Source: a virus | Reading direction: 5' to 3' (one strand) | Virus record (IMG/VR): IMGVR_UViG_3300029427_000006 | DNA length: 45,441 bases | Shown: positions 1 through 45,441 of the stretch, in pieces | Layout of the letters: each line of letters starts with the position of its first letter | How positions within the stretch are numbered: position 1 is the stretch's first letter | Made by a program: the position numbers and the translations under genes | Notes under the pieces: generated by a model | Told to the model about the DNA's origin: nothing | The model's database searches: none | What the model saw: the letters and a program-made list of their open reading frames with translations, nothing else

Positions 1-123
1 CCGTCGATGTAGTGCGGCTCTGGGAGGCTCTTGCAGTAAATCCGCGTGCAGAACTCGTCATCGGATATCGAGACGCTGACGCTTTCGAGGTTTCGGCTCA
101 GCCGCCCCTCACAGCTCGCGGTT
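1..123. repeat. Terminal overlap, copy 1 (identical to 45319-45441); circular-assembly signature
   Basis: Exact 123-nt match read directly at both window ends. Confidence 0.95.
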
Positions 124-662
124 GTTTCGACCGATACGACGTTCACCCGCCACGGGAAGCCGTGCGTGTCGTCAAATTCAAGCGCGTAGCCGTCTTTCTC
201 GTCGCCGACCACTTCCGTCATCGCCGACAGGATGTTGTTGCAGTCATACGCATATTCGATGCTCGCGCTTTTCGCGCACGTGCCGAGAACCCAAGGCTTT
301 TGACCGTTTATGAGCGTCGTCTGGTTTGCCAGCATCGCCGTCAGTACTTCGGCGCATGTTCCACTGTACTTCCCCTCGCCGGGAATGATCGCATCGCCGA
401 GAATTGCCGCGCTGTGCTCTAGGTCAACGTCGCCCGTGATGACATAGCACTCAGACGCGCCAGACACGCGGTAGAAGCCCGCGCTGCCGTCGATGGTATA
501 AAGTTCCACCCATGCATGGAAAGGCGCTCCCTCGCCCGGAGGAAGCGTCATGGAAGCATCATGCGGCGGTACAAGCCGCTCGTTGATAGACAGCGTAACA
601 GGATGGAGGCGGCACACCTCGCGGAGCTGCGCGTCAAGCAGACGCGGAAGCCTTACGCTCAT
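1..662 (-). CDS. Tail-associated protein (Tal / prophage-tail-endopeptidase-like), N-terminal part; continues across the circle junction into 44016..45318
   Basis: ATG at 662 overlaps the Dit stop (ATGA). The frame is open to base 1 (MSVRLPRLLDAQLREV...PHYIDGPTVGVWGIITK) and joins ORF 44016..45305 in frame. It follows TMP and Dit. Confidence 0.75.
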   Translation of the reverse strand, partial: MSVRLPRLLDAQLREVCRLHPVTLSINERLVPPHDASMTLPPGEGAPFHAWVELYTIDGSAGFYRVSGASECYVITGDVDLEHSAAILGDAIIPGEGKYSGTCAEVLTAMLANQTTLINGQKPWVLGTCAKSASIEYAYDCNNILSAMTEVVGDEKDGYALEFDDTHGFPWRVNVVSVETTASCEGRLSRNLESVSVSISDDEFCTRIYCKSLPEPHYID

Positions 663-1429
663 GTGTAATACCCCCTCACGCCGAATCTCGTCTTTGCTTT
701 TCCGTCTGTGGAGACGGACAGCTTGCCAAGCTTCCCGGCTTCAAGCCGCAGCTCGTCGCTCGATTCTGCCGTTCGCTTGCTCAGCACGCTTTTGTTCCCG
801 ATTCGCGCGTAAAAAACGCCGTGCTCGTCCGTTCCGACTTCCAGCACCGAGCCGGAAGGGAGCACAAGCCCGGAGAAGTGCAGCGCGGTTTGTCCGGCTG
901 TCAGGTTTACGGTCGTGATCGCGCCCGTTCCGGCGTTGGTCACGCTTGCCCACACGCGGGAATCGTCCGCAAAGCCCGGCGCAATCATTTGAGCCTCGCC
1001 GTTCCCGTCAACCGTCGCGTTTCGCGGGTATTCGCTTTCCCAGAAGGGGATCTCAAAAGCCGTAAACGTCGCCGTCAGGCTGTTTGTCCAGCGCAGAGCG
1101 GAGAAGTTCGGCAACGTCTCACAGATGACGTGCAGCCGCCTTTCGGGTCGGTCGTTCGTCGTCAGAACGCCGCCGAGAATCGCCCACTCCGTCACTTTCT
1201 CCGCGATGAGGGCGCGGCGAACGGTGTTCTGCTCGTGGATTTCAAATTTCACTTCGACGCTCAGGCTGTTCGTCGTGCGCTTCGTGATTCGCTGCCCGCT
1301 TCGGCCTGCAAGCGGTGTCGTCACAAGATCGCGCACGGGCGAAACGGTGCTCACGTCAAGCACATAAATTTCCGGGTCGATGCTCGACAAATCAATGCCG
1401 TTCAGTCGGCAGGCGTATCTCGTCATCAT
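659..1429 (-). CDS. Distal tail protein (Dit-like phage tail family protein)
   Basis: 256 aa immediately after the tape measure gene. Start overlaps the TMP stop (ATGATGA). Position and size are typical of siphovirus Dit. Confidence 0.7.
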   Translation of the reverse strand: MMTRYACRLNGIDLSSIDPEIYVLDVSTVSPVRDLVTTPLAGRSGQRITKRTTNSLSVEVKFEIHEQNTVRRALIAEKVTEWAILGGVLTTNDRPERRLHVICETLPNFSALRWTNSLTATFTAFEIPFWESEYPRNATVDGNGEAQMIAPGFADDSRVWASVTNAGTGAITTVNLTAGQTALHFSGLVLPSGSVLEVGTDEHGVFYARIGNKSVLSKRTAESSDELRLEAGKLGKLSVSTDGKAKTRFGVRGYYT

Positions 1430-3372
1430 ACGTTTGCATACCTCATAGCTCTTGCGCCCTTGGCAATGTTGCGGCTCACGCGCTGCGTCACAAGATCGCC
1501 TACTCTATCCGCGCCCATGTACACGCCCACGCCGTCAAGCGCTTCGCGTACAGCGACGGCGACGGCTTGGCTGATGCTCTCCGCGCTGATACCGCCGACA
1601 TTCCCGGCGCGGTAGGCCGTCGCGTCTGCGCGGTTCAGAACGGCTTCGCCTGCATGTAGGATTGCCGGGAAGTCATTATATGGAACATAGTCAAGGCCGG
1701 TTGCCTTGCGCGGAGTTCCCGTATTGTGCCAGTTATTTCCGTATGGATTATTAGGGTTGCTGTCTCTCTCTTCAGTGTCCAGTCCCAAAAAGGTCTGAAC
1801 CTTTTCAATAGCCGTTCCGGCTTTGGAAATCACGTTGTCAAACCATCCAGAAATACTCTCAAGGATTCCGCTGATCGGATCAGAGAAGGTCGCGTTAAAG
1901 AAATTAGCTGCGTTAGTCAGCGCATCGTGCGCCCAGTCATAAACAGATTTAAAAGCGTCAGCCACGCTTTGGACGATATCCTTAAGGCTAACGTCAAACT
2001 GCGCCTTGAAAAAATCGTCAACTGCCGTCAGTGCGTTGCTTGCCATGGTTTGAATGGATTCAAACCATCCGGCAATCCCGGACACGATATTTGTCAGCGC
2101 GTCGGCAACCTCAGTTCCGAAGAAGTTCTTTACCGCTTCCAGCGCTTTTCCAGCCCATTCTTTAATATCTTTCCAGTGAGTGACAATCGCTCCAACCGCC
2201 AAGCCGACAAGGACAAGAGGCGATTTCATGGCAATCCACGCGGTAACAATGCCGCCAAGAACAGTCCCCGCCGTTTGAAAAAGAGGATCATCAACAAAGG
2301 CACTGAAATCCTCAAGAAATCCCTCTACGTTTTCGGCTGTCTCCTTGTCAAAGCCGTTGAAAAGCAGCTCCAAGAAGTCCACAACGCCCGTGAAGATCAT
2401 GCTTGCAATGTTTCCAAACGAGCTGGCAATATCAAAGAGCGCCTGCGCGGTGTCGCTCGGCTCTTCTTCGCCGCTGCTCCACGCCAGAATTTTGTCCAGC
2501 AGATCAATAACGCCGTCAAAGACATATCCGGCCATATCGCCGAGGCTTGACGCAAGCATGCCAAGACGCATCTGCACGGTTTCGTCGGACAGAAACTCGC
2601 TCAGCTTTTGCACGACTGGCGTTAGTGATTCGTAAAACGGAGCTCCCACAACGGCCAGAACATCCTTCCAAACGCGCTGCAAGTTTCCGACGACGTTCAC
2701 CCAGCCGTCCATTTCACGCGCTGCTTGACCGGTTGCGCCGCTCTGGTCGTAGATTTCTTGCGCAACGTTGAGCATGAGGTTCTGTTTCTGCGCTTCGGTT
2801 AGATTCGTCCATTTCGTGCCGTACAGCTCGACGGCTTTAGAGTTTCGCTGACTCTCCGACGTAAAAAGGCCGATCGCGTCGCCCGCCTCAGTGTTGCCAC
2901 GCAGGAAAGAGCGCAAGCGCACGTCTGCATCCTCAAGGCTGATGTCGTAGTATGCCGCCGCGTCAGCCGCGATGCGGGTATACTCATCCATCATCGAGAG
3001 CGCCCCAGCCGCGTCAATGCCTGCACCCTTGAACTGGCTAAACGCTTTGGTGCCGACCTGCTGCAAGCGCGTTGCAAGGATGCCCGTGTCATTGCTGACG
3101 CTGGCGAGAACGCCGTTCGCGGCTTCCTCGATGCCTTCAAAGGTCGCTGCAAACTGCGCCTTTTCTGCCGCCACATCGGCTGCGGCTGTGACCGCATCCT
3201 TGGCAAAGTCCGCGATCGTCGAAAATGCTCGCTTTACGCCGTCTGCAATCAACTGCGCCTTTGCAACCATCCACGTATCGAGCTTTTCAAAGCCTTGCTT
3301 CGCGCCCTTGATTCCCTGCTCGTATTCTTTAGAATTAAGGCCGATCTTGGCTACAAGCGTAAACAAATCCAT
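1426..3372 (-). CDS. Tail tape measure protein
   Basis: 648 aa, Ala/Gly-rich and helical in composition. It sits directly downstream of the frameshifted chaperone pair. RBS GAGGAGGGG. Confidence 0.85.
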   Translation of the reverse strand: MDLFTLVAKIGLNSKEYEQGIKGAKQGFEKLDTWMVAKAQLIADGVKRAFSTIADFAKDAVTAAADVAAEKAQFAATFEGIEEAANGVLASVSNDTGILATRLQQVGTKAFSQFKGAGIDAAGALSMMDEYTRIAADAAAYYDISLEDADVRLRSFLRGNTEAGDAIGLFTSESQRNSKAVELYGTKWTNLTEAQKQNLMLNVAQEIYDQSGATGQAAREMDGWVNVVGNLQRVWKDVLAVVGAPFYESLTPVVQKLSEFLSDETVQMRLGMLASSLGDMAGYVFDGVIDLLDKILAWSSGEEEPSDTAQALFDIASSFGNIASMIFTGVVDFLELLFNGFDKETAENVEGFLEDFSAFVDDPLFQTAGTVLGGIVTAWIAMKSPLVLVGLAVGAIVTHWKDIKEWAGKALEAVKNFFGTEVADALTNIVSGIAGWFESIQTMASNALTAVDDFFKAQFDVSLKDIVQSVADAFKSVYDWAHDALTNAANFFNATFSDPISGILESISGWFDNVISKAGTAIEKVQTFLGLDTEERDSNPNNPYGNNWHNTGTPRKATGLDYVPYNDFPAILHAGEAVLNRADATAYRAGNVGGISAESISQAVAVAVREALDGVGVYMGADRVGDLVTQRVSRNIAKGARAMRYANV

Positions 3373-3375
3373 GCT

Positions 3376-3675
3376 TTACCCCTCCTCTCTTGCTTTTTTT
3401 CTTCTCTCGTGCTCGGCGATCAGATCGTCAATAATCTCCTGACCCGTTCGGTTATCCTGCTCCACCAGCCCGACAAACTCCTCATAGCTCACGGGTTCGC
3501 TCCCCATCGCCTGACAAATGGCGGAAAGCATCTTCGCGCTGTACACGTCGCCCAGCCATTTTTGACGATCATCTGCCAAAAGATCGGAGAGTGCCGCGAT
3601 TGTCGGCGGTGCTCCGTGCCTGTAAATCGCCGCCGTTACAGCTTTCCGACCGTATGCACGGACGACGTAAAAAAA
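3376..3675 (-). CDS. Tail assembly chaperone, -1 frameshift extension (gpT-like part of a G/GT pair)
   Basis: The -1 frame is open from the T7 slippery run to the stop at 3376 (YVVRAYGRKAVTAAIYRHG...ADDRQKWLGDVY...). Confidence 0.6.
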   Translation of the reverse strand, partial: FFYVVRAYGRKAVTAAIYRHGAPPTIAALSDLLADDRQKWLGDVYSAKMLSAICQAMGSEPVSYEEFVGLVEQDNRTGQEIIDDLIAEHERRKKAREEG

Positions 3676-4001
3676 TCCATCAGATCGGGGTCTGCGAGTG
3701 CGTTTTTCAGCTCCTTGATGGTCTGCATGCCCTTCTGACTGCGGATTTCATCAACGGTTTTGTCATTGATTGCCGCCAGAATCGCGAACGTGTCCTCCCG
3801 ATGATCGCCAAGCAACAGAGGAACATACTTTCCAATCATCGCAGATGCCTTCTGAATGTTGTTCATGTTGTCTTTGCTCATATCGGCGATTTCTTGGAAT
3901 ACTGCCGTCGTCTTCTTGTCAAAGCCGATCCGTTCAATCGGCTCCGCGATTTTGCAGAGGCAGACAGATAGCTCTTCGCCGTTCATTTCCGAAAGTTTCA
4001 T
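3636..4001 (-). CDS. Tail assembly chaperone (gpG-like)
   Basis: 121 aa, acidic, located between the major tail and tape measure genes, with a slippery site near its 3' end. Confidence 0.7.
   Translation of the reverse strand: MKLSEMNGEELSVCLCKIAEPIERIGFDKKTTAVFQEIADMSKDNMNNIQKASAMIGKYVPLLLGDHREDTFAILAAINDKTVDEIRSQKGMQTIKELKNALADPDLMDFFTSSVHTVGKL
3669..3675 (-). promoter_or_regulatory. Slippery heptamer T_TTT_TTT for programmed -1 frameshift
   Basis: GAT TTT TTT ACG lies in the zero frame about 12 codons before the chaperone stop, and the downstream ORF is in the -1 frame. Confidence 0.6.
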
Positions 4002-4012
4002 CTTCTCACCTC

Positions 4013-4048
4013 AAAAAAAGAAAAGCGCCGAAGGCAAAGCCCCCGGCG
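4013..4048 (-). terminator. Possible attenuator hairpin after the major tail gene
   Basis: Minus strand reads cgccgggggctttgccttcggcg followed by cttttcttttttt. Confidence 0.35.
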
Positions 4049-4053
4049 TGTTG

Positions 4054-4680
4054 TTACTGCGCCGCTTCGTCGAAGAAGTAGATCGCGCAAGGCGCGTACT
4101 CGTTATTCTCCACGGTGTCCTGATAAGCGTGGAACTCGACCGGGAGCGTACCCTCACCCTTATCGCTGAAAGTCAGTGTCACGCCCGTGTTGTTCAGCGC
4201 ATTGTCAAGCACAATGGCGACAAATCCCTTGGACGTGTTGCCAAACCAGACAAGATTCTGGATATAGTCTCCGTCTTCAATGTTGGTTCGCAGCTTGATT
4301 GTGGTCTTTTTGCCAGCCGTAAAAGACTTGTCCTCGGTCTTCTCAGCCGTGCCGAGTGCAAGCACGAAGTTATCCGGCGTGATCTCCATAAGCGTCGCGG
4401 TCAGCTTGATATCCCAAGTATCAATGACCGTACTGCCTTTGAACTCATACCGCTTTCCGTCCGCCTCGATGCTGCGCATGGTTGGCGTTGCGGTAAATGT
4501 GCCACCGCCTCGCGTCGCGCCCAGCGCCTTTGTGCCGTCCTTAATGGCGCCAAAAAGGGCTTCTTCGAGCGCGCTGTATTCGGTGTAGGTGCTCAGGTCA
4601 AAATTTTTGAGAAAAGCGCCCGCGTTGAGCTGCAACCGCTCAAACGTCTGCGGCCTGACAGCCGTTACAGGTTTGCCCAT
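4054..4680 (-). CDS. Major tail protein
   Basis: 208 aa. LQLNAGAFLKNFD and ATRGGGTFTATP motifs are typical of Firmicutes siphovirus major tail proteins. Position is upstream of the chaperones. Confidence 0.8.
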   Translation of the reverse strand: MGKPVTAVRPQTFERLQLNAGAFLKNFDLSTYTEYSALEEALFGAIKDGTKALGATRGGGTFTATPTMRSIEADGKRYEFKGSTVIDTWDIKLTATLMEITPDNFVLALGTAEKTEDKSFTAGKKTTIKLRTNIEDGDYIQNLVWFGNTSKGFVAIVLDNALNNTGVTLTFSDKGEGTLPVEFHAYQDTVENNEYAPCAIYFFDEAAQ

Positions 4681-4685
4681 TTATT

Positions 4686-5099
4686 TCACCTCGATTGATA
4701 CGAATTGATTTGAAAATTGAGATACGCGACTTTGATTTCCGGGTTTGCGATGGGCTGATACTGCACCAGCGGGTCAGCTGGGCGAATGGCGACATAGCCG
4801 TTCGCCGTCGGAAGCATGAGCAGCTCGCCCACTGCCCTTGTGATCTCGTCAACCTTGGCGCATATGCCCTTGTAGCTTTCCGACCGATACCACACACGCG
4901 CCTGATGGCTTGCAGCGTTTCGCCAGTCCGGCTCAATGACGGTGTAGGTGATGTATGGGAGTTTCGCGTTCTCCGGCACATTGCTTTCTGGGTATGCGTC
5001 AAGATCGAACCCGGAATAAAAGCTATATAGCGCCTTTGCCGTCTCGGTCATTAGCGCCTTTGCCGTCTCGGTCATTAGCGCCTTTGCCGTCTCGGTCAT
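4686..5099 (-). CDS. Tail terminator/completion-like protein (DUF3168-like) with triplicated N-terminal octapeptide
   Basis: MTETAKAL x3 is followed by YSFYSGFDLDAYPESNVPENAKLPYITYT. The first ATG overlaps the upstream stop (ATGA). Confidence 0.5.
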   Translation of the reverse strand: MTETAKALMTETAKALMTETAKALYSFYSGFDLDAYPESNVPENAKLPYITYTVIEPDWRNAASHQARVWYRSESYKGICAKVDEITRAVGELLMLPTANGYVAIRPADPLVQYQPIANPEIKVAYLNFQINSYQSR

Positions 5100-5102
5100 G
5101 TC
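5031..5102. repeat. 24-bp tandem repeat x3 covering the start-codon region
   Basis: cgcctttgccgtctcggtcattag occurs three times head to tail; the last copy ends catgtc. Confidence 0.9.
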
Positions 5103-5455
5103 GGAAGCTCCCACCTCTCAGCCGTCACTTGCTCAAAGTCAAACGTTGCCACGTCGGGTGGTCTGCTGTCGGTGTAGTCGCTTGTCACGCGGAATATTGC
5201 TCCGTCAGAAACGCGGCGGAAAACCTCGTGATACTCAAGCGCAACGCCTCGCGCCGTCGTGATGGTGTAGACGCTGGAAACGCCCTGCTTCTCGGCGACA
5301 CGCGCTTGCAGGCTCTGATCTTTGACAATCGCCGCGTCGAACTCGTCGCCGTCCGCCCAGCTCGTTTCAAAGCCACCAAGCCCGTCAGGGACGCGCTTTT
5401 TTTCCAACATCACGCACGGCTGGGAAAATTTCTCGATCAGCTCTGCGTTAATCAT
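5096..5455 (-). CDS. Head closure / head-tail adaptor protein (SPP1 gp16-like)
   Basis: 119 aa in the connector block. Call is based on position and size. Confidence 0.5.
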   Translation of the reverse strand: MINAELIEKFSQPCVMLEKKRVPDGLGGFETSWADGDEFDAAIVKDQSLQARVAEKQGVSSVYTITTARGVALEYHEVFRRVSDGAIFRVTSDYTDSRPPDVATFDFEQVTAERWELPT

Positions 5456-5861
5456 CGCTTATCCTCCGATAAGGGGCAAGGCGGGAGGCAAAAGCCCCCT
5501 GCCAGCCCATCGGCGCACCAGTCGTGCCGGATGCGCGGGAGTAACTGTAGCCGCCGAAACTCTCGGAAACCTTGTCGGTTACCGGATTCTTCTCCGTGTA
5601 CGCGGCGATTTCTTCCGCAAGCTCTTTGACGCTTTTCGGGATTGCCAGCGCCCAGATTTCGCCCTCGAAGGTTTCATCTGCCAGCGTCTCGCCGCTCTGA
5701 TAGACGTGCAGCCCGTCGGAAAACACGCTGCCCTTAATGCGGTAATACTGTCCCGGTTTTAAAAAGTCAACGTCAGGGATGCCGGAAGCGATGGTGAACG
5801 TCCCAGCGTCACACCTGACGGGAAACCAGTTATGCAGATACGTCAAAACCGCTTCAAGCAT
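5448..5861 (-). CDS. Head-tail connector protein (gp6/gp15-like)
   Basis: 137 aa, N-terminus MLEAVLTYLHNWF, translationally coupled to its neighbours. Confidence 0.5.
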   Translation of the reverse strand: MLEAVLTYLHNWFPVRCDAGTFTIASGIPDVDFLKPGQYYRIKGSVFSDGLHVYQSGETLADETFEGEIWALAIPKSVKELAEEIAAYTEKNPVTDKVSESFGGYSYSRASGTTGAPMGWQGAFASRLAPYRRISDD

Positions 5862-5979
5862 TGGTTTGCTCCGTTTCTGCGGCTTTGATCGCCGCCACGA
5901 TATCCGCCTTGTTCATCGAGCTGCCGACACCCTCAACGCCCTTCTCGGCGGCATACGCCAGCAATTCAGCCTTTGTCAT
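5854..5979 (-). CDS. Small 41-aa protein (possible HeH/Rho-N-like helix pair)
   Basis: MTKAELLAYAAEKGVEGVGSSMNKADIVAAIKAAE. Its stop overlaps the next start. The RBS is weak, and the longer tracked ORF would overlap the capsid gene. Confidence 0.35.
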   Translation of the reverse strand: MTKAELLAYAAEKGVEGVGSSMNKADIVAAIKAAETEQTNA

Positions 5980-6026
5980 GCCGCCAAGATTGGCGCTTCG
6001 AAGCGTAGGCGTTTCGGACAGCTCCG

Positions 6027-7091
6027 TTATTCCCCCGTCACAGACGCGATATACAGGCTGTTCGGATTGTAAAGCATCGGCATAAAGAGCGCGCTTGCCT
6101 TTGTCCACAGAACAGCCGGATCTTTCTCCATCCACTGCGAAACGTAGACATACGGGCTTACGCCGCTCGCTCCGACCTGCATAAACGCACCCGCGTCAGT
6201 CTCCGGCGGATCGCCCCACAGACCCTCGCCCAGGCGACCAGAAGGATTCGCCGCGAAGAGCGTGATCTTATCTTTCGGATAGTAGCGCTTCGTCGTTCTG
6301 TTCGGGCGGCCATTCGTGCCGACGCCATTTTCAACCGCATAGGTCAAATCGTTTGCGATAACGCGCTGAATGCCAAACTCCTCATTGAGATAGGCGTTGA
6401 AAGCGTCTGCGCGGACAAGCGCGCCAGCGCCAACGTTGCCGTTCACAGCCTTCTGAATCGCCGCATTGCTGCGCATTTTGGTGATGTTCGCCTTGCTGGT
6501 GTAAATGCCAGTCAGCGTCACGCCATTGTCGGTTGCCTCATCGATCAGCGCTTGCAGCAGCTTCGGCACGTTAGCGCTCTCGGACAGATCAAGCGTCTTG
6601 GAGGTCTGCCCAGACGGAACGCCGTAATCAACGGTCAGGTCGAGGTTATTCTCCTTGATCGTCACCTTGCCCGTCGCCAGCAGCTCGTTCTTGGCAACCT
6701 TCGTGCGCGTCACGACCTGCTCCGACAGGTTGATGCCATCGCGGATGACATAATCGTACATGTCATTCTGCTGCACGCCGCTTCGCAGAAGAGCGCGCAT
6801 GCGCTCGGACTGATTGATTTTGACCTTAATCAGACCCTTTTCGATGTTGTGCGTATCAACCGGAACGCGGAAGGTCGTTCGCGCTTCGGTATCAAAGCCG
6901 TGGAACTGCGCCATGACGGGGATCTGATACTGCGCCGCGATGCTCTGCCAGTAGGCTACCAGATTCGCGGTTCGCGTGTCGCCGAACAGACCGTCAATCG
7001 GGTCGTTCGGGCGGGCAACCTGGAACGGGATGTTCAGCCAGTCTTTCTGCGGGATAAAACCCAGGATGTTGTTTTCAAACATTTCAGCCAT
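6027..7091 (-). CDS. Major capsid protein
   Basis: 354 aa following the scaffold and decoration-like genes. Size, position and N-terminus MAEMFENNILGF resemble capsid-E-type proteins. Confidence 0.8.
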   Translation of the reverse strand: MAEMFENNILGFIPQKDWLNIPFQVARPNDPIDGLFGDTRTANLVAYWQSIAAQYQIPVMAQFHGFDTEARTTFRVPVDTHNIEKGLIKVKINQSERMRALLRSGVQQNDMYDYVIRDGINLSEQVVTRTKVAKNELLATGKVTIKENNLDLTVDYGVPSGQTSKTLDLSESANVPKLLQALIDEATDNGVTLTGIYTSKANITKMRSNAAIQKAVNGNVGAGALVRADAFNAYLNEEFGIQRVIANDLTYAVENGVGTNGRPNRTTKRYYPKDKITLFAANPSGRLGEGLWGDPPETDAGAFMQVGASGVSPYVYVSQWMEKDPAVLWTKASALFMPMLYNPNSLYIASVTGE

Positions 7092-7106
7092 TTTTCTTCA
7101 CCTCTT

Positions 7107-7466
7107 TCAGTACGGGCGCGTGATTGCCGGGGCAGTGGCAACAAAGGTGATGCCTTTCAGCGCCGTCTTTGCAGCCGTATCAACCGCCGGAGAAATCTTG
7201 TCCTCATAGACAGCTCCGCGCGTAACGATAGACCCCGGCATGTCGCCGCTGGACACGTCCACATCCTCATACAGGATGCCGACCGCCGTTGTGTCATTCG
7301 CCGGGATGACAGACCCCGCCGGAACATACTTGCCGCCGTTTGTGGCGGTTTTGACGTTCTCGTGGTCTGCCTTGACCGTGCAAGTCTCCCGCGTTACGTC
7401 TTCACCATGAACCAGAAAATAACCAGGCGCGTAAACCGCGCCGTTTTCAGCTTTGATAAAGCTCAT
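7107..7466 (-). CDS. Head decoration-like protein (DUF2190-like)
   Basis: 119 aa between the scaffold and capsid genes. Call is positional. Confidence 0.4.
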   Translation of the reverse strand: MSFIKAENGAVYAPGYFLVHGEDVTRETCTVKADHENVKTATNGGKYVPAGSVIPANDTTAVGILYEDVDVSSGDMPGSIVTRGAVYEDKISPAVDTAAKTALKGITFVATAPAITRPY

Positions 7467-8044
7467 TTTTTCGCTCCTTCTGCCGCGCCATAAATCGCGG
7501 CGTAATAATCCTTGGCGACCTGTGCCGCGCGGCTGGATGCCCCGCTGCCGCCGTTGTTGTCGGGCGGATTGTCCACATTCGCACCGTGCGTATTGGTGTT
7601 TGGGATGAAATCCGCATAGTCGGTCTGGATGCCCTTCTTCACGCCGTCAGCGTCTTCCAGCTTGCCGTCTTTGACCTTCACGGTGGAAAGATCAGTCAGA
7701 CGTACAATACTGTCAGCTCGCTTTCCAGTGATGCCCAGCGCGTTAAGCTGCTCCCGGTACAGTCGCTCGGCCAGTGCCGCCGATTCTTTGGCGTTCTGAT
7801 CGTTCTTGTACTTCTCGAAAGCCGCGTGTTCGCTGTCATACTTGCTTTTGTAGTCCTCGCCGCCGCCCTTGGCTTTCAGGTCGTCCAACTCCCTCTGAAC
7901 GCCTTCCAGCTTCTCAGCGTCGGCTTTGTAGCCCGCCATCTGGCTTTTCAGCCCGTCGACGGTTTCCGTGTGCGCCTCAACCACGCTGTCAACCTGTTCT
8001 TCGGTCAGACCAAGCGCCTTGAGGAATTTTCTCGTGAATGCCAT
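7463..8044 (-). CDS. Capsid scaffolding protein
   Basis: 193 aa, charged coiled-coil composition (KADAEKLEGVQRELDDLKAK), upstream of the capsid gene. Confidence 0.7.
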   Translation of the reverse strand: MAFTRKFLKALGLTEEQVDSVVEAHTETVDGLKSQMAGYKADAEKLEGVQRELDDLKAKGGGEDYKSKYDSEHAAFEKYKNDQNAKESAALAERLYREQLNALGITGKRADSIVRLTDLSTVKVKDGKLEDADGVKKGIQTDYADFIPNTNTHGANVDNPPDNNGGSGASSRAAQVAKDYYAAIYGAAEGAKK

Positions 8045-8122
8045 GTTTACGCTCCTTTACTTCGGGGGCTGTTCTTTGCCCTTCGCTTTATATGCAAACG
8101 GCGGTACTTTGCCGTTTTTGCC

Positions 8123-8149
8123 AAAAGAAAAACCGCTGCTCTCAGCGGT
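8123..8149 (-). terminator. Rho-independent terminator
   Basis: Minus strand reads accgctg-agag-cagcggt followed by ttttcttttgg. Confidence 0.6.
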
Positions 8150-8312
8150 GCTTGTCAATTTCTCTGTTCGCCTTTGCCCTGATTTTCTCGATCTTCCGCG
8201 CCAGTGCGCGTTGACCTTGCCTTGTGCCGGACGCGGTTTCTCGCGCCTGCTTGATCTCTTTTTGCGCTCTCCGACGGATTTTCTCGCGCCTGAACCACTT
8301 GATAAGTCCCAT
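8142..8312 (-). CDS. Small, highly basic 56-aa protein
   Basis: RBS AGGAGGTTAAA-ATG. Sequence MGLIKWFRREKIRRRAQKEIKQ. The tracked ORF's longer N-terminus overlaps the upstream gene. Confidence 0.45.
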   Translation of the reverse strand: MGLIKWFRREKIRRRAQKEIKQARETASGTRQGQRALARKIEKIRAKANREIDKHR

Positions 8313-8313
8313 T

Positions 8314-8736
8314 TTAACCTCCTGACAGCTCGTCTCGCATGATTTCCTTATACTCTTCTCGGTGATCTTCAATCGCGGGTCTGATATACGGTCTGGGTCT
8401 GACGTAGGATTTACCAACGCCGCTTCCTCGCGTCGTTGCGAACTGCTCCCATTCAGGCGGTGCTTCGAAATGCGGTCCAGTGCCCAGCTCGACATATGGG
8501 GCATATTCGACGTTGCTTCCCACGCTTACCGCATCATCGTCAACCCTGTGCGTGATGCTGTTTCTTAACGTTCCGCCGATGTACCCTTTCTTTCCCGTGC
8601 TTTCAACCGTTCCGACGGGGCACTTGTCTTTCGCGTATCGCTCGGCTTGTTGGCCGATGGTCTCAAGCGCCCGCGCCTTTGCGCGTTCCAGCTCTGCCAG
8701 AAACGCCGCGCTGTTGTCGATCAGATTTCCCGCCAT
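8314..8736 (-). CDS. HK97 gp10-like protein (head-tail joining family) in an unusual position
   Basis: Internal start with RBS GGAAGGAGA. Contains GTLRNSITHRVDDDAVSVGSNVEYAPYVELGTG, which resembles HK97 gp10-family motifs. Confidence 0.55.
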   Translation of the reverse strand: MAGNLIDNSAAFLAELERAKARALETIGQQAERYAKDKCPVGTVESTGKKGYIGGTLRNSITHRVDDDAVSVGSNVEYAPYVELGTGPHFEAPPEWEQFATTRGSGVGKSYVRPRPYIRPAIEDHREEYKEIMRDELSGG

Positions 8737-9703
8737 TGTGCGTCTCCTTCCATCCTGCCCACTCCGCGTAAGTTTTGAACGGTATCGTTTCGCGGGTGAT
8801 ATTGTCGAGCCGCGTCTCATTTCGCGGCGGATACTTGGGATTGTATGACACAAGCGCACACCGGCAGTTGTACACGTTCGCGGGTCTTGCGTTCGGATCG
8901 CCCGGACACATGATCTCGCCCAGCTCGCTTTGAAACGGCTTGTCAACGTCTACTCGCTGCCCGTCAAGCATAGCGTGAGAATGACGCGTATGGTTGTCCA
9001 GCGTCGCCCGCCACTCCTTTTGCAGCTTGATACCCAGCTTCGCCGCCTGACGATAGCTTTCAATGCGTCCTGCATTCTGCGCGTAGGTCATCGCAGTTCT
9101 CGCGTGTCGCCTTGCGCTGACCTCGTTCGCCGTCGTCACGCGCTGCAATCGCTTCACGACCGTCTCAAGCGGTTCGCCCTGGATGATGCCCTGCGTGATC
9201 TGCTGCGTGATCTGCGTATGATTCCAACGCTTGTCTACCGGTATATCCACCTTTGACGGCGGCAGAAGGTCGGGCTGGTCGCGTATAAGCTGCTTGACGG
9301 TCGATGCGTCGTACAGCTCAAAGCCCATGTTTATCCGTGCGCCCTTTTCGAGCATATAGCTCGACCAGTTAGCATTATAGGCAAACGCTTCCGGGGTCGT
9401 GTCGTTGATGATCTGCACGGCAAGTTCGTTGCTGTGCGCCAGCGTCTCCGTCATGTTGGCAAGCATCTGCCGCCAGCGCTTGCCTTGGAACACTTGCCCC
9501 GCCAGCCAATCGCGGTAGGTTTCCGGCGTGATCTCTCCCGCTTCGAGCTGCGCACGATATTTTTTATCATCCCTGCGGAATTTCGCGATGAACTTATCGA
9601 GTTTGCGCTGGATATCAGCCGCCGCGTCGGTGTACACGTCGCGGATGCGCCGCTCTAGCTCTTCAATCTGCTTGTCAGTCCATCGAACCGCCTGATCTGT
9701 CAA
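8663..9703 (-). CDS. Minor head protein, MuF / SPP1 gp7 family
   Basis: NHTRHSHAMLDGQRV...PGDPNARPANVYNCRCAL is the MuF signature. TTG start with RBS AGGGGTGA. Confidence 0.85.
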   Translation of the reverse strand: MTDQAVRWTDKQIEELERRIRDVYTDAAADIQRKLDKFIAKFRRDDKKYRAQLEAGEITPETYRDWLAGQVFQGKRWRQMLANMTETLAHSNELAVQIINDTTPEAFAYNANWSSYMLEKGARINMGFELYDASTVKQLIRDQPDLLPPSKVDIPVDKRWNHTQITQQITQGIIQGEPLETVVKRLQRVTTANEVSARRHARTAMTYAQNAGRIESYRQAAKLGIKLQKEWRATLDNHTRHSHAMLDGQRVDVDKPFQSELGEIMCPGDPNARPANVYNCRCALVSYNPKYPPRNETRLDNITRETIPFKTYAEWAGWKETHNGGKSDRQQRGVSGRAGTRKGAGA

Positions 9704-9715
9704 GCGCCGTCACCC

Positions 9716-10153
9716 CTATTTTCTGCGCCAACGTTTGTTTGCTCCATCCCAAGACAACCCGTTCGCCTTAGCTTCTGCTCGCAAATTGTAAGTTTGCCCG
9801 CTGATAGAGTTCACCTTCGACCAGTTAATTCCGAAGGTTTTTCCATCAAGCGCACCATGCGCGACTTCGTATGTTAGATACTGCGTTCTGTTTGTTTTGG
9901 CTGTTTTCGTGCGTGTTACTGGCTGAGCATACGAGAACGTCAGGTTTCCTTTCCCGTCAGTCGTTGCTTCAAGGACTTCCTCTTTGTGATAGCTGCCGCC
10001 CCAGCCTCTTGCCTCACGAAAAGTTCCCTCGATAATCTGCTTTTTTGCTTTTACGAGCGCTCCATCGCTTGACCCTTTCACATAGCCTGCACCGCCTCCG
10101 CCGCCGGAACCGCCGCCGCGCCCTCCGAACAGCTCAAGACTGATTTCTAGCAC
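9716..10153 (-). CDS. Hypothetical 145-aa protein with N-terminal LELFGGRGGGSGGGGG motif
   Basis: GTG start with RBS AAGGAGGG. Gly-rich N-terminus. Lies between the portal and MuF genes. Confidence 0.55.
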   Translation of the reverse strand: MLEISLELFGGRGGGSGGGGGAGYVKGSSDGALVKAKKQIIEGTFREARGWGGSYHKEEVLEATTDGKGNLTFSYAQPVTRTKTAKTNRTQYLTYEVAHGALDGKTFGINWSKVNSISGQTYNLRAEAKANGLSWDGANKRWRRK

Positions 10154-10784
10154 GCTCTTCCCTCCTTTGCTCGAAACGCTTATAAAATGTATCAACATGG
10201 ATGATATTTCCACGCGCTTCCGCCGGGACGTTGCCGAAGAAAATGACGCCGAATGGATTGAGGCGTTCTAACATTGCATCATATCCGCGCATAAATGCCG
10301 CTTTCGCTCCTTGACCGCGTTGTGTGCCCACGCTTGATACGCTGACAATGGCATTTTGGGGTTCGCCGTCAAAGCACCAATCAAACGTTTTATCATCGCC
10401 CCAGCAAATGGTAGGAATAACGTTAATTCCGTTTAACTGCCAAAATGCGCCCAGCCAGTGTTTGCGATAGTGGTTGTATATCCCCAGCGCTTGAGGAACG
10501 TCCGCATAAATCGAAAAATCAGGCGACAGAACAGCAGCCGAATTGCGCAATCCGCCCAGATACTTTGTAGGCGCATTCCATAGACGCTCAATTCGGTAAT
10601 CATCGACGTACATCTGAACCGCCTCGGTTTTTGTTAGTCTGCGCGACAGGTCATTAAATGGCAACCACGCTTCAATTTCTTCCGGCAAAAAGCCGGGATG
10701 GATACGCGGGATTCCAAATTTTCCTTCGGTTTCGTCGTTTCCGGGTATCCAGTGCCGCAGATTCTCATAGAGACGACTATTCAT
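10134..10784 (-). CDS. DUF4417-like protein
   Basis: Internal ATG with RBS GGAGGAGGAAACCA. Motifs VDDYRIERLW, SPDFSIYADVP and NGINVIPTICWGD resemble DUF4417. Confidence 0.55.
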   Translation of the reverse strand: MNSRLYENLRHWIPGNDETEGKFGIPRIHPGFLPEEIEAWLPFNDLSRRLTKTEAVQMYVDDYRIERLWNAPTKYLGGLRNSAAVLSPDFSIYADVPQALGIYNHYRKHWLGAFWQLNGINVIPTICWGDDKTFDWCFDGEPQNAIVSVSSVGTQRGQGAKAAFMRGYDAMLERLNPFGVIFFGNVPAEARGNIIHVDTFYKRFEQRREERARNQS

Positions 10785-12171
10785 TGGTTTCCTCCTCCGA
10801 TTCCTCGCGCACAAACCGCCCTTCCGTTTCCTCGTCCAGCCGCGCCATGATCTCCGGCACTTTGTCGATGTAGATGTTCGGCAGATTCTCAAGGATCGTC
10901 TGTCTGTCAAGATATGGTGCTTCGAGCATGAGCATTTGTACCTGCTCAAGCTGGTTGCTGATGCGGTTGCGCTTGAAAACAGGAACATCATCAATGCCGA
11001 TCAGTCCCAGAATCGACCGAATGCAGGATTCGAGCTGATTTTCAAAGTCATCCGCGTTCTCGTCAAGCGGTTGATACGCGGAGTTAATCGCCGTTGCGGT
11101 CTGGTTAGATGCCGAAATCGCCTTAGTGTCAAACCCACCGAAATCCTCGTAGATATCCTGCCTGATGGTCTGCAAATACGCCGTCCGCGCGGCATACGGT
11201 ACGTCTTGCGTATACGGCTTGATACCGCCGCCATCGCGCGTATCTGCGACTGCGATATGCTGTAAGAGGATTTGGTCGCGGAATTTCTGCAAATCCTTGT
11301 CATCCATACCGCCGTAGTTCTCAAGAATCCAATAGATTTGCGCGCAGTCCTGCAAATCGTTTGCAAACCCAGACCGAATCAGATCATAGCTGTCAATGCT
11401 CTGCTGCAAACCGACAAGCGTCGACTGATGCAATCGGCTTCCCCACAGCGGAACAATCGGCAGGCGACTGTAATTTTCCTCGGCGATAACCTCAGGCTCT
11501 GCATCGGCAGGCGCTTTTGAGACGGTCTGCTTGTACGCACGCAGATCTCCATCTTTCTCAAATCGCGCATGCCCGGATTTTGATTTAAACCGCCTGTAAC
11601 CGTCTTCGGTGTACAGTACGGCAATCGTCGGCTTAGTGCCGTCAATGCGCCAGTATCGCAGGCCAGCGCGCAGCGTGCCGTCGTTCTCGTCCCATAACGG
11701 CACAAACTCAGTCAGCGGGAAGACATGGATATGATCAAAGTTGAAAAACACGAAACTGACACCGTGAATCAGTGCCAGATATCCAGCTCTGTATAACTCG
11801 GTATCAAACGTCTTACCCAGCTTTGCTTTAGTCCCGCCGTCCTGCTTCACTTTTCCATCGGTGTCTTTGTCGCTCGCGAAGGTCACGCCGTTGCCCAGCG
11901 AGTAGGCGCAGCGCTGCGTATTCAACCTCCGGAAGAAATTTGACGCGATCTTGTTGTTTGATGCAACATAGTTTCGCACCGATACCCCAGCAGATGAATA
12001 GATTTTCTTCACATATTCATTTATGGTTTTGTTTCTCTGATGGTCGTACAGGTTAGCTGTCCGCGCCATTTCAACCGCTTCGTTTTGTTCGTGCTCCGCA
12101 ATCATCTGCGAGATGAAATCGGGGATTTTATCCTCGTCCGTCGGGAAATCCTGCCACGTCAGCAACGCCAT
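10777..12171 (-). CDS. Portal protein (SPP1 gp6-like)
   Basis: About 464 aa directly after TerL. ATG at 12171 is preceded by AAGGAGGTG. The tracked start at 12222 lies inside terL. Confidence 0.85.
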   Translation of the reverse strand: MALLTWQDFPTDEDKIPDFISQMIAEHEQNEAVEMARTANLYDHQRNKTINEYVKKIYSSAGVSVRNYVASNNKIASNFFRRLNTQRCAYSLGNGVTFASDKDTDGKVKQDGGTKAKLGKTFDTELYRAGYLALIHGVSFVFFNFDHIHVFPLTEFVPLWDENDGTLRAGLRYWRIDGTKPTIAVLYTEDGYRRFKSKSGHARFEKDGDLRAYKQTVSKAPADAEPEVIAEENYSRLPIVPLWGSRLHQSTLVGLQQSIDSYDLIRSGFANDLQDCAQIYWILENYGGMDDKDLQKFRDQILLQHIAVADTRDGGGIKPYTQDVPYAARTAYLQTIRQDIYEDFGGFDTKAISASNQTATAINSAYQPLDENADDFENQLESCIRSILGLIGIDDVPVFKRNRISNQLEQVQMLMLEAPYLDRQTILENLPNIYIDKVPEIMARLDEETEGRFVREESEEETNE

Positions 12172-12178
12172 CACCTCC

Positions 12179-13483
12179 TTATGCGAAAAATGGGCTTTTA
12201 TACTCTTCTTTCGGCTTGACAAGCCGCATGGTGCGCACGCCGTAGCGCAGCGCGTCCATTAAGTGATCGTTGACCTTTATCGGCTTGTCGTCCGCTTTGT
12301 CGTCCCAAACATAGCCGTCAAACTCCTTGCGCAACTCCGGCAGATTGTCGAAAATCCGCACGTCGCCGCGCTGCATGCAAACCGCAACGTCGCGGATGCC
12401 GTCCAGCACGTCGTTGTCTGCCTTGCGCACGCGGAAAGCAAGCCGCGAACGCCTGAGCGCCGCGATGAACGATGCAGCAGATGGGTCAATGATCGTCATC
12501 ACGCCGCGCTGCTGGTCTTCCGGCAGGCTCTCGCTGACGAACCGCTCCATGTCGCGCACATAGTCCTCGTCAGTCTTTTGCGCCTGCGTGTCGCGCCCTG
12601 AGTAGCGATACTCCCGGAAAATATGCCAAACGCCCTCGCTTTTGCCCCATAGCAGAGCAGCGAAGGCGTTTTGTGTGCCGTAGTCAATGGAAATAAAAAC
12701 ATCACGCCAGCGCGGCGGCGTGAACGGTGTTTCGAGTGCTGAGGAATAGCCGGGATATATCATGCCTTCAGCAGATACGCGCTTTCCCTCGATGTCCCGC
12801 TTATACCATACGGATTGCGGGTCGTACTGCGCGACAATTTCCGCAAATCTCTCGTCGGATATTGTCGCATTGTCGCGCATCAGAAACAGTTCGTAATTGC
12901 ATCCACCCGGCAATTCTCCGCGCTCCTGCTTTATACGGTACAGGTCGATATATTTTTCGTAGATCGGAGAATTCGGTGCGCTTGGGTTCAAGTCCCAGAA
13001 GAACTTTCTCAGCTTTGCCGCAGCGGTTCGGTTGAACGCCTCCTGAATGAAAGATTCATGGTGAAGGTTGACCTCTGTTGCAATCCACATGCCGTAGCTG
13101 TTTCCTCGGATTCGCTTGAAGCTGTCCGCTTTTCCAGCTCCGGCAAATATTACAATCTTCTCCCCCGTCTTCGTCCTGACGCGGATGCAATCATTCCCTC
13201 GATATTTGCCCCACGTGCAGCGCCCACGGAACTGGGCTTCAATGCCCATTCCGTTACAGTCCCCGATATTCAGCTTTGCCGTTGGTGATGTCGAAGCACT
13301 CGCAAGGTGTATCTTGTCCGGGCAAGTTTCAAGCTCAGTGCAGAAGGCGAAAACATTATCAACCGTCTTTCCGGCTCGAACAGCTCCCTCGGCGATGTTG
13401 TACATATTTTTGCGACAGGCGCGGATGTATGAGAGGTGCTTTGGGCTGAAAACAGGTACATATTTACGTGTCTTCATCGCCAT
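12179..13483 (-). CDS. terL: Terminase large subunit (PBSX-like)
   Basis: Walker A-like AVRAGKT plus nuclease-half motifs. The start is ambiguous (13525, 13483 or 13477). Confidence 0.9.
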   Translation of the reverse strand: MAMKTRKYVPVFSPKHLSYIRACRKNMYNIAEGAVRAGKTVDNVFAFCTELETCPDKIHLASASTSPTAKLNIGDCNGMGIEAQFRGRCTWGKYRGNDCIRVRTKTGEKIVIFAGAGKADSFKRIRGNSYGMWIATEVNLHHESFIQEAFNRTAAAKLRKFFWDLNPSAPNSPIYEKYIDLYRIKQERGELPGGCNYELFLMRDNATISDERFAEIVAQYDPQSVWYKRDIEGKRVSAEGMIYPGYSSALETPFTPPRWRDVFISIDYGTQNAFAALLWGKSEGVWHIFREYRYSGRDTQAQKTDEDYVRDMERFVSESLPEDQQRGVMTIIDPSAASFIAALRRSRLAFRVRKADNDVLDGIRDVAVCMQRGDVRIFDNLPELRKEFDGYVWDDKADDKPIKVNDHLMDALRYGVRTMRLVKPKEEYKSPFFA

Positions 13484-13955
13484 ATACCTCTTCGCGTGTC
13501 GCGTCAATGTCTTCAGTGTCAACATCCGCCAAGTCCATGTCTGCCGTCAAATCTTTATAAGCCGCCGTCAGATCGCGAAGCCGCCAACGCTTCGACATGA
13601 CCTCACGTCTTCCTCCACCTTTCTCAGACTTGATGATGTCCTTTGCACTCTCCGTTCCGATGCTACCGGGAAGAGCGTCTATCTCGCTTTCCAGTCGGAG
13701 AAGCAGCTTTGACCGAATTCTTGCAGCAATAACAGCGTTATTTGCGGCTTCGTCCGCTTTCTGCGCGACAATGCGCTCATTTGTCCTTTGTCGCACTTTT
13801 GTCGCAGTTTTGTCGCGGGTCTCTTTCCATTTTTCCGCTTTCGCCCTTCGTCCGACCGCGTCCTTAGAAATCCCGTACTTGTCAGCCAGATTGCGTATGG
13901 ATGCGCCGCCTGCTATATACTCGGCTCTTATCCGCTCCCAGTCCACCGTCGGCAC
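13464..13955 (-). CDS. terS: Terminase small subunit
   Basis: N-terminal HTH (DWERIRAEYIAGGASIRNLADKYGISKDAV). Located upstream of terL. GTG start. Confidence 0.7.
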   Translation of the reverse strand: MPTVDWERIRAEYIAGGASIRNLADKYGISKDAVGRRAKAEKWKETRDKTATKVRQRTNERIVAQKADEAANNAVIAARIRSKLLLRLESEIDALPGSIGTESAKDIIKSEKGGGRREVMSKRWRLRDLTAAYKDLTADMDLADVDTEDIDATREEVYGDEDT

Positions 13956-13982
13956 ATCTTCGCACTCCCCTTTTTAGTGATT

Positions 13983-14018
13983 AAATGCAAAAACAGGACG
14001 TCACTTATACGCCCTGTT
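13983..14018 (-). terminator. Hairpin with T-rich tail upstream of terS
   Basis: Minus strand reads aacagggcg-tataagtga-cgtcctgtt followed by tttgcattt. Confidence 0.45.
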
Positions 14019-14042
14019 CTTTTATCATTTCTTTGTCGTTTG

Positions 14043-14234
14043 TTATCTCATAAAGGCAGCGAAGGAAAACGTCTTCGCCCTGACACCGAATTTCTTAGCC
14101 ATTTGCTTGCTTTTCTCATTGAACGCATCTTCAAACGGCTTAACCATAGCCTTCGCCTCGGTCTTCTGAATTTTACCGTTGGCATATAGGAATTTGGCTT
14201 TGTAGGCCTGTTCGCGAGCTTCTTCGATGCTCAT
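14043..14234 (-). CDS. Small 63-aa hypothetical protein
   Basis: RBS GGGGAGGGGAATTGAA-ATG. Sequence MSIEEAREQAYKAKFLYANGKI. Confidence 0.5.
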   Translation of the reverse strand: MSIEEAREQAYKAKFLYANGKIQKTEAKAMVKPFEDAFNEKSKQMAKKFGVRAKTFSFAAFMR

Positions 14235-14312
14235 TTCAATTCCCCTCCCCGTCATCTGTTTTCTTGCTTATATCTTAAGGCAACGCGGCGGAAATGTCGA
14301 GGAGTTTTTTAA

Positions 14313-14942
14313 TTATTCTTCTGTTTCTTCATCAAAAACAAAATCGTAAGGTTCGAGATTTATATTTTTGTTATTGCCTCTGATGAAAACAAGAACATTC
14401 TGATGTGTTCTAACGACCTTTCTTCCGTTTTTGAATTGAAGATCGGCTCGCAAGGCTGCTGTTGCAACGGGATCAATTTTTACAATGTCATTGTAAAGAG
14501 AGCAGCCAGCATCGTTGAAAGCTTTGATCGTGTCCGAATAGAACCCTCGATATATCCCCTTTTTGTCCCTTATGTCGCTGATTACAACCGCGCAATAAGC
14601 ATCATTTTTCAGCAAGGAAACTGTTCTGCTGATGATTTTTGAATATGTCGAAATAAAATTTTCGTAAGTCATGTTCGAAATATCTTTGGGATCGTCAGAA
14701 TATTTTTCGAGGTCTCCGTATGGTGGGCACATCAGAAGAAAGTCAAATCCGCTTTGATTTACAATCCCCTTTATATCCATGCTGTCTCCACAATGCCACG
14801 TCGGCTTGTTTTCCATTTGGCAAGCAGACGGGTCTATACGGATCAGCTTTTCGAGCGCTTTGTTATTTTCGTCAATCTGCTCCTGCCGCAGATCAACGCC
14901 AGTATAATAATCTCCAAGGTACATGCTGACGAGGCCGCGCAC
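14313..14942 (-). CDS. DNA (amino) methyltransferase, catalytic part downstream of a frameshift
   Basis: CPPY (motif IV) and GDS are present. The frame continues upstream as IIDPFAGGNVRG (motif I) if one G of the G8 run is removed. Confidence 0.8.
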   Translation of the reverse strand: MRGLVSMYLGDYYTGVDLRQEQIDENNKALEKLIRIDPSACQMENKPTWHCGDSMDIKGIVNQSGFDFLLMCPPYGDLEKYSDDPKDISNMTYENFISTYSKIISRTVSLLKNDAYCAVVISDIRDKKGIYRGFYSDTIKAFNDAGCSLYNDIVKIDPVATAALRADLQFKNGRKVVRTHQNVLVFIRGNNKNINLEPYDFVFDEETEE

Positions 14943-14961
14943 ATTTCCGCCAGCAAACGGG

Positions 14962-15642
14962 TCAATAATTCGCCCCCCCCTTTGGGCAAAACCAGCGAAT
15001 CATGAGCTCACATAATACAGGATCAAATTCGCTCGTTCCATTAAGGGAGGAACATCCAGATTTTTCTGCGAGGTCTTTAAACCCGCCGATCAGGTCTTCA
15101 TTTCGTCCATCTCGAGAATCCGCTCCAAAGATATCATGCCAGAGATTTTTTCTTTTTTGCCATGCCCCAGATCGACCGTCAAGAATACTAAATGGCGGAA
15201 ACACATATTTTTCTGATAGCGTCGGCCTTTCGCCGTCCAATTCACGCCACTTGGATTCCGAATTTAGAGAATCGCCCAAATCGTCATCGAACCCAAACTG
15301 CCCCATGTCGAAATCTTGGAGATCAAGCAATTCCTCGGAAAGCAGATCAGCGTCCCACTCCGCAAGCTCGCTTGTCTTATTGTCCGCCAGCCTGTACGCC
15401 TTGACCTGTTCTTCGGTCAGGTTGTCCGCGTATACAACAGGCACTTCCTTGCATTTCAGCTTTTTCGCGGCTTTGTATCGGGTATGCCCGGCAATGATAA
15501 CTCCGTCCTTGTCAACGACGATGGGCTGCTGCCAGCCGAACTCTTTAATCGACGCGGCGACAGCATCAACCGCGCTATCGTTTCTGCGCGGGTTCTTTTC
15601 GTATGGTCGGATTTCCGACAGTTTGACGCGCTTGATCTCCAT
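14962..15642 (-). CDS. ParB-like N-terminal domain protein, the N-terminal part of a ParB-methyltransferase fusion
   Basis: IRPYEKNPRRND...GHTRYKAA is the ParB-N signature. The ORF ends just after the G8 run (..CPKGGANY*). Confidence 0.8.
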   Translation of the reverse strand: MEIKRVKLSEIRPYEKNPRRNDSAVDAVAASIKEFGWQQPIVVDKDGVIIAGHTRYKAAKKLKCKEVPVVYADNLTEEQVKAYRLADNKTSELAEWDADLLSEELLDLQDFDMGQFGFDDDLGDSLNSESKWRELDGERPTLSEKYVFPPFSILDGRSGAWQKRKNLWHDIFGADSRDGRNEDLIGGFKDLAEKSGCSSLNGTSEFDPVLCELMIRWFCPKGGANY

Positions 15643-15750
15643 GATTTTGCCCCCTGCACATCCTCCTGAATCAGCATAAGCAACGCCGCTCCCACTCTAC
15701 GTCCCTGTTGCGTTGCGTCCCGATCTGCGCCGGAGGTAAAGCGCAAATCA

Positions 15751-15784
15751 CCCCAAAACAAAAGCCGTGGCGTTCGCCGCGGCT
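15751..15784 (-). terminator. Rho-independent terminator after the regulator gene
   Basis: Minus strand reads agccgcgg-cgaacg-ccacggct followed by tttgttttgggg. Confidence 0.5.
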
Positions 15785-15887
15785 TTGCTGCTGATTATAG
15801 CCCAGCGTCCTGCGCTTTGCGCTCTCCGCTGAGTTTAATGTTATCACACGGTCGCACTCTATGTGTAGCTCCGACCGCTCTATAAGT

Positions 15888-16319
15888 CTACTGCAAGTCG
15901 CCTATAATCTCCCTCTTGTACGCCCAGCCCGTACTTTCAGCCAGCCCTTGACGCGCCGTCGCTTCAGTGACAGACAATCCCTCGATAAAATACGCCTTGC
16001 AAAACTCTCGTACTCGACTAACCTTCTCAAGTGTTTCGATTTGCAGCACAATCTTGTCGATCACCTCAAGCGCCGCAGAAATCGCCGTAAGATAGGCCAT
16101 GCTCGCGGCTTGCAGCGCCTCGAAAGCCTTGTCACGCCGTATGACATAGGCTTCAAGCCCTGCACCGCTGGACGAGCCGGACGGCATGCCCGTGAGCTTT
16201 TGTGCCGTCAGATAGGCGGCTTTCTCTTCCTCGTAGGCTTCCTCCGTCCTCATGTACGCCTTGCGCTTTTTCCGCGTGTCAAGCAGCGTGCGCTTGTCCG
16301 CTTCTGTCAACTGCATCAT
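15888..16319 (-). CDS. Putative late-gene transcriptional regulator (ArpU/RinA/sigma region 4-like)
   Basis: 143 aa. C-terminal HTH-like VREFCKAYFIEGLSVTEATARQGLAESTG. Located just upstream of the packaging genes. Confidence 0.45.
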   Translation of the reverse strand: MMQLTEADKRTLLDTRKKRKAYMRTEEAYEEEKAAYLTAQKLTGMPSGSSSGAGLEAYVIRRDKAFEALQAASMAYLTAISAALEVIDKIVLQIETLEKVSRVREFCKAYFIEGLSVTEATARQGLAESTGWAYKREIIGDLQ

Positions 16320-16371
16320 TAACCTCCTTTTTGCGCCTTTCTCTGAAACTTCAACCAGCGCTCATGGCGCG

Positions 16372-16980
16372 TCATTCATGGCTATCACCTGCCCACGGCG
16401 TTTCCCGCCTTTCCGCTTCCGTCGGCTTGCGCAGCCAGCAGCGCCAGAAATCGTTATAAGACGCATTCTTCCGATAAAATTCATCTCCGCAACGATCTAC
16501 TAGCTTTGTGAAATCGGGCTCACATCGTCCCCATCCCAGAATAACTACTTGTGCTCTCGTCCTTAGGCGGTCGTCGTACCACATGACCTCGCTTTTTGCA
16601 ACCTCTTCCAGCGTCAGCACGCGGTTTGACATCGCGTCCTCATGCTTCCGTAGCCTGTCACGCAGATGCCCATATCCACTAAGCGCCGCGTATACCGTTG
16701 CAACGGGGCAGTTATCAAAGACACAACCGGAGAGAAGCTCATCCTTTTCCTCGTCGGTCATGGTCTGGTCTGCAAATGCCGAACATCCAAACTCCGGACA
16801 AAGCTTTTTGAAGCAGAAATCCGTAATAGGCATACCATCCGTGCCATCTTCACTGTAACGGATGTAGCTCCACCCGTCTTTCCCGTAGACCAAATTGAGC
16901 ATCACCTCGAAATTGCCTTTCGGGTTGTCCGTTACCATTTTCGGCAAATCGAAAACGGATTTCTTTTGATTCTCATTCAT
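16372..16980 (-). CDS. Hypothetical protein with C-terminal NRVLTLEE...WRCWLRKPT..ETPW module
   Basis: ATG at 16980 overlaps the upstream stop (ATGA) and follows GGAGGAAAAGCC. The C-terminal module is shared with 18126..18578. Confidence 0.6.
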   Translation of the reverse strand: MNENQKKSVFDLPKMVTDNPKGNFEVMLNLVYGKDGWSYIRYSEDGTDGMPITDFCFKKLCPEFGCSAFADQTMTDEEKDELLSGCVFDNCPVATVYAALSGYGHLRDRLRKHEDAMSNRVLTLEEVAKSEVMWYDDRLRTRAQVVILGWGRCEPDFTKLVDRCGDEFYRKNASYNDFWRCWLRKPTEAERRETPWAGDSHE

Positions 16981-17300
16981 GGCTTTTCCTCCTTCGGCGG
17001 TTCGGGCTTCTGCGCGTCCTTCTCCGCCGCCAGCTTTTCGAGCATGTCGGCGGCTTGCGGATTTATGATGCTTCCGCAGTCGTAAAACCCATAAAGTGCG
17101 CAACCTGTGCAACTCGCGCTACCGCAGAGCCTCAGCGCCTTGACCAGCTCTTCCACGCTTAACTGCGGAATTTCGGTCTGCTTTTCGGCGTACTTGCACA
17201 CCTCCGGGAACTCGCTCGTCGGGCACCAATCGCCGCAATACGGACACTCGCCATTGGTGCAGACCCTCTCAAACTCGGTATAGTACCATTTACATTCCAT
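16977..17300 (-). CDS. Cys-rich protein (CKWY...VCTNGECPY module), paralog of 19817..20131
   Basis: RBS GGAGGAAATGGTGG-ATG. Both ends are shared with its paralog, including AADMLEKLAAEKDAQKPEPPKEEK. Confidence 0.6.
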   Translation of the reverse strand: MECKWYYTEFERVCTNGECPYCGDWCPTSEFPEVCKYAEKQTEIPQLSVEELVKALRLCGSASCTGCALYGFYDCGSIINPQAADMLEKLAAEKDAQKPEPPKEEKP

Positions 17301-17522
17301 CCACCATTTCCTCCGTTTCATCGAAAATCCCAAGCTGCAACTCGTCGTTTGATTGGCAACATCGGTCACACCTCATCTTTTTTCACCCCCTTCTTTTTTA
17401 GCTGTCTATCATCTGCTTCTTTAAGTGCAGAGAACACCATGCAGTAGATACTCCGGGCGTAGTCGGTGTTCACCGGAATCATTGGGGCGACAAAGTGCCA
17501 GCAGTCCATGTAAGTTATTTCG

Positions 17523-17915
17523 TTATCCATTTTCATCCTCCAAATCCATTTTTCCCCCGCAGTTGGGGCAGTAATTCAAGCTATGCCCACCACGTCTGCC
17601 TTCTTCGTAGCACAAGGCATTTCTGGTGTTCCACCAGCCACAGATAGAGCATTTGTCGTGGCTATACGCCGGGTATTTTGGATTCTTAACGCTTTCCCAC
17701 CGTCCATGAACCACCGGCGCAACGTCGGCGGCGGGAGCATCTTCAATATCACGCAGCACCTTTGCTGCTTGCAAATATGCAATTTCCGCGCTATTATCGG
17801 CGAAAACGTCTCTTGTGTAGAAAGCCCCATGGTACCGTTCTGTATTCTCGATCGCCCTCGCCCCGGCATTGGCGGCAAGGATAATCTCCGATGTCCGTTC
17901 GATGTATTCACTCAT
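17523..17915 (-). CDS. Zn-ribbon protein (VVHGRW...CSICG...YCPNCGGKM)
   Basis: RBS GGAGGGCTGGCG-ATG. Two CxxC pairs. Confidence 0.6.
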   Translation of the reverse strand: MSEYIERTSEIILAANAGARAIENTERYHGAFYTRDVFADNSAEIAYLQAAKVLRDIEDAPAADVAPVVHGRWESVKNPKYPAYSHDKCSICGWWNTRNALCYEEGRRGGHSLNYCPNCGGKMDLEDENG

Positions 17916-18129
17916 CGCCAGCCCTCCAAACGTCCACAAACTGCTTTTCCACGGTCACGGTAACAAAAGATTCACCAAACTCGTCTGTCAATACATCCTT
18001 TATTTTTCCTGTCATTTGATTTTTATAAGCATCCCGCAATTGTTCGAATGTTTTCAGATGTGGCGTATTCTCATCGACATCCATCTCGATAACGACCTGA
18101 GCCACATAGCGTCCTTTAATCCTGCTCAT
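17908..18129 (-). CDS. Hypothetical 73-aa protein
   Basis: ATGA overlap with the upstream stop. RBS GGAGGTG. Confidence 0.5.
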   Translation of the reverse strand: MSRIKGRYVAQVVIEMDVDENTPHLKTFEQLRDAYKNQMTGKIKDVLTDEFGESFVTVTVEKQFVDVWRAGDE

Positions 18130-18578
18130 TCTTCCGCACCTCCGTTCCACGGCGTTTCCTCCATCTCTTCTGCCGTCGGCTTGCGCAGCCAGCAGCGCCA
18201 ACGCCTGCCGTATATTTTTGAAATGTTTAATTTTAAATCAACATTTCCATTACCGACATACAAAAAATCGTTTTCTGCATATGCCGGTTCACCTTCACTC
18301 TCAAATCGATTCTCGTTCCATAAAAAACCAGCATGATTTTTTAGCTCTTCCAGCGTCAGAACGCGGTTCTTCGGCTCGGCGCGGCGCGACGACACAGCTT
18401 GCAGCCGTTCTATAATTTCGTCATTCGACGTGCCGCCGGAAAACTCTATGCGCGGCGATGTGCTCTCACACGTCATGCACTTATACTGCGCAGATAAAAG
18501 CCCCCAATCGGGTGTAGTCAGAGAGACGCGGATTTTCATTTCGTCTCCGCAATATGGGCATTTAGGCGTTTCGCTCAT
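18126..18578 (-). CDS. Lar-like Zn-ribbon N-terminus fused to the WRCWLRKPT C-terminal module
   Basis: PKCPYCGDEM...CMTCES, then NRVLTLEE...RRWRCWLRKPTAEEMEETPW. RBS GAGGGAAAGAGCG-ATG. Confidence 0.6.
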   Translation of the reverse strand: MSETPKCPYCGDEMKIRVSLTTPDWGLLSAQYKCMTCESTSPRIEFSGGTSNDEIIERLQAVSSRRAEPKNRVLTLEELKNHAGFLWNENRFESEGEPAYAENDFLYVGNGNVDLKLNISKIYGRRWRCWLRKPTAEEMEETPWNGGAEE

Positions 18579-18744
18579 CGCTCTTTCCCTCTCTTTCCGC
18601 TTCAAGCTGTTCGATGTAGGCGAGCGCGTCTATCATCATGGTCTCGACACATCGTTCATAATCGTTGTATGGGCATTGACTGCTGCAATTACCTTTTTTG
18701 CAAATGCTTGCGTAATACTTTAGCTCGTCAGGTGTTGCTTTCAT
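18562..18744 (-). CDS. Small Cys-rich protein (third copy of the C..C..C...AxDxL..L.AE module)
   Basis: 60 aa. ICKKGNCSSQCPYNDYERC...DALAYIEQLEAE. Confidence 0.5.
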   Translation of the reverse strand: MKATPDELKYYASICKKGNCSSQCPYNDYERCVETMMIDALAYIEQLEAEREGKSDERNA

Positions 18745-19007
18745 CGTTCTTCCTCCGTTTCTGTTTCTTCTCGCCCTTTACACTTCTCGGATTTAAGTTG
18801 CAAAACCAGGCTTACAAGCTCCTTATTCGTCACATTCTCATTGCCAAATAAGGATTTTTTAAGTTGACGGCAAGTTTTAATCGCCGAAATCGCCGTTCGT
18901 TGCCGCTCAATCCACTCGTCACAGGCGGCGGCTCGATTGGCGTTTATCGGGCTTTCCTTTCCCGGTAGACAATAATCACTTATTTCAGTTCCTCCACATA
19001 GTACCAA
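18741..19007 (-). CDS. Hypothetical protein (start uncertain)
   Basis: Tracked ORF with a TTG start and no clear RBS. It overlaps the ASCH gene end by 28 nt. Confidence 0.35.
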   Translation of the reverse strand: MVLCGGTEISDYCLPGKESPINANRAAACDEWIERQRTAISAIKTCRQLKKSLFGNENVTNKELVSLVLQLKSEKCKGREETETEEER

Positions 19008-19549
19008 CTCTGGGGCGGGCGTTTGATTTCAACAGGCGCATATCCAAATTTCGTTTTCCGCAACCCCTTGAATTTACTCAGCGGCTTCGGCGTATCGTAG
19101 ATTTCCATTTTTGAAATGTGCCACTTGTACAAATCATTGCAATTCCACCATTTTTTGCCTTTCCACCCTGCATAATCTTTAATCTGCTCTGATGTTAGGC
19201 TAGTCCCCAGCAAGGCTTTTTCTGCATCTTCCTTTACGATAAAACTTTCTGCCATAAGTGGGCGGATATTGTCACACACAAATTCCCCGGCAACATGCCC
19301 GTTGAAAACGTCCCAGGTTCTATCTGCTTCTGCTCTGCCATACCCCAAAAGACGGGTAAACTCCGTAAACCAATCACCCCGGAAAACATCACCCCACACA
19401 AGGAACGGCCTTGTGTTTGTGCAGTATATATAGCACTTGAAAGGCGTGTCCAAATATGGCTTTGTCTTGCGAACCTCGACGGTCTTTATCTCGTTGGCAA
19501 TCTTCTCCACCCACTCAGGGCGGATGCTGATAAGTACCGCTTTAGCCAT
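18980..19549 (-). CDS. ASCH (PUA-like) domain protein
   Basis: MAKAVLISIRPEWVEKIANEIKTVEVRKTKP resembles the ASCH N-terminus. The ATG at 19549 follows GGAGGG. The tracked longer N-terminus overlaps the lar-like gene. Confidence 0.6.
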   Translation of the reverse strand: MAKAVLISIRPEWVEKIANEIKTVEVRKTKPYLDTPFKCYIYCTNTRPFLVWGDVFRGDWFTEFTRLLGYGRAEADRTWDVFNGHVAGEFVCDNIRPLMAESFIVKEDAEKALLGTSLTSEQIKDYAGWKGKKWWNCNDLYKWHISKMEIYDTPKPLSKFKGLRKTKFGYAPVEIKRPPQSWYYVEELK

Positions 19550-19820
19550 TTTCAGCCCTCCGGTTCCATGCTTCAGTAGCTTGTTCTTCCGTGTCGTAAA
19601 TATACACACGGCCCAAAATCCCGCCATCGCACTCATAGCTTGCAATCGGGCATTCCGGGTTTTCCTCGTGAGCGTGGTGAAGCATAAAGCCAAGCCCACT
19701 ATAGGGATGTTCTCTATATGCCTCATCATGCAGATTTCCTTCGTCATCGCACAGAACAAGGCTAACTTTACCACCACAAAACGGGCAGGGCTTCAATTTG
19801 ATCTCATCAGGCGTTTTCAT
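19542..19820 (-). CDS. Lar-family restriction-alleviation-like protein
   Basis: LKPCPFCGG near the N-terminus and TEAWNRRA near the C-terminus are hallmarks of the Lar family. ATGA overlap with the upstream gene. Confidence 0.65.
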   Translation of the reverse strand: MKTPDEIKLKPCPFCGGKVSLVLCDDEGNLHDEAYREHPYSGLGFMLHHAHEENPECPIASYECDGGILGRVYIYDTEEQATEAWNRRAENG

Positions 19821-20131
19821 TGCTTTTCCTCCTTCGGCGGCTCCGGCTCCTTCGCGTCCTTCTCCGCCGTCAGCTTTTCCAGCATGTCGGCAGCTTGCCG
19901 ATTTGCTTCTTTTCTGTCGCATTTATTTTTCAAATTCACAGCACAGTCGGCGCATTTATGCTCGTCGCCTGCGCCGCACCTCAGGATTTTCACCAGTTCC
20001 GACACTTCGTATCTGTTTCCCGCATACTTGCACACCTCCGGGTGTTCGCACGTCGGACACACATCGCCGCGATACGGGCACTCGCCATTGGTGCAGACAC
20101 CTTCAAAATCGGCGTACCATTTGCATTTCAT
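19817..20131 (-). CDS. Cys-rich protein (CKWY...VCTNGECPY module), paralog of 16977..17300
   Basis: ATGA overlap with the MazG-like stop. Ends ...AADMLEKLTAEKDAKEPEPPKEEKQ. Confidence 0.6.
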   Translation of the reverse strand: MKCKWYADFEGVCTNGECPYRGDVCPTCEHPEVCKYAGNRYEVSELVKILRCGAGDEHKCADCAVNLKNKCDRKEANRQAADMLEKLTAEKDAKEPEPPKEEKQ

Positions 20132-20490
20132 TTTCCGTGCCTCCACTCTCTCCCTCGGTTAATCTCCATCTTCGCCCGCACCGCCTTGTCAATGTCGATG
20201 CCCAGATACCCGGCGGCAGACAGCGCCGTGATGATAACGTCTGCCAGCTCTTCACGGAAGTGATCTGTGTCTTCCGTCGCAAAGATAAGCTCGCGAATTT
20301 CCATCGAAATGAACAAAGCAGCAATCACGTTCTTTCTAGTTTCGTCGCTGTTTGCATAAGTAATCACGTCAGCTATGCCGCTTTTTCTGAAATCCTCATT
20401 CGTTGCTATCAGCTTCCAAACATGCATTTCGTCCCACAGCCCATGTTTCACCGCGTCATCGTAGATTTCATCGCGCAATTCGTTCAGCAT
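20128..20490 (-). CDS. MazG-like nucleotide pyrophosphohydrolase
   Basis: EIRELIFATED...REELADVIITAL...GIDIDKAVRAKMEINRGR (all-alpha NTP-PPase pattern). RBS GGAGGGAAAGAGC-ATG. Confidence 0.7.
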   Translation of the reverse strand: MLNELRDEIYDDAVKHGLWDEMHVWKLIATNEDFRKSGIADVITYANSDETRKNVIAALFISMEIRELIFATEDTDHFREELADVIITALSAAGYLGIDIDKAVRAKMEINRGREWRHGK

Positions 20491-20504
20491 GCTCTTTCCC
20501 TCCA

Positions 20505-20957
20505 TCAAAACGGCAATTCTTCGTCGTCCACCTGCGTGAACCCGCCAAAATCGTTGTGTGGTTGCGGCGCATAGGCCGTCCCGCTGTCTTTGCTCGCCGC
20601 CGTCGTGTATGCCCCCGGCGCGCTCTGTGTGCTGCCCTGCTGGTTCTGCGACAGGAATTCCACCTCGTCGGCGACGATATCCCATGCCGTCCGCTTGCTT
20701 CCGTCCTTCGCCTCGTAGGTTCGGGTCTGGATGCTTCCCGTCACGGCCACTTTGCGCCCTTTGACAAGATACTTGCCGCACAGCTCGGCCAACTGCCGCC
20801 ACGCGATGACGTTCAAAAAATCCGTTTCCTGCTCGCCGTTCGCGTTTTTAAACCGCCGATTGACCGCAATCGCGAAGTTACAGACCGCAACGCCGCTCTG
20901 CGTGGATCGCATTTCCGGGTCTTTCGTCAAATTTCCGATTAGAAAAACCTTATTCAC
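20505..20957 (-). CDS. ssb: Single-stranded DNA-binding protein
   Basis: VNKVFLIGNLTKDPE OB-fold N-terminus and acidic tail DDEELPF. GTG start after GGAGGG. Confidence 0.9.
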   Translation of the reverse strand: MNKVFLIGNLTKDPEMRSTQSGVAVCNFAIAVNRRFKNANGEQETDFLNVIAWRQLAELCGKYLVKGRKVAVTGSIQTRTYEAKDGSKRTAWDIVADEVEFLSQNQQGSTQSAPGAYTTAASKDSGTAYAPQPHNDFGGFTQVDDEELPF

Positions 20958-21328
20958 GCTTTTCCCTCCAAGTATTTTTTTATACATTCCGCAGCTTCGT
21001 ACCATCCCCGGCACACCGCCGCGCAATAGCCTTGTTTTTGCAGATCATGCAGCCATAGCTTTTGACAATCGCTGACCGTTCCGCCCTTCGTCCTCTTCAT
21101 TTCGACAAAAAGCCCGTGAAACTCTCCGCGCGGGACAGGCAGGAAGATGTCAGGCACTCCGCTTTTTAGCCCCTCAGCTTTCATTCTGCCGCCCGTCATC
21201 CAGCTTCGTTTCCCCTCGTTTGGGATGTGGAACATCAGCGCAAGCTCTGGGTATTTTCCGCTCTGCATCGCCGCCCAGCGAAAAAGGGTCTGCTGCTCTT
21301 CGGATTCAGTCGGCACTTGCTTTTTCAT
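20954..21328 (-). CDS. VRR-NUC domain nuclease
   Basis: EEQQTLFRWA...GVPDIFLPVPRG..GLFVEMKRTKGG.SDCQKLW matches the VRR-NUC pattern. Confidence 0.75.
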   Translation of the reverse strand: MKKQVPTESEEQQTLFRWAAMQSGKYPELALMFHIPNEGKRSWMTGGRMKAEGLKSGVPDIFLPVPRGEFHGLFVEMKRTKGGTVSDCQKLWLHDLQKQGYCAAVCRGWYEAAECIKKYLEGKA

Positions 21329-21340
21329 GCTTTTCCTCCG

Positions 21341-22147
21341 TCAGCATAGCGTCATCGCCTCCTGAACAGGCGGCCGCTTTTTCTCCGGCTTTTCGGGCGC
21401 ATATTTATTCAAAAAGTAAATCTGTCCCTTCGGCGTGATGACGGTCGTCGAGCTGATAAACGTCTTTTCTGCGCTGCTGACCGTCCGCTCGATGCTCCGC
21501 ATCAGCCCCATGTCCACGCTTCTCTGTGTCGGTGCGTTCTGGTCTTTGGCGTTGGCCTTAATCACAAAGCCGTCGCGCCGCAGCAGATCGTACAGCCTCT
21601 TTTCCCCGGTTTCGTATCCCCTCTGCACCATCAGCTTCGCGAGCTGCCGGACGAGAATATCCCCTTCCGCCTTCTCCACCGTCTCGGCGAACAGCACCTT
21701 CGGAGCGTCGGCCTGAATCTTTGCGTTCGCCGCTTCAAGCTGTTTGTTCCGCTCGGCAATCTTGCGCTGTGCAACCATCAGAGCGTTGGCTAAGAGCTGG
21801 TCGTCGTCCATCATCTCCTGACCGGCAATGTAGCCACCGGTCTTGCGGATGCTCGGGATGACCTCGTCAAACACCCAGCTCTCAAATTTCTCCGCTTCCG
21901 GGAGCTTGCTGTGGGTGATAAGGCGATAAACGTCGCCCTCTGGGATGAAATTGATTTCCTGCATCTTGCCGCTGATAGGGGTACTGTGTTTCACCGTAGC
22001 CCTGCAATGCGCGGCAATCGCATCATTAGGCCGTGCATATCCCAGCGCCTTGGCCACATCCGAGCCGCAAAATAGCGTCCTTCCGTCCTCCTCCAGCACT
22101 CGCACCGTGCCGAACTCATCCTTGCGGAAAATCGTCACATCGTTCAT
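21341..22147 (-). CDS. Antirepressor (Bro-N + KilAC/ANT domains)
   Basis: MNDVTIFRKDEFGTVRVLEEDG..FCGSDVAKALGY (Bro-N). The C-terminal part is KilAC-like. ATG at 22147 follows GGAGGA; 22165 is an alternative start. Confidence 0.8.
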   Translation of the reverse strand: MNDVTIFRKDEFGTVRVLEEDGRTLFCGSDVAKALGYARPNDAIAAHCRATVKHSTPISGKMQEINFIPEGDVYRLITHSKLPEAEKFESWVFDEVIPSIRKTGGYIAGQEMMDDDQLLANALMVAQRKIAERNKQLEAANAKIQADAPKVLFAETVEKAEGDILVRQLAKLMVQRGYETGEKRLYDLLRRDGFVIKANAKDQNAPTQRSVDMGLMRSIERTVSSAEKTFISSTTVITPKGQIYFLNKYAPEKPEKKRPPVQEAMTLC

Positions 22148-22161
22148 GGTCTGTTCCTCCG

Positions 22162-23409
22162 TCATTGCATTTCTGAAAATCTCATGGTCGCGCCGTCAAA
22201 ATACAGCGTAATCCTTCCGCATCGACCACCCCGATTTTTGTCCAGAAACAGCTTCCTTTCCGGGTCGTCCTTGTCGTTCGGCGCATGCAGCAGAAGTACC
22301 GCGTCTGCGTCCTGCTCGATGCTGCCGGATTCGCGGAGGTCTGACAGTTTCGGCTCGTCGTTCCGCTCGCTCGCGCGGTTGAGCTGTGAAGCGGTCAAAA
22401 CCGGGATTTTTAGCTCCATCGCAAGCGCCTTTAGCCCTCTCGTGACAACTCCGACTGCTTCCGCACGGTTGTTTGTCTTCTGTCCTGCATCAAGCAGCTG
22501 CAAGTAATCAGCCACGATCAAATCAAGCCCGCCATGTGCTCGCGTCCTCAGCGCCATTCGGCGAATATCCTGCACGGTTCGCGCCCGTTCGCTGATGCAG
22601 AACCTCTCTGACGGGATTTCTGCAAAGCTGTCAGCGACTTTGATGATCTCGTCTTCCGTCAGGCTGTGGCGTTCGATTTTGTCCACCGAGACGCCGCTTT
22701 TCTGCGCCACAACACGCCCGACGACCTCGTCCGCGCCCATCTCGCAAGATACCAACAGGATTCTTCTGCCTGCGTCCAGCGCTCGAACGGCCATATGCAG
22801 CAGGAGCGCAGACTTGCCGACGGAAGGCCGTGCGCCGACAACAATCAGCTTCCCTCCCGCAATCAGCAAGGATTGATCGAGCTTCGGAAACCCTGTCTTT
22901 GCGATGGGTTCAACCGCTCCGCTCGTGAGTCGTGTATAAAAGCCGCAAAGCGCGTCTGTGCCGCTGATAATGTCTCCGTCGTCTGTTTGTCCGCCCAACT
23001 CGTTTAGACGCACCACCGCGCCGTTGAGCAGCTCCGACGTGGATATCTCGCCATCGTTCGCGCTCTTGACTGTATCCAGACACGTCTTGATAAGCGCTTT
23101 CCGCATTGCCGCTTCCCGGATATTCCGTGCCTGCTGTTCGGCAAGCGCCGTTGTGACGGTTTCCGTGGCGACAACGATAGCCTGTTCAAGGTCGTCGTCA
23201 GAAATCACGCCTTCAAGCGTCGGGATATCGCATGGACGGCCTTGCCTCTCAAGCGCAAGCGCGGCCTCAAAAATTCGGCGGCAGAACGGGATTGTGAACC
23301 ATTCGGCTTTAAGCCCGGAATCGCTTGCCTTTGTGTCGCCCTTGATGATTGCGCCGCAAAATTCGCGCTCAGAGATCTCTTTGGTGAGACTTTGGTACGG
23401 ATCGTCCAT
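22162..23409 (-). CDS. dnaB: Replicative DNA helicase (DnaB-like)
   Basis: Walker A GARPSVGKSALLL, then LLVSCEM, IVADYLQLL and SQLNR motifs. Confidence 0.85.
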   Translation of the reverse strand: MDDPYQSLTKEISEREFCGAIIKGDTKASDSGLKAEWFTIPFCRRIFEAALALERQGRPCDIPTLEGVISDDDLEQAIVVATETVTTALAEQQARNIREAAMRKALIKTCLDTVKSANDGEISTSELLNGAVVRLNELGGQTDDGDIISGTDALCGFYTRLTSGAVEPIAKTGFPKLDQSLLIAGGKLIVVGARPSVGKSALLLHMAVRALDAGRRILLVSCEMGADEVVGRVVAQKSGVSVDKIERHSLTEDEIIKVADSFAEIPSERFCISERARTVQDIRRMALRTRAHGGLDLIVADYLQLLDAGQKTNNRAEAVGVVTRGLKALAMELKIPVLTASQLNRASERNDEPKLSDLRESGSIEQDADAVLLLHAPNDKDDPERKLFLDKNRGGRCGRITLYFDGATMRFSEMQ

Positions 23410-24142
23410 AGCTCATCCCTCCCACGCTGTCAGGCGGTTTGTCCGCCCATGTGTATCCTCGCTCTTTCTCCTTGCGAAGAATGCCCTCGACATACCGCCA
23501 ACATCGGCTTTTTTCCGTCGCCCCTTGGGTTCTGCTTATGGCTTTCAGCAGATTTTCAGCTCCGTATTCAGCCCTGAGTCTGTCCATCGCGTCAAAGTCG
23601 CCCGAAGCACTGGCGGGTAAACCCATGCGCTTTGCAACAGCCTCCACGTCTGCCTGTTCTTCCCGCATTCGCCGCGGTTCGTCGTCCGTCACGTCGTCGT
23701 AGGGGTTTGGGGTTACGTAACCACCACCAATATTCTTTTCTTGTTCTTTTACTTGTTCTTGTTCTTGTATATATGCGTTTTGCTTGACGTTGCTTTCGTC
23801 TGCTTCCGGTTGCTTGGCTTTGCTTGGCTTTGCTTGGCTTTGTTTCAATGTGCTTGCGTTTGCTTCCGTCTGCTTGACGTTGCTTTCGTCTGCTTCCGGT
23901 TGCTTGGCACTTCCGCCTTTCTTCCCGCTTGCTTTCTTTGCTTCCAAGGATTCAGCGCACTGGTCGATCTTAAATTGAAGCGTGTCCCAGACATACCATT
24001 CCGGCGCGTTCTCGTCAAACGTCGGCAACTCGCCACGGTAGGCATAGGCCATCATGGCCATAAAAAGCCGTCCGCGCTGTGCGTCATCATATCGTTTGAG
24101 AAGGACTTCGATGTCCGGGAAAACCTTCAGGTAATCCAGCAT
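23369..24142 (-). CDS. Replication initiator / replisome organizer (DnaD-like C-terminus) with internal repeat array
   Basis: Located upstream of dnaB. C-terminal AENLLKAISRTQGATEKSRCWRYVEGILRKE is DnaD-like. The centre is low-complexity with a KQ........ x4 pattern. Confidence 0.6.
   Translation of the reverse strand: MLDYLKVFPDIEVLLKRYDDAQRGRLFMAMMAYAYRGELPTFDENAPEWYVWDTLQFKIDQCAESLEAKKASGKKGGSAKQPEADESNVKQTEANASTLKQSQAKPSKAKQPEADESNVKQNAYIQEQEQVKEQEKNIGGGYVTPNPYDDVTDDEPRRMREEQADVEAVAKRMGLPASASGDFDAMDRLRAEYGAENLLKAISRTQGATEKSRCWRYVEGILRKEKERGYTWADKPPDSVGGMSYGRSVPKSHQRDL
23781..23910. repeat. 13 consecutive 10-bp units TGCTTnnnnT; includes a 38-bp exact repeat at 23781-23818 and 23871-23908
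   Basis: Read directly. Every 10th base restarts with tgctt (one unit has tgttt). Confidence 0.9.
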
Positions 24143-24170
24143 TCTTTTTCCCCTTTCTACTTAAAGTAAA

Positions 24171-24202
24171 TGGCGGCAAGCCCCGGAATCGAACCGGGCG
24201 GC
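24171..24202 (-). other. Orphan tRNA 3'-half-like element (T-arm + acceptor strand + CCA)
   Basis: Minus strand reads gccgCCCGGTTCGATTCCGGGgcttgccgCCA. No matching D-arm, anticodon arm or 5' acceptor strand lies upstream. Confidence 0.35.
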
Positions 24203-24352
24203 GCGGGCAAGGTGCTTCGCGTTAATTTTGTATGAGGAGGGAAGGAAAGGAAGAAACCTTGACGAATAGGGGGGGTGTTGCACCCGCGCGATGCCTTCCA
24301 TGCTTGCCATAAGTGCCGCCGTTTTGCCCCGGCGGCTAGGCTGTCTGTGAAA

Positions 24353-24558
24353 CGTCTTTTATTTGCCGTCTTTCCGGCTGCCAGAAAAAATGGTGTGCGG
24401 TCTTTCCCGCCGTCAGAATGTGAAAAAACAGTTTTGTCTTTCTGCCGTCTCTCCGGCTGTCAATTTTTTGATCGTCTTTCCGATCTGCCGATGCTAAAGG
24501 ACACGTTCTTCGTCTTTCCGAAGCGCCAGAAATGAAATGTGCGGTGCCCGTCTTTCCG
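24353..24558 (+). repeat. Iteron-like array of CGTCTTTCCG (4 exact and at least 3 degenerate copies)
   Basis: Exact copies start at 24367, 24473, 24511 and 24549; the last three are 38 bp apart. Variants start at 24353, 24399, 24435 and 24446. Confidence 0.85.
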
Positions 24559-24751
24559 AGCAGCCAGTATGATCATAATTTGCCCTTGCTCCAATATCCT
24601 CCCTTCTGTTGGAGCTTTCGCCGTTTCAAGCAGTTCCTTCGTGCTTGACTTTACCAAACTTCTTCTGCTTGGCGCGCGGCGGTATCGACCAGCCCCTTCT
24701 TCTTGGCGCTGCTTGCCGCCTTGAAGCCGCTCTCCTGAGCTGCGCACCATG

Positions 24752-24780
24752 CGCAAGGGTTTAGCCCTTGCGGTTTTTTT
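24752..24780 (+). terminator. Plus-oriented intrinsic-terminator-like hairpin abutting the recT stop
   Basis: cgcaaggg-tttag-cccttgcg, then g and T7 on the plus strand. On the minus strand the A-run precedes the stem. Confidence 0.4.
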
Positions 24781-25705
24781 ATTGTTCCTTGTCTTCGGGC
24801 GCGTTCTCCGGCGCGTCATGTGCCGCTCCCGTGTCCGTTACGTCTACGATGCCATCAGGCAGCGGGGATTCATCATCGACCAGCCCTGCGCTTATATCAT
24901 GCGCCGCTTTCAGTGCGGCGGGGGATGCGCTCTTGTAGTCGATGGACATAACGCCCCAGCGTCCGAGCAAGCGGCGCATGACGGTTTTTCGCGCCATAGC
25001 GTCCCAGTCGTCGCGCCAGCCTTTGCCCTGAGTCTTTCCCTTGCGGTTTTTTGCCTCGTGGGCTTCAATCTGCTGAACGCTCATGTATACCGTCTTCTCC
25101 GTGCCGTTCACAAGGCGGTAGTAGCCGACATAGCCGATGATCGGCAGTTTCTCGCGCTCCGCCTCGTCCTGTTCCCAGCGGAACTCAAAGTCTTCGGTCA
25201 ATCTGTCGCAGGAGATCAGCTCTCCCTCACGCACATCCATGACGTTCAGCCGCTTGTATGCTCCGGTTCTGAGCGCAAGCTGAATCATACCCTTATAACC
25301 AAGGATAAACTGCGCTTCCGGAATCTTGATCCAGTTTCCGTCATCCGTCTTTTTGCTGTTGTTGAACGGCACGATGTAGGCGAAGCCGAGCGCGTTATCA
25401 ACCGGAAGGTCATAACTTGCGGCCTTGAGCGCCGCCTGAATGACCGTCTGCGGGGCTTGGCGAACCGCCGCCGTCAGGTTTGCATCCGCATTGCAAAGTG
25501 TGATGACCGCCGAGATAAATTGCGGTGCTCGATCGCCCAGCAAATCGTTCAGGCGTTTTTTGTAGCCCTCGGAGTCGAACATGCCGTTCAGAATTTGGTT
25601 GACTGTTCTCGCTGCAACGGGTGCGGTCGTGGTCGCCGCGACGGGTGCGCGGCTGGCGGTTGCGTTTGTGATAATTCCCGCCGTGTTTCTCGCTTGTCTT
25701 TCCAT
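24779..25705 (-). CDS. recT: RecT-family single-strand annealing protein
   Basis: GYKGMIQLALRTGAYK and surrounding sequence are typical of RecT. It is paired with the upstream exonuclease. Confidence 0.9.
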   Translation of the reverse strand: MERQARNTAGIITNATASRAPVAATTTAPVAARTVNQILNGMFDSEGYKKRLNDLLGDRAPQFISAVITLCNADANLTAAVRQAPQTVIQAALKAASYDLPVDNALGFAYIVPFNNSKKTDDGNWIKIPEAQFILGYKGMIQLALRTGAYKRLNVMDVREGELISCDRLTEDFEFRWEQDEAEREKLPIIGYVGYYRLVNGTEKTVYMSVQQIEAHEAKNRKGKTQGKGWRDDWDAMARKTVMRRLLGRWGVMSIDYKSASPAALKAAHDISAGLVDDESPLPDGIVDVTDTGAAHDAPENAPEDKEQ

Positions 25706-25708
25706 CTC

Positions 25709-26662
25709 TTATGCCTCCTTGACCATGAATCGGCGCGTAGGTGCGCCAATCTTGATGTATCTGTCAACGATTTCGGGGTGTTCCTCCGTGAGCCGCTTGG
25801 TGTCGATGGTCTTTCGCGGGCTGCTGTTTTTCCAGCTTACGATGTAATTCGCGCTTTCTCCGCGCTCAGATTCGCCCATGCACTCCTTGATACGCTGCTC
25901 ATACAGGACTTTATCCCCCTCAAGCTCTTTGATTTTGCTCGTCAGCGTCATGTATTGGCTGATTGCATCGTCGCAGTCAAGCGTGATGGTCGAGCCGTCA
26001 GATACGGGATAACGCTTGGCTAGTATTTCCTCCGCCGCCTTGCTTCCGTCAACGGGCGGGCATTTGCCTTGCTCGACGTACTCGTGCCAAAAGTAGTCCT
26101 CGGCGGAGATGAGCGCCTTGATCTGGTCTTCGTTTTCTTTGCGCTTGAAGCTGTATGTATACATCCCACGACCGATGACCAGCACCACGAGCTTCCATTC
26201 ATCCCAGCCCGTGACCGCGAGATAGTGCATGCACTGTGCGTAGTACCAGGGATTGACGTCTCCGCCCGCAAAGTCGGTCTTTGTGAAAGAGGATGTCGTC
26301 TTGATCTCAACGCCGATCCTCTTACCCTTGACGCGGCGGTCGATGTTCGCCAGCATAAACGGGTGTTCGATGCTCTGCATCATCTGATTGCACCTGACAA
26401 TGGTCAGGCCGCTCTCTTCGGCGTATCGCCTCGCTACATGGTCTTCTAACACGTTTCCGAGCCAGATTGCTTCGCTCTCGCTCTCTTCCTGCGGCTCGTC
26501 CGCGCTGGTCTTATCCGCCCATACCGTGAGCGGCGATGAGAACGGGTTCAAACCGATGATCGCGGCCGCATCGCTTCCGCCGATTCCGGCTTTTCGAGCC
26601 GCGAGCCATTCAGCGCGGCTCATGTTGCGCGTGTCCTTGTACACGGTGTAGATTTCTTTCAT
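25709..26662 (-). CDS. YqaJ-like viral recombinase exonuclease (PD-(D/E)XK)
   Basis: WLAARKAGIGGSDAAAIIGLNPFSSPLTVW is the YqaJ N-terminal signature. Confidence 0.85.
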   Translation of the reverse strand: MKEIYTVYKDTRNMSRAEWLAARKAGIGGSDAAAIIGLNPFSSPLTVWADKTSADEPQEESESEAIWLGNVLEDHVARRYAEESGLTIVRCNQMMQSIEHPFMLANIDRRVKGKRIGVEIKTTSSFTKTDFAGGDVNPWYYAQCMHYLAVTGWDEWKLVVLVIGRGMYTYSFKRKENEDQIKALISAEDYFWHEYVEQGKCPPVDGSKAAEEILAKRYPVSDGSTITLDCDDAISQYMTLTSKIKELEGDKVLYEQRIKECMGESERGESANYIVSWKNSSPRKTIDTKRLTEEHPEIVDRYIKIGAPTRRFMVKEA

Positions 26663-26665
26663 TTT

Positions 26666-26890
26666 TTAAATCGCCTCCGCAAACGTCCATCCGGTGCCGA
26701 GCAGCTCAAGCCACTCTGTCGTGCTGATGCTGTCGGCGCAGTCCTCGCACAAAATCTTGTTGCCGATCTCCGCAATCTTGTCGCCCTCATAGATCGCCGC
26801 CTTGCATCTGCTGCACTGACATACAGGGACATCGGGTTCGGCGTTCGGACAATCACTCAGGCACGGGAAGTTGTGGCAGATATCACACAT
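26666..26890 (-). CDS. Small Cys-rich 74-aa protein
   Basis: RBS GGAGGGAAAGAGGG-ATG. Sequence MCDICHNFPCLSDCP...CQCSRC...CEDC. Confidence 0.55.
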   Translation of the reverse strand: MCDICHNFPCLSDCPNAEPDVPVCQCSRCKAAIYEGDKIAEIGNKILCEDCADSISTTEWLELLGTGWTFAEAI

Positions 26891-27047
26891 CCCTCTTTCC
26901 CTCCTTGTCCTTGTCCATTTCCGTGAGGATGCACCACACCAGCAGCAGCGCCGCACCGACCACGCCAACCGCCAGCGCATACGCAAGCACCATGCCCAGC
27001 CCTTCAAGCAGCCGGGCGAAGAATCCGATAAATTGCGCTTTCAACAT
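26883..27047 (-). CDS. Small 54-aa single-pass membrane protein (below the ORF-track cutoff)
   Basis: MLKAQFIGFFARLLEGLGMVLAYALAVGVVGAALLLVWCILTEMDKDKEGKRDV. RBS GGAAGGAAAAGCA. Its stop overlaps the next start. Confidence 0.45.
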   Translation of the reverse strand: MLKAQFIGFFARLLEGLGMVLAYALAVGVVGAALLLVWCILTEMDKDKEGKRDV

Positions 27048-27075
27048 TGCTTTTCCTTCCTTTTCATGCTATAAT
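27047..27075 (+). promoter_or_regulatory. Plus-strand promoter TTGCTT-17-TGcTATAAT, convergent with the early operon
   Basis: -35 at 27047-27052. Extended -10 at 27067-27075. Confidence 0.4.
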
Positions 27076-27103
27076 AGACATGGTTTAAATTTTCCATTGG
27101 CTT

Positions 27104-27137
27104 CCGCTCGTGTTGCTGCACGGGCGGCTCTTTTTTT
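27104..27137 (+). terminator. Plus-strand terminator about 25-55 nt downstream of that promoter
   Basis: ccgctcgtg-ttgctg-cacgggcgg, then ctc and T7. Confidence 0.45.
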
Positions 27138-27411
27138 ACCTTGCGATTCTCAGGCGCGGCAGTTCCACGCCGTCAAACCCCGCTTGATACTCAAGCCCTT
27201 CGGCTTGCATCAACTCGTACAACCTGCGTTCTTCCAGCTTGGTCAGCGTTTCCGGGCGGTTGATCCGATTGTACAGCGTCTTCGTCGAGACGCCGAGGTT
27301 CAGCGCCAGCTCGGCCTTGCTCATGCCGGAAACGCCGCAGAGCTGACCAACCTGCCGCCGAAAGAGATCGTCCTCCGCGCTCCAATTCCGCTGGCGCTTT
27401 TTCATGGTCAA
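27136..27411 (-). CDS. HTH DNA-binding protein of the early operon
   Basis: 91 aa. MSKAELALNLGVSTKTLYNRI is HTH-like. Translationally coupled to the cro-like gene. Confidence 0.6.
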   Translation of the reverse strand: MTMKKRQRNWSAEDDLFRRQVGQLCGVSGMSKAELALNLGVSTKTLYNRINRPETLTKLEERRLYELMQAEGLEYQAGFDGVELPRLRIAR

Positions 27412-27617
27412 ACCTCCTTACTTTTCTGGTCGGATGCTTCGACAATATCTTCAATAGATACGCCGAGTGCATTTGCAATTTTTGAAGCATTCTCCAATCG
27501 CGGGAAGCACTCGCCGCGTTCAAGCCGTCCAACGGTTATGAGCGACGTTCCGCTGCGCTTTGCAAGCTGCGCTTGCGTAAGATTCTTTTGCTTACGCAAC
27601 TGCTTGACTTTTGACAC
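27408..27617 (-). CDS. Cro-like XRE-family HTH regulator
   Basis: LTQAQLAKRSGTSLITVGRLERGE. GTG start after AAAGGAGGA. Divergent from the repressor gene. Confidence 0.75.
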   Translation of the reverse strand: MSKVKQLRKQKNLTQAQLAKRSGTSLITVGRLERGECFPRLENASKIANALGVSIEDIVEASDQKSKEV

Positions 27618-27670
27618 GCGCCAAATCCTCCTTTCATCTCAAAATTGATACCAAATCGATTTTTGTTGAT

Positions 27671-27767
27671 TCAGTTTTGATACAATGCTATTTTACATCA
27701 TTACTGATACGTTGTCAAGTGCTTTTGTATCAGTTCTGATATTTTTATTTTGTGTCAGTTATGATAT
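27671..27767. promoter_or_regulatory. Three operator-like repeats TCAGTTnTGATAy, plus an inverted CTGATAC/GTATCAG pair
   Basis: Copies at 27671-27683, 27730-27742 and 27755-27767. Inverted-repeat arms at 27704-27710 and 27727-27733. Extended -10 TGaTATACT at 27762-27770. Confidence 0.5.
27690..27718 (-). promoter_or_regulatory. Early lytic promoter (PR-like) TTGACA-17-TAAAAT
   Basis: Minus strand has -35 at 27718-27713 and -10 at 27695-27690. Confidence 0.6.
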
Positions 27768-27791
27768 ACTAGAGCTAAAGGGGGTGATACA

Positions 27792-28142
27792 ATGACGAAT
27801 ACATCAGAGCGGATTCTGAATTTACGAAAGGTGAAAAAAATGGGGCAAGAAGAATTTGCCGAGCTTTGCGGATTGTCCAGATCGTCTATTGCACGATATG
27901 AGAGCGGAAAGCCGATAAACCGAATTGCAGCTCAAAAAATATCTGTCGCGTGTGACGTTCCGATTTCGTATATTCTTGACGATCAAAAAGAACCCGGCCA
28001 TTTTTCAGGCGGGTTCTCTGACGATGAGATTGAAATTATCTCGATGTATAGGGCTGTTTCTCAAGATGGTCGGGATGCAACGAAATCCTTTTTACGAGCG
28101 CTCTCTGGTAAACACGGAAAATCCACCGTCGCACTGGACTAA
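27792..28142 (+). CDS. CI-like repressor (XRE HTH)
   Basis: GQEEFAELCGLSRSSIARYESGK. Divergent from the cro-like gene, on the same strand as the integrase. Confidence 0.75.
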   Translation: MTNTSERILNLRKVKKMGQEEFAELCGLSRSSIARYESGKPINRIAAQKISVACDVPISYILDDQKEPGHFSGGFSDDEIEIISMYRAVSQDGRDATKSFLRALSGKHGKSTVALD

Positions 28143-28421
28143 GATCGCGATACATTGCAATGATATACTTTTCTTCTGTTGTCAGCTTTTGTGCGTTCTT
28201 TCCTTTTTTCGTTTCCATTTAAATCACCTCGTTCAGTAGTCACGCGCAAACGTGCTGACGCAGTTTTTCAACTCGGCTTGTTGCTTACCCTCTCCGGCGG
28301 CGGCATTTCAAGCGGCCTGCGCGGCTGAGATAAAACTATAATAATTATCATCGGCGTTCCCTCCATTGCTTGTATTATATTCCGCTAATTACGAAAAAAG
28401 CATACGAAAGGGGTTAAGAAA

Positions 28422-29009
28422 ATGAAAAGAATCGTTGCTCTGCTGGCTCTGATGTTTGCTCTTCTTCCCATGTATGTCATAGCAGAAAACAAGATCGACC
28501 CGAAGGACTGCATCCCGTTCCCGGCTGACTGTAAAAAGGCGGATGTCGCCGCCACCGCTCTCTATGCTGTCGATGTTCCCGATCCTCAAAGTTACGATTG
28601 GAGTTCAAGTGCGGAAGCCCTGCACGTTACGGAGGATGGTGTGTTCTCCCTGTTTCTGGGGAAAGGCACGTTGACGGGCGTTCCGAAGGACGGCAAAGGG
28701 GAAACGATCAAGATATCATTGTCCGCGCCCGATACCTATTTCAGCTCTAAGGATATCGTCATAGATTCGCCCGATGGCGAAGATTTGTATATGCTCCTCA
28801 GCGCAAATAGCGGCTCACATTTCTGCATCGTCAGCACACAGGGGGATCAGTGTTTTACTTATGACAGAATAAACGAGCGCAAGTATGGAATATGTGAAGC
28901 CTATCACATCGCGCCCGTCAGCGAGGGAAAAGGATCTATCATATATACAATCGATAACAGCAAACAATATAAAATCAACATCACGGTCAAAGAATCTGCC
29001 ATCGAATAA
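28422..29009 (+). CDS. Secreted protein (signal peptide), moron in the lysogeny module
   Basis: MKRIVALLALMFALLPMYVIA-ENK resembles a signal peptide. RBS AAAGGGG. The region is A/T-rich by eye. Confidence 0.65.
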   Translation: MKRIVALLALMFALLPMYVIAENKIDPKDCIPFPADCKKADVAATALYAVDVPDPQSYDWSSSAEALHVTEDGVFSLFLGKGTLTGVPKDGKGETIKISLSAPDTYFSSKDIVIDSPDGEDLYMLLSANSGSHFCIVSTQGDQCFTYDRINERKYGICEAYHIAPVSEGKGSIIYTIDNSKQYKINITVKESAIE

Positions 29010-29039
29010 GCAAACGTAAGAACGAAAGAAGGGCTAAAA

Positions 29040-29804
29040 TTGGCTAAGAAAGAGAAAAAGAAAGCAGGCTGTTTATCCCGCATTTTCAAAGCGTTTTCCT
29101 ATTTTTGCGTTGCAATCGTCGTCTTGGCGTTCATTGGCTCGGTAAACAAGCACAGCAGCGAAGACACAGCAGCGCAGGATGAACCGAATGTGCAAGTTGA
29201 GCAGACAGCCCGCGCGGAGAAAACCCCAGCGCCGGCGAAAACGCCAAAGCCCACAAAAACGCCGAAGCCCACAAACACACCAAAGCCAACAAATACGCCG
29301 AAACCGACGGCAACGCCTGAGCCCGATACCCTACAAGGATGGGCGGAATCCGTCGCGAACTCTGTATATGGCAGTTACGACCCCAAGTACAGTGACTTGA
29401 TCTCCGTGACGTGTGAGCAAATGCTCGGCGAGGATGCGCCCATGATTCAGCTCGACGTGAAATATCCAGATACCTTCATGCGTAAGAACGATGATCGAAT
29501 GGGCGGCTTCCTGTATAACGCAAAAGAAGCGAACGAGAAGTTCGCAAATCTCGCTAAAGATGGAAAAATCGTGTACGGGTCGGTTAATATCGTCGCTCAT
29601 ACGACGTATCTTGACAAGTACGGCAACGAGAGCGACGGTATGGCTGCATCTATCCGCGTGAAAGCATCGGAAGCGGCAAAGGTCAACTGGGATATTCGCA
29701 ACTTTACTGCTGAGATGATGCCGGGGATCGCCGTTTCTTTCGGTATCAATCCGATCATCCGTGACGGCCTGTCGCTCGAATACTACGCAAAAATCCGCTA
29801 CTAA
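29040..29804 (+). CDS. Membrane-anchored protein with a TPKPT repeat linker
   Basis: Basic N-terminus, a TM segment (FSYFCVAIVVLAFIGSV), (K/N)TPKPT x5, then a C-terminal domain of about 150 aa. TTG start. Confidence 0.65.
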   Translation: MAKKEKKKAGCLSRIFKAFSYFCVAIVVLAFIGSVNKHSSEDTAAQDEPNVQVEQTARAEKTPAPAKTPKPTKTPKPTNTPKPTNTPKPTATPEPDTLQGWAESVANSVYGSYDPKYSDLISVTCEQMLGEDAPMIQLDVKYPDTFMRKNDDRMGGFLYNAKEANEKFANLAKDGKIVYGSVNIVAHTTYLDKYGNESDGMAASIRVKASEAAKVNWDIRNFTAEMMPGIAVSFGINPIIRDGLSLEYYAKIRY

Positions 29805-29875
29805 TCGCTTGAAATGAAAACAAGCGATGTTTTGTCAACGTCGGCAAAACATAAGGTCGCGCTAAGCGACAAAAA

Positions 29876-29904
29876 AGGCGCGTCCTGATGGGCGCGTCTT
29901 TTGG
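29876..29904. terminator. Bidirectional terminator between convergent genes
   Basis: aggcgcgtcc-tgat-gggcgcgtct, flanked by an A6 run upstream and tttgg downstream. Confidence 0.6.
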
Positions 29905-29905
29905 T

Positions 29906-30193
29906 TTAGCCCTTCATGGGGCAACATGACACTGGTGTGTGCGTGAATGCGATGCCGTAATCTTCAAGAGAGGACGAATTGCCGAAACAATTTTCTGCCT
30001 TGAAGCATTCGATCGCTCTGTTAAAAGCCATCTTCTTCTGCTCGTGGGTAAGTTCCTCCGGGAGTCCCTTCAAGCAAGCTCGAAGATTCTCCACGATTGC
30101 AAGTACGATTGTGTTTTCGTCCGCGTGCATTTCGTTTTCCTCAAGCATGACCTCCGGGAGACGCAACGCGAACATCCGATTTACATCTTTCAT
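29906..30193 (-). CDS. Hypothetical 95-aa protein
   Basis: Tracked ORF with RBS AAAGGCGGTGA. No recognisable motif. Confidence 0.5.
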   Translation of the reverse strand: MKDVNRMFALRLPEVMLEENEMHADENTIVLAIVENLRACLKGLPEELTHEQKKMAFNRAIECFKAENCFGNSSSLEDYGIAFTHTPVSCCPMKG

Positions 30194-30274
30194 ACGTTCA
30201 CCGCCTTTCTTTTTTTATCATATGCCGATTTTTGAGGAATATACTATCAAATAATTATCAAAAGGGGGATTTTT

Positions 30275-31390
30275 ATGGCAAAAGCAAAAAAATTGCCGTC
30301 CGGCAACTGGCGAACACAGGTTTACCTCGGAAAGGATGCAGCAGGAAAGCCCATTGTCGAATCCTTCACCGCCTCGACTGCCCGCGAATCTGAACGCCTC
30401 GCTGCCGTCGCCGCCGCCGATCACAAGCGGAAGAAGAAGCAAACGCTGACGCTCGGTCAGGCAATGGACGAGTTTATAGACACGTGCCGGGTACAAGGCT
30501 ATTCGCCGTCCACAATTCCGGCGTATGTCTCGATACGGGAGAACAGCTTCCCGGTGCTTATCTCTTTACGCTTAGATCAAATCACAGAGCGGGATATCCA
30601 AAAAGCGATTGACGCAAGAGCTAAAGATCATGCCGTGAAAACGGTTCGGAATGAGTTTTACTTTCTGCGCTCTGTTTTGGGCAAATACGCGCCTGATTTG
30701 AATTTGTCCGGGATTGTCATAGCCAAAAGGAAGAAACAGAAGAAGCAGCTTTTTTCCGAAAACTGGGCGCGAGACGTGCTGGCCTATGCAAAAGAGAATT
30801 GGGAAACGGATTACTACCTTTATTGCTGCTTCATTGTGAGCGCGGGTTTGCGCCCGTCTGAGGCGTATGCTTTGACGTGGGGGGATATGTCCGCTGAACC
30901 TGTTTCCGCAATCAGCAGAGACGGGAAAGCGTACAAGATGGGGCTTTTAAGCATCGACAAGGCCACAGTGCGCGATGAATCCCGCTCATACGTCAGAAAA
31001 AACGTCACAAAAACAGATGCCGGAGAGCGCGCGCTTCGTCTCGACTGGTCTTTTTTCCAAAATCTGTACGACTGCAAGCCACGAGGCGCTGACCATGCCC
31101 AAATACTGACGCTAAAGCCGAACCTCGTTGACTACCGTTGGAAAAAATGCAGGGCGGCGCTTGGGCTTCCCGAAAAGATGCGCTTTTACGATCTGCGTCA
31201 TTTTTTTGCAACATCCGTTGCCTACTCCGGCGCGTCCGAGGAAGAGCTTGCCCGCGTCATGGGTCATTCAACGTCCGCTTTCTCCCATCAGGTGTACGTC
31301 GAGCTTTTCCGCGAACGGCAGGAATCCGTAAACGCCGAGCTGGCCGCAGGAACGGCGGCGCTCTACGAATCCATCAAGAAACCCGTGTGA
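30275..31390 (+). CDS. int: Tyrosine recombinase / phage integrase
   Basis: RPSEAYALTW (catalytic Arg region), YDLRHFFAT, MGHSTSAFSHQVYVE (His/Tyr region). Lies adjacent to attP. Confidence 0.95.
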   Translation: MAKAKKLPSGNWRTQVYLGKDAAGKPIVESFTASTARESERLAAVAAADHKRKKKQTLTLGQAMDEFIDTCRVQGYSPSTIPAYVSIRENSFPVLISLRLDQITERDIQKAIDARAKDHAVKTVRNEFYFLRSVLGKYAPDLNLSGIVIAKRKKQKKQLFSENWARDVLAYAKENWETDYYLYCCFIVSAGLRPSEAYALTWGDMSAEPVSAISRDGKAYKMGLLSIDKATVRDESRSYVRKNVTKTDAGERALRLDWSFFQNLYDCKPRGADHAQILTLKPNLVDYRWKKCRAALGLPEKMRFYDLRHFFATSVAYSGASEEELARVMGHSTSAFSHQVYVELFRERQESVNAELAAGTAALYESIKKPV

Positions 31391-31614
31391 AATTCCGTGT
31401 GAAATGATTTTGCAAAAGTTCACACGAAACTGGAAACGTGATACACGAAACGAGTAATAATTTACACTGAATAAAATAGACGGCAAAAGAAAAAATCCAG
31501 AAACCTTTGTGGCCTCTGGATTTCCTGTTTGGTGCGGTAGATGGGACTTGAACCCATTTGTTCCAGTTGTATTTACTAGCTTTTTTGTTCTTCGTGTGAA
31601 ATTTCGTGTGAAAT
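31384..31614. other. attP region: arm-type repeats CGTGTGAAAT flanking a tRNA-3'-end core
   Basis: Direct copies start at 31384, 31396, 31593 and 31605. Inverted copies (ACACGAAAC) lie at 31422-31430 and 31443-31451. Confidence 0.6.
31530..31557 (-). other. attP core: 3' end of a tRNA gene (T-arm + acceptor + CCA), not a complete tRNA
   Basis: Minus strand reads ATGGGTTCAAGTCCCATCTACCGCACCA. The upstream sequence does not fold as the rest of a tRNA. Confidence 0.6.
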
Positions 31615-31628
31615 CGCGCCAAAAACAG

Positions 31629-31949
31629 CTAGTTTCGATATGCTTTCAGCTTTCGGATCGCCGCCGCGTATGCCTTCGGCGCGACGATCTGCAAGCCCTG
31701 AATCGTGTCTTCCAGCGCATCGACAAGCTCGGCAGACGACAAGCCTGCACACGCAGCGCGGAACTCGCTTTCCGGCTCCGCCGCCATCGAGTACGCCGAA
31801 ACGGGCGCTTCCTTCACATCCTGCACAGATTCGCTTGCCATGTGTGCCCGAAGACCGTACAGCACCGCCAGACGTTCAGCGTCTTTCACGCTCGTCCCTT
31901 CGCGCTTGATCTTGGTGATGGTTTCGTCGATCTCTTTCAGGTCGATCAA
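31629..31949 (-). CDS. Hypothetical 106-aa protein (last gene before attP)
   Basis: TTG start after GGTGAG. Acidic and helical in composition. Confidence 0.5.
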   Translation of the reverse strand: MIDLKEIDETITKIKREGTSVKDAERLAVLYGLRAHMASESVQDVKEAPVSAYSMAAEPESEFRAACAGLSSAELVDALEDTIQGLQIVAPKAYAAAIRKLKAYRN

Positions 31950-31965
31950 TGCCGCTCACCGCCCG

Positions 31966-32334
31966 TCAGGCGTTGCGCAGCTCGTCCATCGCGCGGCGGA
32001 TGATTTCGCGCTGTTCGCCGGTCGCGTCGCGCATGATCTCTTCCATTTTGCGCATCATGCTTTCGCGCCCGTCGTCACGGCTGTAATGCCCGCGCACATA
32101 ATGCTCACCGCGCCGGTCGTTGCGCCCATAGCTTCCGCGCACGTCAGCGCGCCACTCCGCGCTGTTGCTGTACCCTTCGTCCTCAAGAATTTCGATTTTG
32201 TCAATATTTTTGATGGTGTCGGTCAGCTTGTGGACGGTTTCGAGGTCGCCGGGGTTCATGTCGCGCTTGGCGGCGATTTTGTCCAGCTCATCGCAAAGCA
32301 TATCGCGCAAGTCGCGCATCGCTTTCATGCTCAT
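31966..32334 (-). CDS. Hypothetical 122-aa charged protein (RGEHYVRGHYSRDDGRE motif)
   Basis: RBS AAAGGAGCAAAAA-ATG. Helical ends with an R/D/G/Y-rich centre. Confidence 0.55.
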   Translation of the reverse strand: MSMKAMRDLRDMLCDELDKIAAKRDMNPGDLETVHKLTDTIKNIDKIEILEDEGYSNSAEWRADVRGSYGRNDRRGEHYVRGHYSRDDGRESMMRKMEEIMRDATGEQREIIRRAMDELRNA

Positions 32335-32348
32335 TTTTTGCTCCTTTC

Positions 32349-32771
32349 TCACGCCTGCCGCGTGACGATCAGGTTTGCGTTGGCAACGTCAATCGCTTGC
32401 GCACTGATGTTTTTCAGCGCGGCGGTTACGCAGCATCCACGCGGCACATCGACAAACGCAGAGACGGAAACATTAAAATAGTTCTCGACCGCCGCAGGGG
32501 TGACGATAGCGACGGCGCTATTCAGCGTCTCGCCGTTTATCGTCAGCGCAACGGAGATCGCTTCAACCGTTCCGCCAGTCGGAATGGCAATGTTCCCGGC
32601 GAAGTCCACAAAGTACCGCGCTCGGCACTGGTTCGTCAGGCCGCGAAGTGTTACGATTCCCGCGCCCTCTCGATGGACGATGCACGGAGAGCCGCAAATC
32701 GGCGTTTCGGTCAGCGGTAGATTCTGGCCAGCCGCGACAAGTGCCGTGCTGGCGTTGGTATACTCAGCCAT
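32349..32771 (-). CDS. Hypothetical 140-aa beta-rich protein (possible TNF/C1q-type jelly roll resembling exosporium BclA-CTD/ExsFA-type proteins)
   Basis: RBS GAAAGGAGATAATCT-ATG. The call is a by-eye resemblance only (the ...IDVANANLIVTRQA end and alternating hydrophobic strands). Confidence 0.5.
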   Translation of the reverse strand: MAEYTNASTALVAAGQNLPLTETPICGSPCIVHREGAGIVTLRGLTNQCRARYFVDFAGNIAIPTGGTVEAISVALTINGETLNSAVAIVTPAAVENYFNVSVSAFVDVPRGCCVTAALKNISAQAIDVANANLIVTRQA

Positions 32772-32885
32772 AGATTATCTCCTTTCATAAGAAACGGCGG
32801 GACACATTCGCCCCGCCGTCGTTGCAGAATCAGCTCAGGGCTGAACAGCTCGGTCGCGCCGAACAGTTGCATCTCTTATGCGATT

Positions 32886-33701
32886 TTAGCAGCCACAACC
32901 GGCGTTAGCAGCGCAGCCGTAACCGTAACCGCCCGTGTAGGGGTTCGGCACCTGATACGCAGGGACGGCGACAGGCTGACGCAGCGCGTTGATGATCTGC
33001 GCAGTCTGCGCCCCCATCTCCGTGGTCAGCAGCGCAGACTGACGCTCCTGCGACGCGGCGCGGCGAAGATCGGTGTTTTCCGCCTGCAACGTCGCGATCT
33101 TGTCCTGCGTCAGGAAGTCGAGAATCGCACGGCTGTTGGCGTTCTGGTTGTCGATCACGTCGCGGGTGTTGCTGTTAAGCGTGTTCTGGATGGCGCAGAA
33201 GCCCTGCTGCATCTGGTTGCGCGTGTCGCAAGCCTGAGTAGCGAGGTTGTAATTCACGCCCTGAATCGCTTCGCGCGTCTCGCAGCAGCAGTTAGCTTGC
33301 TGCATCTGCATCGTAAAGAGCTGCTGCATGAGCGCCGCCTGCTGGTTCGCACGGGAAAGATCCGCCGCGCTGAAACCGCTATTGACGGCGTTGGTGATGG
33401 CGTAGGTGCTGTCACAAAGCCCGTTCTGGATGGCGCGGATGCCGTTGTCAATGCCGTTGATGGCAAAGCCTTCGTTGATGTCCGCGCGGGTCGCGTAGCC
33501 TTGGAAGCCCGGAGAATTAGCGCCGTTGTTGCCGAAGCCGCCGCCCCAGCCCATGCCGCCCCAGCCGCAGAACATGAAGAGGAACAGAACGATGATCAAC
33601 CACGCGCCGTTCCCGTCTCCAAACATGCCGCCGTTGTTGCGATTTCCACCCGTTACCGCCGCGATATCGGCAGGGGTCATTTCAGAGGTTGTCAAAGACA
33701 T
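32886..33701 (-). CDS. Protein with GG-leader-like N-terminus, Gly/Trp-rich TM segment, N/Q-rich Cys-containing helices and a Cys-rich tail
   Basis: MSLTTSEMTPADIAAVTGG-NRNNGG..WLIIVLFLFMFCGWGGMGWGGG...CCCETRE...GYGYGCAANAGCGC. ATG at 33701 is 9 nt after AAAGGA; GTG at 33707 is an alternative start. Confidence 0.6.
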   Translation of the reverse strand: MSLTTSEMTPADIAAVTGGNRNNGGMFGDGNGAWLIIVLFLFMFCGWGGMGWGGGFGNNGANSPGFQGYATRADINEGFAINGIDNGIRAIQNGLCDSTYAITNAVNSGFSAADLSRANQQAALMQQLFTMQMQQANCCCETREAIQGVNYNLATQACDTRNQMQQGFCAIQNTLNSNTRDVIDNQNANSRAILDFLTQDKIATLQAENTDLRRAASQERQSALLTTEMGAQTAQIINALRQPVAVPAYQVPNPYTGGYGYGCAANAGCGC

Positions 33702-33752
33702 TTTCACACGTCCTTTCGTTTTTATCGCTAACCGTGCGCACGGATTTAGCCG

Positions 33753-33983
33753 TTAGAGACCTTCAAAGAGGCTTTGGAACTGGCGGGCGATGCCGTAGAG
33801 CTGATTAAACTGTTGCTGCGTCATCTTGCCGCTGTTGAGTAGGCGCTGAACCTCTTGCTGCGGATCGCCGTTAAATCCGGCCTTGAACCGCTTGAACTCC
33901 TGCGCCATCCGCTGAAACTGTCCCATCTGTCCGGGCAGATTCCCAGACATGCCCTGCATCGCATTAAACAGCGGGTTGCTCAT
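33753..33983 (-). CDS. Small Q-rich 76-aa protein
   Basis: AGGAGG followed by 9 nt then ATG. Sequence MSNPLFNAMQGMSGN...GDPQQEVQRLLNSGKMTQQQFNQL. Confidence 0.5.
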   Translation of the reverse strand: MSNPLFNAMQGMSGNLPGQMGQFQRMAQEFKRFKAGFNGDPQQEVQRLLNSGKMTQQQFNQLYGIARQFQSLFEGL

Positions 33984-34410
33984 CGACTGCATCCTCCTTT
34001 TTTCTGCTCGGCTTTTTTGCCAGCGCATCAACCCGCGCCACAAGCGCGTTGAAGTCGTCGCGGGTCACATAATCGGCTGATTGTACGGGAGGCTCGGCCT
34101 GTCTCGGCGCTGTCCTCTCGGTGTAGTCAAAGATTCGCATTGACGGCATACCGCTTGCGTCCGCAGATTTGAGATAAAACGTCAAAGATTCGCTATCCAT
34201 CAGCAGAACACCGCTTCCGGGGCTGACCGGGTAGCTTTTCGCCGCTGCTTCGCCCTGAACCCAGATGATTCCGCCGCTATTTTGAGCTGGCGCTTGCTGC
34301 GCTGGCTGCTGCGGCATATACGGCTGTGATCTGAGCTGTGCGAGTTGATCTTGCATAGGTGGGTAATAACCGCCGTATGGCTGCTGCCAGCCTTGCATCG
34401 GATAGGCCAT
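33964..34410 (-). CDS. Hypothetical 148-aa protein with a Q/P/Y-rich N-terminus
   Basis: RBS GGGAGGGATGATTT-ATG. MAYPMQGWQQPYGGYYPPMQ..., then a globular segment IIWVQGEAAAKSYPV. Confidence 0.55.
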   Translation of the reverse strand: MAYPMQGWQQPYGGYYPPMQDQLAQLRSQPYMPQQPAQQAPAQNSGGIIWVQGEAAAKSYPVSPGSGVLLMDSESLTFYLKSADASGMPSMRIFDYTERTAPRQAEPPVQSADYVTRDDFNALVARVDALAKKPSRKKEDAVDEQPAV

Positions 34411-34413
34411 AAA

Positions 34414-34809
34414 TCATCCCTCCCAGTAGTAAAGGGGCGTTTCGCCGCCGCTGTCCCATGTGTCATACCAATCACCGTTCACGACCGCGAGAACGTGTCC
34501 ATTTGTCGCCAAAACGTAAACACCACGCGGAAAGTCTCGACAGAAGTCCGAAACCGTGTAGCAGTCCGGGCACGTCTCCGGGATGCTGTGACGCTTGAAG
34601 CCTTTGCGCCGAAGATACGCGCCCCAGACGTGATTTGCGTTTGGCATATCCCCTGCACAGAAACCGTCAAGGCAAAGCGCAACGAAGACGCTTTCCCATG
34701 TTTGACCTGTGGCCTTGCTTACGGCTCTAATCGCGCAGTCGCCGACACGAGAATGAAAAGGGTTTGGATTAAATGGAACAAACACGCTCTCACCTGCTTC
34801 TGCCCTCAT
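34414..34809 (-). CDS. Stand-alone protein with a papain-like (C39-like) Cys/His arrangement
   Basis: VGDCAIRAVSKATG (candidate nucleophile) and NGHVLAVVNGDWYDTWD (candidate His/Asp). The start is uncertain because ATG 34809 has a weak RBS. Confidence 0.45.
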   Translation of the reverse strand: MRAEAGESVFVPFNPNPFHSRVGDCAIRAVSKATGQTWESVFVALCLDGFCAGDMPNANHVWGAYLRRKGFKRHSIPETCPDCYTVSDFCRDFPRGVYVLATNGHVLAVVNGDWYDTWDSGGETPLYYWEG

Positions 34810-34817
34810 TTTTGCAC

Positions 34818-34850
34818 AAAAAAAGGACGTGCACCTATCAGATGCACGTC
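34818..34850 (-). terminator. Rho-independent terminator after the 182-aa gene
   Basis: Minus strand reads gacgtgca-tctgatagg-tgcacgtc followed by cttttttt. Confidence 0.65.
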
Positions 34851-34870
34851 AGATTTGTATCAGGTTTTTA

Positions 34871-35419
34871 TCAGTCCCACATGTTCTCGCTCACCGCCTC
34901 CTGCCACTCGGCCTCCATGTCGCTGACGGCCTTTTCCCAGTCGTCGCCGTCAAGGATGCGCTCGACGGCTTTTCTGCCTGCGCTGGCTTTGCGGTAGTTG
35001 GCCGCGCGGGAGTAGCTTTCCGCGCGGAGCATCGCGGCCGCCATCGGGTATTTCGCGCTCAGCTCTGCCGGATCGCTCTTTGGCTTGGCGGGATAGATGC
35101 CGCTACCGCTATCCACAGCCCGCGCGAACGCTTCGCGGTAGGTCGCTTGCTCGGCTTTCGCCGTCTCAAGCTCTTTAAGCCCCGGAATCGCGGCGCGGAA
35201 ATTCCGGCGGCGCTCGGCGGTTTCGCGCTCTTCGGCTTCCTCGGCCATCAGCGCGGCCTTGATCTCCTGCACCTCGGCGGGATGCGCCTTGACCAGCTTG
35301 ACGGCCTTGTCGCGCGGAGATACGGCCATCTTGTCGCCAACGAGGGAAAAGCTCAGGCCGGAGTGTTCAAGGATTTCGCGCGCGGCGGTGGAAAGCTGCT
35401 GTTTGTACTTTTCTTTCAT
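34871..35419 (-). CDS. Hypothetical 182-aa protein (promoter-ORF-terminator moron)
   Basis: RBS GGAGGAAGAAACC-ATG. A consensus promoter lies upstream and a terminator downstream. Confidence 0.65.
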   Translation of the reverse strand: MKEKYKQQLSTAAREILEHSGLSFSLVGDKMAVSPRDKAVKLVKAHPAEVQEIKAALMAEEAEERETAERRRNFRAAIPGLKELETAKAEQATYREAFARAVDSGSGIYPAKPKSDPAELSAKYPMAAAMLRAESYSRAANYRKASAGRKAVERILDGDDWEKAVSDMEAEWQEAVSENMWD

Positions 35420-35527
35420 GGTTTCTTCCTCCGATCAGGTTGTTGTTTTCTTGTTCCTTATGGCTATATTATACATCGTTTTAATTTACTTGTCAAGTGT
35501 TTTATAAATCTTTTTTATTTATTTTTA
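35417..35527. repeat. Promoter/5'UTR cassette copy 1 (about 110 bp, near-identical to 37098-37207)
   Basis: Aligned by eye. ...ccgatcaggttgtt...ttatggctatattatacatc.ttttaatttacttgtcaagtgtttt... is shared. Confidence 0.85.
35468..35496 (-). promoter_or_regulatory. Consensus sigma-70/sigma-A-type promoter TTGACA-17-TATAAT (copy 1)
   Basis: Minus strand has -35 at 35496-35491 and -10 at 35473-35468, with A/T-rich sequence upstream. Confidence 0.75.
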
Positions 35528-35531
35528 AAGT

Positions 35532-35561
35532 AAAAAACTCCCCCTGCATATGCAGAGGGAG
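35532..35561 (-). terminator. Rho-independent terminator
   Basis: Minus strand reads ctccctctgcatatgcagggggag followed by tttttt. Confidence 0.65.
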
Positions 35562-35565
35562 AATG

Positions 35566-36309
35566 TTATTGATCCGGATCGCCCGGTTTGCGCCTATGCG
35601 CTGGCGTGATAGGCAGGGACAAAAGCCCCCAATCCTTATAGTGATATACAGATCCCTTACACGATGGATTGCCGCGCATGCTTGCCGCGATCTTTTTAAA
35701 ACCGCTTGCTATACGTTTTGCGGCGATATCTCGCTCCTCTTCCGGGGTTTGCGGCTCAAAGAGCCGGTAATTGTTGCGCGCCCAGTCGAGCAGATTGGTG
35801 CATGGCACTTGATTCCCGCTCGGATCGACCAGCACCCAGATCTTGCTCCCCCTATTTTGCGGCCCGCGCTGTCCCTCCGGTTTTGCAAGCGCCGCTTGCA
35901 AAGCACGCGGCTGCAACTCGTCCATCCGCGCCTTAATGTCAGGGTCTTCCGCGCGTCGCCTTTTCGCAGCCTCTCCCCACTTGCGCGGCTTGTCATGCGA
36001 CGACTTCGCCGCCCGAAGACGGCGGCAGGTGTCCGAGCAGGTCACACGGTTGTCCGAGCGGTATGAGTCAAACGGCTTTCCGCAGATCACACACGTTTTT
36101 GTGATTTTTCCAACCGCCTTGCATCCGCACGATGTCGTCTTTCCCGCGATCAGGCTGCTCGCGTAGTACGACTTTACGCTGCCACATCTCAGACATTCCG
36201 CGTCGCATCGTGTCTTAGACGACGCTTCCGGCAGCCGCCAAATTCGCAGGACTTTGAGGTCGCCAAACACGTCGCCAACCTGCATGTTAAGCTTTCGTGG
36301 CACGCTCAT
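35566..36309 (-). CDS. Zn-ribbon / Cys-cluster protein, 247 aa (possible DNA-binding or homing-endonuclease-related N-terminus)
   Basis: VGDVFGDLKVLRI...CDAECLRCGS...TSCGCK...CVICGK...CSDTC. ATGA overlap with the upstream gene. Confidence 0.55.
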   Translation of the reverse strand: MSVPRKLNMQVGDVFGDLKVLRIWRLPEASSKTRCDAECLRCGSVKSYYASSLIAGKTTSCGCKAVGKITKTCVICGKPFDSYRSDNRVTCSDTCRRLRAAKSSHDKPRKWGEAAKRRRAEDPDIKARMDELQPRALQAALAKPEGQRGPQNRGSKIWVLVDPSGNQVPCTNLLDWARNNYRLFEPQTPEEERDIAAKRIASGFKKIAASMRGNPSCKGSVYHYKDWGLLSLPITPAHRRKPGDPDQ

Positions 36310-36785
36310 CGCCTCCCGAATTCGCCGCCGACGAGGATGCGCGGCAGACCCTTGTACATGATGGCATCTTCGCCGCGGCTGTCAACCCAGCGCGCGCCGC
36401 CGATCTCATCGACGGTCATCGGCTGCTCGCCCTGCCAGTCCGCCAGCGTAAACTGTACGCCCTCGGACTGGATCACGGCCATAATGCCAACGGCCGGATG
36501 CTCGACGAGGTAAAATATACCATACTCGTCGAGCACCGTCTCGGCCATGATGGGCAGCGCCTCCGTGCGCCCGGTCTCCCAGTCATAGACGGCCAGCCGC
36601 TGGGCGTCGCCCCGCAGATAGGCCGCCGAAACGTTCAGCGCGTCCGCCAGCGCAGGCAGAATCTTGTTTCCGGGGTTGCTCTGCCCCCCCTCGTAGTTGT
36701 TAAGCTGCTGGGCGGATATACCCATCTTGTCCGCAAGCTCTTTCTGCTTCAATCCGCGCAAGACGCGCAGCTGTTTAATGTTCAT
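36306..36785 (-). CDS. XRE-family HTH fused to an unknown C-terminal domain of about 95 aa
   Basis: LKQKELADKMGISAQQLNNYEGGQ. RBS AAGGAGGAAAAAAGC-ATG. Confidence 0.7.
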   Translation of the reverse strand: MNIKQLRVLRGLKQKELADKMGISAQQLNNYEGGQSNPGNKILPALADALNVSAAYLRGDAQRLAVYDWETGRTEALPIMAETVLDEYGIFYLVEHPAVGIMAVIQSEGVQFTLADWQGEQPMTVDEIGGARWVDSRGEDAIMYKGLPRILVGGEFGRR

Positions 36786-36803
36786 GCTTTTTTCCTCCTT
36801 TTT

Positions 36804-37100
36804 TTACGCGGCGACGAGCGCGCCGGTCATGTTGTCGATGTAGCCGATCTCAAGATCTCGCTTGCGGTTCCACGCGTTGGTGTAGATGCGCGCGGCGACA
36901 TAGGTGCGATTGTGGCTTCCCTTCACCCAGTCGTTGCAAACGACCTTGTAGTTCCAGCCGGATTCCTTGCCCTCTTTCTCGGCGGCGATCAGCGCCTTGG
37001 CCAGCGCCCACGCGCCCTTGAGCGCAACACTCAGGCTCAGGCCAAAGCTCTTGACCATGATCCACGCGCGCTTCATGATGATCTGCTTGTTGTACTTCAT
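36804..37100 (-). CDS. Hypothetical 98-aa protein (first gene behind promoter copy 2)
   Basis: RBS GGAGGAAATCAAA-ATG. Sequence MKRAWIMVKSFGLSLSVALKGAWALAKA. Confidence 0.6.
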   Translation of the reverse strand: MKYNKQIIMKRAWIMVKSFGLSLSVALKGAWALAKALIAAEKEGKESGWNYKVVCNDWVKGSHNRTYVAARIYTNAWNRKRDLEIGYIDNMTGALVAA

Positions 37101-37207
37101 TTTGATTTCCTCCGATCAGGTTGTTTTCCTTGTTCTTATGGCTATATTATACATCTTTTTAATTTACTTGTCAAGTGTTTTGCAAATTATTTTTATTTAT
37201 TTTTTTG
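37098..37207. repeat. Promoter/5'UTR cassette copy 2
   Basis: Near-identical to 35417-35527. Confidence 0.85.
37146..37174 (-). promoter_or_regulatory. Consensus promoter TTGACA-17-TATAAT (copy 2)
   Basis: Minus strand has -35 at 37174-37169 and -10 at 37151-37146. Confidence 0.75.
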
Positions 37208-37211
37208 CATT

Positions 37212-37240
37212 AAAAAAAGCCCCTGCCATCAGGCAGGGGT
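37212..37240 (-). terminator. Rho-independent terminator ending the lysis operon
   Basis: Minus strand reads cccctgcc-tgat-ggcagggg followed by cttttttt. Confidence 0.7.
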
Positions 37241-37456
37241 GTTATCATCTGTATGTATAGATGCAGACATCCGTCTTTTAATTTCGCGAATGCTGCGGCT
37301 GACGGTTGCGGGCGACATGCCCAGTGTCATGCTGATCTGCACAATGCTGTAACCGCGCCAGAGCAGGTCAAAGACCTGCCCCAGCCGGACATGCTCGTCA
37401 AAGCCGCAGCAGCGGGCGATTTCTTCTTTCGTGCGCCTGTCAAAGTCAAGGCGCAC
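37229..37456 (-). CDS. Small sigma-70 region 4 / LuxR-type HTH protein
   Basis: LLWRGYSIVQISMTLGMSPATVSRSIREIKRR. Confidence 0.55.
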   Translation of the reverse strand: MRLDFDRRTKEEIARCCGFDEHVRLGQVFDLLWRGYSIVQISMTLGMSPATVSRSIREIKRRMSASIHTDDNTPA

Positions 37457-37472
37457 GGGAAACCGCCTCCTT

Positions 37473-37802
37473 TTACACGCTGGCTTCCTCGACCACTACG
37501 GGCGCGGCGCTCTCCAACTTTGCAATCTCGGCATTCACCAACTCGACAAGCTCATCTGTATCCAACTTATATCCATGCGCGTCAAGCCGCTCCTTTACCC
37601 ATGCCAGCTTCTCTTCGCCGCGTCCGGAGCCAGTGTACAGCTTTTCGGCGGCGAATACGAGGATAGACACGAGGTCGCGGATTTCGCGCCGCTGGTCAAG
37701 CGTCGTCTTGGCCTTGATCCACGGGACGACATACCGCGTAATCAGCGCGGCCACGAGGACGATCAGCGCCTGGAAGATGGGGGTCAGGTCAATATTAGAC
37801 AT
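37473..37802 (-). CDS. Holin (LL-H family-like)
   Basis: N-terminal TM segment IFQALIVLVAALITRYVVPWI, then VFAAEKLYTGSGRGEEKLAWV as in LL-H holins. Adjacent to the endolysin. Confidence 0.65.
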   Translation of the reverse strand: MSNIDLTPIFQALIVLVAALITRYVVPWIKAKTTLDQRREIRDLVSILVFAAEKLYTGSGRGEEKLAWVKERLDAHGYKLDTDELVELVNAEIAKLESAAPVVVEEASV

Positions 37803-37841
37803 AGATAGCCTCACTTTCTGCTCGGTCTTCACCGGGCAACG

Positions 37842-38276
37842 TCACAAAAATTTACGCTCCTGCAAACACTTGTGATAAGCGTTTTTGATGATTTCGACGG
37901 CTTCAACCGTCTTGTGGTTTTCAAACTCTGGATGTGCTTTGCAATACGTTTCATAGGATTTTGCGTCGTCAAAAACTTGCTCAAAATGCTCTTTGCTGTG
38001 TTTGACGCTATTATAGCACTCGTCGGAAAACCGCTGGATGCGGGCGCGGGAGATTTTAGCAAATTCAAGGTCATTTTTCGCCTCAATCCTGCTCATGCGT
38101 TCCTCTAACGAGCCAACGAGCGCCTTTCGCAAGCCACGAAATATCCATGACAGCGGATGCACCTTGATCGGCGAGATCTCAATCAGATTCAGCGCCAAGT
38201 ATATCAGCACGAGCGTGAGTGTGCTGTGCGTCGTGACAGCCGCTTGCAAGCCGTCCAGCAGCTTTTGTATGGTCAT
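37842..38276 (-). CDS. Hypothetical membrane-associated protein within the lysis cassette
   Basis: 144 aa with one hydrophobic segment, LTLVLIYLALNLIEISPI. Lies between the endolysin and holin genes. Confidence 0.55.
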   Translation of the reverse strand: MTIQKLLDGLQAAVTTHSTLTLVLIYLALNLIEISPIKVHPLSWIFRGLRKALVGSLEERMSRIEAKNDLEFAKISRARIQRFSDECYNSVKHSKEHFEQVFDDAKSYETYCKAHPEFENHKTVEAVEIIKNAYHKCLQERKFL

Positions 38277-38279
38277 CGG

Positions 38280-39038
38280 TTAATCCTCCGCCAGCGCCCA
38301 CGCGCCGATCAGTGTGATATACACGCCGTCGCTCCTGCACAGGGTCGTCGTGGCAGGTTTTCCTTTTTCGCCCTCCTCGACGATCAGCACCGTGTCCTCG
38401 ACCAGATACTCGCTGGACATGTACCCGGCCTCACCACTTTCCAGCACGCCGAAGACCCAGCCCGTGCCGCCCGCCTCGCGGATGATGTTCACCCGCGCGC
38501 CGTTCTCGGCTTTTGCGATGACCTTTGACCTCGTGCTTGCGCCCTCGCGGATGTTGAGATATCCGCTGGTCACGCTCACCGTCGCATTGCCAAAAATCTT
38601 TTCTGCTTCACTCACTTCCGTTTTTACTCCCTCCGAATAGTCCACACCGATCATCCGATGCGCCCCCAGCCCGTTCCAGCCGTTCTTTTCCGTCAGCGCG
38701 GTTTCAACCACGCCGCCACGGCTCTTGCTTGAGTGGATGACCGTGCCCCGCTCCGTCACCAGCCCGGTGTGGCTCACGTCGCCCGTGCCCACGCCCATGA
38801 ACGCCAGCATGCCCGCCTTCGCGCTGGAAATCCCCGTCTGCCGCCAGATCAAATGGCGATACTTCGGCACGCTGTCAAAACTGTTCCAAAGCTCGTTTGT
38901 GCCCGCCGTCGTGTAGCGCTTGTCGCCGCCCGGCGCTGTGCGGATGACCTTCTTGATGAGGTTGATGCAGTCCAGCTCGCTGTAAGGCGTTCCGATCAGC
39001 GCCCGCGCCGTGTGGATGGCCTCGCTTGTTTCAATCAT
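38280..39038 (-). CDS. Endolysin: NlpC/P60 peptidase + SH3 domain
   Basis: LIGTPYSELDC (catalytic Cys) and DVSHTGLV (His). C-terminal SH3b-like segment GYLNIREGASTRSKVIAKAENGARVNI. Confidence 0.8.
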   Translation of the reverse strand: MIETSEAIHTARALIGTPYSELDCINLIKKVIRTAPGGDKRYTTAGTNELWNSFDSVPKYRHLIWRQTGISSAKAGMLAFMGVGTGDVSHTGLVTERGTVIHSSKSRGGVVETALTEKNGWNGLGAHRMIGVDYSEGVKTEVSEAEKIFGNATVSVTSGYLNIREGASTRSKVIAKAENGARVNIIREAGGTGWVFGVLESGEAGYMSSEYLVEDTVLIVEEGEKGKPATTTLCRSDGVYITLIGAWALAED

Positions 39039-39060
39039 TGGCTTTTCCTCCTTTCCGTTT

Positions 39061-39246
39061 TTATCCGAGCAAATGCCCTCGCAGCCGATGAAACTGTTTC
39101 AGCGTCCGTCTGCGGGCTAAAGCATACTTTCGGATGTTCTCTTCCGTCGGTTCAATGCCCCAGTTGTACAGGTAGTCAGTAATGTACTCGATGGCCCATT
39201 TCCGCGCCTGCTTTCTTTGCATTTCATATCCTTTTTTGCTTTTCAT
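39061..39246 (-). CDS. Hypothetical 61-aa basic protein
   Basis: Tracked ORF. ATGA overlap with the upstream small ORF. Confidence 0.5.
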   Translation of the reverse strand: MKSKKGYEMQRKQARKWAIEYITDYLYNWGIEPTEENIRKYALARRRTLKQFHRLRGHLLG

Positions 39247-39341
39247 TCGTCCCCCGCACCTCCCGCGCGGATGAAGCGGCCAACCAGACAGCCAGCCGCG
39301 AAGATGATCACGCCGCCGACGATGATGCCAAGAATAATCAT
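39243..39341 (-). CDS. 32-aa single-TM peptide (below the ORF-track cutoff)
   Basis: MIILGIIVGGVIIFAAGCLVGRFIRAGGAGDE. RBS GAGGGGGCAAAACC-ATG. Its stop overlaps the next start. Confidence 0.45.
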   Translation of the reverse strand: MIILGIIVGGVIIFAAGCLVGRFIRAGGAGDE

Positions 39342-39353
39342 GGTTTTGCCCCC

Positions 39354-39587
39354 TCAGACGATTGAAAGGCCGTCGTCAGCCTCTTCCTTTGCGTTTTCCG
39401 CATCCAGCGCATCATAATACGCCTGCGCAAGGGCTTCAATCTCTCCGATATCCGCATCGGTGAGCAGCCCATTATCAAGATGAGTGTATGCCTTGTCCAG
39501 CCAATAGGCCACATCTCGCCCGGCGGCGATCTCGCGCTTGATGGAGCGCAGGGTCAGGTCGTGCCGGGCTTTGCTTTTGATTGCCAT
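39354..39587 (-). CDS. Hypothetical 77-aa protein
   Basis: RBS AAGGAGGACTGACT-ATG. Follows the second fibre gene. Confidence 0.55.
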   Translation of the reverse strand: MAIKSKARHDLTLRSIKREIAAGRDVAYWLDKAYTHLDNGLLTDADIGEIEALAQAYYDALDAENAKEEADDGLSIV

Positions 39588-39600
39588 AGTCAGTCCTCCT

Positions 39601-41097
39601 TTAGGTTGTAGTCATAGACGCAATCGCGTCCTCAAGATTTTTGATTACGATGTTCACATCGCGCTGATATGCCAGCTTTACCCCCGCGCCGTCTGTGGCT
39701 TGCACCACGGTCTCAGGCGCGTAAGCGGTGAGGGCTTTGTAAGCGGCGATTTCAGCAGGTGTGAGCGGGGTCTCAATGGGAGTGGCGAGGGCGTAGTAGA
39801 TAACGGATTTCACATTCGCCAGCAACTGCTTAAAGGCTTCGAGCGACGAGTATTCCGAGTTTGGCGGAAAGCTGATAGTAATCTCTTGATTGTTTGCATA
39901 TATCTTAGGTAAATTCTGCGGAATATCGTCCCACCTATTGTTTGTATAACGCAGTGTATTGCAAAAACACGGCTTTCTTGTAAGGGCTACATCTGCATCA
40001 TAAATACGCTCTTGGAAGTTGTTGTTCCCGCTATCTAGTTTTCTGTATGCCCATGCATCATTGGGACTTAGCTCTTTCGCTTTTACCCTCTGCACCTTCA
40101 CCCCTCTCTTCAAGTCCACCTCGTCGCAAATCCACTGCTGTCCCTGCGGGTCAGTGTAGTTGCCGCCAGAAGTGACAGGGATGCCGCGCAGGCCATTCGG
40201 CGTTTGCAGTGTGATCGTCCGCTGTCCATCTGCACCATCGCCGACCGTCACCAAGATTGTCCCGCCGTCTCCCGCGCTCACAATCGGTACCGGGTTATCC
40301 GGGCTTGGTGTGCCGTCCTGCGTGCTTTTGCCGTACACGGTCAGCCCGCACAGCGGCGCGGGAAAAGCGTCAGAGACAGATACAGGATTGCCCGTTTCGG
40401 TGCCGATCAAGATATTCTGGCGCGCTTTGTCGGCCTTCTCAGCAACAGTCTTCTCGATTTCCGCCAGCCGCTTTCCCGTTGCGGCCGCGTCCGCCGCCTC
40501 GCCCTCCTGGGTCAGCGTCGCGTCGATGACAGCATCCTTGCCCGGTTCGCCTTTTGCGCCCCTGTCCCCCTTGTCCCCTTTTTCGCCCTTGGGTCCCTGC
40601 GGGCCTTGCGGCCCTACAAAGTCGCCATTATCCAACCGCTGCTGTACTTCGTCCGCGATCGCCTGCGCGGCGTTTCCCGCCTGCTCAACGTTGGCCAGCG
40701 TGCCAGTTGCTTTGTCGATCCATGTTTCGACCGGATCAGGCGCTGGGGCAGTTGCGTCGCCAAGAGACTCACCGACGCGCGTACAGGCAATCGCAGTCTT
40801 GATGACCGTGCCATCCGCGTCTCGGATTGTGATTTGGGCTTGCCCGCTTCCGGCTTTATCGCCGATATCCGCGCGCGTGATCTCCCACGTCAGGATACCG
40901 CCCTCTTGTTTCACCACCGCCGGATACTCCGCCCGGCCAGGCGGCTTGACCGTGATCGACGCAATAGCATCCGGATATTGGCTCAATATGCTTTTCAGGT
41001 CGACCAGCACCCGCGTCGCGCGATTTTCGCCGACACGGCCAAGCAGCAGCGCTTGATCGCCAAAACGGTCAAGCGCCAGAATGATATCACGCATCAC
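39601..41097 (-). CDS. Second tail fibre / receptor-binding protein (BppU-N-like N-terminus, collagen-like G-X-Y run)
   Basis: GPQGPQGPKGEKGDKGDRGAKGEPG. N-terminal Ig-like segment resembling BppU. Contains a low-GC patch at about 39850-40090. Confidence 0.7.
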   Translation of the reverse strand: MMRDIILALDRFGDQALLLGRVGENRATRVLVDLKSILSQYPDAIASITVKPPGRAEYPAVVKQEGGILTWEITRADIGDKAGSGQAQITIRDADGTVIKTAIACTRVGESLGDATAPAPDPVETWIDKATGTLANVEQAGNAAQAIADEVQQRLDNGDFVGPQGPQGPKGEKGDKGDRGAKGEPGKDAVIDATLTQEGEAADAAATGKRLAEIEKTVAEKADKARQNILIGTETGNPVSVSDAFPAPLCGLTVYGKSTQDGTPSPDNPVPIVSAGDGGTILVTVGDGADGQRTITLQTPNGLRGIPVTSGGNYTDPQGQQWICDEVDLKRGVKVQRVKAKELSPNDAWAYRKLDSGNNNFQERIYDADVALTRKPCFCNTLRYTNNRWDDIPQNLPKIYANNQEITISFPPNSEYSSLEAFKQLLANVKSVIYYALATPIETPLTPAEIAAYKALTAYAPETVVQATDGAGVKLAYQRDVNIVIKNLEDAIASMTTT

Positions 41098-41190
41098 GTT
41101 CTCTCCCTCGTTTAACTCAAGCTCAAATTAGCATCCTTGTGTTTTGTTGAGGCCAACAAAACACACATCCACTTGTTTTCTTAAAAGTTT

Positions 41191-41212
41191 GCCCCGCTCA
41201 CACGGGCGGGGC
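41191..41212 (-). terminator. Possible terminator hairpin (weak U-tract)
   Basis: Minus strand reads gccccgc-ccgtgtga-gcggggc followed by aaacttttaag. Confidence 0.35.
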
Positions 41213-41220
41213 GTTGTCGG

Positions 41221-41352
41221 TTACTCTTCCGCCAGCTCCGGCAGACCCGCGTCCACCAGCAACTCTTTGACCTTCGCCTTGAGTTTGGCCGGGACATCCT
41301 TAAACTCGGTCTTGCCAAGGATTACGCGCTGCGCAAAAAACATCGCCATCAT
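41221..41352 (-). CDS. XkdX-like small protein
   Basis: MMAMFFAQRVILGKTEFKDVPAKLKAKVKELL resembles the XkdX family. RBS AAAGGGGGTGAAACA. Confidence 0.55.
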   Translation of the reverse strand: MMAMFFAQRVILGKTEFKDVPAKLKAKVKELLVDAGLPELAEE

Positions 41353-41401
41353 TGTTTCACCCCCTTTCCCCATGATTTTCAGCATCGTCCAGATGACCAG
41401 A

Positions 41402-41788
41402 TCACGCATACACAATTCCTGCCATCTCGGCCATGCAGTCTTCTACAAAATCGTTTCGGTCGCTGAGCGCCTGAATCTGCGCTTTGAGGAGCGTGCGTTC
41501 CTTCTCTTCAGCTGTCGGTTCGGGCGCAGGCCGCGCGTCAAAGTCCGCATCCATCTCGGCCTGTGTCCGCTGCGCAACCAGCCCGTCAACGAGCTTGTAG
41601 CGGTACACGCCGCGCTCATCCGTGAGCGGCTTGAGCAGATAGTTGTTCTGCGCGTGCCGGTATCGGTCGCCCTCGCCCTCGTCAATCTGTGTCCAGCCGT
41701 CGCCGCTCACAAACGCGTCGCTGTTGATCGCCGTCACGCGCCCCGCGTCGTCGGTCTGCACCAGCACCTTGCAGCTCTCTGTGTCCAT
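41402..41788 (-). CDS. Hypothetical protein downstream of the fibre gene (XkdW-like position)
   Basis: 128 aa. NSDAFVSGDGWTQIDEGEGDRYRHAQNNYL. Confidence 0.55.
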   Translation of the reverse strand: MDTESCKVLVQTDDAGRVTAINSDAFVSGDGWTQIDEGEGDRYRHAQNNYLLKPLTDERGVYRYKLVDGLVAQRTQAEMDADFDARPAPEPTAEEKERTLLKAQIQALSDRNDFVEDCMAEMAGIVYA

Positions 41789-41800
41789 GTCATCCCTCCT

Positions 41801-43585
41801 TTACAGGTCGGCAGAAATGTCAATATCTCCTTGCGGCGTAATCACGCCGGTGCAGATTCCCGTCACGGCAACCGCGCACTTGACGACGACGCGGTTTGCG
41901 TTTGCGTTATGTGCTGTGGCCGTCTCGGTCGTCGTTCCCTGCGCGCTGCCCAACGTGTAGTAAAATTTGCCACCACCCGTTACGGTCGGTGAAATCCGCA
42001 TCGTCTGAGTTAGTGCAATAAACGCGTAGGCCACGCCATTTGCAGCATAACCGGGGAACGTTTCGTTGTTGGCCTTGATCTTGCGATAGTATATCAGGCA
42101 CTCGGCCAGTTCCGCCGCGTATCCCTTCGGCACATACGGCGGCAGGGTCTCCGCTGTGTATTCGCCCTCATACAGGGCTGCCCACTGAACGATTGCTGCC
42201 GTTCCCGTACTACCGGTATCAGGCGAAATATAAATGTTCACCACTTCATCACCGGTTAGACCGCTGGGCTTCGTCAACTTTAGAACCAATGTGCGCTCTG
42301 CCGGATCACCTTGAAAATAGCCAGGATCGCCAAAATTTACAGTACCGCTGCCGATATATGCATATAATCTGCATGCAACTGGGAAAATGCCATGCACCGC
42401 AAGCGTCATCGTATCAACAAATCGTTTTGCTTCGATTTTCTGCTGGATACCAGCAGTCCAGTTCGATTTGTCGGATACAACTTTCAAACCATTCGAGACA
42501 AGGGAAACCGTCGCACCTGTTGTCACCTCCCAGCGATCCACAGCATACCCGGTCGCGCCGTGCGCCCCGTTCACGCCCGCCTGCGCAATCGGGTGGGCAA
42601 AGTCGCTGTTGTCCAGCAGGTTGTACGGCTGTCCAAAATTATACTTGGCGATCTCAAGCGCCACATTCTCCGCGAGATTGTCGATGCTGCCCGTGTCGCC
42701 GCGTGGGATGGTCAGCGTAATAACCGGGTTCTCCGCCGTGCCGCTTTGGGTGACGCTTGCTTGTGTGCCCGCCTCGCCAGTAACAACTTTGGCCGTAATT
42801 TTCGGGGTTGCGCCAGTCGCGCCCGTGTTTCCCTTGTCTCCCTTTGGGATAGCAAAAGACAGATTATAATGGCCGTCCACAAGCGACAAGTCTGCCGTCG
42901 GTGCAGCGCCCGCTTCAAGACCGGATGCCTGCACAGTCATGTTGTCGATTTTTCCAGCGGCGGTATTTGCGGCTTTTGTTGCTGCGTTGGCGTTGTCCGT
43001 CGCCGTCTGCGCGGCCTTGGTCGCGTTGTTTGCGTTCGTGGCTGCTGTGTTTGCCGCCTTAGTTGCTGCGTTGGCGTTGGTCGTCGCCGTCTGCGCGGCC
43101 TTGGTCGCGTTGTTTGCATCGGTTGCAGCTGTGCTTGCAGCCTTCGCTGCCGATTCTGCGGCGGCAATTTGCGCCAGAAGCTCATCAAGCGACGGAATAA
43201 CGTTTTCCTCATCGACAATCGCGTCTGTCATGCTGCGCACGACATAGCCGTTTCCCCAAAATACCGACTTGCGGCTTTCACCGATGGAAACCTTAATGAT
43301 GAGGTTAAAGTTGCCGACGACGTAATAGCAGCCCTCCGAAAGCGTGAGGGACACGACATTGCCGCTGATCGCTCCCACGATGGGAACGGTATACCCGTCT
43401 GCACGGATAAAATAGCCCTGAGCGCTTGCGCCGCTCAAATCCATTTCTTGAGCGCCTCGATAGAAAGAAAGCTCGAAAATATGCGCGTCCTTGTCACCTG
43501 ACGCATACAGCGACTTTAGCGGGGTCATCTGGATTTCAGCGTCAACGTCAACTCTGCGCTTGAATACGCCGAGATTCAAGGCCAT
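41801..43585 (-). CDS. Tail fibre / baseplate upper protein-like (BppU-N), with an Ala/Asn/Thr coiled repeat and a short collagen-like run
   Basis: N-terminal GDKDAHIFELSFYRG..DLSGASAQGYFIRADG; 28-aa repeat x2; KGDKGNTGATGATP. ATG at 43585 overlaps the upstream stop. Confidence 0.7.
   Translation of the reverse strand: MALNLGVFKRRVDVDAEIQMTPLKSLYASGDKDAHIFELSFYRGAQEMDLSGASAQGYFIRADGYTVPIVGAISGNVVSLTLSEGCYYVVGNFNLIIKVSIGESRKSVFWGNGYVVRSMTDAIVDEENVIPSLDELLAQIAAAESAAKAASTAATDANNATKAAQTATTNANAATKAANTAATNANNATKAAQTATDNANAATKAANTAAGKIDNMTVQASGLEAGAAPTADLSLVDGHYNLSFAIPKGDKGNTGATGATPKITAKVVTGEAGTQASVTQSGTAENPVITLTIPRGDTGSIDNLAENVALEIAKYNFGQPYNLLDNSDFAHPIAQAGVNGAHGATGYAVDRWEVTTGATVSLVSNGLKVVSDKSNWTAGIQQKIEAKRFVDTMTLAVHGIFPVACRLYAYIGSGTVNFGDPGYFQGDPAERTLVLKLTKPSGLTGDEVVNIYISPDTGSTGTAAIVQWAALYEGEYTAETLPPYVPKGYAAELAECLIYYRKIKANNETFPGYAANGVAYAFIALTQTMRISPTVTGGGKFYYTLGSAQGTTTETATAHNANANRVVVKCAVAVTGICTGVITPQGDIDISADL
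42978..43145. repeat. 84-bp tandem repeat x2 inside the fibre gene
   Basis: gttgctgcgttggcgttg..cgtcgccgtctgcgcggccttggtcgcgttgtttgc occurs at 42978 and 43062. Confidence 0.8.
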
Positions 43586-43848
43586 CACTCCTTTGCCAGC
43601 TTTACAAGCACGCTGCCGTTTTTGTTGCGCTGGATGGCTGCAAGTTCGGTAAATCCTTCATAGATTTCGGTCACGCCGGGTTTCGTCTCGTCTGTCTTCT
43701 CAATCCTGCTGTTGTCCTCGAAATCAGCGGCAATTTCCGACAGGCGACGATTGCCGGGGATCTCGATCATCAGACTTCCGGATTCGCTGGTTGGGCCGAA
43801 CGCCCAGTTTGCATCAAGCGTCTTGCCTTTGCTCGTCGTGATTTTCAT
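43585..43848 (-). CDS. Hypothetical 87-aa protein
   Basis: RBS GAAGGAGGAATCCGCAA-ATG. Confidence 0.6.
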   Translation of the reverse strand: MKITTSKGKTLDANWAFGPTSESGSLMIEIPGNRRLSEIAADFEDNSRIEKTDETKPGVTEIYEGFTELAAIQRNKNGSVLVKLAKE

Positions 43849-44011
43849 TTGCGGATTCCTCCTTCACGCTTAAAAGGGTTCTCCTTACCTTATCGATTTG
43901 TTGCATTGCCGTTAGCAAACGGTCAAGGTTTGATCTTCCCGACGTTTGAACATCGTCCAGAAGAATAAGCGCATTTCCGAGCGCAAGCGTCATTCCGTTT
44001 ATATCGTCCAT
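43814..44011 (-). CDS. Hypothetical 65-aa protein
   Basis: Tracked ORF directly after the Tal stop. Confidence 0.45.
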   Translation of the reverse strand: MDDINGMTLALGNALILLDDVQTSGRSNLDRLLTAMQQIDKVRRTLLSVKEESANENHDEQRQDA

Positions 44012-44015
44012 ATCA

Positions 44016-45441
44016 TCAACTCCATTTCAAATATTGAATCGTTGAATAAGACAGTCCTGTCACAAAAGTTTTACTATCTCCTTTTACGCTTTTTACTGTC
44101 CCATCACTGTTCAAATTGACTTGTGAAACATACACGACTGTCCCGGTGCTTCTTCCTGTGGCGACATCTAGGCTTTCCAAAGATATAGGTTTCGTGTCTA
44201 AAGTCATCGAATTAATCACAGCTTTATTGTTTACGCCAAGAAAGTTCGTAACTACACTTTCGTTCATTGTCAGCTTAAAATCTGCCAATTCAGCGGATAG
44301 CTGGTCTGCCGTGACGTATCCTTTCAGTGCGATCTTGTCCGCTTTCAGCTCGATTTCGCTGTTCAGACCGTCGATTCTGATTTCTGCGCTACTAACTCTT
44401 TCGCCGAGCGCGTCCGTTACAGTCGCGTCCGCTTTTAAGATAATCGAGCTGTTTAATCCGTCAATCTTGACTTCCGCGGATTTGATGTCCCCTTCCGCTG
44501 TTTCGACACGCCCCACAAGGCCAATCTGCCCATCCGCGCCGTTCAGCGTGATCTCCGCCGACGATAGACGTTCTCCTATGTCTGTAACCGTCTTTGCATC
44601 GGCTTTCATGTTGATAAGGCCGCCCCCGGCGGCGGTTGCGGAGATGGCGGCGTTCACGTCCTCAAACTTGTTATGCCGACCAACAAGCATTGATACAAGG
44701 CCGCCGTTATCGCTCGATGCGGTAATCAAGGCGTTGATCGTCTCGACGTTTCCCGCCCAATTTCCCGTGATTGCTGTTTTTGTTGCGTATAGGTCGGCGT
44801 GATTCGCCTCAATCTTCACGCCAGCTTCTTTAACCCATGCCTCCGTTGCGCTCGTGAAGGAATCGGTCTTTTTAAGCATATCAAGCACGGACGTTTTCGA
44901 CAGGCTGGTGCCTTTGCCGCCGCCGATATACTTTTTTGTGCTGTTCTGCGACGAGCCGCCTGTAACGGTGTTGTCCAGCCGGACGAGATCTTCCGCCGTG
45001 TCGCGGATGTTGCTTGCAAGCGTCAGCCTTACGCCGCGCGGGTCGCCGTAAACGTCAGTGATGCTGCGCACGAGGATTCGCTCTTCCATTTTCACGCCGT
45101 AATCAGGGAGCGCAAGCCGGAAAAGCCGCCCGATTCGGAAGGAATCAAGGCTTTCCCCGGTCGCGGTCGCCAAATCAACGCCGTTGATCTCAATGCTGAT
45201 TCGCGGGTTTTTGTGGTCTTCGAGGTATCGCGTGATGTAGCTTTTCAAGCTCTCAGCGGTCACGCCCTCTCCGGCGGTGATCGTCTTCGTGATGATGCCC
45301 CACACGCCGACGGTCGGACCGTCGATGTAGTGCGGCTCTGGGAGGCTCTTGCAGTAAATCCGCGTGCAGAACTCGTCATCGGATATCGAGACGCTGACGC
45401 TTTCGAGGTTTCGGCTCAGCCGCCCCTCACAGCTCGCGGTT
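44016..45441 (-). CDS. Tail-associated protein (Tal), C-terminal part; upstream part is 1..662 via the circle junction
   Basis: The frame is open through 45305 to the window end. The tracked Met at 45305 is internal. The 3' ~300 nt are A/T-rich by eye. Confidence 0.75.
   Translation of the reverse strand, partial: TASCEGRLSRNLESVSVSISDDEFCTRIYCKSLPEPHYIDGPTVGVWGIITKTITAGEGVTAESLKSYITRYLEDHKNPRISIEINGVDLATATGESLDSFRIGRLFRLALPDYGVKMEERILVRSITDVYGDPRGVRLTLASNIRDTAEDLVRLDNTVTGGSSQNSTKKYIGGGKGTSLSKTSVLDMLKKTDSFTSATEAWVKEAGVKIEANHADLYATKTAITGNWAGNVETINALITASSDNGGLVSMLVGRHNKFEDVNAAISATAAGGGLINMKADAKTVTDIGERLSSAEITLNGADGQIGLVGRVETAEGDIKSAEVKIDGLNSSIILKADATVTDALGERVSSAEIRIDGLNSEIELKADKIALKGYVTADQLSAELADFKLTMNESVVTNFLGVNNKAVINSMTLDTKPISLESLDVATGRSTGTVVYVSQVNLNSDGTVKSVKGDSKTFVTGLSYSTIQYLKWS
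45319..45441. repeat. Terminal overlap, copy 2 (identical to 1-123)
   Basis: Exact match read directly. Confidence 0.95.

Follow-up and report, generated by a model that had tools for sequence, protein, structure and literature searches.

The described systems closest to the phage cassette analyzed here are the BxpB/ExsFA (ExsF) and BclA/F-Anchor complex of the Bacillus cereus group, the Rz-type i-spanins and the T4 gpT class III holin, morons and lysogenic-conversion cassettes (HK97 gp15; the streptococcal and staphylococcal phage toxin genes that follow lysis genes), and the maturation of double-glycine leaders by C39 peptidases. In the first of these, the ExsF trimer is the docking site for the conserved leader peptides at the N-termini of fibre proteins, and BclA loses its residues 1-19 by cleavage (PMC12357932). 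As judged from sequence, no known system corresponds to the cassette. Pfam, NCBIfam, PADLOC and PDB sequence searches with its proteins gave zero matches, in line with the original prediction that the genes are unassignable by sequence.

The cassette consists of seven co-directional minus-strand ORFs (g1 to g7), all found at positions 31629-34809 of the window, the whole 45,441-nt stretch of viral DNA that was analyzed (IMG/VR record IMGVR_UViG_3300029427_000006; Table 1). Each ORF has a PHROG family match and all seven are thus real genes; the coordinates of g3, g4 and g6 agree with the lengths predicted for them. The components are a membrane protein (g4), a TNF-fold protein (g5), three to four low-complexity or helical proteins (g2, g3, g6 and g7) and a dedicated peptidase. 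Comparison of about 60 related loci revealed that the gene order g1-g2-g3-g4-g5-g6(-g7) and strand are kept, while the neighboring holin/lysin/lysis, integrase and head genes vary. Because the internal order is constant and the flanking genes change, the cassette is an autonomous, horizontally mobile accessory unit of gut phages. Co-occurrence of the families outside this phage is therefore strongly conserved, and no confident homology to ordinary structural proteins was found.

Table 1. Positions of the cassette genes, signals and neighboring features in the window
Feature	Coordinates	Strand	Description
Integrase	30275-31390	+	Adjoins attP candidate
attP core candidate	31521..31548	-	tRNA 3'-end fragment; CGTGTGAAAT-type repeats at 31384-31405 and 31593-31614
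g7	31629..31949	-	106-aa helical protein, mildly acidic (net -3); optional last gene
g6	31966..32334	-	122 aa; phrog_28802
g5	32349..32771	-	140 aa; stand-alone TNF/C1q-fold jelly roll; invariant VPRGCC motif
RNA element	32768..32888	-	Conserved structured intercistronic RNA, directly 3' of g4 stop
g4	32886..33701	-	271 aa; signature single-pass membrane protein; phrog_16490 E 2.5e-68
g3	33753..33983	-	76-aa Q/M/N-rich helical protein; phrog_22984 E 6e-19
g2	33964..34410	-	148 aa; phrog_21718 E 3e-33
g1	34414..34809	-	Small, stand-alone papain-like cysteine peptidase; 131 aa from ATG 34809
Terminator and -10-like box upstream of g1	34808..34850	-	Intrinsic terminator 34850-34826, then extended -10-like box (TG 34816-34815, AAAAAT 34813-34808); terminator scan and sequence
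Small HTH protein	37229..37456	-	75 aa; sigma-70 region-4/GerE-like; Pfam GerE and HTH matches
Holin	37473-37832

The site of the cassette differs between phages. It lies 3' of lysis genes in the window, the L059 prophage, Ceridwen and Dulem virus 33, within head operons in L011, L055 and L066, after an integrase in L068 and beside host genes in L010. The att-proximal cargo slot that had been predicted here recurs in L059, Dulem virus 33 and vir215. The presence of the cassette in virulent phages makes pure lysogenic conversion a weaker explanation. As a correction to the predicted placement between the lysis cassette and attP, five other genes, two of them promoter-plus-terminator morons, separate the holin from g1. 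The predicted attP itself is plausible, with a tRNA 3'-end fragment, flanking repeats and an adjoining integrase; ARAGORN found no complete tRNA. In the window, the cassette makes up the last transcription units before attP. The host of the window phage is likely a Clostridia-class bacterium, as inferred from related prophages, and hosts of this class are generally monoderm. The small HTH gene stands at the end of the late operon. In L025, L033, L015, L055 and L066 a related small HTH gene immediately precedes the cassette, in L068 one lies nearby, and a full sigma factor adjoins the cassette in L010; the small HTH protein is a possible regulator associated with the cassette.

Upstream of g1, the arrangement of a terminator followed by a TGC-nAnAAT-like box was also seen in other loci (e.g. 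L018, L025, L044, L053 and L054), and a terminator-like hairpin was present within 200 nt upstream of g1 in 25 of 43 loci. This arrangement looks moron-like and would suit expression in a lysogen rather than a role in lysis. Like morons and lysogenic-conversion cassettes, the locus is self-contained, with its own terminator and promoter-like box, is att-proximal and downstream of lysis genes, and has variable insertion sites in different backbones; unlike them, it is a conserved set of more than one gene with an internal structured RNA, and it also occurs in virulent phages and late recoded gene blocks. The RNA element between g4 and g5 consists of three hairpins, the third GC-rich with a U-rich tail and terminator-like, followed by a strong g5 RBS. 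A covariance model of the element, run against both strands of 931 kb, gave 32 matches, every one of them on the coding strand and immediately behind g4. Of the cells in the stored structure 95.5% were paired, and compensatory changes were found in 12 of 15 pairs, a result reached by none of 500 shuffles (0/500). Nearly all 29 distinct sequences have hairpin H1 at this position, and the letters of its stem vary by locus. No Rfam match was obtained for the element. In the L011 prophage the element is immediately followed by an inserted DNA methyltransferase gene. The original prediction described one operon of seven tightly coupled genes. Gaps of 51 nt at g3-g4 and 114 nt at g4-g5 depart from such coupling, and because the conserved terminator-like RNA parts g4 from g5, the genes probably form two transcription units, g1-g4 and g5-g7.

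The start of g1 is most likely GTG 34785, giving 123 aa, since an RBS (AGGTGA) lies at 34795-34790, homologues open with MFVxYNPNP, and ATG 34809 overlaps the -10-like box. The protein matches phrog_3754 (E 1e-27). Its AF2 model (pLDDT 93) is papain-like in topology and places three invariant residues: Cys25 lies at the N-terminus of a helix, His105 opens a strand, and Asp116 falls on the strand after it. The predicted papain-like Cys/His arrangement is thus supported in motif and topology, with only weak Foldseek matches to the papain clan (best E 0.055; Josephin-2, AvrPphB, Tae4 and the ComA peptidase domain among them). Bacillus phage homologues carry the annotation 'putative peptidase'. 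Zero Pfam matches, hence none to Peptidase_C39, and zero NCBIfam matches were obtained for g1. Cassette variant B lacks g1 and carries a small HExxH peptidase instead. The HExxH protein of Bacteroides phage C3_41T2LP is annotated as a PolyVal-type metallopeptidase. Across the variants the two peptidases exclude each other, which makes a peptidase an integral component of the cassette.

The g4 protein opens with a conserved SLxDIAAxTG peptide and a Gly/Trp-rich hydrophobic helix, followed by a Cys-rich helical domain of about 190 aa, predicted to form a coiled coil, in which a CCC motif is invariant; a PVPAYxVPNP segment and a tail of Gly and Cys (GCGC) complete the protein. With 10 Cys, 32 Gly, 28 Asn and one hydrophobic helix, it is Cys-rich with a TM segment, as predicted. 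Cys makes up 4.1% of its residues, nearly all past the helix, and its N-tail carries a net negative charge; these charge and Cys statistics make an N-out, C-in topology likely. A profile search collected 2,897 clusters at 50% identity, with homologues in Crassvirales, Bacteroides phage C3_41T2LP, viruses of gut Methanomassiliicoccales and C. perfringens phage XP41-N3. Where viruses of Bacteroides or archaea encode a g4 homologue, no g5 homologue was detectable beside it, an observation that sits poorly with a lysis role. Like Rz-type i-spanins and gpT, g4 has a single N-terminal TM helix and a large, mostly helical, Cys-conserved domain, and holin or endolysin genes are often neighbors of its gene. 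It differs in that no holin or spanin family matches it by sequence or by profile (Pfam), and in having no lipoprotein partner, a likely Clostridia-class host, five or six soluble partners plus a peptidase, and a likely topology that is the opposite of theirs.

The g5 AF2 model (pLDDT 89) is all-beta, as the predicted beta-rich character implied, and the protein is presumably trimeric. Its top PDB Foldseek matches were the F-BclA CTD (9h38), BxpB (8d02) and ExsFA (7r1m), with TM 0.66-0.76; TNF ligands, C1q and phage fibre tips ranked next. The BFVD matches, each about 135 aa long, also stand alone and come from gut phages of sipho-, podo- and myovirus type. Identity among g5 homologues was 70-97% in the 120 best-scoring of at least 7,900 clusters and 37-73% across species-level genome loci.

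The compositions predicted for g2 (Q/P/Y), g3 (Q) and g6 were matched by residue counts, and g7 is acidic as proposed, though only mildly. Protein g2 (Q16, P16, Y9 in 148 aa) has a disordered P/Q/Y-rich N-terminus that bears the conserved motif PDQLAQLRQ, then a small beta domain and, at the C-terminus, a helix; it has no relative in the PDB, and its synteny is kept in at least 41 loci, with a diverged form in variant B. The g3 gene overlaps the g2 stop by 20 nt; its product contains Q14 in 76 aa, its homologues open with MSNPLF, and it is syntenic in at least 35 loci. The g6 protein (R18, D15, E14) has helical ends and an R/D/G/Y-rich low-complexity core with RG/YSR repeats; it is syntenic in 39 loci and longer in variant B. 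Gene g7 was found in only about seven lineages, at the same position in the L059 prophage. Inspection of the window sequences by eye revealed no N-terminal signal peptide on g1, g2, g3, g5, g6 or g7.

Several functions can be weighed against these features. One is exclusion or defence (Sie or Abi type) expressed from the prophage: g4 in the membrane of the lysogen or infected cell, its cytoplasmic partners and the peptidase would block or abort the DNA entry or development of competing phages. This seems unlikely. The moron-like build with its own terminator and -10-like box, the att-proximal position in many prophages, the adjoining cargo (toxin-antitoxin genes, a methyltransferase, morons) and a horizontal spread among unrelated phages and across host phyla that is typical of defence genes all suit such a cassette, and a membrane effector with a protease recalls protease-activated pore formers. 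However, PADLOC gave no match, the cassette contains no NTPase, nuclease or signalling enzyme, low-complexity partners are atypical of defence systems, and phage genes were found in all contexts examined (part of 52 genome loci). The cassette also occurs in virulent phages, and in cr53_1 within a TAG-recoded late block; exclusion genes of virulent phages are early. It is quite unlikely that the products are virion-associated, either internal and ejected or decorative, with g4 as a membrane-inserting ejection protein kept soluble through g3, g5 as a trimeric decoration or tip, and the peptidase maturing them, as in polyvalent or internal-protein systems. L011-type and L055/L066-type phages hold the cassette inside the head/structural gene block, and the g4 homologue of cr53_1 lies between lysis and virion structural genes in a recoded late unit. 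The absence of signal peptides, the frequency of TNF-like domains at phage fibre tips, the PolyVal-type annotation in C3_41T2LP and a portability across host domains that suits a host-independent virion function point the same way. Yet the position relative to structural genes is not fixed, being downstream of lysis genes and behind a terminator in most siphophages, a full set of siphovirus head and tail genes is already present in the window phage, and g5 is far more conserved than usual receptor-binding tips.

The two functions suggested originally fared less well. Lysogenic conversion of the cell or spore surface, with an exosporium-like BclA/BxpB-type layer or fibre, is very improbable. 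The fold likeness behind it is real: exosporium proteins are the best structural matches of g5, which shares with BxpB/ExsFA a stand-alone TNF/C1q fold of about 140 aa, a partner (g4) with a conserved N-terminal peptide and a peptidase that is always present in the cassette. Moreover, Cys-, Tyr- and Gln-rich proteins without signal peptides resemble spore-coat/exosporium proteins assembled in the cytoplasm (PMC12357932), and many Lachnospiraceae and Oscillospiraceae hosts sporulate. In contrast, sequence identity to the Bacillus proteins is only 12-16%, there is no Pfam BclA_C match, collagen-like stalk or exosporium leader motif, no sporulation-type promoter is evident, and docking of g4 on g5 is hypothetical. 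The phage-borne cassette also reaches hosts that do not sporulate. Butyrivibrio, including Butyrivibrio fibrisolvens, is not known to sporulate, and its apparently virulent phage Ceridwen carries the full g1-g6 set; because g4 is found in phages of Bacteroides and Methanomassiliicoccales, a spore-specific role cannot be general. A secreted toxin or bacteriocin-like system, with g1 as a C39-like leader peptidase for g4 or another peptide, is barely credible. In its favor, the g4 N-terminus (M..DIAAVTGG) suits double-glycine leader spacing and ends in GG, GS or GN, and g1 has a small papain-like fold with a Cys/His/Asp triad and the ComA peptidase domain among its weak fold matches. But g1 is not recognizable as a C39 peptidase by any family-level match, no bacteriocin or double-glycine-leader model matches g4 because NCBIfam was empty for it at E ≤ 0.1, and the cassette has no ABC exporter/transporter or immunity gene. 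The leader-like motif is equally conserved in cassettes where the HExxH peptidase replaces g1 and in crAss-like and archaeal virus homologues. The supposed substrate is a 271-aa membrane protein rather than a peptide, its charge bias suggests an N-tail facing outward, away from a cytoplasmic peptidase, and the conservation of g5 is unlike that of fast-evolving bacteriocins.

We tentatively favor a peptidase-matured complex at the cytoplasmic membrane that would act late in infection, around lysis. Late or lytic use is suggested by the presence of the cassette in Ceridwen; by the g4 homologue of crAss-like cr53_1, which directly follows a holin and a spanin-like gene and holds an in-frame recoded TAG, a late-gene trait; and by a putative multi-TM holin two genes downstream in vir215 (judged by eye; annotated hypothetical) and an XhlA-like gene upstream of the cassette in L055 and L066. 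When ORFs in the 3.5 kb upstream were scanned with Pfam in 30 loci, tallying ORFs rather than loci, 9 ORFs had endolysin-type domains and 6 matched holin families. Against a lysis role, the window phage already encodes a holin and an endolysin, and lysis genes lie directly upstream in only about one third of loci, an adjacency that is confounded with the att-proximal cargo slot. Nor do we know of any precedent for a lysis accessory built from five to seven proteins that include disordered regions.

In the proposed membrane complex, g4 would enter the cytoplasmic membrane via its Gly-rich helix, with its Cys-rich coiled-coil domain remaining in the cytoplasm, reachable by partners without signal peptides. 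Trimers of g5 would serve as a docking hub, as BxpB/ExsF does for N-terminal leader peptides, g2, g3, g6 and g7 may be adaptors or chaperones acting via short linear motifs, and the peptidase would mature the complex or time its assembly. The complex may then work in the productive cycle as a holin-accessory or membrane-disruption module, around lysis or egress. Homologous clusters at 90% identity number about 8000 or more for each of g1, g4 and g5, and by sequence the cassette occurs in thousands of gut phages. Since g4 is found in phages of monoderm bacteria, diderm bacteria and archaea, its breadth fits a target common to all of these hosts, the cytoplasmic membrane.

The seven minus-strand accessory genes (g1-g7 in transcription order; together, the cassette) were traced by tblastn of the window proteins against 54 loci, made up of two phage records and 52 genome loci from a scan of one genome per species, mainly labelled Oscillospiraceae, Lachnospiraceae or other Clostridia. 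This analysis identified g5 at all 54 loci, g4 at 52, g1 at 42, g2 at 41, g6 at 39, g3 at 35 and g7, an optional last gene, at 6. Gene order and strand were identical at every locus, and the co-occurrence check across genomes upheld the original prediction that these genes belong together, with the order g1-g6 conserved in related loci. Loci that seemed to carry only g4 and g5 contained diverged g2, g3 and g6 proteins. The holin, lysin and integrase of the window were essentially absent from the 54 loci. The cassette occurs in two forms: variant A begins with the Cys peptidase g1, and variant B has no g1 but carries a small HExxH protein at its end. These peptidases were mutually exclusive, the lone apparent exception lying 5 kb away. 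The peptidase is therefore an integral component of the cassette that is swapped by non-orthologous replacement. Hits in 'Collinsella', 'Bacteroidales' and 'Oxalobacter' MAGs were excluded from the host range as probable binning contamination.

All seven open reading frames are present in the window, each matches a PHROG family without known function, and the compositional features first ascribed to the proteins were correct. Homologues of g1, g4 and g5 each form about 8000 or more clusters at 90% identity, nearly all of them unnamed and on phage-sized contigs; a profile search with g4 returned 2,897 clusters at 50% identity. Homologue N-termini and ribosome-binding sites refined the coordinates of g3 (33753-33983), g4 (32886-33701) and g6 (31966-32334), and g1 probably starts at the GTG at 34785. 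Scans of all seven proteins against Pfam, NCBIfam and PADLOC gave no match above threshold, PDB-sequence profile searches with g1, g2, g4 and g5 gave no relatives, and no functional, proteomic or transcriptomic data for any cassette protein were found in the literature.

The genomic position of the cassette differs between phage backbones. In the window, locus L059, Dulem virus 33 and the Butyrivibrio phage Ceridwen it lies at the prophage end, behind the lysis genes. In the isolate prophage L011 it lies between a minor head protein and scaffold/capsid genes, in L055 and L066 between a capsid gene and a fibre gene targeted by a diversity-generating retroelement (DGR), in L068 directly 3' of an integrase, and in L010 next to host genes and a divergent sigma factor. 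A Pfam scan of ORFs up to 3.5 kb upstream in 30 loci, tallied by ORF and not by locus, revealed endolysin-type domains in 9 ORFs, holin families in 6, Phage_min_cap2 in six and Minor_capsid_2 in four. Of 43 loci, 25 had a terminator-like hairpin no more than 200 nt upstream of g1, often directly followed by a TGC-nAnAAT box; this predicted -10-like box is the putative promoter of the cassette and in the window would put the start of transcription near 34801. The features of a moron or accessory cassette are thus all present: an upstream terminator and -10-like box, variable insertion sites, and a core virion gene set located elsewhere. Because it occupies varied positions in different backbones behind its own terminator and -10-like box, the cassette behaves as an autonomous unit rather than a fixed structural gene. 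We also considered a second integrated element or the remnant of a tailless virus, and rejected both, as the cassette lacks replication and capsid genes and the contexts examined were tailed-phage genomes. The prophage lineage L055-L058 and L066-L067 has a layout of terminase-to-capsid genes, an XhlA-like gene, a small HTH gene, a variant-B cassette and a DGR, which comprises the target gene and a reverse transcriptase, followed in L055 by an integrase; no tape-measure or tail-tube gene was evident in the ~17 kb examined.

The window itself is an essentially complete, circularly permuted temperate siphophage genome, with terminase, SPP1-type portal, major capsid protein, tape-measure-like protein, tail proteins, DnaB helicase and YqaJ recombinase. 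The placement of the cassette between the lysis genes and attP was predicted correctly, but five unrelated genes intervene on the lysis side (see table). Two morons lie in this interval, each bounded by intrinsic terminators and carrying a 12/12 consensus sigma-70 promoter, a perfect minus-strand TTGACA-17-TATAAT (35496-35468 and 37174-37146). The promoters are embedded in a ~110-nt direct repeat whose copies (35415-35526 and 37096-37204) are 83-89% identical, each preceded by one intrinsic terminator (35561-35538 and 37239-37220). On the attP side, CGTGTGAAAT(T)TCGTGTGAAAT direct repeats occur at 31384-31405 and 31593-31614 with an inverted copy near 31420; the repeats of this region (31384-31623) are probably arm-type binding sites of the integrase. 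No complete tRNA was detected at attP by ARAGORN.

Features of the cassette region and its surroundings in the window
Feature	Coordinates	Strand	Remarks
NlpC/P60-SH3 endolysin	38280-39038	minus	3' of tail genes
LL-H holin	37473-37832	minus	gene separate from cassette
GerE/sigma-region-4-like HTH, 75 aa	37229-37456	minus	after holin
First moron	37174 to 35566	minus	98-aa protein, XRE regulator (36306-36785), 247-aa Cys-rich protein
Second moron	35496 to 34871	minus	182-aa protein (34871-35419)
Terminator upstream of g1	34850-34826	minus	
-10-like box upstream of g1 (predicted)	34816-34808	minus	
Cassette g1-g7	34809-31629	minus	after two morons
Three-hairpin RNA element	32768-32888	minus	after g4 stop; also at 31 related loci
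tRNA 3'-end fragment, attP region	31521-31548	minus	after cassette, flanked by CGTGTGAAAT repeats
Tyrosine integrase		plus	beyond tRNA fragment

Several other features of the window were recorded. Two plus-strand genes upstream of the integrase encode a 195-aa protein with a signal-peptide or lipoprotein-like N-terminus (28422-29009) and a 254-aa membrane protein with a TPKPT-repeat linker (29040-29804); neither product has a Pfam match, and both genes are candidates for true lysogenic-conversion or exclusion genes. At 14001-15000, where the packaging region meets the early region, the GC content falls locally to 0.43 (~0.55 elsewhere), which may mark acquired DNA or a regulatory region.

The spacer of 114 nt between g4 and g5 contains three hairpins, the last of which is GC-rich and followed by a U-rich tail. 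RNAalifold analysis of 21 sequences revealed compensatory changes in 11 of 15 pairs. By pair counting, 95.5% of cells were paired and 12 of 15 pairs covaried, a result reached by none of 500 shuffles; slid-partner controls were far below the observed pairing. Nearly all of 29 distinct sequences had the first hairpin at this position, its stem varying in sequence by locus. A covariance model searched on both strands of 931 kb gave 32 hits, all on the coding strand immediately 3' of g4, and the hits stayed behind g4 even where another gene separated g4 from g5. There was no Rfam family in the cassette region, and a search of Rfam 15 at E ≤ 1 returned no hit within the element. From its sequence and covariation, the element is a candidate terminator or attenuator that would represent a new cis-regulatory motif of gut phages. 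The original prediction described one operon. The seven genes are indeed co-directional, but given the structured, covarying element in the g4-g5 spacer they most likely form two units, g1-g4 and g5-g7, with a conserved terminator or attenuator between them. The g6 protein is RG-rich and may bind RNA, which would allow regulated termination at the element. In L011 a DNA methyltransferase gene (8825-9940) sits exactly between the g4 3' RNA element and g5, which supports the g4-g5 junction as a transcription-unit boundary and insertion hotspot. Related prophages L009, L012, L014 and L015 carry ~1 kb of extra DNA at this junction.

Structural models assigned folds to two of the proteins. In the AF2 model of g1 (pLDDT 93), Cys25 lies at a helix N-terminus with His105 and Asp116 on adjacent strands, the papain-like arrangement, and the three residues were invariant over 40 sequences. 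Fold matches were confined to the papain clan and weak, and on this model g1 is predicted to be a papain-like peptidase without a close characterised relative. No Pfam or NCBIfam hit placed g1 in the C39 family, and the ComA peptidase domain ranked tenth in the fold search (E 2.1). A role for g1 as a cell-wall hydrolase was considered and rejected: variant B fills the peptidase role by another fold (HExxH), and g4 also occurs in viruses assigned to Methanomassiliicoccales, archaea not known to have a cell wall. Small g1-type peptidases are also encoded, without the other cassette genes, by large Bacillus phages (Tsamsa/Kirov group), Geobacillus phage GBK2 and Lak megaphages.

The AF2 model of g5 (pLDDT 89) is a ten-strand TNF/C1q jelly roll, matched by Foldseek with probability 1.00 to 9h38, 8d02, 7r1m, EDA, 4-1BBL and C1q-family entries. 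The best PDB matches were the F-BclA C-terminal domain, BxpB and ExsFA, followed by TNF ligands, C1q and phage fibre tips; the best viral matches were stand-alone proteins of ~135 aa from sipho-, podo- and myovirus-type gut phages. At the sequence level g5 had no Pfam hit at E ≤ 1, including BclA_C (PF18573), a PDB-sequence profile search gave nothing relevant, and hhalign of the g5 profile against the positional analogues in L055 and the Bacteroides phage C3_41T2LP detected no homology. TNF-like lectins exist, and a mucus- or glycan-binding role suggested by this analogy was attractive but was dropped. A 498-aa tail-region protein with a collagen triple-helix repeat (39601-41097, minus strand), probably a fibre, is of the stalk type usual under TNF-like heads, but lies 7 kb from g5.

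The 271-aa membrane protein g4 extends beyond the Firmicutes. Full-length homologues, which have in common the N-terminal motif, a Gly/Trp-rich helix, a CCC motif, PVPAY and a GCGC tail, were identified in the cultured Bacteroides uniformis phage C3_41T2LP and in many Crassvirales, whose copies bear the annotation 'spike protein/glycoprotein'. C. perfringens phage XP41-N3 and two viruses assigned to Methanomassiliicoccales encode more distant homologues. The g4-like protein of vir215 retains the N-terminal motif, helix and CCC motifs and lacks the PVPAY segment and Gly/Cys tail. In the crAss-like phage cr53_1 (L062) the g4-like gene, with an in-frame TAG, follows a holin and a LysB/FtsL-like protein. 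Across 3904-8945 of this locus, in-frame TAG codons are found in the holin, LysB-like, g4-like and downstream structural genes and not in gp67, a DUF7841 protein with an RG-rich tail; such codons are carried by late structural and lysis genes of recoded crAss-like phages (bioRxiv 10.1101/2021.08.26.457843). DUF7841 also adjoins the g4-like gene in C3_41T2LP. Near the g4-like gene in cr53_1 lie the DUF7841 protein, small proteins rich in beta structure and an HExxH peptidase of PolyVal type; these neighbours resemble the Firmicutes cassette partners in kind, though not detectably in sequence.

Two classes of lysis protein were compared with g4. No holin-family hit was obtained, and g4 is a 271-aa protein with a Cys-rich tail, not a small protein. 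It has no lipobox, the relatives of the window phage are Oscillospiraceae and Lachnospiraceae prophages (class Clostridia), and only a general transmembrane plus coiled-coil architecture is common to g4 and spanins. A membrane anti-sigma function directed at the adjacent small HTH protein was likewise rejected, as the N-tail is only ~30 aa and the partners lack signal peptides. Over 179 family members, g4 contains 4.1% Cys, almost all after the helix, and its N-tail is more negative than the C-flank. Together with the partner proteins, in which no signal peptide was seen by eye in the window sequences, these features place the coiled-coil domain, we infer, in the cytoplasm. There g5 trimers and the low-complexity proteins could assemble on g4 as their platform, and the peptidase could mature the resulting assembly. 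A precedent for a g5-type trimer that docks leader peptides is the ExsF/BclA pair, in which a stand-alone TNF-fold trimer docks N-terminal leader peptides and BclA residues 1-19 are proteolytically removed (PMC12357932).

Our tentative reading, possible rather than probable, is a late, membrane-directed role around lysis or egress. It draws on the position of the cassette beside lysis genes in several unrelated lineages, the late-type recoding in cr53_1, the portability of g4 across envelope types, and virulent carriers; Ceridwen, observed in the lytic cycle alone, is judged virulent (PMC7372960). An exclusion or defence cassette is an unlikely alternative: it would suit an autonomous accessory unit, but the proteins match no known defence family, and PADLOC at E ≤ 0.1 returned no hit for the seven cassette proteins and three neighbouring proteins. 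We consider it rather more doubtful that these are virion-associated or ejected proteins; the cassette adjoins head or capsid genes at some loci, and the siphovirus gene set of the window is complete without it.

The two functions first proposed fared worst. Spore or surface conversion, to which the resemblance of g5 to BclA and BxpB might point, is very improbable, and the host range contradicts any role confined to spores, as it includes Ceridwen in Butyrivibrio and the Bacteroides and archaeal carriers of g4: B. fibrisolvens is not known to sporulate, nor are Bacteroides and methanogens. Unlike the BclA/BxpB exosporium system, which has a collagen-like partner and an exosporium leader, the cassette has no collagen repeat and no leader-model hit. 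A bacteriocin or secreted toxin, suggested by the leader-like N-terminal motif of g4, we regard as scarcely credible, as there is no exporter, immunity gene or family match; no ABC transporter was present in any locus examined, and the motif appears to be conserved whether or not g1 is present. The most far-reaching reading is a speculation that we think unlikely: a previously unrecognised, self-contained machine common to gut viruses of Firmicutes, Bacteroidota and methanogenic archaea, in which the g4 coiled-coil membrane platform would nucleate a protease-matured assembly of the TNF-fold trimer and phase-separation-prone proteins, cross-linked or metal-bound via cysteines. Such a machine would be a new kind of apparatus for viral egress or membrane remodelling, or else a protective matrix resembling an exosporium, and a conserved cis-regulatory RNA of its own would set the ratio of the two sub-operons.

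Taken together, these data demonstrate that the cassette is real and more general than could be seen from the window sequence. It is a very abundant, uncharacterised and mobile unit, and few unannotated gene sets of gut phage genomes are as abundant as its seven families. Seven 'hypothetical proteins' thus become one defined module with a fixed order, two peptidase-swap variants, a signature membrane protein found in viruses of both bacteria and archaea, and a covarying structured RNA. Viromes can now be annotated for this module in a consistent way, and its function could be sought in three culturable carriers, the phages Ceridwen (Butyrivibrio), XP41-N3 (C. perfringens) and C3_41T2LP (Bacteroides). 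If a lysis or egress role is true, the cassette would provide a component common to archaeal viruses and to phages of both monoderm and diderm bacteria; were it instead an exclusion system, it would represent a new defence family. Either outcome would be useful for gut phage ecology and phage engineering.
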